A DNA stretch of 64,000 bases from Coleofasciculus chthonoplastes F2-STO-03 (GTDB taxonomy: Bacteria > Cyanobacteriota > Cyanobacteriia > Cyanobacteriales > Coleofasciculaceae): assembly GCA_040222015.1 (NCBI GenBank), contig JAVJWO010000030.1, positions 30,324 through 94,323 on the forward strand, in the 5' to 3' direction. Positions 1 to 64,000 of this stretch are shown one piece after another. The notes under the pieces were generated by a model. That model worked only from the letters and a program-made list of their open reading frames with translations. It searched no databases and was not told where the DNA came from. The number at the start of each line of letters is the position of its first letter. Position 1 is the first letter of the stretch. Both the position numbers and the translations under genes were made by a program.

Positions 1-361
1 TGTGCCGCAGGGAGTTCAATGCCTCGATTTGCAGTCCTAGCGCCTCGCAGAACTCTTGCAGAACATTGTCTTCCGCCGCCGAGTAGATACCATCTGCCAT
101 CGCCACCATGACAGCCGTTCTGATAAAGTTCTCGGCGGTATGCTTGTTATGACCTAACGCCGCAGCCAGTTCTTCGGCAGAAATAGTTTGTTCAACCGAC
201 TGTGGATCTTTATCCACCTCCAGGAGTTCATGAGTCAGTTGAGAAACAATCTCTTTTTCTTCGGGATCAAAGTGACCATCAGCCCAAGCCACGGTACACA
301 AACCGCGCAGCCAAGCTGAAATTTGGTCTTCAGTGTAGGGAGATTGAGTGACAGTCGTCAT
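1..361 (-). CDS. TerB-like / Mo-dependent nitrogenase C-terminal-domain family protein, N-terminal part (runs off the window)
   Basis: Manual translation from ATG at 361: MTTVTQSPYTEDQISAWLRGLCTVAWADGHFDPEEKE...FIRTAVMVAMADGIYSAAED; two TerB-type 'A.ADG....E' motifs. Confidence 0.75.
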   Translation of the reverse strand, partial: MTTVTQSPYTEDQISAWLRGLCTVAWADGHFDPEEKEIVSQLTHELLEVDKDPQSVEQTISAEELAAALGHNKHTAENFIRTAVMVAMADGIYSAAEDNVLQEFCEALGLQIEALNSLRH

Positions 362-416
362 AATTATCTAAATGACCTCAACGAACACGATGTAAGAGCG
401 AACCTTGGCAGAGTCC

Positions 417-506
417 TAAGCTGCTATGCAGCTAAATCAATAATTTAGCTCCTGAAACCCTTTGATAGCTTAGATTGCCTTATCAAATTAAATGCGTTAC
501 AGCTTA
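417..506. mobile_element. MITE-like repeat with TAAGCTG...CAGCTTA ends
   Basis: Imperfect terminal inverted repeats taagctgctatgca..taaat / attaaatgcgttacagctta; same ends recur at about 2273-2292 and 25736-26012. Confidence 0.55.
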
Positions 507-709
507 ACAGGCTGTAAACTAGGAGACTAAACGACTGGGGTTTAGTGACAACGGCATTACCCTACCAGGGTTGGAACTGTTTCCACTCTTCATCTTAACT
601 ACTACGGAAGAGAAGTTCTGGTTACTATCGGCACAATCAGGCTGAGACGATTGGTAACACAGCTAAAATTGTGGGATAGATTTTACGGTTAAATCGGCGG
701 CATAAACCC

Positions 710-1528
710 ATGACTTCTATTATTCAGTTGAGTGGAATCTATATCTACCCGATTAAGTCAGCAGGTGGGATCGCACTCTCTACGGCTCAGGTAAGCGATC
801 GCGGTTTACACTATGACCGACGCTGGATGCTAGTGGATGAAAAGGGTAAGTTTCTCACCCAGCGTCAGTTTCCTCCCATGGCGTTGATTCAAGTACGGTT
901 GGGGAAGAACGAGTTAGTCGTGGAAGCACCCAACCAGCCCAGCTTATCCATTCCCCTAGACTATGAAAGTGACCATCGCCTCCCGGTGCAAATCTGGAAT
1001 GATATCTGCCAAGCTATGCCATTGGATCAAGAGTTCAGTCAGTGGTTTAGCAAATTTCTCGACATTCCCTGTCAGTTAGTCTATATGCCAGAGGACTCCA
1101 TCCGCCCGATTAATCCGAATTATGCTGATCCCAGCGAACCCGTCAGTTTTGCCGATGGATTTCCCTTTTTGCTCATTTCTGAAGCCTCGTTGCAAGACTT
1201 AAATCAACGGTTAGAACAACCTATTCCCATGAATCGATTCCGCCCCAATTTAGTGGTTTCTGGCTGTAAAGCCTATGCCGAAGACAGTTGGCGTCAAATT
1301 CGCATCGGTGCAATTTCTTTTCGCGTGGTTAAACCTTGTTCTCGATGTACGATTACCACGGTGGATCAATCTCAGGGGATACGAGGTAAAGAACCCTTAG
1401 CAACACTGGCAAACTATCGGCTGCGGAATGGGCAAATCTTTTTTGGGCAAAACGTGATTCAAGAAGAATTGGGAACACTGCAAGTAGGGGATAAGGTGGA
1501 AATTGAGAGTTTTGGTGAAAGGATTTGA
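710..1528 (+). CDS. MOSC domain protein (YcbX/mARC-like)
   Basis: IYPIKS, DRRWML, FADGFPFLL, RFRPNLVV and PCSRC motifs. Confidence 0.93.
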   Translation: MTSIIQLSGIYIYPIKSAGGIALSTAQVSDRGLHYDRRWMLVDEKGKFLTQRQFPPMALIQVRLGKNELVVEAPNQPSLSIPLDYESDHRLPVQIWNDICQAMPLDQEFSQWFSKFLDIPCQLVYMPEDSIRPINPNYADPSEPVSFADGFPFLLISEASLQDLNQRLEQPIPMNRFRPNLVVSGCKAYAEDSWRQIRIGAISFRVVKPCSRCTITTVDQSQGIRGKEPLATLANYRLRNGQIFFGQNVIQEELGTLQVGDKVEIESFGERI

Positions 1529-1580
1529 CGGCATTTGTACGTTAAGCTGGTGAGAGCCACAGAAGCTGCACGTTCTAGAT

Positions 1581-2231
1581 ATGGTCAATCCACCGCCCGT
1601 TATATCCACTGTTGCTACCGATACTTGGGTTGAAGCCAACTGGGAAGATTTTCTCACCTTTGCTGATGATCCCACCTTAGCCAGTGGCAGGTTTTATTAT
1701 GATCAGGGTTACATGAGGATTGAAATGGCTCCACTCGGTTCGGCACACGGTCAGGACAACTCCATTCTCTCTACGGTGATTGTCTTGTATGCCACCATTA
1801 AAAATATTCCCATCAAAGAACTAACGAATACCAGCTTCAGGAAAGCCAGATTGCGAGAATGCCAGCCAGATATTGCCTTCTACATCGGTAAAACTATAAC
1901 TTTTCCGCCTCATACTAATGCACCCGTTAACTTGAATGAACTTGATCCCCCAACGCTAGTGGTTGAAATTGCCGCTTCATCTTTGGAAGATGACACAGAG
2001 CGCAAACAAAAACTCTATCAACGTCTAGGAGTACGAGAATATTGGGTTGTCAATGTCAATGCTGGCAAGATAATCGCTTATTCTCTGTCCGCAACAAACG
2101 CTGAATTGATTCGAGAATCTCAAGTTTTGCCGGGACTAGTGATTGATTTAGTTGAAGAAGCTCTAAAACGTTCTAAAACTGAAGATGACGGCGCAGTTAG
2201 TCGTTGGTGGTTAAGGACTATTAGTGTTTAA
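1581..2231 (+). CDS. Uma2 family (DUF820) putative endonuclease
   Basis: QPDIAFY, PTLVVEIA, YQRLGVREYWVV motifs. Confidence 0.92.
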   Translation: MVNPPPVISTVATDTWVEANWEDFLTFADDPTLASGRFYYDQGYMRIEMAPLGSAHGQDNSILSTVIVLYATIKNIPIKELTNTSFRKARLRECQPDIAFYIGKTITFPPHTNAPVNLNELDPPTLVVEIAASSLEDDTERKQKLYQRLGVREYWVVNVNAGKIIAYSLSATNAELIRESQVLPGLVIDLVEEALKRSKTEDDGAVSRWWLRTISV

Positions 2232-2293
2232 TGCGGTAAAAGTGGGAACTGTGATTTCGGTTGAAATTAAGGTTTAAATGCCGAACAGCTTAC

Positions 2294-2725
2294 TTATACT
2301 CCAAAAGGGGTATTGATAAACAATTTAATAATTCCCACTAAAGCACCGATTAGCAGGACGAGAAGAGATAGAGAATTAATTCCAAAACCAATACCGCGTT
2401 TTTCCGCCGCTGTATAGTAACCCCAGGCATAAATAATTCGCCCAATCACCCAAACCGCACCAATTCCCGCTCCCCAAATTGGACTAACAAACAGAGAGAA
2501 TAACCATAAACTGGGTAAAAAGAGGAGCAATTGTTCTGACGTATTTTGTTGCACGCGAAACACACACTCAAAATTGACATCTCCTGAAATTTGAGGTGCA
2601 GGTATATTATATTTTGCTCTGGCTCGACCCACATTGATCGTGAGAACAAAGTAAACCAAAAGAGTGGCAATGGTGGCTAAAGCGGGAAAAATCAGTGGTT
2701 TCAGTTCAATCATCGTTAACTCCAA
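2294..2725 (-). CDS. MAPEG family membrane protein
   Basis: VGRARAKY..P, FRVQQNTSEQ, GRIIYAWGY motifs; four hydrophobic helices. Confidence 0.92.
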   Translation of the reverse strand: MELTMIELKPLIFPALATIATLLVYFVLTINVGRARAKYNIPAPQISGDVNFECVFRVQQNTSEQLLLFLPSLWLFSLFVSPIWGAGIGAVWVIGRIIYAWGYYTAAEKRGIGFGINSLSLLVLLIGALVGIIKLFINTPFGV

Positions 2726-2760
2726 TGGCTGATTTGGGAAAATATTTTTTTTGTTGCTGA

Positions 2761-3375
2761 TTACATTTTACTGATTTTCTCGATAAAATCAACCGCTCCT
2801 TTCGGAGATAAAAGTTTGCAGTAATGTTTATAGCTTAAAGCCTCAAACAATAAGTTTCCTGTCCTTAAATAAGGAGTCTCTAAACTATAGGATTTATCGT
2901 TGAGCTTTTGCCAAACAAGTTCGGCACTAGACCAGGTAAATCCGGTTAAATTTTGGCTTTCCCGATAATCTATAGTGATATCGGCAGCTTGATAGGCATT
3001 TTTGATAGGATCATCAACATAATTGTATGCCCAGTTGAACGCCAGTTCGTTCATTTTTGAGTTAGATTGATATTCCCCTAGAGAGCGAAACCCTAAATTA
3101 GCAGCATCAATGCGATGAGCTGTATTGACTTTGCACCAAATCTGTTCGTAATCAGCGTTAACCTCATTCACTGAAGGAAAATACGTGCTGGTGTAGATTT
3201 TGCCATTTTCCACGGTTGGCTTACTTTCCAGAAACTTGTCCAAACGGGTATAGATAGTATTGACGACATTATTTGGATTAATCGCATCGCGATGATAGTT
3301 TTCTATTATCCGTTGAGCGTAGATACACCAATTGGTTCTGGCTTCTTCAAGAGTGGATGCTTCAATTTTAGACAT
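2761..3375 (-). CDS. Hypothetical protein (likely start MSKIEAS at 3375)
   Basis: Open frame of about 204 aa; the 5' extension in the ORF track translates repeat DNA at 3410-3490; no family recognised. Confidence 0.55.
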   Translation of the reverse strand: MSKIEASTLEEARTNWCIYAQRIIENYHRDAINPNNVVNTIYTRLDKFLESKPTVENGKIYTSTYFPSVNEVNADYEQIWCKVNTAHRIDAANLGFRSLGEYQSNSKMNELAFNWAYNYVDDPIKNAYQAADITIDYRESQNLTGFTWSSAELVWQKLNDKSYSLETPYLRTGNLLFEALSYKHYCKLLSPKGAVDFIEKISKM

Positions 3376-3524
3376 AGAATTAACGCCAATACTGCTTGGA
3401 TAAGACTGATCTCCCCTAGACCCCTTTAAGATCCCCCTTCCGTCCCGCTTAAAAAGGGGGAGACCAAATGATAAATGACAAATAACAAAATATCTCAATT
3501 ATCCTCACCTTCTGCCTTGTATCC

Positions 3525-3557
3525 AAAAAAGCAGCCTGTCCAACTAGACAAGCTGCT
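3525..3557 (-). terminator. Rho-independent terminator of groEL
   Basis: Stem GCAGCTTGTC / GACAGGCTGC followed by a T-run on the minus strand, about 30 bp after the groEL stop. Confidence 0.75.
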
Positions 3558-3588
3558 TCGGTCATGAACTATAGCAGATGGGTGAGGA

Positions 3589-5283
<1,695 letters not shown>

Positions 5284-5300
5284 TTACTCCATTAGCAAAC

Positions 5301-5327
5301 TTAGCACTCTTGTTACGTGAGTGCTAA
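5301..5327. promoter_or_regulatory. CIRCE element (HrcA operator)
   Basis: Perfect TTAGCACTC-N9-GAGTGCTAA 38 bp upstream of the groEL start. Confidence 0.97.
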
Positions 5328-5350
5328 TTCTGGGGGGGTTCGGTTATTAC

Positions 5351-5396
5351 GGCAGGAGGCAGAAGGCAGGAGGCAGGAGGCAGGAGGCAGGAGGCG
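5351..5396. repeat. Heptamer tandem repeat (GGCAGGA)n, STRR-like
   Basis: About 6 copies visible. Confidence 0.85.
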
Positions 5397-5424
5397 GGTC
5401 TGAATCATAAAAGCTGATGAATAA

Positions 5425-5511
5425 GGGCGGGTTTTGTTGTTCATTTATCGGTTACTAGCTGAATTTAGTCCCTAAAACCGCCCCTACGATTGTGGCTAAA
5501 CCCGCCCCTAC
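5425..5511. repeat. GTAG-type REP-like palindromic repeat (GTAGGGGCG / CGCCCCTAC family)
   Basis: gggcgggttt...aaaccgcccctac...aaacccgcccctac; relatives near 8626-8802, 9871, 11316-11481, 11989-12047, 32872, 53657-53975, 63085-63152. Confidence 0.8.
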
Positions 5512-5525
5512 AATTGACTTATTAC

Positions 5526-7622
<2,097 letters not shown>

Positions 7623-7961
7623 TATAGCGCTACGCGCCAGACTCTCTTGCAATAGTGAACAAAAAAGCTTACCTTACAAGGGATTGAGTGATTTGAATTT
7701 TTCTTATATATCCTAACCTTAGTGCGTAGTGCTTTAATTCTATAAAATGTTCTCCCCCATAGAGCCAATCCCTCTGCGAACCTCTGCGCGAACCTCTGCG
7801 CCCCTCTGCGTTGAAAAACTCCATAAACCAGTAGGTTTTCCTGCACTAATCAGCATTCAAAACTCATCCATTTATTTAACTTAATTTCCAATAAAAATTA
7901 GCCGTTATACTTGGTAAATAAGCAACTTATCTAATCATCAAACAGAATACCGGAACTCTCA

Positions 7962-8552
7962 ATGTGGCAATCATCCATCGAATCACTCAACAAGGGTCGG
8001 ATTCAGAAGATTTCGCTTCTGTCTAATAATAACCCAATCCTTTACTCAGAAATCATCCAGCTATGGCAGGATAACCCTGATTTTCGGACATTCTTCATCT
8101 CCCTACTCGCCGATGCTCCATTTTCCGCCTTTTTCTGGGAAACTCCGCCTATCACCGACGCGACAGTAAACCAGGTATTCGAGTTTGTTCTCGTCAATAG
8201 TCCATCCCTGGTAAATATACAAGCTGATCCCAGTGATTTTGCTCGCCATTTTTCCGCCGCCGGAGAAAACGAGTCCATTATTACATTTCCCAATCTGGGA
8301 AAGGATGCGTTGCTGGTTGTGCCTTGTCCCCAAGCCTCTACGTCTCCATACTGCCATTTGGCGGCTTTTATGCGTGAAGCACCCGAACATCAGCAGCACG
8401 CCCTGTGGCAAAATGTGGGGTCAGCGTTAGAACAACGGCTGAATCCGCGTCCTACCTGGGTAAGCACTTCCGGGTTAGGGGTGTATTGGTTGCATATCCG
8501 GCTAGATTCACGCCCGAAATACTACACCTATCAGCCATACAAAGTTATTTAA
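7962..8552 (+). CDS. Conserved hypothetical protein (DUF6940-like, HIT-like C-terminal motif)
   Basis: FFWETPP, FPNLGKDALLVVP, WVSTSGLGVYWLHIRLDSRPKYY. Confidence 0.75.
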   Translation: MWQSSIESLNKGRIQKISLLSNNNPILYSEIIQLWQDNPDFRTFFISLLADAPFSAFFWETPPITDATVNQVFEFVLVNSPSLVNIQADPSDFARHFSAAGENESIITFPNLGKDALLVVPCPQASTSPYCHLAAFMREAPEHQQHALWQNVGSALEQRLNPRPTWVSTSGLGVYWLHIRLDSRPKYYTYQPYKVI

Positions 8553-8941
8553 ACTTTACCCTGACATAAGACATGAAGACCAAAAGTATCTGTCACCTAA
8601 CAGATAAGAACCTAAGAGTGATTGTGTAGGGGCGATTCGCTTATATCAATTAACAACACCAATCCACTTAATAGACTCGGGTCGCCCTTTAATAGTCTTG
8701 CGTTTAGTCTAAACTGAAATAATTACCGATATCTGATGCAGGGCGACCCGATAAAATTAATCGGTGGGCGGTGTTAATTTGGTGCGGCGGGTCGCCCCTA
8801 CAAGGTGTCTTTTATGATGATTGATAACCCTTGCCCACCCGACTACTCTGATTAAGCCCAAACATTGTGTCACACTATTCAAATATAAGTGCTAAACTAA
8901 CCCTGAAATTGACTATATTCTCTATTACCTGTGATTAAGAC

Positions 8942-9817
8942 ATGACTCAAACTAAAATTGATTTACCCCCTGCCTTTCCTGACCATACTCAACTACCTGA
9001 ATCTGATGGCACCTTTGTGAAAAATTTCCAAGAACATCCTCAAAGTATCATTTTGACCGATTCCATTGGTTCAGTTTTGCAGCAACTTCATCCTAATGGT
9101 GATTACGCTATTGGGCAAGACTGCGGTATCTACTGGCGCGAAACCGAACCCCCAGAAAAAGGTGCAGAAGCTCCCGATTGGTTCTATGTTCCCAATGTTC
9201 CCCCATTACTGAATGGTGAAATCCGCCGTTCTTATGTTCTCTGGCGGGAATTGATGGCACCAATGATTGCCTTAGAATTTGCCAGTGGCAATGGAGACGA
9301 GGAACGAGATGCTACACCCTTATCGGTTTCCGCTGAAGGAGAAACCACTAAACCCGGTAAATTCTGGGTGTATGAACGGATTATTCGCATTCCCTACTAT
9401 GGCATTTTTGAAGTCAAAACTAGCAAACTTGAGGTTTATAATTGGCTAAATTTTTCTTATCAAAAACTCCAACCGAATGAACGGGGTCACTATCCGATTA
9501 CGCCCTTAGGAGTAGAACTAGGACTTTGGCACGGGACTTATCAAAATCAAACTCAACATTGGCTGCGTTGGTGGGATAGTGAAGGCAATCTTTTGTTAAT
9601 TGGTGAAGAACGCGCCCAATTAGAACGTCAACGTGCTGAACAAGAACGTCAACGCGCCGAACAAGAACGGCAACGTGCTGAACAAGAACGCCAACGCGCC
9701 GAACAAGAACGTCAACGCGCCGAACAAGAACACCAACGCGCCGAACAAGCCGAGCAAAAATCGGCAAGATTGGCGGAACGATTAAGAGCCATGGGCATTG
9801 ACCCGGATTCAGAATAG
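8942..9817 (+). CDS. Uma2 family endonuclease with coiled-coil (RAEQERQ)n tail
   Basis: LPESDGTFVKNFQEHPQ, APDWFYVP, WLRWWDSEGNLL; 21-bp tandem repeat at about 9622-9750. Confidence 0.93.
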   Translation: MTQTKIDLPPAFPDHTQLPESDGTFVKNFQEHPQSIILTDSIGSVLQQLHPNGDYAIGQDCGIYWRETEPPEKGAEAPDWFYVPNVPPLLNGEIRRSYVLWRELMAPMIALEFASGNGDEERDATPLSVSAEGETTKPGKFWVYERIIRIPYYGIFEVKTSKLEVYNWLNFSYQKLQPNERGHYPITPLGVELGLWHGTYQNQTQHWLRWWDSEGNLLLIGEERAQLERQRAEQERQRAEQERQRAEQERQRAEQERQRAEQEHQRAEQAEQKSARLAERLRAMGIDPDSE

Positions 9818-10051
9818 ATTAGTTAAGAGATGTCGTGGCGTGGCACACCTAAATTGATAGATTAAGGAACTGTAGGGGCACCATCCTTGCGCCCTTCCCG
9901 ATACCGCATCAGACGGGAAATTACGATAAAACTTTTTTGCTGTCGTGACGTACAGCGTTTTGGTGGGGGCGCTTCCGGTTGTAGAATAATAGGGGAAATT
10001 TCCCGCCCAACAGGTTGAGTCTTCAGAAAATACAGGAGGAATGAACCGCAG

Positions 10052-11284
10052 ATGCAGGAACACCAGGGTCATCCGAGCATCCACTCTCAAGACTGGTCAT
10101 GGTCGCTTTGGTTTCCTGTACCCTTGTATCCTTATGGTAAACGACGCACTATCCGTGTGGAAGTGGTTAAGGATAGGATTTGGACGTTTGACCAGATTCA
10201 GGGGATTCTCTATGTGGTTGTCCCGATTCGGATGACGGTGATTAAGCTGGATGCTGGGGGGCTGTTGATTTATGCGCCTGTTGCACCTACCCCGGAATGT
10301 ATCCGGCTGGTTCAGGAATTGGTGGGAGAGCATGGTGAGGTTAAATATATCATTCTGCCCACGGTTTCGGGGATTGAGCATAAAGTGTTTGTGGGTCCCT
10401 TTGCCCGCAAGTTTCCGAACGCCCAGGTGTTTGTTGCGCCGCACCAGTGGAGTTTTCCGGTGAATTTGCCCCTGAGTTGGTTGGGGTTTCCCAGGAAACG
10501 GACTCATCTGTTACCTGCGGATAGCCGTCAAACGCCTTTTGCTGATGAATTTGATTATGCTGTATTGGGTCCGGTTAATTTGGGGTTGGGACTCTTTGCT
10601 GAAGTGGGATTTTGGCACAAGCGATCGCGCACGCTTCTGGTGACGGATACTGTGGTTAGTGTACCCGAAGATCCGCCTGCGATCGCGCAACTTGATCCCT
10701 ATCCGTTATTATTCCATGCCAGAGATCATGCCTTGGATATCGTTATCGATAATAAGATGACTCGCCGCAAGGGATGGCAACGCATCTCACTGTTTGCATT
10801 TTACTTCCGCCCCAGCGCCTTGGACACAATACCCTTCACTCAGACGTTACGGGAAGCGAGAAAGGCACCGGATTGGTCAAAGCAAGCCTATTTCGGTTTA
10901 TTTCCCTTCAAATGGAAACCCGGTTGGCAGAAATCCTTTGACGCTTTGCGGGGAAATGGACGTCCCTTTGTTGCGCCAATTCTGCAAACCTTGATTTTGA
11001 ATCGCGCACCGAAACAAACGTTGAACTGGGTGGAGAAGGTAGCGAGTTGGGAGTTTGAACGGATTATTCCCTGTCATTTAGAGGGATCAATTGCGGCAAA
11101 TCCGGATCAGTTTCGCCAAGCGTTTGGGTTCTTGGAACCGGATTTAAAGGGGAGTGAAAATAGCGGGACTCCAGACAATTATCCGTTGCCCGATAATGAT
11201 TTTGAACTCTTACGGCAAATCGAAGCAACGTTAAAGCGGCGGGGGATTTTACCACCCGTTTCTGGAAGCAGGGCGACCCGATAG
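10052..11284 (+). CDS. DUF4336 family protein (metallo-beta-lactamase-like)
   Basis: RMTVIKL, YAPVAPT, GIEHK, LLVTD, IIPCH motifs. Confidence 0.88.
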   Translation: MQEHQGHPSIHSQDWSWSLWFPVPLYPYGKRRTIRVEVVKDRIWTFDQIQGILYVVVPIRMTVIKLDAGGLLIYAPVAPTPECIRLVQELVGEHGEVKYIILPTVSGIEHKVFVGPFARKFPNAQVFVAPHQWSFPVNLPLSWLGFPRKRTHLLPADSRQTPFADEFDYAVLGPVNLGLGLFAEVGFWHKRSRTLLVTDTVVSVPEDPPAIAQLDPYPLLFHARDHALDIVIDNKMTRRKGWQRISLFAFYFRPSALDTIPFTQTLREARKAPDWSKQAYFGLFPFKWKPGWQKSFDALRGNGRPFVAPILQTLILNRAPKQTLNWVEKVASWEFERIIPCHLEGSIAANPDQFRQAFGFLEPDLKGSENSGTPDNYPLPDNDFELLRQIEATLKRRGILPPVSGSRATR

Positions 11285-11527
11285 TATTGATAAGTCGGTT
11301 CTGTTATTTAATGCAGCGGGTCGCCCCTACAGATGCTGATTTTTCGATAATAATTTATCGTAATTATCACAATTATCGGAATTACCAGAATTGTCAGAAT
11401 TGTCGTAATTATCGAAATTGTAGGGGCGAGTCGCTGGGCAAATGTAGCGGTATTCAGAATTAACCTATCTCGACTCGCCCCCGTCTAAATGGACTAAAAA
11501 CATTCGTTATCATTTATTCCTGATAAT

Positions 11528-11914
11528 TTATTCCTCATATTCTACCCAGCTATTCGGCGTTTCTGAAACAGCAACTTTGAGTTGTACGCCTTCAGGAATA
11601 CGCTTTTTTGTTTCGTCATAAATGTATTGAGCAATCATTTCGGCGGTGGTTTCGTAATTATCCGGTAATATGTCATTCAAAATTCCGTGATCTAACCCGC
11701 CTTTGGTAACATCTTTTTTTGCCCAGCGCAAGGTTTTAAAATCAGCCACCATAACTGGGTGGGGACAGTGTTCGGAGGCGTGCAGGGTTGAGGATGTTGC
11801 TTCTAATCGCACTTTATAGGTATGTCCATGCATTCGACCACATGGTCCATCGTAGTCTTTGATGTAATGGGCGCTATCAAATGTAAATTCGGTTACCAGT
11901 TTCCATTTAGACAT
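11528..11914 (-). CDS. queD: 6-carboxytetrahydropterin synthase (QueD/PTPS family)
   Basis: FDSAH, CGRMHGHTY, DHG, TTAE, VSETP motifs. Confidence 0.88.
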   Translation of the reverse strand: MSKWKLVTEFTFDSAHYIKDYDGPCGRMHGHTYKVRLEATSSTLHASEHCPHPVMVADFKTLRWAKKDVTKGGLDHGILNDILPDNYETTAEMIAQYIYDETKKRIPEGVQLKVAVSETPNSWVEYEE

Positions 11915-12106
11915 ATTTTTTACCGTTGGTCATTCGTCTTATGTTATTTGTCTTATGTTTGGCAATTATTTTAGTCACAATTGAGTCGGTGCGGGTTTAG
12001 TTACATCGGGGTAGGGTCAGAAAGGATGGTTGTGAAACCCGCCCCTACACACCAATAAAAAACAGGTTTATTGGCAGGTCGTGAAGGGTCAATACTCAAA
12101 ACTATT

Positions 12107-14044
12107 CTATCTCCCAACGCTTATTTGATATAATAACATAGGTTCGTCAATTCCTCTTAAGAGTCGATGTTCACTATCGGTGATGTGTAATTGTAAGTGA
12201 TTTTTAACCGCTTCATACACAATCCAGGAAATACAAATTCCACCGGGTTTCGCTTGAGATTGTAACCGGGCGGCAATATTGACCCCATCGCCTTGGACAT
12301 CGGTGCCGTTGAAAAAGACATCGGCTAAGTGAATGCCAATACGATGTTGTAAGACGTCCTCATTAGGTAGTCCTCTGGCGGCGAGGGAGAGGGTTTTTTG
12401 AATAGTTTGGGAACAATCAACGGCTTTGACGGCGGAGACAAAGTACATGAGTAACCCATCACCCATAGATTTGAGAACTTCTCCTTCAAATTGATGGCAT
12501 AATTTGGTCATAAGTTTGAGATCACGATGGATGGCGGCTAGGGTGGGTTGTTGGTTTTCATGCTGTTTTTGGGTGGAGTCTTTGATATCGGTAAAGACAA
12601 TAGCGGCTAGGACATTATCTCCTAGAGAATGGGGAATAATTCTGCCTCGGTACTCTTTGGTGTCTTGGCTTTTGGGTTTTTCTGGATGTAGGCGTTCGCG
12701 AAAATACTGGCGATATAAATCATTGCGAATACTCACCTGATTTCCCACCAGATAGACCAATCCCATACTATTCAGTTTAAACGCGATCGCACCTTTTAGT
12801 TGCACCAGGCGATCGGCTTCCAGGATTTGGGTGAGGGCGTCGGCTAAGTCGGGATGTTTCTCTAAATTCCAGCGATGTAAGCGCAAATGATCTGCATAGA
12901 TTCCGGTTTCAGTCGGGGCGTCTTCTAGGAGTTGGTTTAAGGTAATATCCTGACGGGCAATTTTATACAAGGCTAATCGGATGAGATGGGGATGTCCTCC
13001 CACCATTGCCATCAGTTGTTTGATATCATTCCAGGTGAAGTCTAAACCATAGCGCAGGGCTAAGTCTTGTACCTGATGGGCGTCAAATTCGGATAATTCA
13101 ATCGGTAATCCGACATTAAAGGGGGATTGGTCGTTACTTAGGGGAATATAAACTTCTGTCCCATGGACAATAATCAGGCGAAAATTCTTCCAAATTTCAT
13201 GTTGTTTTGCCTTTTCATGCCAAGCCCGGAGTAAGCCGAAAAAGTCATCGGCGACATGTTCGTGAGGGAAAATTCGGTCAACGGCATCGAGTCCTAAGGC
13301 TAGGGGACTTCTCAGGGTGGGTAAGAGATATTTTTCAAAGTAATTGGTACAGTTTTTTTTACTGCCCAGAAATTTACTCCAACGGTTTTCTAACTGGATG
13401 GGTAGGTGTAAGTCATCGGTAACGGTAGCACAAAACCATTGTAGAAATTGATTTAAATCCGCAAAAACTTCCCGTTCTGCTAACTCAAAGTTTAATGCCA
13501 CTGACTGACAGCCTTGTCGTTCAGCGTGATACAGTAATCGCACCATGAGGGAGGTTTTACCCATTTGTCGCGGCGCTTTAATCCGAATCAAACTCCCTGG
13601 TTTACTAACTTCTTCATAGGCGCGAGATTCATCAGCAGGGCGTTGAACATAGCAGGGGGAGGCTAAATCCAGTTGACCGCCGGGTAGTTCCCAGATGGGG
13701 GAAGGAAATGTCGTTGTACTTGGAGGGGGTGAGGGGGTGAGAGTATCGGCGTTGTTGATAGTGGCGTTGGGTAATCCTTCCAGGATGAGTCGTAAACGTT
13801 TGATGGTGACTCGTTTTCCGGTAACTTCAGACAACAGCTTCCATAACTTCGGCGCTAAATCTCGCTGGACGGTATTCTGGCTATAGCCCATGACTTGAAT
13901 GGTTTTGAGTTTTTTGCCTGCTAAGGCTTGACTCAGGATAGTCTTTTGGGCATCGTTCATTACGTTTCCTGTTTTCTGGGCAATCCAATACTCGGCTAAT
14001 TCAACCAGCTTTATGACCTCTGCATCTGCCATCTGGCATTCCAA
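12107..14044 (-). CDS. HTH-like N-terminus + AAA_35 ATPase + class III adenylate/guanylate cyclase
   Basis: IKAPRQMGKTSL (Walker A), QSPFNVG, GGHPHL; C-terminal FTDIKDST, KSMGDG, RIGIH, DVQGDGVNIAARLQ. Confidence 0.9.
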   Translation of the reverse strand: MECQMADAEVIKLVELAEYWIAQKTGNVMNDAQKTILSQALAGKKLKTIQVMGYSQNTVQRDLAPKLWKLLSEVTGKRVTIKRLRLILEGLPNATINNADTLTPSPPPSTTTFPSPIWELPGGQLDLASPCYVQRPADESRAYEEVSKPGSLIRIKAPRQMGKTSLMVRLLYHAERQGCQSVALNFELAEREVFADLNQFLQWFCATVTDDLHLPIQLENRWSKFLGSKKNCTNYFEKYLLPTLRSPLALGLDAVDRIFPHEHVADDFFGLLRAWHEKAKQHEIWKNFRLIIVHGTEVYIPLSNDQSPFNVGLPIELSEFDAHQVQDLALRYGLDFTWNDIKQLMAMVGGHPHLIRLALYKIARQDITLNQLLEDAPTETGIYADHLRLHRWNLEKHPDLADALTQILEADRLVQLKGAIAFKLNSMGLVYLVGNQVSIRNDLYRQYFRERLHPEKPKSQDTKEYRGRIIPHSLGDNVLAAIVFTDIKDSTQKQHENQQPTLAAIHRDLKLMTKLCHQFEGEVLKSMGDGLLMYFVSAVKAVDCSQTIQKTLSLAARGLPNEDVLQHRIGIHLADVFFNGTDVQGDGVNIAARLQSQAKPGGICISWIVYEAVKNHLQLHITDSEHRLLRGIDEPMLLYQISVGR

Positions 14045-14241
14045 TTTGTGGCTCTAATGACCACGCTAGCATAAAACTGAATTTTTTGAATTTTTTGAAT
14101 TTTTTGAATAATATGATAATTCTGTTCAGTGAAAGTCCTGACTTTCCTGAATACCACGGTTGAATAATTCGTCGATTAAGTTATTGATTTTTCGACCATT
14201 AAAGCATAATTGTATGGCGTTTCTGTCTTACCGGTGTAATA

Positions 14242-14965
14242 TTAAGAGAATTTACGCATGCGAATCAACAATTCATAACCCTGATCATCACTCACCCATT
14301 TCCGTTGCTGCACTTGTCGCAATAACTCCCACTGATTATCCGATACTGTACCGGAACCATGGGCAAGATTTTCGGTCGTTCGGGAAACCGTTGCGTCAAT
14401 ACCCCATAATCATCGGAGAACTTCAGCGCCAAGGGCATGGTATAAACGAGATGACAATGCAGCTTCGTTAAACATTCAGCCTGATCCACAAACAAATAGT
14501 CCTGCTGTGGACGTCCCCACGGTTTTGGGCTATTATCGATCCGATCCAGGTTATCGACAATCACGACTAACTCCTTTTTACCCTGTTGTTTCAGTTTTGC
14601 GATCGCAGGTTCGATCAGTTCCTGATTAATCACTTGCAACAGTTGAGTTTTCTGGGGTCCCAGGTACTGATTCTTTCCAAGTCTTCACTGGACTCAAAAT
14701 AGACGACATGAAAGCCATCTTCTTCTAGTTCTGCCTTCAGTCGCAATAACTCCGTGGATTTGCCACAACCAATATGTCCGGTAAATAAGGCGCAGGTGGG
14801 TTCATCGGGGGAGAAAAAGGTAATATTATCCTTAAGTTCCTCAATAATCTTCCCCCCGCGCACTGGGGAAAAATCGATATAAAATTTCTGGTCTTCCGGA
14901 TTGTCTGCAACCAGCGTCCGGCTAGGGTTCGTTGCTTTAAAAAATGTCTGTAACTCTACCTTCAT
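14242..14965 (-). pseudogene. Fragmented cyanobacterial P-loop ATP-binding protein
   Basis: Piece 1 has Walker A GHIGCGKSTE; piece 2 has Walker B VIVDNLDR; piece 3 in another frame reads VSDNQWELLRQVQQRKWVSDDQGYELLIR; much shorter than a full-length member. Confidence 0.8.
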
Positions 14966-15257
14966 TTTCCCAGTTCCTTCGCGTTTAACGCATTATCCGA
15001 TACCATAGCTTAGTTATGGGTCATTGATCATTGGTTATAGCACTACGCATTGAGGTTAGGACAATAAAATTAGGTGAAAAAGCAACACCTCGACTTCGCT
15101 CGGTGTGTTATAGGCAATAGGCAACAGGGTAATGTCCTAACGTATGCCAGTAATGCTATATTTGTCCTACTCGCGAAGTGCCAAGCACGCTACGTCCTTT
15201 GCCTGTTCCCTTCTGTCTTGCAGCCTTCTGCCTTTCTGGTTCGGCACAATTTTCACT

Positions 15258-18011
15258 ATGTTAAAAACCATTCATAAAACTCAACCATTTTCTCCCTTTT
15301 TTATCTTTCTATTTAGCCTGTTGCTGACGCTCCACCTTGCCCTCCCTTGGGTGAGCGCCGAAGAACCGCCCAAGCCGCAACCTTGGCAGATTGATGGGAT
15401 AATCGCGGCTCTGGATGATGGACATGATTATGTAAAACTGTATGCTTTGGATCGATTAATTGCATACGATCCTTTGGACTTGCAAGCTGTGGTTGAAAAC
15501 CCCGATTATATTGCCCAGAAAGCTGCCAACTTACTCCAGGATCAAACCGCTGACTTATTTATTCGTGGCGGGGCTGCTGCAGCCTTAGGGAATTTAGGAG
15601 AAGCTGGTATCTCATACATTCCTTTAATTCTAAATTTTCTCCAGGATGAAGATGAAACTGTCCCCTCAAATATTCGTGACCCAGTGGCTTATGCATTAAG
15701 TAATCTTAGGGAAGCTGACGCCTCATACATTCCTTTGATTCTGAATTTCATCCAAGATAAAACTGTTGATTTAAGGGTTCGGAAATCGGTGGCTTATGCA
15801 TTAGGTAATCTGGAGGAAGACAGCGCTCAATATATTCCTGAGATTCTCAACTTTATCCAGAATGAAACGGTTGACTCAGAAGTTCGAGACTCAACGGTTA
15901 GAGCATTAGGAGATTTGAGAGAAGTCGGCGTCCCATACGCCCCAGAGATTGCCAGCATCCTTCAGGATAACACTGTTGACTCAAGGGTTCGTAGCTGGGC
16001 GGCTAGAATATTACTTAATCTGGGGGAAGACAGCGCCCAATACATCCCGTTGATTCTCAACATTATCCAGGATGAAACGGTTGACTTAAATGTTCGCGAA
16101 TCGGCGGCTGGTGCATTAATCAATCTCCGTGAAGAAACCGCTCCATACATCTCTGAAATTATCAATATTATCCAGAATAAAACGGTTGATGAGCAGGTGC
16201 ACCCCTGGGCAGCTAGAGCATTAGATAATTTGGGTGAAAAAGCTACTCCATACATCCCTGAAATTGTCAACATTCTCCAAGATGAAACCCTTGATGAGCA
16301 GGTTCGCGGCTCGGCGGCTGAAGCATTAGGTAATTTGGGAAAAGCTGGCGTTCAATACATTCCTGAGATTCTCAACTTCCTTCAAGATGAAACCGTTGAC
16401 TCAGTTGTTCGTCGTCAGGCGGCTGAAGCATTAGTGAATCGGGGGGAAATCGGCGTTCAATACATTCCTGAGATTCTCAACATTCTCCAGGATGAAACCA
16501 TTGATCAGCCGATTCGCGGCTGGATGGCTAGAGCATTAGAGAATCTGGGGGAAACCAACGTCAAATATGCCCCTGAGATTGCCGACATTCTCCAGGATGA
16601 AACCGTTGATGCTCAAGTTCGTGGCTGGGCGGCTCTAGCATTAAGTAATCTGGGGGAAGCCAGCACCCAATATATCCCTTTAATTCTCAACTTTCTCCAG
16701 GATGAAACCGTTGATGTTCAAGTTCGTACATGGGCGGCTGAAGCATTAGAGAATCTGGGAAAATTCAGATTCCCATACATACCTGAAATGCTCAACTTTA
16801 TTCAGGATAAAACTGTTGACTTAGATGTTCGAGTCTGGGCGGCTAGAGCATTACAGAATTTGGGGGAAGTCGGCGCTCCATACGCATCTAAGATTGCCAA
16901 TATTCTCCAGAATGAAACTGTTGATTCAGTTGTTCGTCGTTCGGCGGCTTCTACATTAATTAATCTAGGGGAAGCTGCCATTCCCTATATTCCTGAGATT
17001 GTCAACATTGTCCAGGATAAAACCGTTGACTCAGTTGTTCGTCGCTCGGCGGCTTATGCATTAATTAGTTTGAGAGAAGCCGCCATCCCCTATATTCCTG
17101 AGATTGCCAACCTTGTCCAGGATGAAACCATTGATGATGAGGTTCGTAGCTGGGCGGCTACAGCATTAATTAGTTTTGGGAACTTCGGCGTTTCTTATAG
17201 TCCTGAGATTCTCAGCTTTCTCAAAGATAAAACGGTTGACTCATACGTTCGTAGTTGGGCGGCTAGAGCATTAGTCAATCGGGGGGAAACCGATGCCCAA
17301 TATATCCCTTTGATTCTCAACTTTTTCCAGTATACAACTGTTGATGGTGAGGTAGGTGACTCTATGGCTGATGCATTAATGAGTCTAGGGAAATCTGCCG
17401 TCCCTTACATCCCTGAGATACTCAAATTTATTGAGAATGAAACTGTTGATAATCCGATTCGGGGATTTGCAGCTTATGCATTAGTCAATGTCCGCAAACT
17501 GGATTTAAATGAGATTGTTGTTATTCTGAACAATATCTATGAACCCAATCAGTCAGATTTTGGACAATGGAGGTCTTTAACCTATTTCACAGGTGAGAGT
17601 TACTGGCGTTTTTTAACTTATTTACTGAGTGGGGGTACTGATGAAGTAAAAACTCTGCTGAAATGGGTTGGCTCTCCTGAATCAATTCCTACCGCACTCA
17701 ACTATGAAGACGGTAAAAAAACACTGGAATTGTTTCTCCAAGTCTGGGACAATGCTCAGGATTTACCCCGACTGCAAAAAGATTTAGCCGAAAAAATAGC
17801 CGTAGTGACTCCTCTTGTCTCTTGGCAATCCCAGGATAGGGATTTACTCCAACGCCATTACAATAACCTCAAAGCGGGAAACTTCCCTCAAGCTGATACT
17901 GTGGAATCAGTCATCCAGGATTTACGCTCCACGAAAAGAGGAGTGAAGATAAGCCCTAGCGATTGGAAATCGCGGAACCAAACGAAACAAAGTCCGCTTG
18001 ACAAGGACTAA
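15258..18011 (+). CDS. Signal-peptide-bearing HEAT/PBS-like repeat protein, C-terminus runs into a repeat element
   Basis: About 19 repeats of 35 aa (LQDETVD..VR..AA.AL.NLGE...YIPEI); hydrophobic leader ending PWVSA; start chosen at MLKTIHK. Confidence 0.85.
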   Translation: MLKTIHKTQPFSPFFIFLFSLLLTLHLALPWVSAEEPPKPQPWQIDGIIAALDDGHDYVKLYALDRLIAYDPLDLQAVVENPDYIAQKAANLLQDQTADLFIRGGAAAALGNLGEAGISYIPLILNFLQDEDETVPSNIRDPVAYALSNLREADASYIPLILNFIQDKTVDLRVRKSVAYALGNLEEDSAQYIPEILNFIQNETVDSEVRDSTVRALGDLREVGVPYAPEIASILQDNTVDSRVRSWAARILLNLGEDSAQYIPLILNIIQDETVDLNVRESAAGALINLREETAPYISEIINIIQNKTVDEQVHPWAARALDNLGEKATPYIPEIVNILQDETLDEQVRGSAAEALGNLGKAGVQYIPEILNFLQDETVDSVVRRQAAEALVNRGEIGVQYIPEILNILQDETIDQPIRGWMARALENLGETNVKYAPEIADILQDETVDAQVRGWAALALSNLGEASTQYIPLILNFLQDETVDVQVRTWAAEALENLGKFRFPYIPEMLNFIQDKTVDLDVRVWAARALQNLGEVGAPYASKIANILQNETVDSVVRRSAASTLINLGEAAIPYIPEIVNIVQDKTVDSVVRRSAAYALISLREAAIPYIPEIANLVQDETIDDEVRSWAATALISFGNFGVSYSPEILSFLKDKTVDSYVRSWAARALVNRGETDAQYIPLILNFFQYTTVDGEVGDSMADALMSLGKSAVPYIPEILKFIENETVDNPIRGFAAYALVNVRKLDLNEIVVILNNIYEPNQSDFGQWRSLTYFTGESYWRFLTYLLSGGTDEVKTLLKWVGSPESIPTALNYEDGKKTLELFLQVWDNAQDLPRLQKDLAEKIAVVTPLVSWQSQDRDLLQRHYNNLKAGNFPQADTVESVIQDLRSTKRGVKISPSDWKSRNQTKQSPLDKD

Positions 18012-18073
18012 TCGAGGGGTGTGGAAACCCGCGCAGGCGGGTTTTGTTTGTGTAGCTGCGGTTTAAACCGCCC
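17951..18073. mobile_element. Cyanobacterial palindromic repeat/MITE
   Basis: gcgattggaaatcgc, acaaagtcc..ggact, aaacccgcgcaggcgggttttgtttgtgtagc hairpin array; supplies the HEAT gene stop codon. Confidence 0.65.
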
Positions 18074-18235
18074 AGTTAACACAGAAACCGGGATGAGAAC
18101 CAAAAACCCTGCAACAATCGATAACAAGTGTAAAAATGGATCACGATCGCACTGATCAACCTCGTTATCTCTAGGATGGGTAAGTCTAAAATCCAAACTC
18201 CGATAAATCCATTCCTAGTCTGTGATTGAAACACC

Positions 18236-20869
18236 ATGCCCAAATCTCCCAAATCCCTCAGCGGTAACCAAATCCGACAAAAGTTCCTAGACTTCTACGA
18301 AAAACGGCAACACCAGGTTTTGCCGTCGGCTTCCTTAGTCCCCGAAGATCCCACCGTGTTACTCACCATCGCCGGGATGTTACCCTTTAAACCCATATTC
18401 CTGGGACAACGCCAGTCGGACTTTGCCCGCGCCACCACGTCGCAAAAATGTCTCCGCACCAATGATATTGAGAATGTGGGGCGCACGGCGCGACACCATA
18501 CCTTCTTTGAAATGCTGGGCAATTTTAGCTTTGGCGACTATTTTAAAGAACAAGCGATCGCATGGGCATGGGAGTTATCGACACAAGTCTTTGCATTACC
18601 CCCAGAACGCCTGATAGTGAGTGTGTTTCGAGAGGATGACGAAGCCTTTGCCATCTGGCGGGATAAAATTGGTATCCCAGCTCATCGTATCCAGCGGATG
18701 GGAGAAGAAGATAACTTCTGGGCATCGGGTTCCACGGGTCCTTGTGGTCCTTGTTCAGAACTCTATTACGACTTCCACCCGGAAAAAGGGGACAAGGACA
18801 TCGATTTAGAAGACGATACCCGGTTTATTGAGTACTATAACCTGGTGTTCATGCAATACAACCGGGATGCAGACGGGAATCTCACCCCCCTGCAAAATAA
18901 AAATATTGACACGGGGTTGGGATTAGAGAGGATGGCGCAAATCCTCCAGCAGGTTCCCAATAACTACGAAACCGACCTAATTTTCCCGATTATCAAGACG
19001 GCGGCTGAAATTGCTGGACTTGATTACGCTAAAAGTGACGAGAAAACCAAAGTATCCCTAAAAGTGATTGGGGATCACATTCGCGCCGTGGTTCATCTGA
19101 TTGCTGATGGCGTTACCGCCTCGAATATTGGACGCGGCTATATCCTACGCCGTTTAATCCGGCGAGTGGTGCGCCATGGGCGATTAATTGGCATTCAAGG
19201 CGAGTTTACCACCCAAGTCGCCGAAACCGCGATCGCACTGGCTGAAGATGCTTATCCGAATGTGCGCGAACGGAATAATTCGATTCAAGCCGAATTGCAA
19301 CGCGAAGAATCGCAATTCCTGAAAACTCTGGAACGTGGCGAGAAGTTATTGGCAGATATTCTGGCGCAAAAGCCGGATCTTATTTCTGGAACCGATGCCT
19401 TTACTCTCTATGATACCTACGGGTTCCCCTTAGAATTAACCCAAGAAATTGCCGAAGAACAAGGGATTACTGTAGATTTGGCAGGCTTTGAAGTGGAAAT
19501 GGAGAAGCAGCGCCAACGGGCAAGAGATGCCCATGAAACCATTGATTTGACGGTACAGGGAAGCTTGGATAAGTTGGCTGAACATATCCATGGCACCACC
19601 TTCTTGGGCTATAGTGAACCGCAGTCTACTGCCAAAATTGAAGCCTTGTTAGTCGAAGGTCAAGCGGTAGAATCAGCTTCATCCGGTACGGAAATCCAGA
19701 TTATTTTAGACCAAACCCCATTCTATGCCGAATCTGGGGGACAAATTGGCGATCGCGGTTATTTATCTGGCGATAATTTAGTAGTACGGATTGAAGATGT
19801 CAAAAAAGAATCCGACTTCTTTATCCATTTTGGTCGCGTGGAACGGGGAACTCTAAATCTGGGGGATACCGTTACCGCCCAAATTGACCGCGCCTGTCGC
19901 CGTCGTGCCCAAGCCAATCATACGGCGACTCATTTATTACAAGCGGCGCTGAAAAAGATTGTTGATCCGTCTATTTCCCAAGCGGGTTCTTTAGTGGCAT
20001 TTGATCGGCTGCGGTTTGACTTCAATTGTTCCCGTTCCCTGACGTCAGAGGAATTGGTACAAATTGAGGAGCAAATTAATACCTGGATTGCCGAAGCCCA
20101 CGGCGCAGATGTGGCGATTATGCCCCTAACAGACGCCAAGGCAAAAGGTGCGATCGCGATGTTTGGCGAAAAGTACGCTTCGGAGGTACGAGTGATTGAT
20201 TTCCCTGGTGTTTCTATGGAACTCTGTGGGGGAACTCATGTGAATAACACCGCCGAAATTGGGGTGTTTAAAATTGTCTCTGAAACTGGGGTAGCGTCGG
20301 GGATTCGGCGCATCGAAGCTGTAGCGGGTCCGGCGGTATTGGATTATTTGAACCTGCGGGATAAAGTGGTCAAAGAATTATGCGATCGCTTTAAAGTCAA
20401 ACCCGAAGAAATCCCGGAACGCATTACCACTATCCAGAACGAACTCAAAGCGTCTCAGAAACAACTAGACGCCGTTAAACAAGAATTGGCATTAGCCAAA
20501 TCGGATCAGTTATTGAGTCAAGCTGAATCGGTAGGCGAGTTCAAGGTTTTGGTGGCAAATCTGGGAGACATTGAACCCGACGCCCTGAAAACCTCAGCAG
20601 AACGACTCCAGCAAAAACTAGGAGAAAGTGCGGTTATTTTAGGTTCGGTTCCGACAGAAGGAAAAGTTAGTTTAGTCGCGGCGTTTAGTGCCAAAATCCA
20701 CAAAGATAAGAAGCTACAAGCCGGTAAATTTATCGGTGGAATTGCCAAACTTTGTGGCGGTGGTGGTGGGGGACGCCCCAACTTAGCCCAAGCTGGGGGA
20801 AAAGATTCCAGTAAGTTACCGGAAGCCTTGGATACGGCAAAACGTCAGTTAATTGAACAGTTGCAGTAA
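18236..20869 (+). CDS. alaS: Alanine--tRNA ligase
   Basis: [48 protein letters not shown]. Confidence 0.99.
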
Positions 20870-20873
20870 TTAT

Positions 20874-20901
20874 GTAGGGTGGGCAATGCCCACCTTTTTT
20901 T
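20874..20901 (+). terminator. REP-like hairpin with T-tail, probable alaS terminator
   Basis: GTAGGGTGGGCAATGCCCACC followed by a T-run; same GTAGGGTGG family at 43153, 47533, 62712. Confidence 0.7.
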
Positions 20902-21004
20902 CCTATAAATTAGGCAAGGTATAGTGGTGCATTACGGCAAGATTGAGATGAAAGGAATTATAATGACTCTACTGACGCCTAATGCATCCTATTAAACGCT
21001 AAAA

Positions 21005-22267
21005 ATGATTACTAAACCAGAAAAAGAAAATATCGTCATAAAGATATGTTTTATAGGTTTGCTACTTTCATCTCTCCTGAGTCGGGTAAAATTCACTTAT
21101 TTTAGTTCTTTTAGCCTGAGTATCCATTATCTCTTGATTCCTTTATTTTCCACTCTATTAATTCTTTTGAACCTAAAAAGCCTAAAACAATTTTGTATTG
21201 CTCACTCAAAAATATTGGCAGCTATTGGATTATTATATATCTGGATATGGGTCTGTGTCTTTTTTAGCAATTTTCCAGCCACTGCCCTAACTTACACGAT
21301 AAAATACACCAATTATTTTTTCATATTTATTGCTTTTTTAAGCCTAAACTTTCCCAAACCGAAAAACATAAAATCTTACTGTCTAACTCTATTAGTTATA
21401 ATCCAAGTCATAGCTATTTTAGGTTGGGTAGAAATAGTCTTCCCCAAAATGTGGATGTTTAGACTGTTAAAGTATCCCAGCTTCCATCCTCAGATTGGTT
21501 CAATCATGCAAAACCCAAATCAGTTTGGCGTTTTAATGGCGATAGGCGCGAGTTTGACTCTGATTCTATACCAGAAAAAAATTATTTCTACAATTTACTT
21601 ATATATCAGCGAAGTACTGTTGGTTATTTCCCTAGCAATTTCTACAAGCCGAAATGCATGGTTAGTGTTTATTTTAGGGTTAGTTCTACTTAGGGGGACA
21701 AAAATAATTAATAATATTAAGTTTATTTCGTTGTCTTTCTTGTTAATTATTTGTATCTTATTGTATCCCCCTGCTAATTATAAACTAGGACTAGTCAATA
21801 GTAATATACTTCCTGGATTTGAGCTATTGAATCAAAACTTTACCAACCCAAGTTCCCTTGAAACAAAAATATCAAATCCCAAAGGAACAGCTTTGTCGAG
21901 ATTAGCTTTATGGAAAGCGGCTATTAGTGAAATGACTAAACAACCAATAACAGGCATAGGACTAGGCGTTTTTGCAGAACATATAGGAAAACAAGTTTTT
22001 GGTGTAAAAGGTTTTCACGCCCATAATATATTTTTAAATATAGGTACAGAACTGGGAATACCTGGATTACTAATATTTATTGGTTTCTTGTTGAAAATAG
22101 CATCGGATCTCAAGCCGAGTAATTTTGTCACTGTCATCATACTTCTATTTTTAGCATCGCAAATGCTTGACTTTTTCATTGAAGACTATACCTTTACAAC
22201 GATTGAGCTGTATTTTTTATCCCTAGCAGTTATATCCGGAACAAACGTTGAACCAACGCTCAAGTAA
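21005..22267 (+). CDS. O-antigen ligase/polymerase (Wzy_C) family membrane protein
   Basis: Multi-pass hydrophobic protein; NPNQFG, STSR, RLALWK, PITGIGLG, HAHN motifs. Confidence 0.9.
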   Translation: MITKPEKENIVIKICFIGLLLSSLLSRVKFTYFSSFSLSIHYLLIPLFSTLLILLNLKSLKQFCIAHSKILAAIGLLYIWIWVCVFFSNFPATALTYTIKYTNYFFIFIAFLSLNFPKPKNIKSYCLTLLVIIQVIAILGWVEIVFPKMWMFRLLKYPSFHPQIGSIMQNPNQFGVLMAIGASLTLILYQKKIISTIYLYISEVLLVISLAISTSRNAWLVFILGLVLLRGTKIINNIKFISLSFLLIICILLYPPANYKLGLVNSNILPGFELLNQNFTNPSSLETKISNPKGTALSRLALWKAAISEMTKQPITGIGLGVFAEHIGKQVFGVKGFHAHNIFLNIGTELGIPGLLIFIGFLLKIASDLKPSNFVTVIILLFLASQMLDFFIEDYTFTTIELYFLSLAVISGTNVEPTLK

Positions 22268-22281
22268 ATTTGGATTTTACC

Positions 22282-23433
22282 ATGACTCAAAACCATCATT
22301 TTTATCTCATATTCCCTAATATCTTTGAATTTAAGGGAGGAGTGCAAGTTTATTCAGCTTTCTTGCTCAAATCATTACAAGAGTTATATCCGGATGCCAA
22401 TTATGACATTTTTATAAAGTATGATAAAAACGATTCAAAAAACCTGCAAAATCTCCAGTTTCTACCCCATACTAAATTTCACTATTTCGGACATTTTCCC
22501 CGATTGCTACAAACTATACTTTTGGCAATTACAATAATTTTACAAGGCATTTGGCAGCGTCCAAGTTTAGTAGTATCTACCCATATCAACTATGCGATCG
22601 CTTGCTATATACTTCAACGAATAAATGGAGTCCCTTACTGGTTCATTGCTCATGGTACCGAGGTTTGGTCTACAGAAAGAAAATCCCACAAACTCGTATT
22701 ACAGGGAGCCGAAAAAGTCATTGCTGTTAGTGAATATACACGACAGAGAATAATTAAAGAGCAAAATATTGATACGGATAAAATTCATATATTATTTAAT
22801 ACTTTTGATTCTAAACAATTTCAGATAAATCCTAAACCAAATTACTTACTACAACGGTATAATATAACCCCCAATCAACCGATAATATTAACAGTAGCTC
22901 GCCTGGGTCGTATGGCTAAGCATAAAGGCTACGATCAAATTCTCCATGCTTTAGTCAAAATTCGTCAGCAAATCCCCAACATTCACTATATTCTCGCGGG
23001 TAAAGGTGACGATAAACCGAGAATTCAAAGCTTAATTACCAGCTTAAACCTCGATGATTGCGTGACTTTGCCAGGATTTTTGACAGATGAGGAATTATGC
23101 GATCACTATAACCTTTGTGATGTGTTTGCTATGCCCAGTCAGGGGGAAGGCTTTGGCATTGTCTTTTTAGAAGCCTTAGCCTGTGGTAAACCTGTGTTAG
23201 CCGGTAATCAAGATGGTTCTGTTCAACCTCTGGCTAGTGGGGAATTAGGATGCTTAGTTGATCCCAATAATGTAGAGGATATTGCTACCAAACTCATTGA
23301 AATCATCCAAGGACATTATGGGAATAAAATGGTGTACAATCCAGAATGGTTACGAAAAAGAACAATTGAATTGTTTGAATTGAATCAGTTTAAAACCAAA
23401 CTCGCAGCCTTGTTGTCTTCTAATTTAAAATAA
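22282..23433 (+). CDS. Glycosyltransferase family 4
   Basis: GGVQ, AHGTE, HKGYD, MPSQGEGFGIVFLEALACGKPV; ATG at 22282. Confidence 0.93.
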   Translation: MTQNHHFYLIFPNIFEFKGGVQVYSAFLLKSLQELYPDANYDIFIKYDKNDSKNLQNLQFLPHTKFHYFGHFPRLLQTILLAITIILQGIWQRPSLVVSTHINYAIACYILQRINGVPYWFIAHGTEVWSTERKSHKLVLQGAEKVIAVSEYTRQRIIKEQNIDTDKIHILFNTFDSKQFQINPKPNYLLQRYNITPNQPIILTVARLGRMAKHKGYDQILHALVKIRQQIPNIHYILAGKGDDKPRIQSLITSLNLDDCVTLPGFLTDEELCDHYNLCDVFAMPSQGEGFGIVFLEALACGKPVLAGNQDGSVQPLASGELGCLVDPNNVEDIATKLIEIIQGHYGNKMVYNPEWLRKRTIELFELNQFKTKLAALLSSNLK

Positions 23434-23667
23434 GCCCCGACACCCGGTCAAATCCGGTTGAATACTCACACAAGGCAGACGGCTTATTTCACAGTAACTA
23501 GACTCAACAGGTTGATGGTAGATATTATGTAACTTACCATGAATCGGTTGAACCCCAACGCCTTGAAAATTCTCTGTGCAGACGTTCACCACTGCACCGG
23601 AAACTGACAATCTGGATAAGGGTGATCTAGTAAAATAATTGAACGAACTTTTAAAGATGCGATCGCC

Positions 23668-25653
23668 TTGAACCCAATTCAATTCTTACACCCTTTCCCC
23701 AAGCGACTCCTCGGATTCCTGCTTACGTTTCTCCTCCTCCTCATCCCCCTCCCCGCCTTCGCCGCCACTCCAGAACGTCAACCGTTAACCCTGGAACTCC
23801 TGGAAGAACGCCTAGAATCCCCGATTCAAAGCGAAGGTGTTTCCACGATTGATCTGCATCAGTTTGTTATTGACTTAACAAACGAGAATACAGACTTTCG
23901 GGATCAGTTCTACCAACACCTGCAAAGCAAGCTGACTCGTTCTCAAACCCCTCTCGCTTTAGACTTAAGTGAATCCTTGATTCAAGGAGAGTTTACGGCT
24001 AGCAAATTAGGCTTGCAAACCGCCCTCTCCCAAGCCACGTTACCTTCTTTGTTAACTGAACAGGAACAAGAAAAATTGGCAAAAGATTCTCGCTTTATTA
24101 CCGAAGCCAGTGACCAAGTTTCCTCGGTTACTGTCTTTCGGGGTACGCTTAAACTAAATCAAACCCGTCTAAGTGGTGCGATTAATTTTGCCAATACCTT
24201 CTTTCTGCAACGCTTAGAAGTCGCTGAGGCTGTGTTTATCCAGGAAGTCGATTGGTCGGGGAGTCGTTTTAGCCAATCTGTTGATTTTAGTAACACTACG
24301 TTTGGTCGAGATATTAACTTCAGCGGTGATACCTTCTTTGATAAAGCTGGATTTACTCAGGTGGAGTTTAAAGGTATAGCCAATTTTAGTCGGTCTACGT
24401 TTCATGGGACTGGGAATTTTAGTCAGGCGGAATTTGTCCAGCTTGCTAATTTTACCGGAAGCCAATGGCTAGAAGATGCCGATTTTTCCCAAGTGATTTG
24501 GCGCGATCGCACGTTGTTAAGTAAGAGTCGGTTTACTCAGTCGTTGTTACTCACCGAGGCGACGTGGGAAAAATCCACTAGCTTTCGAGGAAGTCAGTTT
24601 CAGCAACCGATTTCAATGCGGGATGCAAGTCTACTGGATCAACTGGATTTCAGTAATACCCGCTTTTCCCCTAATGCTTATGTTAAAGTCGCTGGGATGA
24701 CCTTTGACTCCGACCAAGCTAAAATTTTTGGTGATGCGGGTCATGTGGGACAAATTCTATCCGTTCCCCAACTTGAAGGGAATGAAGATGTACTGCGGAA
24801 TTTAGTCCGCAACTTTCGCGAACAAGAACAAATTCCCGATGCGAATTCCTTAGATTATCTCCGGGAACGATTACGACGAGAACAACTGTGGGGGCGTTTA
24901 CTGGGTAGCATTCTCCAGTTAATGGGTCGCGAGGATATCACTGTGCGATCGCGCCATTGGCTAATTGATGCTCTGCACTGGGCGAAATTGAGTTTACTGC
25001 TACTATTAAGTGCCGATGGTACCAGTTTTGGCTTAGTGTTCGGCGTGGGAATGATTGCGATCGCGTATTTCGGATTGCTGTTTTGGTTGCTTGACCGTTG
25101 GCGGCGACGTTACCCTAAACCGATTCTACCCACCTCTATAGAAACAGTTTACATGGTGGGGAGTGGGGCGGCGGCTACTGTGGGCGGTGCGATCGCGATT
25201 TTTCAAACCAGTGAACAACCCTGGCTGACGCTATTGTGTTTGGCGGGACTTCTGTTTCCGATACCCCTATTGCTGGTGTGGCGACTGTATCGTCAAGGGC
25301 GTTATCATGATATGCTCAATGTCACCTATTTTGTCGAAGATGGGGGGATGCGCCAATTACGCCTGCTGATTGGACGCCTCCCGGTTATGCCTCGGTTTGA
25401 CTTTTTCCGCGATCGCTATATGCCGATTCTTTGGGATCGCCGCTGGAATTGGCTGAATTATTATGACTTTAGTTTTAATAATTTGCTTAAGTTTGGATTT
25501 AATGATATTCGCTTGAGAGAGGAACATGTTCCCGGTATTATTAGTACATTGGCGTGGTATCAGTGGGGTTTGGGTCTTGCTTATATTGCCCTGTTATTAT
25601 GGACACTTTCTCGTACTATTCCAGGGCTGAATTTATTGATTTATTTGAAATAA
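23668..25653 (+). CDS. Pentapeptide-repeat membrane protein
   Basis: Signal peptide (PAFA), F-x4 periodic repeats, several C-terminal TM helices. Confidence 0.85.
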   Translation: MNPIQFLHPFPKRLLGFLLTFLLLLIPLPAFAATPERQPLTLELLEERLESPIQSEGVSTIDLHQFVIDLTNENTDFRDQFYQHLQSKLTRSQTPLALDLSESLIQGEFTASKLGLQTALSQATLPSLLTEQEQEKLAKDSRFITEASDQVSSVTVFRGTLKLNQTRLSGAINFANTFFLQRLEVAEAVFIQEVDWSGSRFSQSVDFSNTTFGRDINFSGDTFFDKAGFTQVEFKGIANFSRSTFHGTGNFSQAEFVQLANFTGSQWLEDADFSQVIWRDRTLLSKSRFTQSLLLTEATWEKSTSFRGSQFQQPISMRDASLLDQLDFSNTRFSPNAYVKVAGMTFDSDQAKIFGDAGHVGQILSVPQLEGNEDVLRNLVRNFREQEQIPDANSLDYLRERLRREQLWGRLLGSILQLMGREDITVRSRHWLIDALHWAKLSLLLLLSADGTSFGLVFGVGMIAIAYFGLLFWLLDRWRRRYPKPILPTSIETVYMVGSGAAATVGGAIAIFQTSEQPWLTLLCLAGLLFPIPLLLVWRLYRQGRYHDMLNVTYFVEDGGMRQLRLLIGRLPVMPRFDFFRDRYMPILWDRRWNWLNYYDFSFNNLLKFGFNDIRLREEHVPGIISTLAWYQWGLGLAYIALLLWTLSRTIPGLNLLIYLK

Positions 25654-25735
25654 TAACACTGATTTCAGCCCTTACATAAACCTAGTGCAGCGCGGCAGAA
25701 ATAACTGACCAGTTAACAAGCTCCCTAAAAGCAGC

Positions 25736-26012
25736 TAAGCTGTTCGGCATTTAAACCTTAATGTTAATAATCGCGAAATCCCTGTAGTGCGAGCATCTTG
25801 CTCGCTAAGCTGTTCGGCATTTATAGCACTTCGCGCTGATCTATTTACACTTTGGATTCAGAAACATCTTACCTGGACTAAGTTTCAGCTACGAGAGTTG
25901 TAAATACACGCCTAGCGACTTGCTATAAACCTTAATGTCAATAATGGCGAAATCCTTGTAGTGTGAGCATCTTGCTCACTACCCATTCCCAATTTAAATG
26001 CATGACAGCTTA
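25736..26012. mobile_element. Nested/duplicated MITE cluster
   Basis: TAAGCTGTTCGGCATTTA at 25736 and 25806; the second copy is interrupted by a TAGC...GCTA element (25824-25925) flanked by TA; ends TTTAAATGCATGACAGCTTA. Confidence 0.75.
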
Positions 26013-26104
26013 CCCATTCTGCCTTCGTACTTCTGCCTTCTTGTACTAGGCTAAACGCCGAGCTCGGTTTCATCACTTCGACAAAGCTCAGTGACCTCCC
26101 TCGG

Positions 26105-27550
26105 TTAAAACGCGAGGGAGCCTGCACCATTGCTATTCTGTAAGCGTCTCACCAACTCATCAAACGGTTGCCAATTATCGTCGCGATCGATAGCTGCCCA
26201 AACCTCTTCAATAATCGGTCGTAGCAATGCAGTTTTCGGATTCTTCTCCTGTAACCGCTCAGCCATTTTAGCCAACTCATCCGTTGACAAATCCTGCAAA
26301 ATATGATGATATAATTCGCGCCAAGTAGCTAACAACACTTGCTGTTCAGCCGACTGGCAAAATGAGACCTGCTCAAAAATTTGTGAAACATCATCGCGCC
26401 AACTCGGGTGAAACTGCTGGGTTAATTCAGCGAAGAAGGCATGATATCCTACCTGAGTTTCCTTTAACAACTCAATCGTCCTTTTTAATAACTCATTCCC
26501 TTGTGATTCATTCACTTGCTCAAATCCCAGCTTATTTAGCATTAACTGCCGATAAGCCTGATAATAGTGTTCCTCATAAGCCGCTAACCCAGCTTCCATA
26601 TCAGCAACCGGAATCACCATGCCTAACGGTTGCTGCAACATTTCCAAATTCAACCGACAAATGCTCGGTTGATTGCCATAACAATAGCGTCCGTAATAGT
26701 CGAAATACGCCGCTGTAAACACAGGATTATAGGTGGGGATAAACGCATAAGGACCATAATCAAAACTTTCCCCCGTAATTGACATATTATCCGTATTTAA
26801 AACAGCATGACAAAAGCCTGCTGCCATCCATTGAGCCGCTAACTCTGCCACTCGTTTCACTAACTCGGCGTAAAATTGGCGATATTGCTCAACTCTATCC
26901 TGATGTTGCAACAGATGCGGATAGTAATAATCAATGACATGATCCAGCAGCGTTTTGATTAAATCCCGACGCTTAAAATAGCGCAACCGCTCAAACGTGC
27001 CAAACCGGATATGAGAACGACTCATCCGTACCATCACCGATGAACGAGTCGGTGACGGTTCATCCCCTCGCCACAAACCTTCCCCCGTTTCAATCAAACT
27101 TAAACAGCGAGAAGTACGCACACCTAAACCATGCAACGCTTCCGCCGCTAGAACTTCCCGTACTCCACCTTTGAGAGTCAATCGACCATCCGCACCCCTA
27201 GAATAGGGAGTTGTCCCGGAACCTTTCGTGCCAAAATCATACAGTTCGCCATCACTTCCCCGCACCTGACCAAAGAGAAACCCGCGACCATCTCCCAATC
27301 TGGAATTATATTCGCCAAACTGATAACCGTGATAGCGCAAGGCTAAAAAGGGTCGTATGCCAACAAACTTACCAAAAGCCTGGATAAAATCGGCATCTGT
27401 CACCCTTTGCGGGTCTAACCCTAAAATTGGCAGCAGTTGGTCATTACGGAACCGCAGGTGATGACAGGGAAATTCGGCGGCGGCGACTTCATCAAAATAG
27501 TCATAGCCTAGGGATTCTAACGCTCTTTCGTATTCCAGGGAGAGAAACAT
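26105..27550 (-). CDS. selO: Protein adenylyltransferase SelO/YdiU
   Basis: [47 protein letters not shown]. Confidence 0.95.
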
Positions 27551-27589
27551 ATTGATGTTGGTTATGGATCATTGCTAAATGCAGGAGAG

Positions 27590-27673
27590 TCTATTCATAA
27601 TAGTCCCCTGAAGCGAGGCTATGTGGATAATACAGCCCATTGGCGGTATTCTAGTTACCGTGGATGTGATTAA
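27590..27673 (+). pseudogene. Remnant of the C-terminus of a REP-associated tyrosine transposase (RAYT)
   Basis: Manual translation SIHNSPLKRGYVDNTAHWRYSSYR resembles the RAYT motif YIHxNPVKxGxV...WxYSSY. Confidence 0.65.
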
Positions 27674-27712
27674 CGCTCTTTAAAACTGTTGAACTAAATC
27701 CTAGAATAAACC

Positions 27713-27973
27713 ATGCCCGATTCAATCATGTACCAAGAGGATGCTTATGTTGTTCTGGAAACGAATCAACCTGAGCAATTTCTCACACCTGAAGAGTTAC
27801 TGGAAAAACTCAAAGCTATTTTAGCAACACGGCAGGATACTTTACCCCGTGATTTACAGCAGTTTTCCTCCGTGGAGGAGCAAGGCAAGTATTTAATGGA
27901 AACCTCCTGTGAATTGGATATGGAACCAGGAGAGTATTTGCAATGGTATGTCGTGCGGTTGGAAAAGCCCTAG
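27713..27973 (+). CDS. crr7: Chlororespiratory reduction protein 7 (NDH-1 assembly factor)
   Basis: YVVLETNQPEQFLT..EL, CELD..PGEYLQWYVVRLEK. Confidence 0.9.
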   Translation: MPDSIMYQEDAYVVLETNQPEQFLTPEELLEKLKAILATRQDTLPRDLQQFSSVEEQGKYLMETSCELDMEPGEYLQWYVVRLEKP

Positions 27974-28203
27974 TGACCAAAGAACTCCCGACCTTAAACG
28001 TCTGGAGTTCCTTTAAAATTAACTTTTTTAACTGAATCTCTAAAACACTATCAGTAATAGACAGGTTTGCTTTTTTATGCCAATAAATTCAGAAATTATT
28101 TGATTTCGCAAAAGCCTTTTTCTACATCACTGACCCGGTTGTCTCGACGGATATTGTTACGGTTGAATGATGGGTTAGGCTATATCACGGGTCGATTATT
28201 ACT

Positions 28204-28453
28204 CTGACTTTTCACGCCATTTAGGAAAATCGATATCAAACCTAACCCCCCTACCCCCCTCGTTCCCCCCTACAAGAGGGGGGAGGACAGAGGATGCTTC
28301 GCTTTTGTTGCACGGGGGAGGATAGAGGATGCGAGAGCTTTTGTGGCAGGGGGGAGGATAGAGGATGCGAGAGCTCTTGTTGCACGGAAGGGGGAGAATT
28401 CAAAGCCTCTCTCCTTGTAGGAGAGAGGTTTTCCAGATCCCGTGAAAAGTAAG
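28204..28453. mobile_element. MITE, 250 bp, 13-bp TIRs, 10-bp target-site duplication
   Basis: TIRs CTGACTTTTCACG / CGTGAAAAGTAAG (1 mismatch); GATTATTACT duplicated at 28194-28203 and 28454-28463. Confidence 0.88.
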
Positions 28454-28689
28454 GATTATTACTCTGGTCTGAAAAGAAGGACTTAATTGAGAAAAAATCG
28501 ATTCTGGCTTATCGCTCTTGTGTCAATTTCGGAAGGGCGAAGCCTGAAACCCTTACATTAATAGAGTTTGGTGAATTGCCCCTATGTCATTAGTTTCTAT
28601 CAATTTCTCAACGCCCAAATGCTTGGCAGCCAGGGCTTTCAGCAATCCGGTTTGATAATTCTTTTCCCAGAGTGACAATAGAGCGCTAG

Positions 28690-29235
28690 TTAAGGTGCAG
28701 CAATCAATGCCACATCAACCTGGTCTTCTTCAGGTTGGCTCAATTCAACTCGGATATTCGGACCAAAGAATTTTTCTATTTTTTCCCGCTTTTGTTCCCA
28801 TGTTTCAAAGGGAATCAGCGGCGAGTAAAATTCCAGTACTAACGTGTAAGCGCCATCCACTACAGTTTCTCGTAAACTATTGAGGTCTGGTCGTTCCTCA
28901 TCGCTAGGAGAGAGACCCAAACTTTCCAGAGAGCTATCTAAGTGAGCGTCTTGACCGTAACGATAACGCATCACATCTTGGCGAATTTGGTTTTGAATCG
29001 GAGTAGCTGTCTGCTGTCGCTGTTGCAACACGTCCGGTGGTGTGGGTTGACTTAAAGGTACAGGCTTAAGTTCGGCGGCTTTCAGGGCAAAACCGCCCAG
29101 TAAGATGGGGACGCCGTAGAAAAATCCCACTAAATTTAAGGTCGCGTTCTCGGTGGCATAAGCCACAAAGCCGATAATGGTAAGTACTCCCCCAACCCAC
29201 AATCCTACCGTTCCCAAGGAAATTTTGCGTAACAT
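28690..29235 (-). CDS. DUF2854 family thylakoid membrane protein
   Basis: FFYGVPILLGGFALKAAELKP, RYRYGQDAHLD, FFGP motifs. Confidence 0.88.
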   Translation of the reverse strand: MLRKISLGTVGLWVGGVLTIIGFVAYATENATLNLVGFFYGVPILLGGFALKAAELKPVPLSQPTPPDVLQQRQQTATPIQNQIRQDVMRYRYGQDAHLDSSLESLGLSPSDEERPDLNSLRETVVDGAYTLVLEFYSPLIPFETWEQKREKIEKFFGPNIRVELSQPEEDQVDVALIAAP

Positions 29236-29537
29236 CTTAATTTAACTATCTACACAACAATCACTTTAGCTTTATTATCGGTGTCAATGGGTGGCATGGG
29301 AAATGATAGGGTGCAGAACATCCATGTTTTAGATCTTGGATCTTGCCTGAGTTGCTCTAGGGGAGCAAAGGCAAAAGCGTCAACGTCGTATTGTCTTAGT
29401 TATACTAGGCAAATTCGCTCTCTCGTAGCGTGATCGCTGTGTCGGCAGAAGTCCAGCCTTCTCTGTAGCATGGTATGTAAACAGTTTTTATCAGCTCAGT
29501 TTTGTTTAGTCTGCTGTTGTCTCTATAGCGTTTTCAA

Positions 29538-29798
29538 ATGATTCAAGAAAAAAAGCAACAAGCATCCTCAAAAAAACACCCTTTTCACGATCAGCTTGAT
29601 TCGTTAAAGCGTGAGGATGAAACCCTAAATAATATTCTGGCTGTTGATGTTTGGGCGTTGGCAAAAACCATGGATGAATTTTATCCCGGCTTTTGGTCAG
29701 CGTTTATGAAAAATCGAGAAAAGGCATTAAAGCGATTTATTGCCGAAGTGATTAAAAATAAACCGACTAAATCCAAACGTCCTCCTTTCCTCAGCTAG
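29538..29798 (+). CDS. Small hypothetical protein
   Basis: 86-aa ATG ORF with protein-like composition (DVWALAKTMDEFYPGFWSAFMKNR). Confidence 0.65.
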   Translation: MIQEKKQQASSKKHPFHDQLDSLKREDETLNNILAVDVWALAKTMDEFYPGFWSAFMKNREKALKRFIAEVIKNKPTKSKRPPFLS

Positions 29799-30238
29799 GA
29801 TACCAGTTCACTAATTAAATCATCAACTGAAATCCTGGAAACTTATTCCTTGCTTAAGGGAAGGATAAAACAACAGCATGCTAATATTTAGCTTGATCGG
29901 CGATTCATCTCACCGTCTAATCTCTGATTGACCGTGAGGCTTCCGGTGAGCGTCAGCCGAACCGATGAATCGCCAGTGAACTATAGCTATTGACAACTCA
30001 CCCAATGTAAAGCAGACTCAATAAATAAGGTTAATATCATTTCCGGTCAAATACCCCTGAATAAAAATGCCTGCAATCCTTGTTTTTACAGCTTTGCAAT
30101 TATGGGCAATCATCAGGACATGATATAATTCTAATTTACTCTAGCTGTAAAAGCTGGTAAATATAGTGAACTAAACCTTAAGTTATATCATTGTTGGTTT
30201 GCCAATTAGAAAAATAGCGAAACTAAAGGATAGGAATT

Positions 30239-30424
30239 ATGGACTCACAAGCGATGCGAGAGCGCATAACTGTCATTGAGAGTAAGCGAGAGTTTCTCGT
30301 CAAACTGTTGGAGGAACCCAATTTAGGTACTCTGAGAATCGATGTTAATCAAGCCCTCGAAGAACTAGACGATTTAATTGAAGAATTTAAGCGAACATTT
30401 CCTGAATCAAGCGGTAATCTTTAA
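30239..30424 (+). CDS. Small conserved cyanobacterial coiled-coil protein
   Basis: AGGA RBS-like element upstream; LEEPNLGTLRIDVNQALEELDDLIEEFKRTFP. Confidence 0.75.
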   Translation: MDSQAMRERITVIESKREFLVKLLEEPNLGTLRIDVNQALEELDDLIEEFKRTFPESSGNL

Positions 30425-30545
30425 CCAATTATTTGGATCGAAAAGCTACCTGTAAAAATTATTGTCTGACTTTCCTTACTCTTGTTTAAAAGTAGGCGAG
30501 CAAGATGCTCGCACTACTTTTTAAGATGGGAAGGAGTTGCTCGAA

Positions 30546-31082
30546 TTAATAAGCATCCTGCAATTCATAGAAGTCGGGCGAGATATAATCCTTCCGCAGG
30601 GGCCAGCCCACCCAATCTTCCGGCATCAAAATCCGCTTCAAGTTGGGGTGTCCTTCATAGACAATGCCAAACATATCGTAGGTTTCCCGCTCTTGCCAGT
30701 CAGCACTCTTCCAAATCCAATAGACGGATGGCACGCTGGGATTGTCGCGGGGTAGAAATACCTTCACCCTAACTTCCTCAGGTTGATCAACATCATCACT
30801 GATCTTAATTAAATGGTAGAAGCTGACCAACTCTTCACCAGGACCAACATCATAACCGCCTTGACATTGCAGGTAGTTAAACCCATAAGCATAGAGAGCC
30901 GTGGCAACGGGAATCAAGACCTCTGGTTGTACCTTAATCACCTCAATTCCCAGGTGATCCGGTTCCATTAACTCGGTTTCAAAGCCATTTTCCTTCAGCC
31001 AGCCATGGACTTCTCCTGTCTCAGCGAGTGAGGATTCTTCAGCGTTCTCTGGTGTCTGTTCTTTGGACTCTTCTTCAGCCAC
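30546..31082 (-). CDS. ndhJ: NAD(P)H-quinone oxidoreductase subunit J
   Basis: [37 protein letters not shown]. Confidence 0.98.
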
Positions 31083-31818
31083 GATTCACCTCCTGCTGTT
31101 GAGACGACTTCAGTGCGGGGGGAACAGGCATTCCCATCGCTTCGGTTAACTCCTTCGGTGGAGTTTGGCGATTTTCAGACCGCAAGTATTGACCTGTGAG
31201 AATATCGGGTACAACCTTCATGCTATGCGTGGTGCTGTAATAGCGGTGGGTTGGACTCAGAGTTGCCCGTTCCTGGATAGACTCATTTGCTACCTTCTTA
31301 CGAAGTTTAATGATCGCATCCATAATCGCTTCCGGACGGGGTGGACAACCAGGAATATAAACATCCACGGGAATCAACTTATCCACACCCCGCACGGCGG
31401 TTGGTGAATCGACGCTGAACATTCCCCCGGTAATCGTACAAGCCCCCATCGCCATCACATATTTAGGTTCTGGCATTTGCTCATACAGACGCACCAGTGC
31501 TGGTGTCATTTTCATCGTGATCGTGCCAGCAGTAATAATCAAATCCGCTTGTCGGGGACTACAACGGGGCACCAATCCAAATCGGTCAAAGTCAAACCGA
31601 GAGCCAATCATCGCCGCAAATTCAATAAAACAGCAGGCGGTGCCATACATCATCGGCCACAGGCTGGAAAGCCTAGCCCAGTTGTAGAGATCGTCTACTG
31701 TCGTCAAAATCACGTTTTCTGAGAGATCCTGCGTCACCTGAGGACGACTAATGGGATTAAGAATTTTCTCTTTGGGTTGCGGCTTTTGGGGTGCCGCGTT
31801 TGCTGTATCTGTATTCAT
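31075..31818 (-). CDS. ndhK: NAD(P)H-quinone oxidoreductase subunit K
   Basis: [31 protein letters not shown]; start placed at MNTDT (31818) because sequence upstream belongs to the inserted element. Confidence 0.96.
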
Positions 31819-32267
31819 CCAAATATTCGCGACTGGATACCTCATCCATAGATAGTATGGGCAGTTAGAAAGCCGCGCCTCCTAGGTAAAGTACAAAAAG
31901 CTCTAAACCCCTACCGCCTTGGATTTACTCGCCGACGTTCGACATATTGCGCTTGCCTGTCGCCTGGGTAGTTACTTTCCTCGTGCTTTTAACCTGTACG
32001 GATATGGGTTATTTGATTGGGCTTGCGCCCCTCCCTTTCGGGGTAACGTTAGCTTCGCCAAAGTTATGTCTCGGTACTTTCTCCAACACACTGGCTTTTC
32101 CCTATAACCTGTTTAATGCTGGAGTTGTAGAGCTACAGACTAGCTACGCATCCGTAGGTACGAACTTTAACACTTAGACATAACGTAGTTCAAGGCAGAA
32201 CTTAGGCTGGTAAACATAGGCTTTTGGAAAGCCTCTTCCATGCCTAAGCATGGACGGGGTAGTTTAC
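31819..32267 (-). mobile_element. Non-autonomous IS200/IS605 (IscB-type) element with no ORF
   Basis: Subterminal hairpins CCATA-GATAG-TATGG and TCCATGC-CTAA-GCATGGA; flanked by TTCAT on the + strand; removal restores an ndhC/ndhK overlap. Confidence 0.8.
32030..32267 (-). ncRNA. HEARO / IscB omegaRNA scaffold
   Basis: Minus strand: GTAAACTACCCC..ACCAGCCTAAG..AACTACGTT..ACCTACGGATGCGTAGCTAGTCTGTAGCTCT..ATTAAACAG..CAGTGT..ATAACTTTGGCGAAGCTAACGTTACCCCGAAAGGGAG; motif order matches HEARO RNAs found upstream of iscB (recognised by eye). Confidence 0.85.
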
Positions 32268-32626
32268 GACCATTCTAAAGCTCCTTTGCGCCAAGCGTAA
32301 ACGAGGGCAACGACGAGAATTGCAATAAAGATGAGTGCTTCGATAAACGCTAGTAGTCCTAGCTGATTGAATGCCACTGCCCAAGGATAGAGAAAAACGG
32401 TCTCCACATCAAAAATCACGAAGACCAGGGCAAACATATAGTACCGGATATTGAACTGAATCCAAGCGCCCCCAATCGGTTCCATGCCAGATTCGTAGGT
32501 CGTCCGGCGTTCGGGGGAGCGGATGCTGGGTCGCAGCAGCTTCGAGGCTGCCAGCGCTAGAACTGGGACTAAACTGCTTGCCAGTAAGAACCCTAGGAAA
32601 TATTCGTAGCCGCTAAGAACAAACAC
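32264..32626 (-). CDS. ndhC: NAD(P)H-quinone oxidoreductase subunit 3
   Basis: [35 protein letters not shown] start. Confidence 0.98.
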
Positions 32627-32983
32627 AATAGGTAAGTATCCCTAAACCTTGTCGTTATTACTTCTTTACATTCTTTTACCCATTATAAGGGTGGTTGGTT
32701 TTCTGCAAATCGAAGCGGGTCAAGTTTTTCCGAGACGATGAGATTTCCGCGATCGCGCCTCTTTAAAAGACACACCTAGCGACTTGCGATAATCCGGAAA
32801 AATGGGCGGGAATATTTTTCCCGAAATTTCGCGAAAATGCCTGTAAATCAGGCTTCTATGATTAACCCCCTGTAGGGGCGACCCGCTTGCATCAATTAAC
32901 GACTGTATCCACTCAATTAGGTCGGGTCGCCCTATACTCAATTAGGTCGGGTCGCCCTATACTCAATTGGCAGATACGATAAT

Positions 32984-33018
32984 TAGATCCCCGCCTTCTT
33001 GGAGAAGGCGGGGATCTG
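32984..33018. repeat. Short palindromic dispersed repeat; possible NRPS terminator
   Basis: AGATCCCCGCCTTCTTGGAGAAGGCGGGGATCTG; near-identical copy at 40025-40058. Confidence 0.75.
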
Positions 33019-33037
33019 GTCATCATCCAGCAATTGT

Positions 33038-36000
33038 TCACACCAACTGGTTATAGTCCAGATAAGCCCGAATCACCTGACTATTAACTGACGGACAGAC
33101 AATATGCGTTCCAGCTAAACCCGCTAACGTATTCTGAGAGTCAAACGCCTGAGAGACTAAAGCCGCCGTTTCCAGATAGGGGCGTTGGTTTTCACCCACC
33201 CATTGAGTAAACAGGAACACCAACGGACTCAACGCATTGTCAGGCTGGGAACTGGCCACCTGAACCAGCTTGTCTTGCCACGTAGAATAATCCATCCATT
33301 CAATCGGATGACCGATCGCCCGGATTTCGTCCACCAATTGCCGTAAGGACACCATCTCCGGACTGACCAAGTGAAAGGCTTGACCGCATAAATCCGGTTG
33401 CTGGGACAGATGGATCATCGCTTGGGACACATAATCTACAGGAGTCAAGCTCAGATTTAAGTCCAACTCCGGCGCACTCCCCAATTGAATCAACCCTTTA
33501 ATTAATCGGTCAATCAGATCCCCCTGTTGAGACGCCCCAGTTTGGCTATGTCCCGTAATCATACCCGGTCGGTAAATCGACGCCGGAATCCCCCGTGCGT
33601 GTGCCTGTTTTACTAACTTCTCACCCACCCATTTACTTTGTGCATAACCATCAGATAAGTCATCCCCTGACTCCAAATCATCCTGTTCTAAAATCACCGA
33701 CATCTGAGCATAGCGCGGCGATTGAAACACATCCAGCGTTGAGACAAAGTGAACAGGTTTTACCTTAGTTTTACTGGCTAATTTGAGAATTTCCTGAGTC
33801 CCCAGGACATTAGCGGCTCGCAAGGCGCTGTAGGGATAAATTAAGTTTACAAACGCCCCATTATGATATATGCAGTCAATCTCGCTAGTTAACGCCTCGT
33901 ACTGCGACTCCGATAGTCCCAACCGAGGTTGGGCTAAATCGCCTAACACAGGGATAACTCGCGAGTCCAGCTTATCGGGTGAGAGTAAATAGCGGTTGAA
34001 GCTGGCGGCAATTTTTTGCTGACCCGCCTCTAAAGTTTTGGCACGCACTAAGCAATAGACAGTAGCATTCGTATGTTGGAGTAATTCCTGCAATAAAAAC
34101 GCGCCGAGAAAACCTGACGCACCTGTGATCAAAATCTTTTCCGGTGCGGTGTCCGGCTGACGATAAGGTTGGTCTGGATAAATCGTCTCATCCAAAACCG
34201 CATCGTTAGCTAAATTAGTGACTGCGATTGTACCCGTCACCGTCGTCCCATCCCCTTCAGGGTGAGACGAATCAGCCTCAGTCTTAGCGGTAATCGTTTG
34301 AGCCAGTTCCGCCACAGTCGGCGCTTCAAACAGAGCAAACAAGGGTAACTCCACTTGGAACGTTTCTCGCACCTGCGATAACAGTTGCGCCGTCAGTAGC
34401 GAATGTCCACCTAATTCAAAGAAGTTGTCATACACACCGACGCGCTCAACATCTAATACAGTTGCCCAGATTTGCGCTAACTCCTGTTCAACGGGGGTGC
34501 GCGGTGCGACGAAGGTATCCTGAGCCACCTGTTGCGCCTGGTTCGGGTCAGGTAACGCCTTGCGATCGACTTTACAGTTGGGTGTTAGGGGCAAACTATC
34601 CAGTAGCACAAAGGTCGAGGGAACCATATAAGTCGGTAACTTATCACTCAGGAACGATCGCAACTGCGCCAGCGATAATCCTTGAGTTTTGACGATATGT
34701 TCAAGGCTTTGATGGATTTGTTCCTGCTGAGTAGGTGTCGTCTCAAAAATTACTCCAGCGTTTTCCTCAACGTGCCAAACCACAGTGCCTTGCAGCCACA
34801 AGAGATTTTTCACTCCTGGTAATTTTACCCGCAAAAGTACGGGTTGGTTGTTGTGCCAAAATGTCGGGGTGAGTGCCTTTAAGCTAATCCCGTTGCGGCT
34901 GAAGTTTTGCGTCATCACTTCCACTTGTTGACCCGACTCAAATTCAGCACGACCATTGATCTGGAGGGGAACACGGGGTTCTGTCCGCAGATTTCCCAAG
35001 CTGCGATGGAGTTTCGCCTTCTGGCTGGTTGTGGTATCAAACTTAACGCCCACATAGTCTTCAAATTGCCAGACAATTTGACCTTGCAACCATAACGGAG
35101 TTTCGCCTCCGGGTAATTGTAATCGGAGCAATAGGCGTTGATCGATTTGCCAGCAGTTAGCCGTTGTTGCCTTGAAGCAAATCCCCTCATGGCTGATATT
35201 TTGCGTCATCACCTGGACTTTTTCACCGGACTCCAATTCCGCCAGACAATTAATGTGCAGCGGGATTCGGGGTTCTTGGCGGCGTAAATCATGAACCACT
35301 AATCCCTGGGTTTGAGCAATGTGTTTGATACTCTGACGTAAACGTTGCTGTTGGCTGGAGGTGGTGTCTAGGGAAACGTCTACCCATTCCAGGGATTTTG
35401 TGGCGATGGTTCCAGTGAGTTGGAGTTCATCGGGGACACCCGGAAACTGGCAGCGCAGTGTCAACGATTGACCGTTTCGCCAAGTGGCGGGACCATGAAG
35501 TAAACGAATACTATTGACCGAGAAATTGCTGGTGGTTAATTCAAGGTCTGGATTCCCCTCACACGCTACCCAACACGTCGTTTTTAGGGGAACATTTTCA
35601 ACGTCTAAGTCGCTGACGAGATAAGCAACCAAGCGCTTTTCGCCAGAACTGTCATCACGGGCGACAACCACCGCGTCTCGGATACCCGCATGTTGGTAGA
35701 GGGCAGATTCAATCTCGCCGAGTTCAATCCGAAAACCGCGAATTTTGACCTGGTGATCCAAGCGACCTAAGCATTCCAGAGTCCCATCTGGTAAGTATCG
35801 GGCTAAGTCTCCGGTGCGATAGAGACGGGCACCTGGTTCTGAACTAAAGGGATCGGGAATAAATCGTTCATCAGTTAAGTCAGGTCTATTAAAATATCCT
35901 CTTGCCAAACCAACGCCACCAATTAGTAATTCTCCCGGTTCTTCCACAGGTACAAATTTAATCGGGTCAGATGAGTTTTGCTCAGGATGAGCCAGATAAA

Positions 36001-37090
36001 TTTGGGTATTGGCAATGGGGCGACCGATGGGAATCGGTTTGTCCGCCGATTCTACTTGATGCACGGTTGACCAGATTGTGGTTTCCGTCGGTCCGTACAT
36101 ATTCCACACAGAAGCACTGCGTTCTAGGAGTTGACGCGCCAATTCGCGAGACATGGGTTCTCCACCACAGAGAATTTTAAGCTGGGGATTTCCCTGCCAC
36201 CCTGCGGCTAACAGCATCCGCCAAGTGGCGGGGGTAGCTTGCATGACGGTAGCACCGGATTCTTGCAAAACTGGGATTAACTGAGTCGCATCGGCGGCGA
36301 CATCTCGCGTCACTAAGACAATATCAGCGCCAACGATTAAGGGTAAATAGAGTTCCAATCCGGCGATGTCGAAGCAGATGGTAGTTACAGCCAGCAGAGT
36401 GTCATCGGGAGTGAGTCCAGGGGCGACACTCATTGAGGTGAGGAAATTTACTACCCCACGATGCAGCAATTGGACGCCTTTGGGTTTCCCGGTTGAACCG
36501 GAGGTATAAATCGTGTAGGCTAAATTGTCGGGGGTGACACCACTGTCTAAATTCTCTGGACTATGTTTAGCAATTGCCTGTTGATCTCTATCTAAGCAAA
36601 CGACTTGGACTTGGGTGTCGGGTAATCTTATGAGTTGGTCTTGTTCGGTGACGATGACAGAGACTTGGGAATCCTCAATCATTAACGCTAATCGTTCTTG
36701 GGGATAGGCGGGATCAAGGGGAATATAAGCGCCCCCGGCTTTGAGAATTCCTAATAAACCAACGACCATATCCAGCGATCGCTCTAGACAAATTCCCACC
36801 AGTACATCGGGTCTAACTTGGAGGGTTTGTAAGTAGTGGGCAACTTGGTTGGCGCGGCGGTTCAACTCCCGATAGGTTAGGGTTTGATCCTCAAAGCGAA
36901 TCGCGATTTTGTCGGGTGTGCGATCGCTCGCTTGTTCAATTAACTGATGAATACAGTAATCGGCTGGATAGTAGGTTTGGGTTTGATTTAACTGTTCAAG
37001 TCGCTGCTGTAATTCACGTTTTTTGCTTGTATCAGGAACACCGTGGAATTGCTCAATTTCTAATGATGATTGAAAGGAACGCTCTATCAT
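33038..37090 (-). CDS. Stand-alone NRPS-like A(PilZ-interrupted)-T-R reductase, predicted glycine-activating
   Basis: [44 protein letters not shown], then about 310 aa of three PilZ-like repeats, then LPTYMVP and [18 protein letters not shown]; R domain TGASGFLG and GYAQSKW; no condensation domain. Confidence 0.93.
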   Translation of the reverse strand: [1350 protein letters not shown]

Positions 37091-37651
37091 AATTTCCCCT
37101 TGGAACAGGTTTACAGTGGTCTTTTTTGAGGGGTAATTCGGTGATGCACCACTAAAAATCTAGCTATTCGCTGTTGTTTTATTTGATAGAGGGGTCAATT
37201 TTTTTAGTGTCACCTACTTATTTCCCTTGCCCTAATTTAATTCGGCAATTTGGTTGATCAAGTACATCGTCAAATCATTGATCAATAGTACGTTTATCCG
37301 AGTATAGGATCTTTGGTACTCAAGGGGGATAAAACTCTAGTCAGAAATCCGATGAATAGTGGATTTTGCATGATATTAGCTGGTTTTTGCCCGTTACTCT
37401 CAAAATTAGATAGGATTAGAAAACTCTCAAAAAATTAACTCGCTAAATTGTTTCTGGCTAGAGGGCTACAACCGGAATATTTTGTGCTTGACAATTGTAG
37501 ATGCACCCCCATAATCCTTCTCCATCACTAGAGCATAAATAATATAAACTCTTGAATTTCCTAGACAATGGTCTCAAGACGTCATCAATTTCTTCTGCCA
37601 TAGCGATACCAGAGGGATAGAGTATCTGTCACGGTTGAGTTAGTCGGCTTT

Positions 37652-37667
37652 TGTATCCTGTAATACA
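37652..37667. promoter_or_regulatory. Putative NtcA binding site
   Basis: TGTATCCTGTAATACA = TGTA-N8-TACA, about 560 bp upstream of the NRPS-like gene; no -10 box at the canonical 22-23 nt spacing. Confidence 0.5.
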
Positions 37668-37898
37668 GTCGTATGACTTGTATTTTTCTCTGTTTGTATA
37701 ATATTCTAATCCTCTCCTCTGATCAACAAGATGAGGCAAACTTTACTAAGTCTTTAAAATGAGCATCAATTCTTGATGAAGTTTTTAACGCTTGAGGGTA
37801 TAGTGATCCACTGGCGTCAATAATGTATCTTAACTTAACAAAAATAGAATAAATGAAATAAACAATAATGTTTCTCAAACAAATAGAGACACCCTAGC

Positions 37899-37948
37899 TA
37901 GGGGTGTAGGGTGTAGGGTGTAGGGTGTAGGGTGTAGGGTGTAGGGTA
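37899..37948. repeat. Heptamer tandem repeat (TAGGGTG)n
   Basis: About 7 copies immediately before the four-helix-bundle fragment. Confidence 0.9.
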
Positions 37949-37961
37949 TGGAGATTCGCCA

Positions 37962-38170
37962 GTGCAGTCTTATCGGGATTTACGGGTTTGGCAAGAGGCA
38001 ATGAATTTAGCTGAAGCTTGCTACCGAGGAACAAGAATATTTCCCAAAGAAGAACTTTATGGCATGATTGCCCAAATCCGTAGAGCAGCCGCGTCGATTC
38101 CTGCTAACATTGCCGAAGGTTACGGGCGACGAACTCGGGGAGAATATATCCAGTTTTTGTACATAGCCCA
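37962..38170 (+). pseudogene. Truncated four helix bundle (23S rRNA IVP / bAvd-like) gene
   Basis: SYRDLRVWQ..FPKEELYG..QIRRAAASIPANIAEGYGR..FLYIA; similarity then stops and the frame runs antisense into the permease. Confidence 0.85.
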
Positions 38171-38181
38171 CACCCCAATTC

Positions 38182-39630
38182 TCACTCCTGATACCCCGTT
38201 AATCCTAGCGCCGCCGCTTCTTCCGGGGCTTGAGCCACCAGTCGATTGCTGCGAAACACTAAAAAATAGACACTTGCCACAATCAGCGCTACGCCAATCC
38301 CCCAAACACCGCCTCGGTAATCAGGGATAGAAATACAAGCAACTAGGGCAAATGTGGCTAAAGCCAAACCCACAAATGCTCCCGCTGTTCCCAATGGACT
38401 TTCGTAGGGTTTCGGTAAATAGGGATTCCCTTTTAGCTTCATGTAGCTAACCATGACCAAAATATAGGAAATTAATGCCCCAAACACCGCCATATTCAAA
38501 ATCACAGCATCGACAGTTTGAATACCGATACTCACCAGTAGCACACAGATAAATCCAATCGTCGCCCCGGCAATTAATGCCCGATGGGGGGTATGATTTT
38601 TACTTGTGACTGATAACCAGCGGGGAAAGTACCCAGCACGGGATAGGGAGAAAATAATCCGTCCGTAAGCAAACATATTACCGTGAAGACTGGCAATTAA
38701 ACCACAAATCAGCGCCAGTGCTGTGACAATGGTACTGGTTGCGCCTGCGCCAAAGTAAGCCTCTAACCCATCTTGTAGGGGAGCATCGGATTGCCCAATC
38801 GCCACTGCGCCCCCGCCAACACCAGAGTTAATCACTACGGTGAAAATTGACAAAATAATCAGGGTAACCATGCCAGAAATCATTCCCGCTGGCATATTTC
38901 GAGGCACATCATCGGTTTCCTCTGCCGTCATCGGTAATTGTTCAATCGCCAGATACAACCATATTGCAAAAGGAATCGCGCCAAACACTCCAAACCAGCC
39001 ATTGGGTAACCAGGTTTCTGATTGTCCCGGTTCAGCCGGAATATTAAACAGCAGGTCAAAATTGAATTCACCCGATACCAGCATACTCACATAGAAGATG
39101 CTTAATACCGTTATCGCGATGATGGTTAGCCAAAGACAGACTGTCACACTCAGTTCAAACCCTCGGATATTAATTGCCAAAAAAACAGCGTAGGCAAATA
39201 CCCAGATAAAAAAGCTGGGCAGATTGGGAAATAAGGGCTTGAGGTAATTGCTCAAACTGAACACCAGCGCCGCATTTGCGAGGACATATTCAATCGTGAC
39301 GGTAACCCCACAAATAAAACCCCAAAAAGGACCGAGGGCATAACGGGTGAACGAATAGAATCCGCCCGCATGGGGGAGGGCGGCTGAGAGTTCAGCACTG
39401 CTATAGACTAAACAGAGATACATAATTGCCATTAAGACAGCGGCAATACTAAACCCCCAGAATCCTCCGGAGGCTAAACCATAGTTCCAACCATAGAAAT
39501 CACCTGAGATAACAGCGCCAACTCCTAAACCCCATAAGAGTAAACTACCCGCATTTCCTTGAAGTTGTCGCCGTCTGATATAACCATTATTTACTGTTTC
39601 GTAAGTAGCAATACCTTGAGAATGTTGCAT
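38182..39630 (-). CDS. APC-family amino acid/amine permease, ethanolamine permease (Eat)-like
   Basis: YIRRRQL..LLWGLGVGAVISGDFYGWNYGL, LPHAGG, AIWLYLAIEQLPMTAEE, C-terminal RLVAQAPEE; about 12 TM; GAGG RBS. Confidence 0.88.
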   Translation of the reverse strand: MQHSQGIATYETVNNGYIRRRQLQGNAGSLLLWGLGVGAVISGDFYGWNYGLASGGFWGFSIAAVLMAIMYLCLVYSSAELSAALPHAGGFYSFTRYALGPFWGFICGVTVTIEYVLANAALVFSLSNYLKPLFPNLPSFFIWVFAYAVFLAINIRGFELSVTVCLWLTIIAITVLSIFYVSMLVSGEFNFDLLFNIPAEPGQSETWLPNGWFGVFGAIPFAIWLYLAIEQLPMTAEETDDVPRNMPAGMISGMVTLIILSIFTVVINSGVGGGAVAIGQSDAPLQDGLEAYFGAGATSTIVTALALICGLIASLHGNMFAYGRIIFSLSRAGYFPRWLSVTSKNHTPHRALIAGATIGFICVLLVSIGIQTVDAVILNMAVFGALISYILVMVSYMKLKGNPYLPKPYESPLGTAGAFVGLALATFALVACISIPDYRGGVWGIGVALIVASVYFLVFRSNRLVAQAPEEAAALGLTGYQE

Positions 39631-40231
39631 CGATAAACCTTATCCTCAACTGTTTACCTTGCACCCCAATAACCATTCATTCAGCTCAAACCTTTGGTCG
39701 GTTAAGCTCACCAGATTGGGCGACGTTTCCTGACCTCTTTTCCCCAGTTGAGAGGAAAAACGGATGCCGCCCGTTCATTGCTGATTGCTAGTGGTTGATT
39801 GCCATGAACCATCAACCATGAACCTCCGAAGGAGTACTCTGTAGTTCTTTGACAGCATCATTCCCTCATTCAGCAAATCGTAATACAGATCCGGATTAAC
39901 GGCTGAGCTAGTTTAACGACTGATACAAAAGCGTTCCCTTTAAAAAACTTGATCAAAGTGTATTACACAAATCCTAGACTTGGATCGTCAGTTGTATGAC
40001 GGTTTGGTCGTAAGTGAGGTACACAGATCCCCGACTTCTTAAAGAAGTCGGGGATCTGGCTGGAATCGACTATATTTCATCAACCACGAAATAAACTGTA
40101 AAATTAGCGTCGCCAGAGTAAAAAGATACTGTAAAAACAGTTTAAAAATTGGCGGAAATTATTTTATTTTTTCCATTTATGTTTTGCGTCTGTTATAGTT
40201 CAAAAATAATGGTTATGCTGTGGCTAAGTGT

Positions 40232-43144
40232 ATGAATAGTTTCCAAGATGCGTTTATTTCTTACGGACGAGCAGACAGTAAAGCTTTCGCCACCAAGCTG
40301 TACCAACGACTAATTGAAGCCGAATTCAAGATTTGGTTTGACCAAAACGATATTCCTCTCGGCGTCGATTTTCAAAATCAAATTGACGATGGTTTGGAGA
40401 AGTCAGATAACTTCTTATTCATTATTGCGCCGCATTCGGTGAACTCACCCTATTGTGGTAAAGAAATAGAGTTAGCGATTAAACGCAACAAACGGATTAT
40501 TCCTTTATTGCATGTTGAACAGATTAGCCGAGAAACCTGGCAACAGCGTAATCCCAATGGAACGGATGAGGCGTGGGAGGCTTATAAAGCTAAGGGGCTA
40601 CATTCGAGCTTCCCCAATATGCATCCCCTGATTGGTAAAATTAACTGGGTGTATTTCCGGGAAGGAATTGATGACTTTGAAACCTCTTTAGTCGGTTTGC
40701 TGGAGTTGTTGAAAAGACATGGAGATTACGTCAGACAGCATACTCAATTTTTAGCCAAAGCCCTAGACTGGGAAAAACACCAAAAACAATCGCGCTACTT
40801 ACTGGTTGGGGAAGAGCGCGTGAAAGCAGAATCCTGGTTAAGGGTGCGCTTTGAGACTGAGCAGCCGCCTTGTATTCCCACGGATTTGCACTGTGAGTAT
40901 ATTGGCGAAAGCACCAAGAATGCTAACAACCTGATGACGCAGGTGTTTGTCTCCTACTCGGAGAAAAATAAAAGCGTCATGGAGAAGGTGGTAAAAACGC
41001 TGCGGCGAGAGGGAATCACGATTTGGACGAATAAGACGGATATTAAAACCGGTAAAGATTTCCAAGCGCAAATCGATAACGGCATCGAAGCGGCGGATAA
41101 TTTTATTTATTTAATCTCAAAAGTTTTATTAGTCAAAGCCCTGAAATGGCAGCAGCAAAATCGTAATCCCAGTATTTTATTGCGCGGGTACAATTTACAG
41201 CAGGCTCAAAATTGGCTCAAAATAGCCAAACAGCGCCGGGAACACCCCCCGTTACCCGTGCATGAAGCGTTTATTAATGAAAGCAGTCAGCAACCGCCTG
41301 ACACCTCCATCGATGTGTTCGTTTCCTACTCCCGTACCGATTCCGATTTTACCCGTCGCTTAAATGAGGCGCTGCAAGTTCAGGGAAAAACCACCTGGTT
41401 TGATCAGGAAAGTATTGCGTCAGGGAGTGATTTTCAGCAGGAAATTTATCGGGGGATTGAAGGGTCTAATATTTTTCTATTTATTATCTCCCCCAGTTCG
41501 GTTAATTCGCCTTACTGTGCTGATGAGGTGGAGTATGCGGTGAAGATGAACAAGCGAGTGGTAACGGTACTGTATCGGGAGGTGCCAACCGATCAACTCC
41601 ACCCGATTATGGCAAGTGTTCAGTGGATTAATTTTAACAAGAATGGGGGAGATTTTTATGCGAATTTCAGTGAATTAGTCAGGGCGTTAGATACAGATCG
41701 GGAACATTTACAGGTGCATACACGCTTACTGGCGCGGGCGCTGGAGTGGGACAGGGAAGGGCGTGATCCCAGTTTTTTGCTGCGGGGGAAGGATTTAGAA
41801 ACCTCAGAACAATGGCTTAAGCAAGCAGCGGATAAGGAACCGAAACCGACTGAACTTCAGAAACAGTACATTACAATTAGCCGCAAATCTCCCTTCCGTA
41901 AACCTAAACGTAGTACTGTATTGTTAGGCAGTTTGGCGGCGTCAGTTTTGGTGATGGGAGTGCGTTTTTTGGGACTTTTACAGCCCGTTGAATTGGCGGC
42001 TTATGGTCATTTTATGCGCCTGCGCTCCAGTGAACTTCAAGATGATCGTTTTGTGATTGTGGAAGTTACGGATGACGATATTAATAATGTTTTGCTGAAA
42101 GAGTATGAAGGGGGAAAAGGAACCATACCTGATGCGGCGCTTAACGATATTTTGGAGAAATTGGCACCGTATCAACCGCAGTTGATTGGGTTAGATGTGA
42201 TCCGCGATTTCCAAGTGCAGTCTGATCAGAAAGAATTAGCGACTCGTTTGGAACAAGATAACCGTCTGATTGGGGTGTGTAAGTTGAGTTATGAGGAGAA
42301 ACAGGGCACTATCCCGCCGCCGGAAATTCCCGAAGCCCAACTGTCAGAACGGGTGGGTTTCAGTGATTTAGTCCAATATGGTAATTCAGTAGTACGTCGC
42401 CATTTATTGGTTCATGCACCCGACGAAACTTGCCCAATCATGAGTGCATTTAGTCTCGCGATCGCACGTCGTTATTTAGAGGCTGAGGGTCAGGTGTACA
42501 AACCGCCGTTTAGTCCGGAGGGAGAGTATTTACAGCCACTGCAATTTGGCAGTACGATTTTTCCTTCCTTAGGTGCGTTTTCTGGCGGGTATCAAGGGCA
42601 ATCTGATGCTAACAGTACCTATCAACTTTTACTGAATTACCGTTCACATCAGGGTGATCCCCGGCAATTTGCGCCACGAGTAACCTTGACACAAGTTCTG
42701 GAGAATCAGCTTTCTGAAGCCGATGTGAAAGACCGAATTGTGATGATCGGGATTACGGCGAGAACCAGTGTCAATGATTATTTTTCTACACCCTACGGTG
42801 AAATTGCTGGTGTCGTTCTTCAGGCGCAGATGGCGAGTCAAATTATCAGTGCGGTTCTCGATGGACGAATGCTGATTTGGTGGTTGCCATTTTGGGGCGA
42901 TGTGCTGTGGATTTTGGGTTGGTCATTGGTTGGTGGTGTGATTGTTTGGCGCTTCCAGCAACCTTTATATATTGGTTTAGCAGGGGGGGTTGGTTTAATT
43001 GTTTTGTACGGCACTTGTTACGTGATGTTCAATGCTTTGGGAGGTTGGATACTGTTAGTTCCACCAGCGTTGGCTTTGTTGGCGACAAAAGGGATTGTCC
43101 TATATGTGACTTCCATGCCAACAGGATCGCGTTTTAAATTTTAG
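40232..43144 (+). CDS. TIR-TIR(partial)-TIR-TM-CHASE2 membrane protein
   Basis: AFISYGRADS..CGKEIE; VFVSYSEKN (truncated); VFVSYSRTDS..CADEVE; then LQPVELAAY, IGLDVIRD, VGFSD..VRRHLL, GVVLQAQMASQIIS and three TM helices; ATG at 40232 (GTG at 40220 possible). Confidence 0.9.
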   Translation: MNSFQDAFISYGRADSKAFATKLYQRLIEAEFKIWFDQNDIPLGVDFQNQIDDGLEKSDNFLFIIAPHSVNSPYCGKEIELAIKRNKRIIPLLHVEQISRETWQQRNPNGTDEAWEAYKAKGLHSSFPNMHPLIGKINWVYFREGIDDFETSLVGLLELLKRHGDYVRQHTQFLAKALDWEKHQKQSRYLLVGEERVKAESWLRVRFETEQPPCIPTDLHCEYIGESTKNANNLMTQVFVSYSEKNKSVMEKVVKTLRREGITIWTNKTDIKTGKDFQAQIDNGIEAADNFIYLISKVLLVKALKWQQQNRNPSILLRGYNLQQAQNWLKIAKQRREHPPLPVHEAFINESSQQPPDTSIDVFVSYSRTDSDFTRRLNEALQVQGKTTWFDQESIASGSDFQQEIYRGIEGSNIFLFIISPSSVNSPYCADEVEYAVKMNKRVVTVLYREVPTDQLHPIMASVQWINFNKNGGDFYANFSELVRALDTDREHLQVHTRLLARALEWDREGRDPSFLLRGKDLETSEQWLKQAADKEPKPTELQKQYITISRKSPFRKPKRSTVLLGSLAASVLVMGVRFLGLLQPVELAAYGHFMRLRSSELQDDRFVIVEVTDDDINNVLLKEYEGGKGTIPDAALNDILEKLAPYQPQLIGLDVIRDFQVQSDQKELATRLEQDNRLIGVCKLSYEEKQGTIPPPEIPEAQLSERVGFSDLVQYGNSVVRRHLLVHAPDETCPIMSAFSLAIARRYLEAEGQVYKPPFSPEGEYLQPLQFGSTIFPSLGAFSGGYQGQSDANSTYQLLLNYRSHQGDPRQFAPRVTLTQVLENQLSEADVKDRIVMIGITARTSVNDYFSTPYGEIAGVVLQAQMASQIISAVLDGRMLIWWLPFWGDVLWILGWSLVGGVIVWRFQQPLYIGLAGGVGLIVLYGTCYVMFNALGGWILLVPPALALLATKGIVLYVTSMPTGSRFKF

Positions 43145-43639
43145 GTTAACCTGTAGGGTGGGTTAGGCGGTACTTAATTGATGAAACCAAACATTTAATA
43201 ATATATACGCCGTAACCCACCAATTTACCATTTGCTGGCGTCGCGACATTGGCAGGCACTCCTTTTTCAGACCTGGGAACGAGGCTACCTGGAAGCTGAC
43301 ATGCTCCCCAAAAGTTCTAGTGCAAGAAAGCAGAAATAACTGAACAGCTAATATCTCCCCCAGCTTCCCCAGCTCCCTCTGCTCCCCCTGCTTCATCGTA
43401 TCTACGAAGCGGCTCTTGTATTTTTGCCGCGCTGCACTAGGACGTCGGGTCGCGATCGCAACATTCTACACCATCCCTTGCAACCCTTTATTCCTCAAAG
43501 GATACAATAATTTAAATACTCTTTATGTAGATAAATGGTTCTTTATAATTAAAGCTAGTATCGTGATAATAAGAGGACAAAAAACTCAAAACTATCCATT
43601 TTTTAGTATTTACAGTAAACACTATTTCAGGTATCGACA

Positions 43640-44413
43640 ATGAAAATTAAATCACTTGCCGGACAAATCTTATTAGTTAGCGCTCTCACCTTCCCCTTAG
43701 TTGATTCTGTAATTAACCCACCCCAAGTGCAGGCGCAATCAGTCACTCAGCGGATCGGGTCGCTCTTTTCATCCCAGAAAAAGTTGGGAACCGCATCGGG
43801 TCGTTCTAGAGGTGGGGCGATTAGGGGGGAATGTCCAGCCGCGGTAGATAAATCCATTATTGCCCTGGGACCAGAAAATAATTTAGGGTCAACCCTTAAA
43901 GCAGATCCGACTTTATTATTTTATATGCCTTATGCCCAATCTATGGGTGTTAAATATGGTAGATTTGTCCTCTTGGATGAAGCCGGAAATTTTGTATTGC
44001 AACAACCGTTTTTTGTGGAACTTCCTGAAAATCCCGGCATTGTTAGATTTACCCCACCCACGACTGAATCGGTTGGGGCAAATGAGAAATCTATAGAAGT
44101 GGGTAAGCGGTATCAGTGGGTCTTTTCCGTTATTTGCAATTTCAAACAACCAGCGGGTAATCCCACTGTCAGTGGCTGGATTCAACGGGTTGCACCCAGT
44201 CCTGAATTGGAGAATCAGCTTGAGCAAGAGTCTGCAGACACAGACTATTTAACGTACCTCAATCATGGCATTTGGTATGAGGCAATTAACCAACTTGCCC
44301 AAAACCGGGATGCCTATTCAGAGGATTGGGCTGGGCTATTAAACCACTATGATTTATCTGAGTTTACTCAAAGTTCGATTGGTGAATTGCGTCCTGTCAC
44401 CGCAGGAAATTAA
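43640..44413 (+). CDS. DUF928 family secreted protein
   Basis: Signal peptide, GGAIRGEC, PTLLFYMPY, YQWVFSVIC, GWIQRV, GIWYEA. Confidence 0.92.
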   Translation: MKIKSLAGQILLVSALTFPLVDSVINPPQVQAQSVTQRIGSLFSSQKKLGTASGRSRGGAIRGECPAAVDKSIIALGPENNLGSTLKADPTLLFYMPYAQSMGVKYGRFVLLDEAGNFVLQQPFFVELPENPGIVRFTPPTTESVGANEKSIEVGKRYQWVFSVICNFKQPAGNPTVSGWIQRVAPSPELENQLEQESADTDYLTYLNHGIWYEAINQLAQNRDAYSEDWAGLLNHYDLSEFTQSSIGELRPVTAGN

Positions 44414-44536
44414 GAACTTGTCACGTTTTCAGGTCAATGAATGCCATTGAGGGCGACCCGACAATAGTTATCAGAATGTTCACATCATTTTGTACAGCGG
44501 TCGCCCCTATTATTGACATAAAAAAACAAATGACAA

Positions 44537-47455
44537 TTAAAGCCAGTTGCCTATCAGAATATAAGGCGCCCAGTAGCGGGGAGACTTGTACTCAGTATTT
44601 TGTAATAAATGCTCTTGGGCGCGACGTAGGGCTTCCGCTTTGGTCACATTTGGTTGAGCCAAATTTTGATAGAATTGCTTCATAAACTCTACACTGGACT
44701 CATCGTCCACACTCCAAAGCGTTGCGATGGCGCTTCCAGCACCCGCACGCACGGTAGTTCCCGCAATCCCTAGATCTGCGCGTTTGTCACCATCAGCCGT
44801 TTCGCAAGCACTAAAGACTAATAATTCGATCGCATCGACGCGGGTGGCGTTTCTGAGCCGAAACAGTTCATCTAATTCCTTCACCGTCAGCTTACCATCT
44901 GCGGCGAGGATAAAGGTATTGTCCGGATCGGAACTAAATTTGCCATGGGTGGCGATATGGATGACTTGAAACGCCGATTTATTCAGTTTTTGGTTAAAAT
45001 TTGCCCGGGTAAATTCTTGCTCACGTAATGTACTCAGGGCAACTCCCGTCTCAGCAATTTTATCCAACTCTTTCTCAACATTCGAGAGTTTCGCAAACTG
45101 TTCAAATCCTACAGGCGGTTGAACTAAACTAGCCGCTAGAACCGTTATTTGCTGCTTGTTTAACGGTTTTGGGTTTTGCATAACTAAGTTCGGGGCGACA
45201 ACGAGGGCATACTTTTGAAACAAATAGTTTTCGCCATCATAAAGCGCCGCTAGGGGAACATTCCGCAGAGAACCATCGAGGACAAAGACCAAGGTTTTGA
45301 TATTATTTTTATCTAATCGTTCTCGAATCGGTTGAATCAGCCACTTGTAGACCTGTTGAGACTGATTTCGCAGCGTTTCCGATACGAATACCTCCTGCAA
45401 ATTGCCACGTAACCCAGTCAGGGTTTTGCTCAGTTCAGCTTCAGGGACATCGCTGCGATAGGCGTATAAGTCGTCATCTCCTGGCAATTTGAGGATAATT
45501 TCTAGGCGATTACTGAGAATAATTGGGTAAAGAAACGCCGCCGTTGGGTCTTTTTCCTCAATCACTCGGTCAATCGCCTCTGGACTGGATTCAGAACAGG
45601 GTTCTTGCAAAAAGTTCTCCAGTTCAGCGATTTGCAGCGACTCCATCACCCGGCGGGCTTGTTTGAGGTTCTCTTGGCGGGGATTCTGGGAATTCAGAAG
45701 TAAATCCACAAAGGTGCGATAAACGGGTTCTTCTACCTTTTCTCGGAACGTAAATTGGAAATCTTCAGCGCTAGCGCTTAAATCTCGGCGCAGGGCTTGC
45801 AGTATATCGAAGGTTGTTTGGTAGGCAAACCGTGCCTTTTCTATCTCTCCTTGGTGATGGTAAATGCGTCCCAATTGCCAACTCCAACGATAGGCACTAT
45901 CCCACGCCTGAATGGATTGGGATAGGTTGAGGGCGTCTTGGGTGAGTTGTTGCGCGGATGACCAATCTTTTGTTTGTTCGTATCGATACCCCAAATAACC
46001 CAGCGCATTGGCTTTAGCGCCGGGATTGTTGAGTTGTTCGGCGTTGGCGTTAGCCGCATTTAAAAGCTGGTCAATGGTGTCCCAGGAGGGCGTCGAGGTG
46101 AGGGAAAGTCGGGAGGAGATATCCTTGAGGCGGATTAAATTTTGGGCGAAGTTGGTTTGGGCGAGAATGGTGTTGTAACTGGGGGGACGTTGGGTTAATT
46201 GAGTCTGAATCTGAGTCCAGTTTAGCTGGGAAAGTTGGGCTTGGATTTGGGATAACCATTCGTTAAGGGTGGTGGAGAATTCATCGGTTGAGGAAACCCC
46301 TGGCGGTAACCAGTCGTTGGCGGTTTGGCTTTTGGAGGCTTTAATGGTCTGTAACCATTGTTCGACATCCAGTAAGAGACTCAGGCGATTTAGTTGTGCC
46401 TGGATTTGAGGGTCAGAGGTGGCGTGGGCGGCGTTTTGATAGGCGTCTAATGCGGTTTGAGTATAGAGACGCGCTTGCTCAAAATCCGCCGAGTCTTGGG
46501 TTTGTTGATAGGCGTCACGCTGGCGTTGACTGAAATCTCTGGCGGTATTGCCTAAACTTAGGTGGGTCGAACCGAGGACGGAGGGCTGTTGTAGGTCTAT
46601 ACTTAGTTCTAAAATGGCTTGGGATAGGTTTAAATGACCCAGGATTTGCAGTAAGCTACCGAGACTATTTAAGCCTGTGAGTTTGATTGGAGTGGCTTGG
46701 GTTTGTTGGCGAAGCTTGTCGAGGAGGGGTTTGGGTTCCTGTTGTGCTAATTCCTTACAGTCTGTGTCGGTCAATCCAAATACTTGTAATAATGTCGTGC
46801 AGGCGCGGGGATGAATGCCCAAGGCTTGCAGCGCTTGCGCCTGATTGATTAAACTGCGGCTAACTCCGGTGTCATCGGCCAATTGCTGATAGAGTTGGGT
46901 GGCTTGTTTCCAGGTGATGAGTGCGGCGTTGGCGTCTCCCTGGGCGAGTTGCAGGGTTCCCTGATTGTTGAGGGCTTGGGCGTGAACTTTTTTGTAGTCA
47001 GTGGTCGTGTTTTGGGGCTGGGTTTGGAGTAAATTTAAGCTGAGTGCGATCGCGTCTTGGGCTTGTGACCATTCTCCTAATTGCTGATAGGCGAGGGCAA
47101 GATTACTCAAAACCATAGCTTGATTGAGTGTATCACCTTGGGCGGCAAAGGTGGAGGCGGCGTCTTGCCAAATTGTTACGGCGGCGGTATATTTCCCGGT
47201 TTGGTACAGTTGGTTTCCCTGTTGTACCCGTTGGATGGTGGGCGATTGAGTCTGAGGATTAGGTAGAGGCGATCGCGCTAATGTGGTGGGATGCTCCCGA
47301 TTTTGTGGTAAGCTAGCCTGTACGATGGGAATCCGTGTGGGCAGAAAAGGGGTTTCCCAGTTCAACAGCAGAGTCAGCAGAGTCGTGCTAATCCCCCAGC
47401 CGAGATACTTGAGGAACTTTTCCAGAGAGGTTCGCGATCGATATTGTTTTTTCAT
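44537..47455 (-). CDS. TPR + CHAT (caspase-like) domain protein, likely exported
   Basis: TPR helices, ELENFLQEPC, DGSLRNVPLAALYDG, HIATHG and FSACETA (His/Cys dyad), LWSVDD, YWAPYILIGNWL. Confidence 0.94.
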   Translation of the reverse strand: MKKQYRSRTSLEKFLKYLGWGISTTLLTLLLNWETPFLPTRIPIVQASLPQNREHPTTLARSPLPNPQTQSPTIQRVQQGNQLYQTGKYTAAVTIWQDAASTFAAQGDTLNQAMVLSNLALAYQQLGEWSQAQDAIALSLNLLQTQPQNTTTDYKKVHAQALNNQGTLQLAQGDANAALITWKQATQLYQQLADDTGVSRSLINQAQALQALGIHPRACTTLLQVFGLTDTDCKELAQQEPKPLLDKLRQQTQATPIKLTGLNSLGSLLQILGHLNLSQAILELSIDLQQPSVLGSTHLSLGNTARDFSQRQRDAYQQTQDSADFEQARLYTQTALDAYQNAAHATSDPQIQAQLNRLSLLLDVEQWLQTIKASKSQTANDWLPPGVSSTDEFSTTLNEWLSQIQAQLSQLNWTQIQTQLTQRPPSYNTILAQTNFAQNLIRLKDISSRLSLTSTPSWDTIDQLLNAANANAEQLNNPGAKANALGYLGYRYEQTKDWSSAQQLTQDALNLSQSIQAWDSAYRWSWQLGRIYHHQGEIEKARFAYQTTFDILQALRRDLSASAEDFQFTFREKVEEPVYRTFVDLLLNSQNPRQENLKQARRVMESLQIAELENFLQEPCSESSPEAIDRVIEEKDPTAAFLYPIILSNRLEIILKLPGDDDLYAYRSDVPEAELSKTLTGLRGNLQEVFVSETLRNQSQQVYKWLIQPIRERLDKNNIKTLVFVLDGSLRNVPLAALYDGENYLFQKYALVVAPNLVMQNPKPLNKQQITVLAASLVQPPVGFEQFAKLSNVEKELDKIAETGVALSTLREQEFTRANFNQKLNKSAFQVIHIATHGKFSSDPDNTFILAADGKLTVKELDELFRLRNATRVDAIELLVFSACETADGDKRADLGIAGTTVRAGAGSAIATLWSVDDESSVEFMKQFYQNLAQPNVTKAEALRRAQEHLLQNTEYKSPRYWAPYILIGNWL

Positions 47456-47629
47456 AGTCTCGAAAATTACCTACTTAACTGGAATGGCACTGAAAATTTG
47501 CATTAGGGAATCACCGAAACCTTTGATATACCGTAGGGTGGGCATTGCCCACCAAAATACCAGTCAGTGGCATTCTACTTAACTGGGCGGTTTGGGCGAT
47601 TTCTAATCGCCAGGGCTTCTATCAACAAA

Positions 47630-50600
47630 TTAATTTCCAGGTAGATTCTGACAATAATCAACCATTTGCCCAGACATTTGGGAGGTAACCGTCGGCGGAT
47701 TAGCCGTCAGCACCACCGTACCATCGGCAAGCTTCACCCAACCTTGCGCTTCAATAATTTGTTTGGCAGAATTAGTCGCACTCTCCCTGGTTTTTCCCGT
47801 CTCGCCAGTCCCCCCATCGGCTTCCCCATTCACCACACTACCCAAATCGGCTAGTACATAATTACTGCCAAGGGCGTCATCGGGACTAGGAGGCAAACCA
47901 CCGCGTCCAGTGATAGTGAATTCACTGCCCATACCATTAGCGCTACAGCGACTCACGATTTGCCGGGAAGAATCCGCCAGTTGTGTCGGTAATTCAGTCA
48001 ATCCCCCACTGGGGTCAATCGCCAGGGTGGTAATTTCCACTTGACCTTGGGCACCAAACTCTGAACTAGCATCAATATCATTCGTGCGGTTGCCATTGAT
48101 AGCAGGGCGTGCCTGAATCCCAAAAATTTGTTGGGCACTCAGGTTAATACGACCACCATTGCCAGCTTCAGCTTTGGCGACAATATCACTGCCATTGTCT
48201 CCTTGTGAAGACAGAGCAATCAGGAAGCCCGTGTCAGAGTTAAGCTTAATATCGATATTTCCACCATTGGCTGTACCACTGGCATTAGCAGAAATTAGGC
48301 TTTCATTACTCAGGAGTAATAATTTGCCAATATTTAACTCAATATTTGCCCCACCGCCTTGAGTGTCAGCCGTCAGTTGTCCGCGATTCAAAGTAACCGA
48401 ATCAGCCGTGACAGTTAAGTTGCCAGCAGTACCTCCACCTTGGCTGCTGACAGTGGCGCTAGAGTTTCCGCCAAGGGTAAGTCGGTTAGCGGTAATGTCG
48501 AGGTTTCCAGCGTTACCTCCTTTCGTGGCTTCGGCTTCTAGGCGGCTATTATTGGAAAGTTCAACCGTACCTCCTGAAGCCTCGATTGAGACATTACCTC
48601 CCTCCCCGCTTTGAGTAGAGGCAGATATCTCACTGTCATTGTTTAACTGTAAAGATGTTAAATCCTGGAGTTGAATATTGCCCCCACTACCTGCCTCTGT
48701 GGTGGCGGCTAACCGGGCTGAGTTGTCCAGAATCACTTCTGGCACACTCACCATGAGGCTACCTGCGGTGCCCTTGGCTGTGCTGCTGACAGTGGCGCTA
48801 GAATTTCCGCCAAGGGTAAGTCGGTTAGCGGTAATTTCCAGGTTTCCAGCGTTGCCTCCCTGTGTGGCTTCGGCTTCTAGACGGCTATTATCAGTAAGTT
48901 CAACTATACCTCCTGAAGCCTTAATTGACACATCACCTCCGTTCCCGCTTTGAGTGGAGGCAGATATCTCACTGTTATTGTTTAACTGTAAAGATCTTAA
49001 ATCCTGGAGTTGAATATTGCCCCCACTACCTGCCTCTGTGGTGGCGGCTAACCGGGCTGAGTTTTCCAGAATCACTTCTGGCACACTCACCATGAGGCTA
49101 CCTGCGGTGCCCTTGGTTGTGCTGCTGACAGCAACTGCTGCCCTATCTCCAATACTCAACTGCCCTGTCGTAATTTTGACATTGCCAGCACTACCGCCAT
49201 GAGTTGCTTGTGCGAGAATACCACCGGGTTCTTTATTTTCTACGTCAGTTACAGTGCCGCTGAGTTCGACTGACTCGGAAGCTGTTACCGTGATATTTCC
49301 CGCTTTTCCGCTTTGAGTGGATGTTGAAATTAAGCTATCAATAACCCGTAGTGTCTGTAGCCCTTGCAGAATGATATCGGCTGAGTCTTCTGGGCTTCCT
49401 CCGGCATCCGTTTCGGCAGTGATTTGTCCGCCGCGATTGAGGGTAACGCGGCTAGCGGTAATATTCACATCACCGGCTGTACCAGAGTTCTTCGCACTGA
49501 CGGTTATAGCTGCCTCATCTTCAATATTCAACTGTCCTGTCGTAAGCTTGATATTGCCAGCATTCCCCGCCGTACTCTCTTCGGCAGCACTGGAGATTTT
49601 ACCTTTCTGCCCCAACTCTACTCTGCCGTTTTCGGCATTAATTGTGACATTACCCGCATTGCCTTGATCCTTGGTGCTAGCTGAGATCACTGCATTATCT
49701 ACCGTAAGCGAACCCGTTTTTAATGTGATGCTTCCTGCATTCACCACTCCCAAAGTACTGGCATTGATTTTCGCATCATTTGTTAAGTGAATTGATGCCC
49801 CACTCAGTTCAATCTTTGCGTCATTTTGCGCTGGTTTAGTTCCTCCGACTTGATTCAAAATGCTGCTGTTGTTAACGGTAATTGTCCGAGTAGCATTAAA
49901 CCTAATATTTCCAGGTATACTATTTGCTGTATTGATTGGAATAGGATCACTGTCTATGTCAAAAATACCTTGACTACCTTTTTGGGCTTGAAAAGAGTAG
50001 TAGTGAAAGTTCCCATTTCCTGTACCTGAAATAGAGACGTGGGGAATGCTTTTAGAATCTTCAACATCGTCATTAGCTTTCAAGATGAAATTACCATCAA
50101 TACTCTGGGCTTGGTTCAGTGAATCATTATAAGATTGAGAATTGACGGGTAAAGTAGAATTAGGATACCTATCATTTTTAACTGAAACCTGAAGGTTATA
50201 CTTTTCTCCCTGCTGTAATGACTGACCTTCAATCTTACCGTCTGAAGCTGAGGAAGAGAAAGCTCCAACGCCGACAATATACCTTCTATCTTCGTCAAAC
50301 TTATATTTAATGTAAGAATCTAATCCAGTTTTACTTCCTCCTGCACCTTGTGAGATACTAGAGTCGTCATTTTCTGCTAATAAATTACCTGTATCGTCGA
50401 ATAAGAAAAGTTGGGTGTCTATAAACCGATTGGGCAAACCTGCATTAATTTGAGTCTCATTGGTGAGGGATATTGATTCAGCTTTTATTGTAATATCACC
50501 CCCCTTTCCTTCATCACTACTAGAGGCAGTTATGTTGCTCTTGTTGATTGTAACTTCAGAACCTCCAGTAATGTTGATGTCTCCACTCTTTCCTTGACTG

Positions 50601-53320
50601 CTATAAGTACTGGTATTAAGATTGCTATCGATGATATTTACAGTTTCACCAGCCTTAATCTGCACATTGCCAGCTTTGCCACCATTAGAACTGGAACTAA
50701 AGGTATCAATATTGCTATTGCTGAGGGTTAAAGTTGCACTAGAGAGGGTAATGGCTCCCCCATTTCCTTTCCAAGATGAGGAGTCCAGATATTTTGTAGT
50801 GATTTTCCCTCCAGCATCCAGATTGATTTTTCCCCCATTTCGGTTCCAAGAGTAGGAGGAGACAGACTCTATAGAAATGTTTCCTTCAGCATCCAGATGG
50901 ATCTCTCCCCCATTTCCACCAGAGGAGAAGGAGTCGAGAGACTCTGTGGAGATGTCCCCACCTGCAGTGAACGCGATCGCTCCTCCATTTCCACCAGAAG
51001 AAGAGGAGTTGAGAGACTCTGTGGAGATGTTACCACCTGCAGTGAACGCGATCGCTCCTCCATTTCCATCATAAGAGGAGGAGTTGAGAGACTCTGTGGA
51101 GATGTTACCACTTGCAGTGAACGCGATCGCTCCCCCATTTCCACGAGAAGAGGAAGAATCTAGGATTCCTGTGGTGATACTGCCACTAGCATCAAGGCTA
51201 ATCGTGCCTCCAGCATTCACAGGATTGTTCGTATTCAGATTTTCCACACTGATGTTTCCATTTGTGGCATTTAGATTGATTGAACCACTCTTTCGAGTAA
51301 TAGGAGTTCCAAATAGCAGTTGTGTTCCTATTGCTTCTCCCCAAGGTGCCGGATCACCCGCCCGGAACAACGTGCCGGAATCCCCTCCCGCATCATCAGT
51401 AACACTCAAAGTCCACTTTCCCGTAGGGTTCTCGCCCTGAAAAACTGCTAATCCTCCATCACCTTCAGGTTTGAAGGTTCCATTAAAAGGAGCTGACCCT
51501 TGATTAATGCTCCTTTGTGCTTCATCATCGAGTAGAGTGTCCTGGAAATTATCACCACTACCCCCTACATCACTGAACAATTCTAACTCCGTTCCACATG
51601 GCGATTTGAGAAAAACATCCAGGTCACTATTATAGGTATGTATTGCCGAAAACCGCACATCCAGATTACCGATAGGTTGCCCTAAATCCGGCACAGTGAA
51701 GGTGAATATCGCATTACCCTGAGTTCCCGTTTCTGGAATCGATCCACCTGCATCCACATTCACCGGCGTTATCAACTCACCCCCCTTAACATCAAAGGTA
51801 TTAATATTCCCCAAGGTCAAACTCGCGCCGGAAATAAAAATATCCCGTCCATTGGTTTTGAGGGTATCTTTAACAGTGTCCTCCATCACCACCGCACCCA
51901 CCCCGTCACTATCTGCATCAGCCGTTAACTTAATCTCCCCATTTCCAGACTTAAACGTTAAGGCATCATCGACTAAATCATCAATCCGAATATCATTAGT
52001 CGCCTGTAAAATAACGTTACTATCCCCCGCTAACCCCTCCAACTCCGACTCATAAATCGTCGTCGGTGCTGTATCATTAATCGTACTCAACGGCGCACTC
52101 CAAATCTCTCCTACCTCTCCAGAATTATTCCCGGCAAACGTATCCGTACCATCCGTCGCACTATCACCAGAACCATTAGCAATCCTAATATCCGTCGGGT
52201 CAAGCAGCAAAGTCCCCCATAACCCATTCACCGCAATGGTATCAACCGTTCCCCGAAATATCAGGTGTTCCTTCGCCGATACCTCTACAAACCCACCATT
52301 TCCCGATTCAGTTCCCCCACGGGCGCTAATTGTGCCATAAAATCCTGTCACCTCATCTGCCCAAACAATGACATTACCCCCATCGCCTGTAGTTAAAGTA
52401 TCGGCATTAATAATTACATCTGAACCAATAAAAGTACGCAGCGCATTGGGAACATCACCGTTCCCCTGAAACCCGCCACCAATTAACACCGTACCGCCAC
52501 CCGTCTGTGAGGATACATCAATCCGGGCATTATCTAACAAACCAACCCGTTCTCCTAAAACCTGAACTAACCCGCCTGGTGCTGTAAGAGAACCCGTACT
52601 GGTAACTTCGCTACCAAATAATGTTAGAGACTTGCCCGAATCAACCGCTAAAGAACCCGCATTGCTAATAGTTCCCCCTGAACTCAAATTACTTTCTATA
52701 TTCCCAGATGGTTGGGAGGATTCAGAGGGGTTATTTTGCCCATACTGCAACCCCGGAGTCACGTTAATCGTCAACAACGGCGGCGCTTCCGGATTCACCG
52801 CACTAAACTCACTACCATCGGGAAACTTAAAACTATTTGCCGTAGATGCCAAAAACGAACCGCCAATATCTAACCGGGCATTGGCACCAAAAATCACCCC
52901 ATTGGGATTGAGTAAAAAGAGATTCGCCGCACCATTTGCCCGAATCAAGCCATCAATATCGGAAATATTAGTACCCGTTACCCGACTAAAAATAGTCTCA
53001 ATTTCCAAGGCATTGTTAAAAAACGCTTGACCCCCCGTGGGAATAGAAAACTCCTGGAAACTATGGAACAAGTTAACCCCGCGCACTGTGCCATCCTCAA
53101 TCGTGAACACCTTGCCATCTGGCGTAACACGAGTATTAACCGGAAGCGTATTATCAGGAATTATCGGCTGTGAACTAGCGGGTTGAACACCAACCATCAC
53201 GCTGAACGCGACGCTGCTAGCCAATGCTAGGGAAAAGCCTTTTTCTTGTGTAAGTGATACCTTTTCAGGGCAAGTCCAATCCTTGTTTACCGCGCTTGAC
53301 AGTGCTGCGAAGACATGCAT
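47630..53320 (-). CDS. Filamentous haemagglutinin-family (TpsA-like) exoprotein
   Basis: [21 protein letters not shown] motif, G.GG.I.I.A beta-helix repeats, C-terminal [15 protein letters not shown]; inserted P-domain (about 51370-51712) and PPC-like domain (about 49946-50425). Confidence 0.93.
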
Positions 53321-53675
53321 AGTATAAGCTCCAGCAATTTATCTGTTGATGTGCCTGTCAACCCACCAACTTGAGAAGTATGTTTCATCAAGTAACCCTT
53401 AATCTAATTTTTGTGAAGTGGGTTAAAACGAATTAACTGCTAATGGATAAAATGCTTTTGCCCTGATTCAGAGAATTAAACCCAGTGGGGTTCAGTGGTT
53501 CTATTATAGATAGGAATAAACTGAAAATGACAGGGGTTATTTTTATAGTGTGAAATAATTTATACTTAGCTTTTACATCTTGCCATCAGAAGAAAATTCT
53601 GGGGGTATTGCATTCCCAATCCACCTTGACTAAAGGAAAATCTCTGCACACCAACTGTAGGGGCGCACTGACGTG

Positions 53676-53842
53676 CATTGGTGTCAACTTAAGGTAAAAA
53701 GCAGGGGAAGCAGGGGAAGCTGGGGAAGCTGAGGGAGCAATGTCAAGACGCTTCTCCCATCGCGTCTGGGAGTTCTTGGAGCCAGGACACCGTAGCTGAA
53801 AATTAGGATGGGCAAGGGTTGTGGCTTAAGTTGACACGCATG
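53676..53842. mobile_element. MITE, 167 bp, 18-bp TIRs (Nezha-like size), inserted in a REP hairpin
   Basis: CATTGGTGTCAACTTAAG / CTTAAGTTGACACGCATG (2 mismatches); lies between GTAGGGGCGCACTG and CAGTGCGCCCTCA. Confidence 0.75.
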
Positions 53843-54098
53843 AGGCTCAGTGCGCCCTCAGGACTTGAGCAATGGTGCGTTACGGTTCGCTCTCCTCGCG
53901 ATGGCGGCTTGACCCAGCTAAAATTGTGGAATAGATTTTACTATTGAATCGGGCGCACGTCTGTGCGCCCCTACAATTCTAATCGACCCAATTAGGTTTG
54001 CCACGCCACTACAACTTGACAACAAGTGGACAACAAGCATGAGATAAACTTTGACAACCAAAACCCAAGGAGTTTAGGGAAAAATGGATTGCAGTACT

Positions 54099-54149
54099 AT
54101 TGAACAGACCCTAACTAATTACAAGTAATCTAGTTAGGGTCTGTTCAAT
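54099..54149. terminator. Long near-perfect palindrome, possible terminator or element scar
   Basis: ATTGAACAGACCCTAACTA ... TAGTTAGGGTCTGTTCAAT, 19-bp perfect arms, 40 bp after the kinase stop. Confidence 0.5.
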
Positions 54150-54188
54150 GTAACACCACAACCACAATGGTGCTATACAATCAACCGA

Positions 54189-55181
54189 TTATGACTGCTC
54201 TGCCAACGCCCGTTCGATCATCTCCGGAGTTGCTAGAGGCATAGAACATTGTAATCGGATACAAGTGTCTGTAACTGAATCGTCGCTTGGTTCTTTCCCA
54301 GGAATAGGTAGTAGTTCCAAGCGTCCCTTCATCATCTCCACCAAGGTTTGCACCATCAACCAATTCATACCGGGTGAGGTTGTTGATGAGGTTGTTTCCT
54401 GTTCCTCTGAGTCATTAGTGTCGGAGAGTAAATCAACGGCTTCACTCCAAATCGAGTTGGGACATTCTAGATCAATCCAGATATTCACCATCTGGGGGTT
54501 GTCAGAATTTGCTGTAGAAACCTGAATACTCCCTTCTTCCATTTGGGCAATAGCGCTGTCCACAATTCCCACTAATACCTGACGAAAACCCCTAGGATCA
54601 GCTAAGACTTCTATCTGGGGATCAGGGGAAATCACTTTCAGCCGCAGATTACGATTCCCGGCTTGCATGTGGGTGAGGACTTCGAGTTCTTCAAAGCATT
54701 GGCTCAATTGCAAAGGACGAGTCTCTAGACGATTAGTACCGTGTTCCGTTTTGGCTACGGCAATCACCTCATCTAAAATTTTTACCATCTTCTGCGCCGA
54801 GGTATGGGCTTGAGCCACGAATTCCTTAGCTTCTTCGGGTGAGTCACACAAATCGGACAAAATGAGCTGATGCATCCCCATCAAACTACTCAGGGGTGAT
54901 CGCAGTTCGTGGGATGTCCGCGCCAAGAACCCAGCTTTATATTGGCTGATTTCATGCGCCATTTGGTAAGCCAATTGGGTTTGCTGGAGTTCCTGCTTCA
55001 GGGGTTGAAGTTCATCCTCCTTCACCGGTTCCGCCTTAGCTGGCTGTGATTCATCGGGTTTTGACATTGGCGGTTCTGATACTGTTGAACCGTCTGGCTG
55101 TTTGCTGGAACGAGTAGTGCGGCTGACAACGAGTCCCATGACAATACCCACTACTAGATAGATCAGCTCCATGTTGCCCAT
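54189..55181 (-). CDS. Membrane-anchored HisKA-domain protein with degenerate ATPase domain
   Basis: N-terminal TM, FLARTSHELRSPL H-box; N/G1/G2 boxes not recognisable. Confidence 0.85.
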   Translation of the reverse strand: MGNMELIYLVVGIVMGLVVSRTTRSSKQPDGSTVSEPPMSKPDESQPAKAEPVKEDELQPLKQELQQTQLAYQMAHEISQYKAGFLARTSHELRSPLSSLMGMHQLILSDLCDSPEEAKEFVAQAHTSAQKMVKILDEVIAVAKTEHGTNRLETRPLQLSQCFEELEVLTHMQAGNRNLRLKVISPDPQIEVLADPRGFRQVLVGIVDSAIAQMEEGSIQVSTANSDNPQMVNIWIDLECPNSIWSEAVDLLSDTNDSEEQETTSSTTSPGMNWLMVQTLVEMMKGRLELLPIPGKEPSDDSVTDTCIRLQCSMPLATPEMIERALAEQS

Positions 55182-55324
55182 ATTTTTTCCAACTCTTCAA
55201 CGTAATTCGCGGGACTCCCCATCCACAATCTTTTATTTGGCTAGGGTAGTAGGCTAATGAATTCTATTTTTATTCTTGCCATACCCGCCTACCGATTAAG
55301 CATAGCCCGTTTTCCCCATCGTCA

Positions 55325-55942
55325 TCACCCCTTAGACAGGGAACAGTCGAATGAGACAGCGCCAAGGCGCAAAATTTGCCACCCGTCTCCTGTCCATTTC
55401 ACCACCGTAGAGGGTGCGCCTTGGGTATTGGGGTGACGCTCCTCTAATTCTTTGGATTCGGTGGGATGAAGCGTCAGCACCTCCGGAAACTCTGCCTCAA
55501 TTTCTGGCATTGTATGTAAGGGAGGTTTCCCGGAAACGTTGGCGCTTGTTGTGGCTAAAGGACCCGTCTGGGACAAAATTGCGATCGCGACTCTAGAGTC
55601 GGGAACCCGCAAGCCAATTGTGGTCGGATCTGTGGGGTTCATCGCCGCCGGAACTTTATCCGAAGCCGGTAACACTAAGGTGAGCGCTCCGGGCCAATAG
55701 TGCTTTGCCACTTGCTGCCAAATCTCTAATTCGGCGTCTGTCCCCTTGACATAAGACCAAAGTGATGATGGAAATGAACCCATTAAAATTAAGGGTTTGT
55801 TATTGCTTCGCTGCTTCAGCGTAAATATCAATTCTGCATAATCCGGTCGTACAGCGAGAGCGGGTATCGTGTCGGTGGGAAAGCTTACGATCTGACCAGA
55901 ATTAGCGCCAGCCACTAGGGCAGACATGAACACATGAGTCAT
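55325..55942 (-). CDS. tsaC: L-threonylcarbamoyladenylate synthase (YrdC/Sua5)
   Basis: FPTDT, KQR..KPL, WPGALT, GLRVP, TSANVSG, PSTVV. Confidence 0.93.
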   Translation of the reverse strand: MTHVFMSALVAGANSGQIVSFPTDTIPALAVRPDYAELIFTLKQRSNNKPLILMGSFPSSLWSYVKGTDAELEIWQQVAKHYWPGALTLVLPASDKVPAAMNPTDPTTIGLRVPDSRVAIAILSQTGPLATTSANVSGKPPLHTMPEIEAEFPEVLTLHPTESKELEERHPNTQGAPSTVVKWTGDGWQILRLGAVSFDCSLSKG

Positions 55943-56159
55943 ATTGAGGTTATATAATACTCCAATAGTTTCAGGGAAATATTTAATAGTTTGCTGGAAA
56001 GTAAGACAAAAGTCAAAATTTGTCTTATGTCTTATGTCCGCTCATGTCCTGATGATTGCCTGGAATTGCCATGCTGTTAAAGCCATCATTTTAGGAATTT
56101 TTATCCAGGGTGTTTGACTGGACATGATATCATTTGTCGGATTTAGAACTTATGACGTA

Positions 56160-57056
56160 TTACTGCCGATACGCCAAGGCAAAACGGTCAATTCCGGCTA
56201 AATCTGGGATAATTTGAATCTGACAATAACTCCCCTGTTGATGCAACAACTGAGCAACCGTATCACCTTGTCCTGCCATCATTTCTATCATCCAAACGCC
56301 CCCAGGACGCAGGTAATCGGGAGCCGTCCTAATCAGGTGGCGAATGCAGTCTAGACCATCAATTCCCCCGTCAAGTGCCATAAGAGGTTCGTGATCCCGT
56401 ACTTCTGGCTGTAACTGTTGTAGCTCATCTCTGGGAATATAGGGAGGGTTGGAGATTATACCACTCAATTGCCCTTTGAGTGATGTCAAGGGGGACAACC
56501 ACGACCCTTGATAAAATTGAATTCTTGACTCAAATCCTAGCTGTTGAGCATTCAGTTGGGCAATCGCGAGGGCATCATGACTGTAATCAACGGCGTGAAT
56601 TGTCGCATCAGGAAACGCCTCAGCTAATCCTAACGCGATCGCACCACTCCCTGTACCTAAATCTGCCCACTGTCCAGCGTCGAGTTGAGGGATTGGACTC
56701 TGCCCCGCCGCACTGACAGCCAAATCGATTAAATACTCGGTTTCCGGTCTAGGAATCAACACTGCAGGCGACACCTTCAGCGAAAAACGCCGCCAAGGAG
56801 TGACTCCTACTAGATACTGTACAGGCAAGCGATCACAAAGACGCCGCTGCCAGAGTTGAGTAAGAACTGACAGCGGATAACGTAATTCAATGTGCGATCG
56901 CGCCTTAAACGACTCTAGGCGTAGCGATAAGGGGTCAAGTCCTGCGACCTCTTGAAGCAACCAATCTACTTCAGCCACAGGGATATCAGCCTCTACAGCC
57001 GACCGACGGGCGTCTTGTCGCCACAGCCAGAGGTTTTGACCCGATACTACAGCCAA
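56160..57056 (-). CDS. prmC: Release factor glutamine methyltransferase
   Basis: PVQYL, VLIPRPETE, DLGTGSGAI, SNPPYI, EP..ALDGG. Confidence 0.97.
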   Translation of the reverse strand: MAVVSGQNLWLWRQDARRSAVEADIPVAEVDWLLQEVAGLDPLSLRLESFKARSHIELRYPLSVLTQLWQRRLCDRLPVQYLVGVTPWRRFSLKVSPAVLIPRPETEYLIDLAVSAAGQSPIPQLDAGQWADLGTGSGAIALGLAEAFPDATIHAVDYSHDALAIAQLNAQQLGFESRIQFYQGSWLSPLTSLKGQLSGIISNPPYIPRDELQQLQPEVRDHEPLMALDGGIDGLDCIRHLIRTAPDYLRPGGVWMIEMMAGQGDTVAQLLHQQGSYCQIQIIPDLAGIDRFALAYRQ

Positions 57057-57134
57057 TGTCCTAATGTCCTAGAGGATGGCTCTGGCGTTGTAGCCATGAG
57101 TAATTAACCTGATTCCCTTTAGCCTAATTTAGAT

Positions 57135-57869
57135 CTATTGAGAAGAGGATTGACGCAAAAATTGTAAAGATTCTTGCGAAGGAATGAGTAGAATTTGCTC
57201 AAGTTGAGGGTTATCCTGAGTCTGCAATGTATTAATAATACCCTCTAGCGGCACAACCTGGATCTGAACACTCGAAGCCAGGTTAGGCTGTTGTTCCTTA
57301 AAGCGGTTGACCAAATTCTGTAACTGCTCTTTGTCAAAGAAAAAGGGAATGACTTGCTGACCCTCTTGTTGAATCGTTAAATACCCTCCTTGTTGACCTC
57401 CTTTTGCCACAAACAGAGGGACACCCCGAAATTCTTGCCCTTGACCCAGAAGCTGTTGGGCGGACTGCACTTGCCGCTGCACTGGAATATAGGCAAAATC
57501 TAAACCATTAGGTTGGTTTTGACTCTGTTGATCGAGTTGATAGACTTCTGCTAACGATACAGGCACGACCCGGACTTGGTTACCCAACTCAGGCTTTTCC
57601 TGCTTCAATCGTTCCACAAAGGCTTCTGCGTCTCCCTGGCTAATAAAGACGCCTGCAACTGCTTCATTCTGATTGTTCTGATTAGGAATAGAGGCGACTA
57701 AGGGTGAGCCTTCTCCATCAGTAACTGTAAATACAGGTACGGTTTGTAACTTTTCCATCACCTGCTGTTCGGTCAAAGCCAGCGCCCGCAGATTTCCACC
57801 AAAAAAGGAGCCTAGGAGAGTAGTCCCCACTAAGCCCAATGTTGCACTCCAGCGAACTAATGATTTCAT
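57135..57869 (-). CDS. tic22: Tic22 family periplasmic chaperone
   Basis: Signal peptide, KLQTVPVFTVTD..G.PL, GVPLF, IPFFF. Confidence 0.92.
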   Translation of the reverse strand: MKSLVRWSATLGLVGTTLLGSFFGGNLRALALTEQQVMEKLQTVPVFTVTDGEGSPLVASIPNQNNQNEAVAGVFISQGDAEAFVERLKQEKPELGNQVRVVPVSLAEVYQLDQQSQNQPNGLDFAYIPVQRQVQSAQQLLGQGQEFRGVPLFVAKGGQQGGYLTIQQEGQQVIPFFFDKEQLQNLVNRFKEQQPNLASSVQIQVVPLEGIINTLQTQDNPQLEQILLIPSQESLQFLRQSSSQ

Positions 57870-58352
57870 ACAATTGCCTCTTGAATTCTCGCGTACTATC
57901 TCATTAAAACTAGGATACCGCTCTCACTTGATGATGACATCTCTCTCGTGAATTGAAGAAATCGCTTGAAATCGTCAGATAGAGTCTATCCATCTTGAGC
58001 TAGGCTGTTTTCCTGGCACTATCGATAGTGACGATAGTTACGATTGACGTTTAGCTGTCACCAGTGACGAGAGTTGAGTCAGGTAAACCTGAACTTTCCT
58101 AGTCCTGTCTGAGTTAAGAAAACTGACTGGGTTCAATTCCCTAGAGTTCCACTTGTTGAAGATTTGGGTTAATGTTATTCTGTTAAGTTAACAAAAAATG
58201 GCGAGTTTAAAATCCTCTTCCCGAAAAGATATAGATAGTTGGTAAAAGCATCAACTGTGAACAGGGGGCATTTCCTCACACAAAGAAAGTATATAGACTT
58301 CCACGCCAGTCCCTTTGTTTTAATTGGTACTAATTTAATTTGTTCTAAAAAA

Positions 58353-58426
58353 TCGGGATGACAGGATTTGAACCTGCGACATCCTGCTCCCAAAGCAGGC
58401 GCGCTACCAAGCTGCGCTACATCCCG
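58353..58426 (-). tRNA. trnP: tRNA-Pro(UGG)
   Basis: CGGGATGTAGCGCAGCTTGGTAGCGCGCCTGCTTTGGGAGCAGGATGTCGCAGGTTCAAATCCTGTCATCCCGA folds as a cloverleaf, anticodon TGG, CCA not encoded. Confidence 0.97.
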
Positions 58427-58485
58427 ATGCCTATCTTGATAATATACCTTCGCGTCCAAATTGCCCAGTCTCAATCGCACAAAAA

Positions 58486-59022
58486 TTAGTCGGGATACCA
58501 GAACATGCCTTTGATGCCTTCGGGATCAGCCATAAATCCCATTTGCCGATAAAAATTGACCACTTGGGGATCGGCAAAGAGAGTGATATTACTGATATCT
58601 TCACTGCGAAGTTTCTTAATGGTGTACTTCATCAACGCCTTACCCAGCCCCTTGCCTTGAAATTGGGGGTGAACCACCACGTCCCAAATTGTGGCATTAA
58701 AGGCATGGTCAGATGTAGCCCGAGCAAAACCAATCAGACGCCTCGTGTTCCCTCGCTGTTGCCACATGGACACGACGAGGAAACTATATTCAATCGCTTT
58801 ACGAACTTTCCGCATCGGTCGTCTTGACCAACCCACGGCGTCGCAAAGCTCCTCTAATTCATACAGATCAAATTCTCGATCCGTACTAAATAGGATACGC
58901 CCATTACCAGCGCGATCGCCAGACGCCGGAGACTCGCTGAGATTTGAAATAGTATCCCCTTCAAATTTTATCGATGTCGAAGCAGTGTCAGCACTGCCAA
59001 AAAAGCTCTTCCAAAAACCCAT
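58486..59022 (-). CDS. ycf52: GNAT N-acetyltransferase (Ycf52-like)
   Basis: [45 protein letters not shown]. Confidence 0.9.
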
Positions 59023-59942
59023 GCCGATGTGGCTATAGCATTTTATACTGGTTATCCGTTACACAAGACCTAGGCCAAGCTACTTACGGCTAGACGTATC
59101 TAACGGGTTAGCTTGACGATTATTCAAAACTTTGACGTTTTGAACTGTAGCACTCAGCCTAATGACAAAGGCTTTCAGAAGCCGTTACATAAGACTCACC
59201 CAAAGTTACCCACAAGTGGACATCCTTGACGCTTACTTCCTGCTTCACTCTGGCAGTGACGGCACTCAACCAGTCCACAGGCTCTACCCCACCTAACTGG
59301 CGGAACCATCTTTGTTCAGTCTATCTTTTTCAGGCTATCTTTTTCAGGCTATCTTTTTCACCTACCTAGCTGTGGTTTTTGGCTGGATAGGTATACCAAT
59401 AAAGTATACATATAATTGGCAGCAAATTCTATCGGGACAAATGTCTACCCAATTTTGGGCAATAATGGGTAACGGTTTCCAGCTTTTTGATTACAGCCAA
59501 TTACCCCACACTGCACTCCATCAAGTCAGTGTGGGGCAAGTCAGTGTGGGGAGTTGTCTCTTATCATGCATAACTTTTCATGCATAACTTTTGGAGTGAC
59601 CCCCGGTAGGACAACTTTCACCTGACATGCTTACCGTACCACAATTGGCGCAATACGCTCCGATAACCATTAGGACTAAAGCTGGCTCTTGCAGTCAAGC
59701 AAGCAACAACGTCTTATGCCAACACCAAATTTGACCCTATCCCTACGCTAATCGCCTACACTTAAAGTTTGGCGGTCAGTGGCAAATCGTGACTCAGAGC
59801 AAGACCTTCTTCAGCTAGACTGAGGCTATTGTGCCGAATTTGTGAGAGATTAACCAGATACGGCAGGTTTTTGCTTTGAGGCTGAGCTTGCTGGGTTATC
59901 CTAAAAGCTTTTAACTAAAGCGAACGCCTTCTCCCCCTACTT

Positions 59943-60668
59943 ATGGCTGCGGGTCTGAAATCATCAACACTAGAACTGCTGAAGCGCTTCAACCGGGCGT
60001 TTCCCGAATTTTATGAGCAGTTTGTCAGTAGTGAGATCCAATTGCAAAACCTGAGACTGGCTTATAAACTCTACAAAACTCGGCGCGTCGTCATTGAGAT
60101 CAAACCCGAAGGCTCAAAAAGCGCTCTACATTTTGCCTACCGTAACCAGTCTTTTCTCCTCAGCGATATTTTTGGGGTTTTAGCGGCTTATGGATTAACG
60201 ATTCACAGCCTGAGTCTTCATGGTCAAATCAGTCCCCCCATGTTGGTGTTCATCAAGCTAGTCGTATCCCGTGGTAGCAAAGCCCTGACCCCCAAAACAG
60301 CCGATAATGTCTGTCGTGCCATTCGGGAGGCGTTGGCGGGACGTTTTGAAGTCGAAGAAATGCTGGCGGTGGAATTTAATCTGGATGCTGGCTTAGAACA
60401 AGTCGAAACTGAGTTCTATGTAGATCCAGTATTTCATCTACCCGCCCTGTTAATTGAAGCTGATAACCAGCCGGGATTATTTTATAAGGTAATGTACGCC
60501 GTCTGGCAAGAAGACTTACTTGTCGTCAACGCTAACTTACTCGTCTGGCGTGGACGTACCCGCCTCATTCTCTACTTGCTCGGTCCCAATGAAAACTTGA
60601 TTCCCGAATATTTAGGGCAGAAAATTGCCGAAAGTGTTCGACAACGATTATTAGGGCGTCGGTTTTGA
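59943..60668 (+). CDS. Conserved cyanobacterial protein with two ACT-like domains
   Basis: AYRNQSFLLSDIFGVL..GLTIH and EADNQPGLFYKV resemble GlnD-type ACT motifs. Confidence 0.7.
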   Translation: MAAGLKSSTLELLKRFNRAFPEFYEQFVSSEIQLQNLRLAYKLYKTRRVVIEIKPEGSKSALHFAYRNQSFLLSDIFGVLAAYGLTIHSLSLHGQISPPMLVFIKLVVSRGSKALTPKTADNVCRAIREALAGRFEVEEMLAVEFNLDAGLEQVETEFYVDPVFHLPALLIEADNQPGLFYKVMYAVWQEDLLVVNANLLVWRGRTRLILYLLGPNENLIPEYLGQKIAESVRQRLLGRRF

Positions 60669-60774
60669 GTGTTGAGTGTGTCGAGGCGGGTTGAGGAAAT
60701 TTCGCCCAAGCTGTTGATGATATGGTGCTTTGTGCGTCTCCCCATCACCCCCTCACCCCATCACCCCCTCACAG

Positions 60775-61659
60775 ATAAAGGACGGGAGAACGGAAGCCCC
60801 CGTACTTTAGTCGGGGGATACTAACCAGAAGACTAAGCGGACTCTCTCGATTCGCCAACGGCGTGTCAGTCGGACTAAGAAAGGCTCTGCTAACCGTAAG
60901 AAACGGACTGCTGAGGTAGCCAAACTGCACAGCAAAATAACAAATCGCAGAAGTGCTTACCAATGGCAGGTCGCTAACAAACTGGTCAAGATAGCCGACG
61001 CCATTGTAGTAGAAGATCTCAACATTCAAGGAATGGTGAGACGGTGTAAACCTAAGTCAGACGAAAAAACCGGACGCTTCTTGCCTAATGGTCAATCAGC
61101 CAAGCGGGGTTTAAATCGCTCCATCCTGGATGCTTCCTGGGGAGAGTTGATTAACAAGATTCAGTACACGGCTGCGAAGTCGGGAAAGGTCTTGCTCAAG
61201 GTAAACCCACGGAATACATCCAGGGAATGCAGCGCCTGTGGTCATATTGATAAAGCAAACCGGGACAGAGAGCGGTTTATCTGTGTCGAGTGCGGTCATT
61301 TTGATCATGCCGATAAGCAAGCTGCGCGAAATATTAAGCGTAAAGCCGTTGTTGAATATGACTTGACGCTTCGGCTCCGCTCAGCGTCAACACCGAGCGG
61401 AGTCGAGGTGTTGAAATTAGTTAAGGTACCCACGGACTGTGGGAAACCCAAACAGCTAAACCTGTTTGAAACGCCCAGCACTGAATTAACAGTGCTTAGC
61501 CCTGAGCGAAGCCGAAGGGCTAAAAGGAGAAAACACGACACCCGCAAGGGTAAACATCGTGTGCCTGGGAACCTGGGAAGACAGCTAGAACTGTTTTCTC
61601 AGGATATGTGGAATGTGAGTTCCGCAGAATCCCCCTTTTAGAAAAAGGGGGAGTGTCAA
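60775..61659 (+). mobile_element. tnpB: Internally deleted IS200/IS605 tnpB element
   Basis: Left hairpin CCCCCG-tactttagt-CGGGGG; frame from about 60820 reads QRRVSRTKKGSANRKK..IVVEDLNI..LNRSILDASWG..TSRECSAC..CVEC..HADKQAARNI; right end TCCCCCTTTT-AG-AAAAAGGGGGA-GTGTCAA; N-terminus and RuvC-I missing; left boundary approximate. Confidence 0.9.
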
Positions 61660-61700
61660 CCTCTTGACCACCTGTCCCAATTCTCGGATAGGATGGATGT

Positions 61701-62657
61701 ATGGCAACGATTGAGATTCTAGGGGCTACCCACGCCTACGAATTAACGCCTCCCAAGGCATCCTCATCCCCAGTTTTGGTCTTTATCCATGGCTGGCTTT
61801 TAAGTCGTAACTATTGGCAACCACTGATTGATCGATTAGATGATGATTATCAATGTTTAGTTTATGATTTGCGGGGATTTGGTGATTCTCAATCCCCAAC
61901 GGATAAAACACCAAAAACCGAATCGGCTTTGAGGGCTACCACCTCTGGCGGGGCGGGTGCGAAGGATAATGCGGCATTAACATCGGCAGACGTTGATGCC
62001 ACTCATTTATCAACCAGTAACTACACCCTTGTGGCTTATGCTAGGGACTTGGGTATTCTACTCGAAAAGCTGGATATCGATAACGCTTGGCTGATTGGTC
62101 ACTCTCTAGGTGGCAGTATTGCCTTGTGGGGCGCATCAGTGGCTTCAGAACGGGTCAAGGGGGTGATTTGTCTGAATGCGGGGGGTGGCATTTATTTAAA
62201 AGAAGAGTTTGAACGATTTCGGAATGTAGGGAAACAGTTAGTCAAACGCCGCCCTCAGTGGTTATGTTATCTGCCCTTGATTGATGTACTGTTTACACGG
62301 GCACAGGTGGCACGTCCCCTGGCACGTCGTTGGGGACGACAACGGGTGATTGATTTTGTTGTGGCTCACCCAGAAGCAGCATTGAGGAGTCTCTTGGATT
62401 CGACAACTGAGGCTGAGGTTCACCGTTTGCCTCAGGTGGTATCACAGCTTCAGCAACCCGTGTATTTTTTGGCGGGGGCGAATGATAGAGTAATGGCTCC
62501 TAAATATGTGCGCCATCTGGCTAGCTTCCATAAGCTTTTTCAAAATGGCGGTGCTAATGTGATTGAAATTCCTAATTGTGGTCACCTGGCAATGGTCGAA
62601 CAACCCGATATTGTGGATACTCAAATTCGCAGGATTTTGGCTGAGTCGTTGAGTTGA
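61701..62657 (+). CDS. Alpha/beta fold hydrolase
   Basis: FIHGW, YDLRGFGDS, GHSLGG nucleophile elbow, CGHLAM. Confidence 0.93.
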   Translation: MATIEILGATHAYELTPPKASSSPVLVFIHGWLLSRNYWQPLIDRLDDDYQCLVYDLRGFGDSQSPTDKTPKTESALRATTSGGAGAKDNAALTSADVDATHLSTSNYTLVAYARDLGILLEKLDIDNAWLIGHSLGGSIALWGASVASERVKGVICLNAGGGIYLKEEFERFRNVGKQLVKRRPQWLCYLPLIDVLFTRAQVARPLARRWGRQRVIDFVVAHPEAALRSLLDSTTEAEVHRLPQVVSQLQQPVYFLAGANDRVMAPKYVRHLASFHKLFQNGGANVIEIPNCGHLAMVEQPDIVDTQIRRILAESLS

Positions 62658-62904
62658 GCGTCAGTTAAATGGCACTGACAGAAGCATTTTTGGATCGGCG
62701 CAACCATTGATAGTAGGGTGGACACTGCCCAGCCTACTGTTACCAAAACTGTAACAACTCCAGGTTAAAGATCGAGGGAGGACATACTAGCAACAGGATT
62801 ACAGGTACAATTCAGTACACGATCGCTTTCCTAGGGATTGGAGGTTCAGAACCGGGCTGGCGTCTGAATTCCTTTCCCTTTCTCTATTCTATTCCTATTC
62901 TCAA

Positions 62905-63795
62905 ATGCAGCACCATGATCCCAGAGACTATCAGATTCTGTTTCTCTCACTGTTCCTGGTATTGGGTATCGGTACGAGAGATTGGACATTACAGCCTCAG
63001 TTTATCGGTGTTGCGATCGCGACTTGTTTGCTGACCCAGTATATCAGCCTCAAACTTTGGTCTATCTCTAAGTCAAAATTCAGTCAGGGCGGGTTTTGCA
63101 CAAACGTTACTCCTAAACCCGCCCCTACAGACGCGCCATGGCACGTCTCTACACTCAAAACGTCCCTAATATCCCTCAAAAGTGCCATGATTACGGCATT
63201 GGGGTTAAGTTTACTCCTGCGAGTCGATCAGTACAGCACGATTATCTTGGCGGGGGTACTGGCGATTTTAAGTAAATTTCTGTTTCGATTCCAAGGTAAA
63301 CATTTTTTAAATCCGGCTAATTTTGGCATAATTTCAGTTTTAATCCTTACAAAGGATGCCTGGGTTTCTCCAGGACAGTGGGGAGAGGGGGGTTGGTATG
63401 TCCTATTATTTGCTGGAACTGGGGGTATGATTTTAAAACGGGTGGGGCGTTGGGATACAACGGCGGCTTTTTTCGGTGCTTATGCGTTACTCGAAGCTGT
63501 TCGCAATCTTTGGTTGGGCTGGACGTGGGATGTCTGGGCGCATCGGTTGATGAGTGGCTCGTTTTTGTTGTTTGCCCTGTTTATGTTAACTGATCCTCGC
63601 TCGATTCCCAATGCTAGGGTGAGTCGTTTACTCTGGGCTGTCAGTATTGCGATTTTAACCTTTATTCTGCGAAATCATTTCTTTATGTCTACAGCAGTTT
63701 TCTGGGCGTTATTTGCCCTTTCTCCCCTAACACTGCTGTTGGATTGGATTTGGTCATCACCAAGATTTGTTTGGAGGTTTCCAGGTTACCGTTGA
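62905..63795 (+). CDS. RnfD/NqrB-like membrane protein
   Basis: DPRDYQI, SAMITALGL, SKFL..KHFLNPANFG, FMLTDPRS. Confidence 0.85.
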   Translation: MQHHDPRDYQILFLSLFLVLGIGTRDWTLQPQFIGVAIATCLLTQYISLKLWSISKSKFSQGGFCTNVTPKPAPTDAPWHVSTLKTSLISLKSAMITALGLSLLLRVDQYSTIILAGVLAILSKFLFRFQGKHFLNPANFGIISVLILTKDAWVSPGQWGEGGWYVLLFAGTGGMILKRVGRWDTTAAFFGAYALLEAVRNLWLGWTWDVWAHRLMSGSFLLFALFMLTDPRSIPNARVSRLLWAVSIAILTFILRNHFFMSTAVFWALFALSPLTLLLDWIWSSPRFVWRFPGYR

Positions 63796-63876
63796 TTGGT
63801 AAATAGAAAAATTCAGTAAGTAAGTTAATGAAGATAAAATTGTTCCCATTAAGTTATTTGACTCTACCCTAATCCC

Positions 63877-64000
63877 TGACCAATGACCAATGACCAATGA
63901 CCAATGACCAATGACCAATGACCAATGACCAATGACCAATGACCAATGACCAATGACCAATGACCAATGACCAATGACCAATGACCAATGACCAATGACC
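63877..64000. repeat. STRR2 heptamer tract (TGACCAA)n, runs off the window
   Basis: At least 17 perfect copies; reverse complement TTGGTCA. Confidence 0.97.

Follow-up and report, generated by a model that had tools for sequence, protein, structure and literature searches.

A protein-less IscB omegaRNA element, very probably of the ISC type, at the ndhC/ndhK junction of Coleofasciculus chthonoplastes

Introduction

The ndhC, ndhK and ndhJ genes of Coleofasciculus chthonoplastes F2-STO-03 form a co-directional trio (Pfam), and a 449-nt insert lies, in sense orientation, between the first two genes of this operon. What is this insert, how could it have entered the operon and left both neighbours intact, and does it still do anything? 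We have approached these questions from the window, that is, the whole stretch of 64,000 nucleotides that was analysed, and from an earlier note in which the insert was taken for an IscB omegaRNA (HEARO) element devoid of protein genes.

HEARO was reportedly first described by Weinberg et al. in 2009. The guide function of HEARO/omegaRNA was shown by Altae-Tran et al. 2021, as related in a commentary (PMC11610941), the cited part of which also mentions stand-alone omegaRNAs in chromosomes. In the sections drawn upon here, Kapitonov, Makarova and Koonin (2016; PMC4810608) describe cyanobacterial ISC elements that insert at N|ATGA without duplication and have 5'-GT termini, and give CG-3' as the terminus of ISC1-1_MA. 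For Geobacillus, the cited portions of Meers et al. (10.1101/2023.03.14.532601) place the TAM, TTCAT, 5' of the left end (its reverse complement is ATGAA), and describe the IscB omegaRNA as bounded by the right end, with a guide that comes from outside that end. The same portions report PATEs that carry omegaRNAs, and a tendency to be oriented like the gene upstream.

Results

The insert and its boundaries

The features of the locus are the following.

30546..31082, minus strand: ndhJ, third gene of the operon (Pfam PF00329, E 6e-42)
31075..31818, minus strand: ndhK (Pfam PF01058, E 3.5e-28)
31813..31818, minus strand: ATGAAT, target/TAM motif (N|ATGA) and ndhK start codon (junction sequence; empty relatives)
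31819-32267, minus strand: whole insert, 449 nt
31819..31904, minus strand: left end, 86 nt, element positions 364-449, with a predicted subterminal hairpin, ending ...GAATATTTGG (missing from empty sites)
31905..32029, minus strand: segment common to the ORF-less copies, element positions 239-363 (blastn between copies; tblastn)
32030..32042, minus strand: terminal hairpin CCCGAAAGGG(AG), beyond the Rfam model, element positions 226-238 (comparison of 12 copies)
32043..32267, minus strand: IscB omegaRNA scaffold, HEARO RF02033, which is the right end of the element (covariance model 141.9 bits, E 1.5e-29)
32264..32266, minus strand: stop codon (TAA) of ndhC, formed by insert bases 2-4
32264-32626, minus strand: ndhC as called ORF, including the insert-derived third Ser base and stop
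32268..32287, minus strand: presumed guide template, namely the 20 nt with which ndhC ends, adjoining the scaffold on its 5' side (placed from the start of the HEARO match and the published geometry, on the assumption of a guide some 16-20 nt long)
32268..32626, minus strand: coding part of ndhC, ending with the TC of the final (Ser) codon (ORF list; Pfam PF00507, E 8e-39)

On the minus strand ndhC ends ...GAA TGG TC|G TAA, the G-TAA being the first four bases of the insert, which starts GTAAACTACCCC and runs to its last bases (...TATTTGG), followed directly by the ATGAAT of ndhK. In the empty allele the TGA within ATGAAT is the stop codon of ndhC, and ATGA forms a four-base overlap of the ndhC stop with the ndhK start. 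Comparison of the empty TC|ATGAAT with the occupied TC[449 nt]ATGAAT reveals no target-site duplication; moreover, the ends of the insert are fixed to the base, because the preceding base differs from the insert's last base and the following base differs from its first. The window sequence, the ORFs and Pfam thus bear out the junction as first described, with the stop codon of ndhC taken from the element and both genes intact. The statement that the element has no iscB or tnpA ORF also stands, and profile searches found no RRXRR (IscB) or Y1 (TnpA) match anywhere on contig JAVJWO010000030.1. An Rfam covariance-model search of the region returned no other RNA family, and no ribozyme family, up to E = 1.

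The junction was read in 30 relatives, located with the NdhC protein; nine genomes of the genus (including that of F2-STO-03) and 21 loci outside it are compared here. All three unoccupied genomes of the genus (G002, G006 and G008) read GAATGGTC|ATGAAT, which is to the base the empty junction that had been predicted. An insert of 449-452 nt is found at the same position in five of the nine genus genomes, namely that of F2-STO-03 and G001, G004, G005 and G007. The locus of G003 is rearranged and retains a remnant after a 314-nt internal deletion in the scaffold; between the last base of this remnant and the same ATGAAT lies a second, unrelated element, made of an omegaRNA and a truncated iscB. 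As read from these sequences, the second element of G003 is an independent insertion on the same motif, and it is the strongest single piece of evidence for the target motif. None of the 21 loci outside the genus has the insert, and the junction TGGTCATGA, a classic four-base stop/start overlap, is present in 15 of them, the other six having a different stop or a spacer. The C-terminus of NdhC, ...ALEWS, is kept in 31 of 31 genomes, and MNTDT is the N-terminus of NdhK common to the genus. The empty G006 and G008 are identical to the occupied ndhC end over its last 38 nt or more, and the empty G002 differs from it at position 8 from the junction.

A 3' end of the element at about 31905, with the last 86 nt as native ndhC-ndhK spacer, was also considered, the suspicion having arisen since the similarity of other copies stops there; it is refuted by the empty sites, which lack all 449 nt.

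The occupied form in RNA libraries

Contigs from RNA libraries of three studies cover the locus. One X1 contig of 2,126 nt spans ndhK, the insert and ndhC, covering 31300-32664 with 21 differences, and X2 and X5 contigs, which cover 31300-32072 and 32056-32700, bridge each of the two junctions. These contigs carry neither RNA ends nor strand, and DNA carry-over is possible; the occupied form is in any event present in the RNA libraries, contiguous with both genes. The empty-form joint was absent from four RNA-library runs, an observation to which, as to the contig depths, we give no weight. Scans found no terminator-like site inside the insert (counts at chance level) and two promoter-like sites, where chance alone would give 2.0; of these, one ends 5 nt before the insert and is likewise given no weight. 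A promoter-like site lies upstream of ndhC in this chance-level scan.

These contigs also bear on whether a repeat copy was simply misjoined into the ndh operon during assembly. The assembly is a draft in 219 contigs and contains 26 or more related repeats, conditions under which a misassembly might arise; yet five assemblies made independently, each of another species, have the same insert at the same base and a sixth has a remnant of it. The insert recurs in RNA-library contigs from the three studies, and its nearest paralogue in the genome is just 84% identical. An assembly artefact, to which we assign a vanishingly small probability, is refuted for practical purposes.

An intact omegaRNA scaffold and a probable remnant of iscB

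The claim of a HEARO-like scaffold, for which the earlier note had suggested a covariance-model check, is borne out by a full-length, untruncated match to RF02033 (model positions 1-211 of 211) whose score, 141.9 bits, exceeds the gathering score (83). The match ranks fourth of the 35 in the genome and ends after 225 nt of the 449-nt insert. The first six bases of the scaffold, GTAAAC, pair with GTTTAC, and few non-canonical pairs are flagged in the HEARO alignment of the insert. In an alignment of eight copies analysed with RNAalifold, 36 of the 83 predicted pairs, counted over the whole alignment, have compensatory changes. The hairpin at positions 226-238, which lies beyond the model, also has compensatory changes (alignment columns 301-312). 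The iscB-bearing copies of the genome have a matching hairpin, after which come GGAG and the start codon of iscB. Since iscB starts directly after this short hairpin in the iscB-linked copies, the scaffold proper stops at about position 238. A hairpin beyond the model fits the remark, in the cited part of Meers et al., that structure further downstream is missing from RF02033. Folded as a single sequence, however, the insert is unexceptional (z -1.77), a point against the interpretation that we favour below.

Positions 239-363 are 70-89% identical to the corresponding segment of at least eight other protein-less copies (blastn), and the similarity to other copies stops at about position 363. 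Within this segment, positions 290-352 (31916-31978 of the window) have a weak similarity to the sequence that codes for the IscB C-terminus (tblastn: residues 415-435 of the C77 IscB, E 0.05; residues 200-220 of that of C95, E 0.8), and in the relatives L066 and L068 a C-terminal fragment of IscB follows or overlaps the corresponding segment. Judged from these similarities, the segment at 31905..32029 is probably a remnant of the 3' end of iscB, left behind by an internal deletion. RNAalifold (eight copies) also predicts hairpins and a long-range stem in positions 239-363, with some two-sided changes, and part of the segment may, on this modelling, have a role as RNA alongside its origin as an iscB remnant. 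We had considered an omegaRNA of 363 nt, with 138 nt of RNA structure beyond the Rfam model, and toned this down in view of the iscB start after a single hairpin and of the IscB-like C-terminal part.

The right end has a strong predicted subterminal hairpin, CCATGC..GCATGG (fold -15.3 kcal/mol), and the left end a weak predicted one, CCATA..TATGG (DNA fold -7.0 kcal/mol). Related left-end modules occur at C153:88298, C178:92318 and C179:32126; two of these stand directly behind a GTCAACTACCCC start, forming mini-elements of about 54 nt. A search with the 11-nt core of the left end, one mismatch allowed, gave 139 matches, only four of which are real end modules.

Element ends abut ATGA, often at host start codons

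In this genome, 17 of 18 inferred element ends have ATGA directly behind them, whereas the motif occupies 0.44% of all positions (67,767 sites); among these ends the ndhC/ndhK boundary is the one proven by empty sites, the others being drawn from homology. Among comparable copies of any one subfamily, homology runs through the common end and the ATGA, and then stops. In the ...CCAATTTTCG family all seven copies are followed by ATGA, with A as the fifth base in four, G in two and T in one; both copies of the C177/C178 pair are followed by ATGAA; and left-end modules of the insert's type are followed by ATGA in three of four cases, the fourth having ATCA. In a second IscB clade, four of five ends abut ATGA at the projected boundary, and in the fifth (C208) the motif lies one base further on. 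The guide and TAM geometry given in the earlier note agrees with the IscB geometry and the N|ATGA target in the cited portions of the literature (10.1101/2023.03.14.532601; PMC4810608).

The ATG of the motif begins an ORF of at least 100 aa at eight of the 17 ends next to ATGA; among 5000 ATGA sites drawn at random, this holds for 585 (binomial P = 3e-4). Thus, elements are often found just before host start codons, in sense orientation. Such placement fits the orientation bias in the cited portions of Meers et al., and a guide transcribed by the host.

The insert resembles the cyanobacterial ISC elements, as described in the sections of PMC4810608 cited here, in its position directly 5' of ATGA without duplication, its 5'-GT and the empty sites in relatives, and also in being non-autonomous; subterminal hairpins are predicted as well, that of the left end only weakly. 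Those elements encode IscB and, like ISC1-1_MA and most other copies in this genome, end in CG-3', whereas the insert encodes nothing and ends in GG-3', which counts against our favoured interpretation. Other families of the genome do end in CG, and so does the left-end module at C178:92318.

How ndhC and ndhK stay intact

Because insertion took place 5' of ATGA, ndhK retains its ATG. ndhC loses its own TGA and reads TC-G TAA out of the element. Most copies in the genome start with GTCA, and the insert with GTAA; from our reading of the sequence, a GTCA start would extend ndhC by 30 more codons. The C-to-A change that makes the TAA is matched by a G-to-U change in the pairing partner, and the first stem is thereby kept (GUAAAC/GUUUAC against the consensus GUCAAC/GUUGAC). 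The GTAAAC start is found in all six occupied genomes, that of G003 with its remnant counted, and the GTAA variant may have arisen after insertion or may have been present beforehand. One further copy, on C71, also starts with GTAA.

A short tract shared between diverged backgrounds

In each of the ten pairs of occupied species, 3-7 of the insert's 449 nt are different (0.7-1.6%). The third codon positions of ndhC and ndhK differ between the same species at 25-52 of 366 sites (6.8-14.2%), and the first and second positions taken together at 0.3-1.1%; for neighbouring genes, the identity of G000 to the other genomes is 83-96%. The best non-orthologous copies in 52 genomes of the family are 84-87% identical to the insert, which leaves no near-identical master copy for repeated reinsertion. 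In a tree of 1.4 kb of flanking sequence (from which the 1.2 kb upstream of ndhC were left out, being non-syntenic in several genomes), the empty G008 is sister to the rest (support 97), the occupied G000 groups with the empty G002 (85) and the empty G006 with G003 (80). The presence of the insert is thus discordant with the flank tree.

From about -108 in ndhC to +44 in ndhK, the flanks of the five genomes with an intact insert belong to a single haplotype, with two singleton differences only. This haplotype includes three replacements in the N-terminal part of NdhK (AAPQKPQP against AAT/SQQQQP). Outside the tract, G000 resembles the empty G002, and G007 the empty G006. In a scan with permutation, the best window straddles the junction in seven of eight valid triplets and lies elsewhere in the eighth. 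The permutations that reached the observed statistic numbered 1/2000, 8/2000, 0/1000, 1/1000, 7/1000, 13/1000, 42/1000 and 200/1000 (the last not significant), figures that come from related genomes and a single 1.1-kb locus and hence overstate independence. One triplet was run on coding sequence only, owing to an indel beyond +741. The simplest reading of these sequences is that the occupied tract, of about 600 nt, moved recently between lineages by recombination; either an IscB-made break or ordinary recombination may have driven the movement. The low divergence of the insert, taken by itself, could reflect constraint of any kind, which is a point against our interpretation, but the low divergence at synonymous sites of the flanks makes constraint on the insert insufficient as the cause.

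The same data bear on a domesticated role in cis, in which the insert would act within the ndhCKJ mRNA (by uncoupling translation, in mRNA stability or as a processing site) and be kept by purifying selection. Its sense orientation within the operon, its retention in five species with very low divergence, the lack of a terminator-like site inside it and the linked changes within codons 1-13 of ndhK are as such a role would have it. Three of the nine members of the genus and all 21 loci outside it, however, manage without the insert, and in G003 the loss of the scaffold was followed by the arrival of another element at that position. Moreover, the site is the ordinary ATGA target of the family, and selection on the insert would leave the low synonymous divergence of the flanks unexplained. 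We consider domestication in cis improbable.

Candidate partners in trans

The genome has 35 HEARO matches, 26 of them above the cut-off, 18 RRXRR matches and 17 Y1_Tnp (TnpA) matches, about seven of these last being full length. Six iscB ORFs were scanned with Pfam: those on C31, C77, C193 and C12 have full RRXRR and HNH matches above the cut-off, that on C214 has a weak HNH match only, and that on C95 is a fragment. By our own reading of the match lists, about 18 of the 26 HEARO copies above the cut-off are not accompanied by a full iscB. The 5' flanks of the 35 matches all differ, apart from duplicated copies at contig ends, as would be expected if the flank supplies the guide.

Of what the earlier note had proposed to look for, namely iscB and tnpA genes with the same ends as the insert, one part was found: iscB genes, at least four of them intact, and TnpA genes are present elsewhere in the genome. 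The other part was not, as no tnpA-linked element with the insert's ends lies within 2.5 kb on either side of the 10 strongest of the 17 Y1_Tnp regions, a point against our interpretation. This flank search met just an unrelated neighbouring copy. No iscB-bearing copy of the insert's subfamily was found in the genome, and the omegaRNAs of the resident iscB genes are about 75% identical to that of the insert over about 144 nt. Both observations place the compatibility of the insert with an IscB in trans in doubt, and they, too, count against our interpretation. The closest iscB-linked omegaRNAs in other genomes are 78-82% identical over element positions 53-227, and the IscB proteins linked to them are about 65% identical to the C77 IscB.

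The insert could be an inert relic, a dead deletion derivative tolerated since both reading frames are kept, with its low divergence and its haplotype due to ordinary recombination or to a sweep of linked ndh sequence. This would agree with the missing cognate iscB, both from the element and from its subfamily in the genome, with the failure of the search for tnpA-linked ends that match, and with G003, in which the scaffold was lost and the operon shows no visible harm; moreover, the three NdhK replacements could themselves be what spread. Against it, the scaffold is whole, its score of 141.9 bits is among the best 4 of 35, and its first stem has been kept by a two-sided change. A neutral sequence of 449 nt as old as the species splits should show a divergence of roughly 7-14%, not the 0.7-1.6% found, and the best non-orthologous relatives are just 84-87% identical. 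In all, we hold an inert relic to be rather unlikely.

Discussion

We conclude that the insert is very probably a protein-less derivative of an ISC (IS200/IS605) element, with an intact IscB omegaRNA, and that it very probably entered the ndh operon in the way described here. That it currently guides a nuclease is, from its sequence features, a tentative proposition, whose chances we would put at even or somewhat below. With identity, mode of insertion and guiding weighted together, we regard the explanation as a whole as likely.

In the scenario that we favour, an internal deletion would have removed iscB from a full ISC element, leaving the right end with the omegaRNA, a remnant of the 3' end of iscB and the 86-nt left end. 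A Y1 TnpA supplied in trans would presumably have inserted the derivative directly 5' of ATGA, without duplication. Read-through transcription would then yield an omegaRNA that carries the final 16-20 nt or so of ndhC as its 5' guide, and this omegaRNA, processed from the ndhCKJ transcript, could be loaded onto a resident IscB. The sequence that matches the guide, ending in the empty-site bases given above, is followed by ATGAAT, that is, by the TAM, in the empty allele, and by GTAAAC in the occupied allele. As the TAM stands beside the guide match in the empty allele only, an IscB encoded elsewhere could cut empty alleles and no others. Possibly, a cut empty allele would be repaired from an occupied copy, and the insert would be restored or spread (homing). 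Cutting of empty alleles by an IscB in trans fits the geometry of the junction, and we give it roughly even odds.

A bolder scenario is that of an element reduced to its guide RNA that would work as a natural gene drive and cross from species to species. An IscB charged with the omegaRNA of the insert would cut empty ndhC|ndhK junctions, and repair would copy the element together with some 50-110 nt of flank, which would produce the tract of about 600 nt and low divergence in diverged backgrounds. The 5' end of the element would have become co-adapted with its host, one change making the ndhC stop codon and a second keeping the RNA stem, and the ATGA target would steer elements to the base before host start codons (8 of 17), a harmless niche transcribed by the host. 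We hold this scenario, with its co-adaptation and its steering, to be rather unlikely.

The element itself is no surprise, as IscB omegaRNAs, the N|ATGA target and protein-less derivatives have all been published. New here are the second independent insertion on the same motif, the short tract shared by five species and the placement of 8 of 17 ends at start codons. The locus is a compact natural example of how harm is avoided, in that the target doubles as a stop/start overlap and the element mends the stop codon that it displaces. A short and recently shared tract is the footprint to be expected if homing or co-conversion directed by a guide RNA works in nature. If the interpretation is true, the junction, with a known guide, a TAM and both empty and occupied alleles, offers a test bed for omegaRNAs that act in trans and for the persistence of elements that keep only a guide. 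A literature search at the level of titles and abstracts found no published description of this insertion between ndhC and ndhK; comparable cases may be contained in the supplementary figures of PMC4810608 or in the figures and supplements of the Meers preprint.

As a HEARO/IscB omegaRNA, the insert shares with the known ones the full-length match to the model, the 5' terminal stem, a terminal hairpin ahead of the expected start of iscB, and, in the position of the guide, a 5' flank that varies. It differs in that no iscB follows and in that a segment of about 125 nt with the remnant of the iscB 3' end stands instead; the missing iscB is not new in kind, given that stand-alone chromosomal omegaRNAs are already in print (in the cited part of PMC11610941). 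With the omegaRNA-bearing PATEs, as presented in the cited portions of 10.1101/2023.03.14.532601, the insert has more in common: a protein-less make-up of transposon ends and guide RNA, a TAM at the left end that is also the transposase target, a guide from the flank of the right end, by which only the scarless donor joint is targeted, and the orientation of the upstream gene. The PATEs, however, are from Geobacillus and come with experiments, whereas the insert is known here from its sequence; conversely, the insert sits at a stop/start overlap in an essential operon and carries a comparative signal of spread between species.

IStrons, which according to the cited section of an OMEGA review (PMC13565253) are IS200/IS605 elements with a group I intron, are a further point of comparison. 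Like them, the insert is of the IS200/IS605 type, limits the harm done to the host gene and keeps a guide RNA; unlike IStrons, which splice out of the mRNA, it avoids harm by its position and by the stop codon that it donates.

The ndhC–ndhK junction

Three amino-acid replacements in NdhK, at residues 10, 12 and 13 (AAPQKPQP versus AAT/SQQQQP), are fully linked to the intact occupied allele of the junction (5/5 genomes), and are present neither in the three genomes with an empty junction nor in G003, a same-genus genome that retains a deleted remnant of the 449-nt element. They lie within the following stretch of the window:

31779-31796, minus strand: ndhK codons 8-13, site of the replacements

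Immediately behind the remnant in G003 is a second IscB-type element (positions 137-1290 of the insert in the ndhC–ndhK gap, locus L038), which consists of an omegaRNA and an iscB with an internal shortening and adjoins the same ATGAAT; its relatives in the window's own genome, G000, are found on contigs C216, C178, C173, C87 and C55.

Variation among omegaRNA copies

Positions 153-176 of the second element in L038 are occupied by a 24-nt palindromic repeat, of which there are about 100 perfect copies over the G000 contigs (for example, C18:60170-60193), frequently arranged as inverted pairs and in some cases found within omegaRNA copies. It probably represents a small repeat, either MITE-like or HIP-like. 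Several omegaRNA copies are interrupted, at differing loops, by another palindrome (GAGACGCGCCATGGCGCGTCTC type):

G000 C48, C49, C120 and C95 (loci L024, L006, L026 and L021): HEARO (IscB omegaRNA) copies with the second palindrome

Two mini-elements comprise just the first 12 bases of the omegaRNA, one hairpin and a left end resembling that of the 449-nt element:

G000 C178:92287-92340: mini-element of about 54 nt, followed by ATGA
G000 C179, near 32126: mini-element of about 54 nt, followed by ATCA

The copies at C165:89501 and C18:60025 stop at an identical internal position, ...CATCGAA(C), and ATGAG follows; this common break point may represent an alternative end or a parallel truncation.

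Neighbouring genes

Paralogous genes of about 530 aa lie directly downstream of two HEARO copies:

G000 C71:28046-28298 (L008): HEARO copy
G000 C152:1760-1975 (L005): HEARO copy

In the C71 gene product, a domain scan identified an SrpI-like type 2A encapsulin shell protein with a cNMP-binding domain fused to it.

In the window itself, the product of the gene upstream of ndhC has an AMP-binding domain, two stretches of PilZ, a PP-binding domain and, at the terminus, a reductase domain (NAD_binding_4); the placement of PilZ domains, which bind c-di-GMP, within an NRPS-like carboxylate reductase looks unusual. Beyond HEARO, the sole Rfam match in the 64,000 nt is a tRNA gene.

33038-37090, minus strand: gene for the 1,350-aa protein upstream of ndhC
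58353-58426, minus strand: tRNA gene

Follow-up and report, generated by a model that had tools for sequence, protein, structure and literature searches.

Does a bacterial second messenger act directly on a non-ribosomal synthetase? The question is raised by two neighbouring genes of the mat-forming cyanobacterium Coleofasciculus chthonoplastes F2-STO-03, which we analysed within a stretch of 64,000 nucleotides of contig JAVJWO010000030.1 (positions 30,324 to 94,323 of the forward strand, hereafter the window). It is well established that c-di-GMP acts on cellulose synthase and similar enzymes via terminal PilZ domains. In the searchable literature we found neither a description of direct second-messenger control over a non-ribosomal peptide synthetase (NRPS) nor a paper describing PilZ inserts within the adenylation (A) domains of NRPS or PKS-NRPS proteins. 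Our reading of the locus, which on the sequence evidence we hold to be evenly balanced between right and wrong, is that of a two-gene unit: a c-di-GMP-gated reductase would convert glycine to aminoacetaldehyde or ethanolamine, and a permease would handle the amine.

A single-module enzyme with an interrupted adenylation domain

The enzyme gene comprises the following parts:

33038..37090, minus strand: A(PilZx3)-T-R gene (P0001), 1350 aa; ORF list, Pfam, NCBIfam
35609..36937, minus strand: adenylation core and first half of the C-terminal subdomain (aa 52-494); Pfam, motifs
35297..35602, minus strand: PilZ-like unit 1 (aa 497-598), degenerate; hhalign, AF2
34991..35290, minus strand: PilZ unit 2 (aa 601-700); Pfam alone, alignment
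34691..34990, minus strand: PilZ unit 3 (aa 701-800); Pfam alone, alignment
34541..34690, minus strand: remainder of the A C-terminal subdomain (aa 801-850) with A9 and A10; motifs
34292..34486, minus strand: carrier (T) domain (aa 869-933), its serine lying in GGHSL; Pfam PP-binding, 2.4e-15
33050..34138, minus strand: thioester reductase (R) domain (aa 985-1347); TIGR01746, TGASGFLG nucleotide motif, YAQSK

Pfam assigned AMP-binding to aa 52-400 (1.3e-89) and listed no condensation (C) domain (PF00668) in the 1350-aa enzyme. The NCBIfam models of the A domain (TIGR01733, 455.2 bits, cut-off 317.4) and of the thioester reductase (TIGR01746, 350.7 bits, cut-off 213.35) were both exceeded. The single A-T-R module without a C domain that a sequence-only reading of this DNA had described was thus recovered with both databases. 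That reading had also drawn an analogy to the fungal ATRR enzyme, which did not hold: instead of the order A-T-R1-R2, NAD_binding_4 occurs in one single stretch (aa 988-1225, 7.7e-72), and Asp235 is kept. Scores stayed below the cut-offs of the carboxylic acid reductase (NF041592, 237.2 versus 1300 bits), Lys2 (TIGR03443, 595.7 versus 1030.1 bits) and MxcG (659.8 versus 2300 bits) models. The nearest solved relative of the R domain was that of MxaA (4u7w, 6.7e-102), which we take to be a four-electron, alcohol-forming reductase. One PPTase is encoded in the genome.

The A8 motif (KIRGFRIE, from aa 449) and the A9 motif (LPTYMVP, from aa 818) are 361 aa apart, and PilZ repeats totalling about 300 aa (Pfam PilZ, two stretches, 95.7 bits, 2.4e-27) interrupt the A domain exactly between them. 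The AMP-binding_C match (aa 459-494) covers only profile positions 1-36 of 76, and the A10 motif NCKVDR, which contains K840, follows behind the insert. When analysed alone, unit 2 (57.2 bits, 2.3e-15) and unit 3 (44.9 bits, 1.6e-11) each exceeded the cut-off of Pfam PF07238 (22.5 bits). Unit 1 alone gave no Pfam match and was homologous to units 2 and 3 by hhalign (probability 99.9%, E 9.1e-34). PilZ-type c-di-GMP receptors are defined by the motifs RxxxR and (D/N)xSxxG. Both are found in unit 2 (RRQEPR, NISHEG) and in unit 3 (RTEPR, NFSRNG). Unit 1 has no RxxxR, NFSVNS stands where (D/N)xSxxG is expected, and the last Gly of this motif is missing from unit 1 in this genus as well. The interruption had been hinted at, but not spelled out, in the sequence-only reading.

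AF2 modelled the insert as three barrel-plus-helix units with pLDDT values of 70-92 (80-92 for the unit 1 block). The whole model is poor (pLDDT 65.2, pTM 0.33), and since parts of the A lobe fell below pLDDT 50, it yields no geometry. The best Foldseek matches in the PDB were the c-di-GMP receptors PlzA (7mie, 4.8e-10), MotI, VCA0042, MrkH and YcgR; the matched entries include 7mie, 5vx6, 2rde, 5kgo, 5y6f, 4p00 and 4rt1, and single PilZ domains matched at TM 0.70-0.76. Sequence searches of the PDB with the PilZ units, either as a single protein or as a profile, gave no match at E up to 1. The genome encodes 17 GGDEF domains and has three Pfam PilZ matches, two of them in this enzyme and one in a BcsA-like cellulose synthase adjoining BcsB. 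We consider it plausible that c-di-GMP controls the enzyme via the embedded PilZ units.

In having PF07238 units with RxxxR and (D/N)xSxxG, the insert resembles BcsA, Alg44, YcgR, PlzA, MotI and MrkH. As in the two-domain receptors among them (YcgR, PlzA and MotI), a degenerate first barrel precedes canonical units, with the Arg motif in the linker. In contrast to PilZ-gated enzymes, the host is an adenylating domain of the ANL superfamily, and the PilZ units are internal instead of terminal. To our knowledge, there is no PilZ insert in ATRR, PtNRPS1, Lys2, CARs or MxaA.

According to PMC11355689 and PMC8341866, natural interruptions of A domains are most frequent at A8-A9, and the former source states that this site tolerates even two inserted domains. 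The a8-a9 inserts described there are catalytic (methyltransferase, Ox, KR and MOx), and PMC8341866 defines an interrupted A domain as one whose insert is the catalytic part of a different enzyme domain. The insert analysed here falls outside this definition, as it consists of one to three copies of a ligand-receptor fold, and neither paper mentions 'PilZ'. TioS, an A-M-A enzyme (5WMM; families of Lundy, Mori and Garneau-Tsodikova, 2020), has the same A8-A9 splice in an otherwise intact A domain, and the A-lobe part had 5wmm itself as one of its fold matches.

Between A8 and A9, nine same-genus orthologues have 361-364 aa, G024 has 373 aa, and seven other genera have 262-287 aa. The motifs of unit 2, in the forms R(R/H)xExR and (D/N)I(S/G)xxG, were kept in all 17 insert-bearing orthologues, whose insert regions are 54-93% identical. 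The remaining enzyme, that of G034, has no insert (69 aa between A8 and A9), retains stubs of both ends and, with a support of 100/100, has the PilZ-bearing G013 as its sister. The insert was lost secondarily in G034 and, judging from this case, the enzyme as such can do without it. In a phylum-wide sample of 400 genomes, with two candidates scored per genome, orthologues were confined to the window's own family.

An exhaustive search revealed that many NRPS and PKS-NRPS proteins, differing in their substrate codes, bear similar inserts. P0020 is a true NRPS, C-A(PilZ)-T-TE, with the code DILQLGMIW, and P0079, P0083 and P0093 start with a Gly-code A(PilZ) module. Single-unit PilZ inserts of other NRPSs contain (D/N)xSxxG in 19 of 21 cases and have no PilZ-type RxxxR, so the function of the ancestral insert may not have involved c-di-GMP. 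Among the 72 genome-contig loci listed for generic NRPS motif patterns, an uninformative set, tblastn gave no PilZ match.

Substrate code and predicted product

Specificity codes come from modular NRPSs and may mislead for stand-alone reductases. Using motif anchors, whose positions we take to be those of Stachelhaus, we read the pocket residues as D241, I242, L245, Q284, L307, G309, M331, I339, W340 and K840, that is, as the same DILQLGMIWK that had been claimed by eye. This code is identical in 17 of the 18 orthologues; G013 differs, with V at position 330. It equals, letter for letter, the signature given for Gly-activating domains in the available part of PMC12283262, and its earlier designation as a glycine-type code can be retained. 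The Gly A domains of that source are interrupted as well, by a MOX insert, whose monooxygenase activity cleaves the glycine unit (PMC12283262), whereas here the insert is PilZ and the predicted release reductive. The equivalents of Asp235 and Lys517 are kept, so an alpha-amino acid is expected and not a quaternary amine. We predict glycine as the substrate.

The lack of a C domain in a single module is shared with the ATRR glycine-betaine reductase, PtNRPS1, Lys2, CARs and the MxaA reductase domain. As far as the accessible parts of the literature describe them, these systems activate an acid and load it onto a carrier, and an NAD(P)H-dependent thioester reductase yields an aldehyde or alcohol; the diatom PtNRPS1 converts Trp to tryptophanol. 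For the enzyme of the window, aminoacetaldehyde, ethanolamine or a pyrazine are plausible predicted products. Two-electron and four-electron R domains are indistinguishable by sequence. No EutB was found in the source genome, which is 99.99% complete. LgrA, module 2 of which loads Gly, was the top PDB match and had been considered as support for glycine. We discarded it because its rank sums two A domains (about 310-319 bits each); single-domain chains such as ApnA A1 (418.5 bits) scored higher.

A linked permease and the intergenic spacer

The upstream part of the locus contains the following features:

37091..38181, no strand: spacer between the enzyme and permease genes, 1091 bp
about 37900-37955: CCCTACA-type heptamer run in the spacer
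37907-37889, minus strand: terminator-like hairpin in the spacer
37962-38181, plus strand: truncated 23S_rRNA_IVP gene fragment in the spacer
38182..39630, minus strand: Eat-like APC permease (P0002), 482 aa; TIGR00908, synteny, co-occurrence

The best NCBIfam family of the permease was the ethanolamine permease (TIGR00908, 359.5 bits), followed by a family with 102 bits; because the score is slightly below the equivalog cut-off of 381.75 bits, we class the protein only as Eat-like. Its relatives score 362-367 bits, and it also weakly resembles the D-Ser/D-Ala/Gly transporter family (67.8 bits).

As the sequence-only reading had stated, the permease gene lies upstream on the same strand. Both genes are adjacent and co-oriented in 13 of 18 orthologous loci, including G014 with a reversed gene order and a gap of 178 bp; two genomes (G013 and G015) keep both genes unlinked, and three loci are interrupted by contig ends. 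Close permease orthologues were detected in 18 of 19 enzyme-bearing genomes versus none of 42 enzyme-less genomes, and no other neighbour is conserved across the orthologous loci. The chance adjacency that the earlier reading had allowed for is thus contradicted by both synteny and co-occurrence. In 49 metagenome loci, PilZ-like inserts occurred in two and an Eat-like gene in none, but as relatives of P0090 with at most 53% identity these loci permit no inference on linkage in the P0090 lineage. G050 has a 55%-identical Eat-like permease next to a histidine decarboxylase (460.7 bits, cut-off 305). In cassettes of an amino-acid decarboxylase and an amine transporter, too, the enzyme forming a primary amine from an amino acid, as predicted here, accompanies an APC permease; they differ in forming the amine by decarboxylation and not by the ATP- and NAD(P)H-dependent carboxyl reduction predicted for this locus.

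Since the 1.1-kb spacer contains a gene fragment and a hairpin, the two genes may well be transcribed separately, which weighs against the two-gene reading. Rfam found no riboswitch or other family in the spacer when positions 32000-41000 were searched (a HEARO RNA lies elsewhere), and promoter and terminator scans stayed at shuffle level (12 versus 11.6 and 13 versus 8.1). Four public metatranscriptome runs with hypersaline-lake and marine labels yielded contigs from relatives (92-99% alike) that span the whole permease, 36932-37896 (including the enzyme start codon) and 33372-34339; these contigs permit no judgement on DNA carry-over, strand or co-transcription, and uncovered stretches carry no meaning.

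The spacer also bears on the possibility that the adjacency is accidental and the genes are a nitrogen-regulated pair controlled by NtcA, which we find hardly credible. The TGTA-N8-TACA site reported earlier does exist, once, at 37652-37667, and GTA-N8-TAC is kept in six of eight closely related same-genus spacers. Its frequency, however, is not above chance (0.58 expected per window, at least one in 47 of 100 shuffles), it is absent from this place in other genera, and by eye there is no TAN3T box about 22 nt downstream, the nearest lying at about 28 nt and leaving no correctly spaced -10 box. The proposed nitrogen control is therefore unsupported, and the linkage and co-occurrence of the genes span genera and outlast rearrangement.

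Proposed mechanism, alternatives and meaning

In the mechanism that we propose, the A domain would adenylate glycine and load it onto the carrier domain, from which the terminal NAD(P)H-dependent reductase would free aminoacetaldehyde, probably with further reduction to ethanolamine. The tandem PilZ insert rides on the mobile C-terminal lobe of the A domain. We infer that c-di-GMP would clamp the PilZ units and so alter the freedom of this lobe to swing between its adenylation and thiolation positions. The second messenger would thereby gate the output of the enzyme directly, and the Eat-like APC permease may export the amine product, possibly in exchange for the amino acid.

Alternatively, the PilZ units could serve as a spacer in the structure or to dock proteins, for example by tethering the enzyme to a membrane or secretion complex, and not as c-di-GMP receptors. 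Some PilZ-fold proteins work as tethers without nucleotide binding, and the degenerate unit 1, the single-unit inserts without RxxxR, the lack of sequence matches to solved c-di-GMP-bound PilZ proteins and the persistence of the gene pair in G034 after loss of the insert would all agree with such a role. Yet units 2 and 3 hold both binding motifs (unit 2 in 17 of 17 insert-bearing orthologues), each exceeds the Pfam threshold alone, and the fold matches are ligand-bound receptors; such a role in place of c-di-GMP reception is in our view rather unlikely.

It is more clearly improbable that the enzyme, instead of acting by itself on free glycine, reduces another small acid or provides a remote NRPS with a loading or release module in trans. 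No C domain or other NRPS gene is conserved alongside it at 18 loci, its sole conserved partner is a small-amine-type permease, and the R domain comes straight after the T domain and would thus permit release without a partner, even though the PilZ-interrupted Gly-type A domain does occur inside true NRPSs (P0020) and at the start of P0079, P0083 and P0093, and the genome has many further NRPS genes. We are also doubtful of import, in which the permease would take up glycine, another small amino acid or an amine as substrate for reduction and the pair would scavenge or detoxify instead of producing and exporting. Importers are frequent among APC permeases, the weak similarity to the D-Ser/D-Ala/Gly family would fit, and the sequence of the permease, conserved with the enzyme as it is, is silent on the direction of transport. 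Against this, the ethanolamine permease is by far its best family, every cell makes glycine, and in G050 its relative is paired with an amine-forming enzyme; transporters that partner decarboxylases are typically product exporters or antiporters.

A further suggestion, quite improbable in our estimate, arises from gene context, because chemoreceptors lie beside the cassette. A dCache_1-HAMP-GAF chemoreceptor adjoins it in G010 (together with CheW and a PatA-type regulator), G019, G030 and G046, and in G060 an enzyme-less Eat-like permease lies between two chemoreceptors within such an operon. The sensor parts of these chemoreceptors share 37-62% identity, and in the window's own genome the matching chemoreceptor is located on another contig. 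The pair might then be a c-di-GMP-gated signal generator: upon a change in c-di-GMP, the enzyme would make ethanolamine, aminoacetaldehyde or a pyrazine and the permease would release it, and a dCache-type chemoreceptor dedicated to the glycine-derived C2 amine, part of a Tax/Pix-like system, would sense it and so steer how the mat filaments glide or aggregate.

For c-di-GMP gating of a glycine reductase, our preferred reading, the locus is a minimal test case, with a soluble single-module enzyme, the simplest possible predicted substrate and a product that would be easily detected, and for comparison there are natural forms that have two, three or no PilZ units. Since many larger NRPS and PKS-NRPS proteins share the insert, a positive result would suggest a general mechanism. 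If true, it would suggest a general bacterial link between natural-product assembly and the motile-sessile switch as well as a ligand-controlled handle for A-domain engineering. Independently of this, a route from glycine would be a new ethanolamine source for cyanobacteria.

Domain architecture and predicted substrate

The enzyme and the neighbouring permease are encoded on the minus strand of the window, in a source assembly of 7.72 Mb. Relatives of the enzyme in sequence databases bear the label Coleofasciculus.

Features of the two genes
33038..37090, minus strand: enzyme ORF, 1350 aa
enzyme aa 52-400: AMP-binding (Pfam)
enzyme aa 459-494: AMP-binding_C, first half only (Pfam, profile positions 1-36 of 76)
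enzyme, two stretches: PilZ (Pfam, 2.4e-27)
enzyme aa 869-933: PP-binding (Pfam)
enzyme aa 988-1225: NAD_binding_4 (Pfam)
38182..39630, minus strand: APC permease, upstream of the enzyme ORF

The sequence-only reading had recognized an A-T-R enzyme, and this is what we found: A, T and R domains with intact motifs, and no Condensation domain in a Pfam scan of the 1350 aa. In the NCBIfam scan, the A domain scored 455.2 bits with TIGR01733 (cut-off 317.4) and the thioester reductase 350.7 bits with TIGR01746 (cut-off 213.35), and the protein fell below every named equivalog (MxcG, Lys2, CAR, AusA). SGSTGKPKG, NMYGPTE, YRTGDLAR, LPTYMVP and NCKVDR can be read in the A part of the sequence, and GGHSL, TGASGFLG and YAQSK in the T and R part.

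Located via motif anchors, the pocket residues are DILQLGMIWK, identical in 17 of the 18 aligned orthologues; the exception, in genome G013, has V at position 330. A 2025 A-domain signature survey (PMC12283262) lists four Gly-activating domains with MOX characteristics that share exactly this string, and a full-text literature search found it in no other paper. The glycine-type code proposed earlier is thus confirmed, equal to the signature in the survey. LgrA was dropped as top PDB match, its rank being an artefact of two summed A domains. The nearest solved relative of the R domain is MxaA, known as a four-electron, alcohol-forming reductase; this gives a weak hint of ethanolamine over the aldehyde as product.

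The PilZ insert in the adenylation domain

The core motifs A8 (KIRGFRIE, starting at aa 449) and A9 (LPTYMVP, starting at aa 818) of the A domain are separated by 361 aa, a stretch made up of three repeats of about 100 aa each. Submitted alone to Pfam, unit 2 (RRQEPR...NISHEG) and unit 3 (RTEPR...NFSRNG) matched PilZ at 2.3e-15 and 1.6e-11, respectively, and unit 1 gave no match. Profile-profile comparison identified unit 1 as homologous to units 2/3 (probability 99.9%, E 9.1e-34, 31% identity over 94 columns). An AlphaFold2 model of aa 400-870, computed from an 18-row alignment, reached a mean pLDDT of 65.2 and a pTM of 0.33 overall. In it, each unit consists of strands and a C-terminal helix (block pLDDT mostly 70-92), and the A-lobe pieces lie below pLDDT 50. 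Plain sequence searches of the PilZ units against the PDB gave no match. The leading Foldseek matches in the PDB were two-domain c-di-GMP receptors, namely PlzA (7mie, 4.8e-10), MotI (5vx6), VCA0042 (2rde and 3kyg), MrkH and YcgR. Single PilZ domains (4i86, 4xrn, 4rt1, 5xly) matched at a target TM of 0.70-0.76, and the A-lobe part was matched by the interrupted A domain 5wmm.

The accessible parts of a 2020 categorisation of interrupted A domains (PMC8341866) and of a 2024 review (PMC11355689) treat catalytic inserts only and never mention PilZ. Our full-text literature search, with subscription-only papers outside its reach, found no paper on a PilZ-interrupted synthetase architecture. A PilZ array embedded in an A domain is apparently undescribed in print.

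Searching 60 relatives, we detected orthologues of the enzyme in all eight same-genus genomes (89-95% identity) and, beyond the genus, in G010, G013, G014, G015, G019, G024, G028 (partial), G030, G034 and G046. ORF lengths are 1041-1398 aa. A candidate in G009 was rejected as a different NRPS. In a phylum-wide sample of 400 genomes, with two candidates scored per genome, orthologues occurred in the same family only.

A8-A9 spacing and PilZ units among the orthologues
Own genus, 9 proteins: 361-364 aa, three units
G024: 373 aa, three units
Seven other genera: 262-287 aa, two units
G034: 69 aa, no unit

In the alignment, unit 1 of the other genera reads SVERVPL...DLSxSG, with a single Arg and the second motif intact. 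The unit that follows it keeps R(R/H)xExR and (D/N)I(S/G)xxG in 17/17 insert-bearing orthologues. In G014 (locus L038), the first Arg pair of the unit 2 linker is RH, not RR, and about 20 extra residues directly follow RHTEPRVPL. G034 retains both ends of the insert, DLNVERIP and QSMDYLIETQGLS. A tree computed without the insert columns pairs it as sister with G013, which bears PilZ units, at 100/100 support; judged from this tree, its insert-less state is a secondary deletion. G034 is a natural control in which the enzyme is retained without the insert, and it shows that the insert is not required for retention.

A word-based search with aa 495-810 returned only 18 clusters, all of them A+PilZ, one being a C-A(PilZx2)-T-TE protein with the identical Gly code. 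An exhaustive HMMER search of aa 497-805 against 1.84 billion representatives yielded 84 proteins at E <= 0.001, 54 of them at least 1000 aa long; in 33 of these 84, strict motif patterns place the matching segment between A8 and A9/A10. When 25 of the 54 long proteins were scanned with Pfam, AMP-binding was present in 24 and PilZ at E <= 1e-9 in 20. The remaining one without a detectable AMP-binding core, P0060 (1321 aa; Condensation, PilZ, PP-binding), looks like a decayed module. Among the architectures are multi-module NRPSs with a terminal TE, C-A(PilZ)-T-R, A(PilZ)-T-R and KS-AT-KR-ACP-C-A(PilZ)-T hybrids. P0013 (1421 aa), an A(PilZ)-T-R protein, is extended at its N terminus by a region listed as PF04313, which may reflect a gene-call fusion.

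The pocket codes of 56 PilZ-interrupted A domains formed 50 different nine-residue strings, with a DILQLG-type code in only six. Single-unit inserts (n=21) come with an A8-A9 spacing of about 160 aa, have only one Arg, of PERxP type, and keep (D/N)xSxxG in 19/21 cases. Larger inserts of 255-359 aa contain two units (three in protein P0049), mostly adding a full RxxxR...(D/N)xSxxG unit. Named carriers are Microcoleus, Oscillatoria, Laspinema, unclassified cyanobacteria, a Chloroflexota MAG and Candidatus Thiomargarita, under generic public names ('amino acid adenylation domain-containing protein'). The PilZ insert is not unique to the window's enzyme.

Pairing of the enzyme with the permease

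The best family of the permease is the ethanolamine permease TIGR00908, at 359.5 bits slightly below the cut-off of 381.75; the second-best family reached 102 bits. For the linkage comparison, ORFs were predicted in 20-kb contexts and assigned to their counterparts in the window. The permease adjoins the enzyme on the same strand in 13/18 loci, namely in 7/8 same-genus genomes and in G010, G014, G019, G030, G034 and G046. The order is swapped in G014, with the enzyme first and a 178-bp gap, and G030 has two permease copies with one other gene between them and the enzyme. In G013 and G015 the two genes lie on separate contigs, away from contig ends; the loci of G006, G024 and G028 are truncated where their contigs stop. 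Among 61 genomes, which are related and hence not independent, close permease orthologues (64-99% identity) accompanied the enzyme in 18 of its 19 genomes, all but G028 (83% complete), and occurred in none of the 42 without it. More distant relatives (51-60%) were present in three of these 42 (G043, G050, G060). Within one genus, G019 has both genes and G035 neither, and such patchy distribution supports a functional pair despite the kinship of the genomes. The synteny test proposed earlier is thus passed, and the central idea of the sequence-only reading, a glycine-type A-T-R enzyme working with an Eat-like permease, survives it. No other neighbour was conserved at the compared loci; linkage to the downstream ndhCKJ genes is confined to the own genus.

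Because no EutB was found in the genome, classical ethanolamine catabolism is not the permease's partner. In G050, from another cyanobacterial family (locus L050), a histidine decarboxylase (9790-10914, minus strand; NF002748 460.7 bits, cut-off 305) is the immediate upstream neighbour of an Eat-like permease (8207-9661, minus strand; 55% identical, TIGR00908 364.5 bits). Histidine decarboxylase, too, converts an amino acid into a primary amine, and this pairing fits a permease that carries a small primary amine.

With or without the enzyme, Eat-like permeases adjoin a dCache_1-HAMP-GAF chemoreceptor in L036 (G010), L039 (G019), L037 (G046), L041 (G030) and L051 (G060). The sensor parts of these chemoreceptors are 37-62% identical. 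The G010 locus additionally has CheW and a PatA-type regulator, and in G060 the permease stands between two chemoreceptors (operon PatA-MCP-Eat-MCP-CheA). The corresponding chemoreceptor of the window's genome is on another contig.

Nitrogen control, also proposed earlier, found no support in the spacer (37091..38181): the palindrome at 37652-37667 is no more frequent than expected by chance, is kept in 6/8 spacers of the genus and absent from that position elsewhere, and by eye lacks a correctly spaced -10 box. The spacer contains one weak hairpin, no Rfam element and, from about 37900 (region 37900-38181), a run of CCCTACA-type heptamers. Next, on the plus strand, comes a fragment of a truncated 23S_rRNA_IVP (four-helix-bundle) gene (7e-26, profile 1-66 of 106). 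Its ORF continues into sequence antisense to the 3' end of the permease gene, and the equivalent spacer of G005 encodes a 118-aa homologue. Metatranscriptome contigs of relatives span the permease, run from the spacer over the enzyme start codon and include a segment of the R domain; being contigs only, they prove neither transcription nor an operon.

Elsewhere in the window, a strong Rfam match to HEARO RNA (RF02033) is located between ndhC and ndhK (32043-32267, minus strand; 141.9 bits, gathering 83, E 2.1e-30). Four adjacent genes occupy 40220-53320: a protein of 974 aa that combines CHASE2 with three TIR domains, a DUF928 protein, and ORFs of 972 aa (CHAT-like by eye) and 1896 aa (filamentous-haemagglutinin-like by eye). 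Elsewhere in the genus, other genes precede the permease.

A proposed mode of control

The genome has 17 GGDEF matches versus only three Pfam PilZ matches, two in the enzyme and one in a BcsA-like glycosyltransferase beside BcsB. The latter protein (876 aa) and the BcsB gene are at L055, 6760-12161, minus strand, on contig C47 of the same genome. The PilZ units with predicted binding motifs sit in a loop on the hinge side of the mobile A lobe. In ANL enzymes, this lobe swings by about 140 degrees between adenylation and thiolation. We propose that c-di-GMP would bind units 2 and 3 at their linker and barrel, a predicted site resembling that of YcgR- or PlzA-type tandems, and would stiffen the PilZ array. 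The stiffened array may then alter the swing between the two states. The output of aminoacetaldehyde or ethanolamine would thereby track the second messenger, and the permease would transport the amine product.

Follow-up and report, generated by a model that had tools for sequence, protein, structure and literature searches.

Can c-di-GMP, a second messenger, act directly on an NRPS-type enzyme? The question is raised by a gene in the window, the whole 64,000-nucleotide stretch of Coleofasciculus chthonoplastes F2-STO-03 DNA analysed here, which encodes a stand-alone reductase with an adenylation (A) domain interrupted by PilZ-like units. The position of this PilZ array in the lid of the A domain suggests, short of proof, that c-di-GMP switches the enzyme directly. 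The features that bear on the question, in window coordinates, are:

33038..37090, minus strand: the whole gene, a 1350-aa stand-alone NRPS-like enzyme of layout A(PilZ x3)-T-R, from ORF translation and Pfam
35783..37090, minus strand: adenylation core, aa 1-436 (Pfam AMP-binding aa 52-400, E 1.3e-89)
35615..35782, minus strand: first part of the A-subdomain, aa 437-492, from a8 GRLDHQVKIRGFRIELGEIE to the strand RLVAYLV
35291..35614, minus strand: unit 1, aa 493-600, a degenerate PilZ-like barrel plus helix, without RxxxR
34988..35290, minus strand: unit 2, aa 601-701, a canonical PilZ with a shortened C-terminal helix (Pfam PilZ)
34655..34987, minus strand: unit 3, aa 702-812, a canonical PilZ with the full C-terminal helix QSLEHIVKTQGL (Pfam PilZ)
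34511..34654, minus strand: second part of the A-subdomain, aa 813-860, with a9 (LPTYMVP) and a10 (PNCKVDR, containing the catalytic Lys), read from the sequence
34292..34486, minus strand: thiolation (carrier) domain (Pfam PP-binding aa 869-933, E 2.4e-15)
33038..34141, minus strand: thioester reductase domain (Pfam NAD_binding_4 aa 988-1225, E 7.7e-72)
38182..39630, minus strand: a 482-aa APC transporter, ethanolamine-permease-like, upstream of the gene and on the same strand (Pfam AA_permease_2)

The 1350-aa protein matches four Pfam families (AMP-binding, PilZ, PP-binding and NAD_binding_4), and in NCBIfam it scores 455.2 bits with TIGR01733 (cut-off 317.4); TIGR01746 matches aa 985-1347 with 350.7 bits (cut-off 213.35). 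The A core contains a3 (YTSGSTGKPKG), a5 (NMYGPTE) and a7 (YRTGDLARY), the carrier domain has the attachment site GGHS (within GGHSLL, aa 894-899), and the reductase (R) domain carries the nucleotide site TGASGFLG, of the GxxGxxG type, and YAQSK, which conforms to YxxxK. Together with a8 and the a10 Lys, the set of catalytic motifs is complete, and the combination of an A domain, a GGHS carrier and an SDR-type reductase with YxxxK places the protein among the NRPS-like A-T-R thioester reductases. The specificity code of the A domain, read at positions that we take to be those of the GrsA numbering, is DILQLGMIWK (DILQLGMIW+K), a glycine type, and DILQLGMIW+K recurs in 30 of the 34 A-T-R proteins of the PilZ type whose A core is complete. 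An identical signature is given for four Gly-activating domains in PMC12283262. Judged by this code, the enzyme probably reduces glycine. A literature search on the signature DILQLGLIWK returned no paper, aminoacetaldehyde appeared in the search only as an unrelated mention, and a description of a cyanobacterial glycine A-T-R pathway was likewise not found in it.

The first-pass annotation had placed three homologous units at 34680-35610, within the a8-a9 loop of the mobile A-subdomain. This interval corresponds to residues 494-804 of the 1350-aa ORF, and three homologous units of ~100 aa do lie between a8 (aa 442-461) and a9 (aa 818-824). The insertion begins directly after RLVAYLV (aa 486-492) and stops before LRSFLSDKLPTYMVP, giving an a8-to-a9 spacing of 371 aa as compared with 65-81 aa in ordinary A domains of homologues, in agreement with the proposed site. 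Further support is provided by the Pfam AMP-binding_C profile, which matches aa 459-494 and stops at position 36 of its 76 (profile positions 1-36), so the A-subdomain match is interrupted at the insertion point. Related Gly-code A-T-R enzymes have the same loop empty (63-85 aa) or filled, at the identical point, with a methyltransferase (about 470-500 aa).

With a complete A domain and a guest located between a8 and a9, the protein has the architecture of the a8-a9 interrupted A domains. Seven families of these have been distinguished (Lundy, Mori and Garneau-Tsodikova 2020, PMC8341866), and the nested domains described in section 3.3 of PMC8949500 are all catalytic tailoring domains (methyltransferase, monooxygenase, oxidase or reductase). 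No catalytic family was found by Pfam within aa 493-812, where PilZ is the only match, and the guest is thus not a tailoring methyltransferase, oxidase, monooxygenase or reductase. Since it is PilZ only and non-catalytic, the gene falls into none of the families described in PMC8341866 and in that section of PMC8949500, although it shares their interrupted architecture. The terms 'PilZ' and 'c-di-GMP' are absent from the main text of PMC8341866, and our literature search found no characterised PilZ-interrupted A domain, just as the first-pass annotation had known of none. In sequence databases the design is not rare, and two-unit forms are found in many genera, a record of Allocoleopsis franciscana (P0024) being one of them.

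The three units differ in how closely they conform to PilZ. A search of the whole protein with PF07238 gave an E-value of 2.4e-27 over two stretches. Scanned alone against a cut-off of 22.5 bits, unit 2 reaches 57.3 bits (E 2.1e-15), unit 3 reaches 43.8 bits (E 3.4e-11), and both carry RxxxR and [D/N]xSxxG, as had been read from the letters at the outset: RRQEPR (aa 603-608, 35267-35284) and NISHEG (aa 631-636, 35183-35200) in unit 2, RTEPR (aa 702-706, 34973-34987) and NFSRNG (aa 729-734, 34889-34906) in unit 3. The arginine motif of unit 3 reads LRTEPR, not RRxxxR. Unit 1 shows none of these attributes: scanned alone with every Pfam family (E up to 10) it gave no PilZ match, DVENVP stands at the place of the Arg motif, and the SNFSVNS (aa 521-527) that had been described as degenerate contains NFSVNS, which has lost the Gly of [DN]xSxxG. 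The sole Pfam match of unit 1, DUF5955 at E 0.046, is below the cut-off and was taken as chance. Unit 1 is 39% identical to unit 3 over 99 aa (BLASTP E 6e-21), and by this similarity it is a true, diverged PilZ homologue.

A search of the insert against PDB sequences gave no match at E up to 0.01, and the profile of alignment A2 gave marginal matches to the PDB (best 0.026; XC1028-type PilZ, YpfA/MotI and BcsA) together with a9-flank matches to NRPSs, so that a comparison of folds was needed. Structure prediction, a check proposed earlier, did find the PilZ fold. The best Foldseek matches of the AlphaFold model are c-di-GMP receptors, in the order PlzA (1.4e-9), MotI, VCA0042, MrkH and YcgR; the model has a pLDDT of 79.2 and a pTM of 0.40, and at this pTM it gives no prediction of how the barrels are placed relative to one another. 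For units 2 and 3 it predicts beta-barrels with a C-terminal helix that superpose on solved PilZ domains with Z 12-14.7 and rmsd 2.2-2.7 A. Unit 2 (model residues 115-221) matches the PilZ domains of MapZ, Alg44, BcsA and YcgR at Z 12-14.5 and rmsd 2.3-3.4 A, and unit 3 (model residues 217-326) matches that of E. coli BcsA at Z 14.7 and rmsd 2.3 A over 107 residues, the BcsA structures 4P00/4HG6 being among the structural matches of the model. Model residues 11-218 align with MotI, YcgR, MrkH, PP4397 and VCA0042, with unit 1 at the place of the N-terminal barrel, and units 1 and 2 together run along receptors of two domains, with Z 14.2 for MotI and Z 12.6 for YcgR at an rmsd of 14-15 A, the two-domain superpositions as a whole having 12-15 A. 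The order of strands and helix in unit 1 is that of PilZ at pLDDT >90 (91-94), and this unit is matched solely within the high-rmsd two-domain alignments.

Conservation of the binding motifs was assessed in 47 homologues that are close relatives. Both motifs are present in all middle units (8/8); among the last units, 34 of 41 have RxxxR and 41 of 41 have [DN]x[SG]xxG, with seven lacking RxxxR and seven having Gly in place of the motif Ser. The Asp and the two Arg of DLRRxEPR are invariant in alignment A2, in which mean column identity is 49%. Compared with the orthologue at locus L001, units 1, 2 and 3 have dN/dS values of 0.195, 0.176 and 0.23, the first and second parts of the A-subdomain 0.039 and 0.063, and the R domain 0.043; by this measure the PilZ units are under purifying selection.

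The likeness of the ends of units 1 and 3 had been taken in the first-pass annotation to suggest duplication in place. A recent duplication is supported for units 2 and 3, whose clade contains Coleofasciculus alone (support 0.978), and by this grouping it is a genus-level event; the proposal does not hold for units 1 and 3. Unit 1 is of a separate and older type, and the likeness of its tail to that of unit 3 comes from a helix that closes all full units. In unit 2, ~12 residues of this C-terminal helix were lost at the duplication junction (alignment A2). Both duplicated copies keep both motifs in 7/7 Coleofasciculus proteins, and the three-unit protein recurs in six further database clusters of Coleofasciculus type (83-92% identity) as well as at locus L001, where it has the same neighbours.

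We lean, if only slightly, towards reading the gene as an active glycine reductase with a c-di-GMP sensor array in its lid, in which binding gates flux and the permease handles product or substrate. In the scheme that we infer for substrate, product, ligand binding and conformational coupling, the stand-alone NRPS-like reductase would load glycine onto its carrier domain and release it reductively as aminoacetaldehyde, or as ethanolamine after a second reduction. The a8-a9 loop of the rotating A-subdomain would serve as the sensor array, made up of a motif-less barrel plus a pair of canonical PilZ domains, and its RxxxR arginines would sit in the linkers between barrels. Binding of c-di-GMP to units 2 and 3 would rigidify or re-pack this array, and the re-packed array would alter the swing of the A-subdomain between its adenylation and thiolation positions, thereby gating flux (on or off). 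The ethanolamine-permease-like transporter, whose gene lies directly upstream in the same orientation, would handle product or substrate. Enzymes of c-di-GMP metabolism are present in the genome, with 17 GGDEF and 7 EAL matches; the contig of the window itself carries neither a GGDEF nor an EAL gene.

The transporter scores 359.5 bits (E 2.5e-107) against the ethanolamine permease family TIGR00908, below the cut-off of 381.75, with the next family at 102 bits. As the score stays under the curated cut-off for membership, 'ethanolamine-permease-like' is the most that its sequence allows to be assigned. It is the sole TIGR00908-like gene in the genome. Related loci, at least 28, were found by an a9-flank pattern. 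Among the loci compared, the permease gene is directly upstream in 4/4 of the PilZ type, and permease homologues (E up to 1e-10) were found within ~9 kb of 0 of 20 other A-T-R loci, a contrast that is indicative only because several of these 20 are C-A-T-R or not strict orthologues. The genome has three Pfam PilZ matches, two in the A-T-R gene and one in a BcsA-like cellulose synthase encoded next to BcsB, which is the only other PilZ protein that Pfam detects. A fuller picture, in which the second-messenger-gated A domain converts glycine into aminoacetaldehyde or ethanolamine, with a dedicated permease and in step with cellulose synthase and the building of mats or biofilms, is tentative, and we doubt it more than we believe it. 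Neither the BcsG family (genome completeness 99.99%) nor EutB has a match in the genome, which leaves ethanolamine without an obvious use. A phosphoethanolamine-cellulose link was also considered and finds no support in a genome without BcsG.

The array may instead bind c-di-GMP and leave catalysis unchanged, serving to tether, recruit or dimerise the enzyme; possible destinations include the permease encoded next to it, the membrane and the cellulose synthase complex. Many PilZ proteins work by ligand-dependent protein contacts, as YcgR and MotI do at the flagellar motor and MapZ does with CheR1, and all three are among the structural matches of the insert. The conserved transporter partner would be a plausible target, and in the TioS structure (PDB 5WMM, a sequence relative) the a8-a9 loop of methyltransferase-interrupted A domains is said to face away from the active site. 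However, nothing ties the array to any partner, multi-module NRPSs carry the same insert without a nearby permease, and the insert, being in the one subdomain that has to turn through a wide angle, is well placed to affect catalysis. We regard tethering as an unlikely explanation that deserves to be kept in view.

Inserts beyond the close relatives bear on a second alternative, in which there is no relevant c-di-GMP binding and the array is a structural or docking element inherited from a widespread, motif-poor PilZ-like insert; its role might be, for example, oligomerisation, guidance of the carrier domain or stability, and in units 2 and 3 the motifs would either be incidental or serve another ligand. 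In the wider family (representatives at 50% identity, with a8/a9 boundaries set by small HMMs built from the flanks of homologues) RxxxR is present in only 5 of 76 single-unit inserts, most of which lack its first Arg, and in 12/40 first units and 17/40 last units, yet single-unit inserts are widespread and keep the frame within large NRPSs; a Phe-code module of P0047 is an example of one without RxxxR. By these counts, canonical c-di-GMP binding cannot be the general role of the insert in the wider family. The single-unit count points to some role independent of canonical binding, which may be the main one in the present gene too. Consistent with a structural role, unit 1 lacks both motifs and is still under purifying selection, and the structural matches include, at Z 7.1, XC1028, a solved PilZ fold with reportedly trivial c-di-GMP binding. 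On the other hand, in proteins only 40-50% identical, no stretch of the canonical units is better conserved than the arginines and NxSxxG, which makes a ligand-free explanation hard, and it was the canonical unit that was duplicated, with both motifs kept in both copies throughout Coleofasciculus. For the present gene we consider this second alternative quite unlikely.

Very unlikely is a 'trigger enzyme', mainly a signal receptor that reports c-di-GMP or glycine status, with catalysis secondary or lost. Free-standing proteins of ~320-330 aa that consist of an A-subdomain plus PilZ without a catalytic core do occur in other cyanobacteria (L061, P0056/P0061), so the sensor part can exist on its own, but in the present protein the catalytic motifs of A, T and R are all intact, the R domain has the low dN/dS given above, and the Gly code is kept in nearly all of the 34 relatives with a complete A core. 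Contigs that are ~92% identical span the gene and its insert in 4/4 RNA-library runs, which is evidence of presence only and not proof of transcription; these runs, as contigs, are uninformative on strand, transcript ends, level and co-transcription, and their lower intergenic depth is not evidence. An assembly or annotation artefact, such as a chimeric contig or a misread frame, is rejected, given one uninterrupted 1350-aa frame, the recurrence of the three-unit protein in the six other clusters and at L001, the two-unit forms of many genera and independent RNA-library contigs that cross the a8-insert junction.

If the preferred reading of a lid-borne c-di-GMP sensor is true, this would be the first direct small-molecule control built into an NRPS-type enzyme, and natural-product and small-amine synthesis would be added to the processes that c-di-GMP controls at the protein level, with a new class of effector in cyanobacteria, Chloroflexota and Thiotrichaceae. 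Because the loop is empty, methyltransferase-filled or PilZ-filled in relatives, the array, if it gates, would be a portable ligand-controlled NRPS switch, and for engineering it would offer a ligand-operated lid insert with which to switch engineered assembly lines. As a small, stand-alone enzyme with glycine as its predicted substrate, it lends itself directly to testing, and its uninterrupted and methyltransferase-interrupted relatives are built-in controls. Half of the binding motif is missing from the majority of PilZ inserts in A domains, and the family should therefore not be annotated as c-di-GMP-responsive wholesale.

Overall, parts of this design are familiar from known systems. In A-T-R architecture and reductive release the enzyme resembles Lys2-type aminoadipate reductase, the CARs and PvfC-type makers of amino aldehydes, and it gives partial matches to the Lys2 and MxcG models. 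It scores, however, far below the cut-offs of the Lys2, MxcG and CAR equivalog models, and the predicted glycine substrate and the sensor insert set it apart from Lys2-type, CAR and PvfC-type reductases, none of which is known to have such an insert. Another stand-alone A-T-R reductase, likewise not known to have one, is the fungal NRPS-like glycine betaine reductase (bioRxiv 10.1101/559534). The A-M-A of TioS (PDB 5WMM) also holds a guest domain in its a8-a9 loop, within an A domain that is complete in other respects; guests of the TioS type and the others described are catalytic, whereas the present one is the receptor fold of a second messenger, has no catalytic function and occurs as one, two or three copies in tandem.

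Like the cellulose synthase BcsA, the enzyme carries its own PilZ domain. In the BcsA structures the PilZ domain reportedly controls catalysis, c-di-GMP releasing an autoinhibited state; that domain is appended at the C-terminus and not nested in the catalytic domain, and the enzyme class and chemistry of BcsA are unrelated to those of the A-T-R gene. YcgR, MotI(DgrA), PlzA, PlzD(VCA0042), PP4397 and MrkH show the same order, first a barrel that lacks the motifs and then a canonical PilZ, the two joined by a linker that contains RxxxR, and in the layout of YcgR, MotI, PlzA and PlzD the ligand clamps neighbouring barrels together. In contrast to these receptors, which are free-standing and act on motors or DNA, the array described here has a PilZ paralogue as its first barrel in place of a YcgR-N (PilZN) domain, has gained a third barrel, and is spliced into the domain of an enzyme.

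The interrupted adenylation (A) domain is encoded by a gene that reads as a single unbroken ORF. Its features, taken from the ORF list and translation (gene) and from Pfam (domains), are as follows.

33038-37090, minus strand: host gene of the insertion, 1350 aa
aa 52-400: AMP-binding
two stretches: PilZ, E 2.4e-27 with the whole protein
aa 869-933: PP-binding
aa 988-1225: NAD_binding_4

The AMP-binding_C match is split, and the only NCBIfam models above cut-off were the generic TIGR01733 (amino-acid adenylation) and TIGR01746 (thioester reductase); equivalogs including Lys2, MxcG and CAR scored far under their cut-offs. The Pfam domains and the restriction to generic NCBIfam models indicate a stand-alone adenylation-thiolation-reductase (A-T-R) enzyme. 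The insertion starts right behind strand RLVAYLV (aa 486-492) and ends ahead of LRSFLSDKLPTYMVP, giving a spacing of 371 aa between motifs a8 and a9, compared with 65-81 aa in ordinary A domains of homologues. Interrupted homologues have spacings of about 170, about 273 and 371-383 aa, each step adding about 100 aa. The first-pass annotation had read the insert as three PilZ-like units, and when each was scanned alone against PF07238 (cut-off 22.5 bits), unit 2 (aa 601-700) scored 57.3 bits and unit 3 (aa 701-810) 43.8 bits. Both c-di-GMP-binding signatures, RxxxR and [DN]xSxxG, are present where it had placed them, as RRQEPR/NISHEG in unit 2 and RTEPR/NFSRNG in unit 3. Unit 1 (aa 495-600), scanned alone, had no PilZ match in Pfam; it reads DVENVP/NFSVNS at the motif positions and is 39% identical to unit 3 across 99 aa (E 6e-21).

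An AlphaFold2 model of aa 486-824 (13-row input alignment; mean pLDDT 79.2, pTM 0.40) has a beta-barrel with a C-terminal helix three times over, unit 1 being its most confident region (91-94). Searching the PDB by sequence alone gave no usable match for the insert. Among PDB structures Foldseek ranked c-di-GMP receptors highest (PlzA, MotI/DgrA, VCA0042, MrkH, YcgR), with PilZ domains from BcsA, MapZ and Alg44 next. In VIA alignments, single PilZ domains matched both unit 2 (model 115-221) and, separately, unit 3 (model 217-326), with Z 12-14.7 and rmsd 2.2-2.7 A. Units 1 and 2 together (model 11-218) aligned lengthwise with receptors made of two barrels, namely MotI (Z 14.2), YcgR (Z 12.6), MrkH, PP4397 and VCA0042, at an rmsd of 12-15 A; the domains come in the same order, and their mutual orientation is not predicted.

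A search with the region identified 47 proteins, all with PF07238 and an A domain and nearly all cyanobacterial. Three units occur in Coleofasciculus-type proteins (insert 83-92% identical) and in one UBA9273 protein, two in most relatives (A-T-R, 1230-1300 aa), and one or two in condensation-A-T-thioesterase proteins and longer NRPSs. When 1.84 billion cluster representatives were searched with a profile, the family widened to 875 proteins at E <=1e-3 (148 at 1e-10, 51 at 1e-30). Our own unit HMM found at least one unit in 137 of the best 150 of these 875, the other 13 being large NRPSs matched via the a9 flank alone. The best 150 hold 147 unit arrays, 116 with a8-side and a9-side matches on both flanks (76 single, 37 double, 3 triple); the remaining arrays were mostly truncated by fragment ends.

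Table. PilZ signatures by unit position
First units, 47 homologues: RxxxR 0/41; [DN]xSxxG 34/41; both 0/41
Middle units, 47 homologues: RxxxR 8/8; [DN]xSxxG 8/8; both 8/8
Last units, 47 homologues: RxxxR 34/41; [DN]xSxxG 34/41 (41/41 if Gly for Ser allowed); both 27/41
Single units, 47 homologues: RxxxR 0/8; [DN]xSxxG 8/8; both 0/8
Single units, 116 arrays: RxxxR 5/76; [DN]xSxxG 58/76
First units, 116 arrays: RxxxR 12/40; [DN]xSxxG 36/40
Last units, 116 arrays: RxxxR 17/40; [DN]xSxxG 27/40
Middle units, 116 arrays: RxxxR 2/3; [DN]xSxxG 3/3

The motif Gly and the one conserved Arg are missing from exactly seven first units, the seven of Coleofasciculus; unit 1 thus degenerated in the lineage that acquired a third unit. 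A tree of 98 units separates first and single units (support 0.975) from middle and last units, and places the Coleofasciculus middle and last units in their own clade of 14 (support 0.978), which indicates that units 2 and 3 are a genus-level duplicate of a canonical unit. Three-unit arrays probably arose twice, since the UBA9273 middle unit sits on a separate branch. Compared with the orthologue at locus L001, dN/dS is 0.195 in unit 1, 0.176 in unit 2 and 0.23 in unit 3; the A core has 0.127, the two A-subdomain pieces 0.039 and 0.063, and the reductase 0.043. All these values come from a single pair in which counts are modest.

Searching with the T-R half recovered close relatives from cyanobacteria, 55-65% identical over that half. 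They fall into three kinds: some are interrupted by PilZ, some are uninterrupted (about 1015-1060 aa) and others hold a methyltransferase (about 1440-1500 aa). The Gly code is common to most of them, and the guest lies at the identical point in all, behind RLVAYxV and ahead of LRxFLKEKLPxYMxP. P0260 (Fischerella-type, 1052 aa) and P0256/P0257 are 'uninterrupted', with an 85-aa a8-a9 spacing that keeps the head (TELNVE) and tail (ETQGLSLTHLRSF) of the PilZ array, which suggests that this form lost the array secondarily. P0215, P0217, P0225, P0271 and about 20 others are Gly-code A-T-R proteins with a methyltransferase (about 470-500 aa, a8-a9) exactly at the PilZ site. They would be expected to make an N-methylated C2 amine or aldehyde, a product that we did not find described for A-T-R relatives of this type.

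The ten specificity positions of the enzyme, presumably equivalent to those of GrsA by numbering, read DILQLGMIWK. Of the 34 PilZ-type A-T-R proteins whose A core is complete, 30 have this string (the others have DILQLGMVW in three cases and DIVQIGGIY in one). In PMC12283262, Gly-activating domains are listed with exactly the string DILQLGMIWK. As the reductase is intact and paired with a glycine code, we infer aminoacetaldehyde as the expected product, or ethanolamine following a second reduction. The next gene upstream, in the same orientation, encodes an APC transporter whose one strong family is ethanolamine permease TIGR00908 (359.5 bits, just below the 381.75 cut-off; runner-up 102 bits); the genome has no other gene of this ethanolamine-permease-like kind. 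This transporter gene lies upstream in all four PilZ-type loci whose flanks could be read (the window, L001, and L059 and L060 from two other genera) and was not found in the retrieved flanks of any of 20 other A-T-R loci. Neither EutB nor BcsG was found in the genome. Between permease and enzyme genes, the short stretch at window 37878-38097 is a repeated element, because its word depth in RNA-library contigs is 5-10x that of its surroundings, with many loose ends; it lies at the start of ORF 37962-38330 (+), which matches a 23S rRNA intervening-sequence protein family.

The insert is not confined to a single substrate, judging from the Phe, Cys, Val, Ala and beta-amino-acid type codes of multi-module proteins that carry it. 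Matches at E <=1e-12 occur in 21 of 401 genomes and 13 of 156 genera in an even sample of the phylum, own genome counted, and non-cyanobacterial carriers include Anaerolineales, another Chloroflexi MAG and a Thiotrichaceae MAG. The Anaerolineales MAG has, at L003:7163-16302, a multi-module NRPS that includes an A domain interrupted by PilZ and precedes a fused ATP sulfurylase/APS kinase gene; the insert is thus present in Chloroflexota assembly lines too, and this one possibly makes a sulfated product. A free-standing protein of about 320-330 aa (L061:9781-10770 (+) in genome G089; also P0056 and P0061) consists only of the A-subdomain end with two PilZ units inside, keeping the a8-side strand and a decayed a9/a10 (LPPELIP, QGKIDP) and lacking adenylation core, carrier and release domain. 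Its three separate 50%-identity clusters suggest a maintained gene, not a wreck.

The genome (99.99% complete) has 17 GGDEF, 7 EAL and only 3 PilZ matches, the third in a GT2-PilZ cellulose-synthase-like protein adjoining BcsB. In another genus (genome G095), the PilZ-type A-T-R gene is followed about 1.3 kb downstream by L060:13374-15302 (-), which encodes a PAS-rich 643-aa sensor. This sensor weakly matches a diguanylate-cyclase sensor domain, and at E up to 1e-6 it showed no GGDEF domain. Elsewhere in the window, the 974-aa product of 40220-43144 (+) has three TIR_2 stretches and, behind them, a CHASE2 sensor domain; it is unusual for a signalling/defence-type NADase fold to be joined to an extracytoplasmic sensor. 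The cluster at 43640-53320 encodes a DUF928 protein, a 972-aa TPR-CHAT protein and a 1896-aa TPS-domain exoprotein with a proprotein-convertase P-domain.

The array runs from a motif-less barrel through an arginine-bearing linker to a canonical barrel, the order found in the receptors YcgR, PlzD and PP4397, whose structures are top matches of the array model. In these receptors, c-di-GMP binding at the barrel junction pulls the barrels together. The array is also housed in the A-subdomain that must rotate between adenylation and thiolation states. Given this receptor-like layout and position, ligand-dependent stiffening or re-packing of the array, which would gate catalysis, has a slightly better than even chance of being correct. 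Unit 2 has RRxxxR and unit 3 LRxxxR, and the position ahead of RxxxR reportedly decides whether two or one ligand molecules are bound in PP4397 and VCA0042; the predicted ligand sites of units 2 and 3 may therefore differ. Ligand-dependent tethering by the array is unlikely. Across the wider family, most units deviate from the canonical motifs (see Table), and a ligand-independent structural role, inherited from a motif-poor common form, is marginally less probable again. The catalytic motifs are complete (a3, a5, a7, a8, a9, the a10 Lys, GGHS, nucleotide-binding glycines and YxxxK), and a receptor-only role for the protein is very improbable. All four RNA-library runs compared with the gene gave contigs about 92% identical to it and spanning the insert, their presence not being proof of transcription, with an in-frame 3 bases as the sole length difference across it; an artefact hardly needs considering.

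We found no description of a PilZ-interrupted A domain in full-text literature judged by titles and abstracts, with most subscription journals outside its coverage. Section 3.3 of PMC8949500 describes nested A-domain guests as methyltransferase, monooxygenase, oxidase or reductase. Bacterial interrupted A domains were categorised in 2020 with methyltransferase families only, and neither 'PilZ' nor 'c-di-GMP' occurs in the main text of that paper (PMC8341866). Specific to the window are the array of three units with its history, the permease partner and the glycine code, together with the alternation of related enzymes between empty, methyltransferase and PilZ forms and the finding that canonical motifs are exceptional in the wider family.
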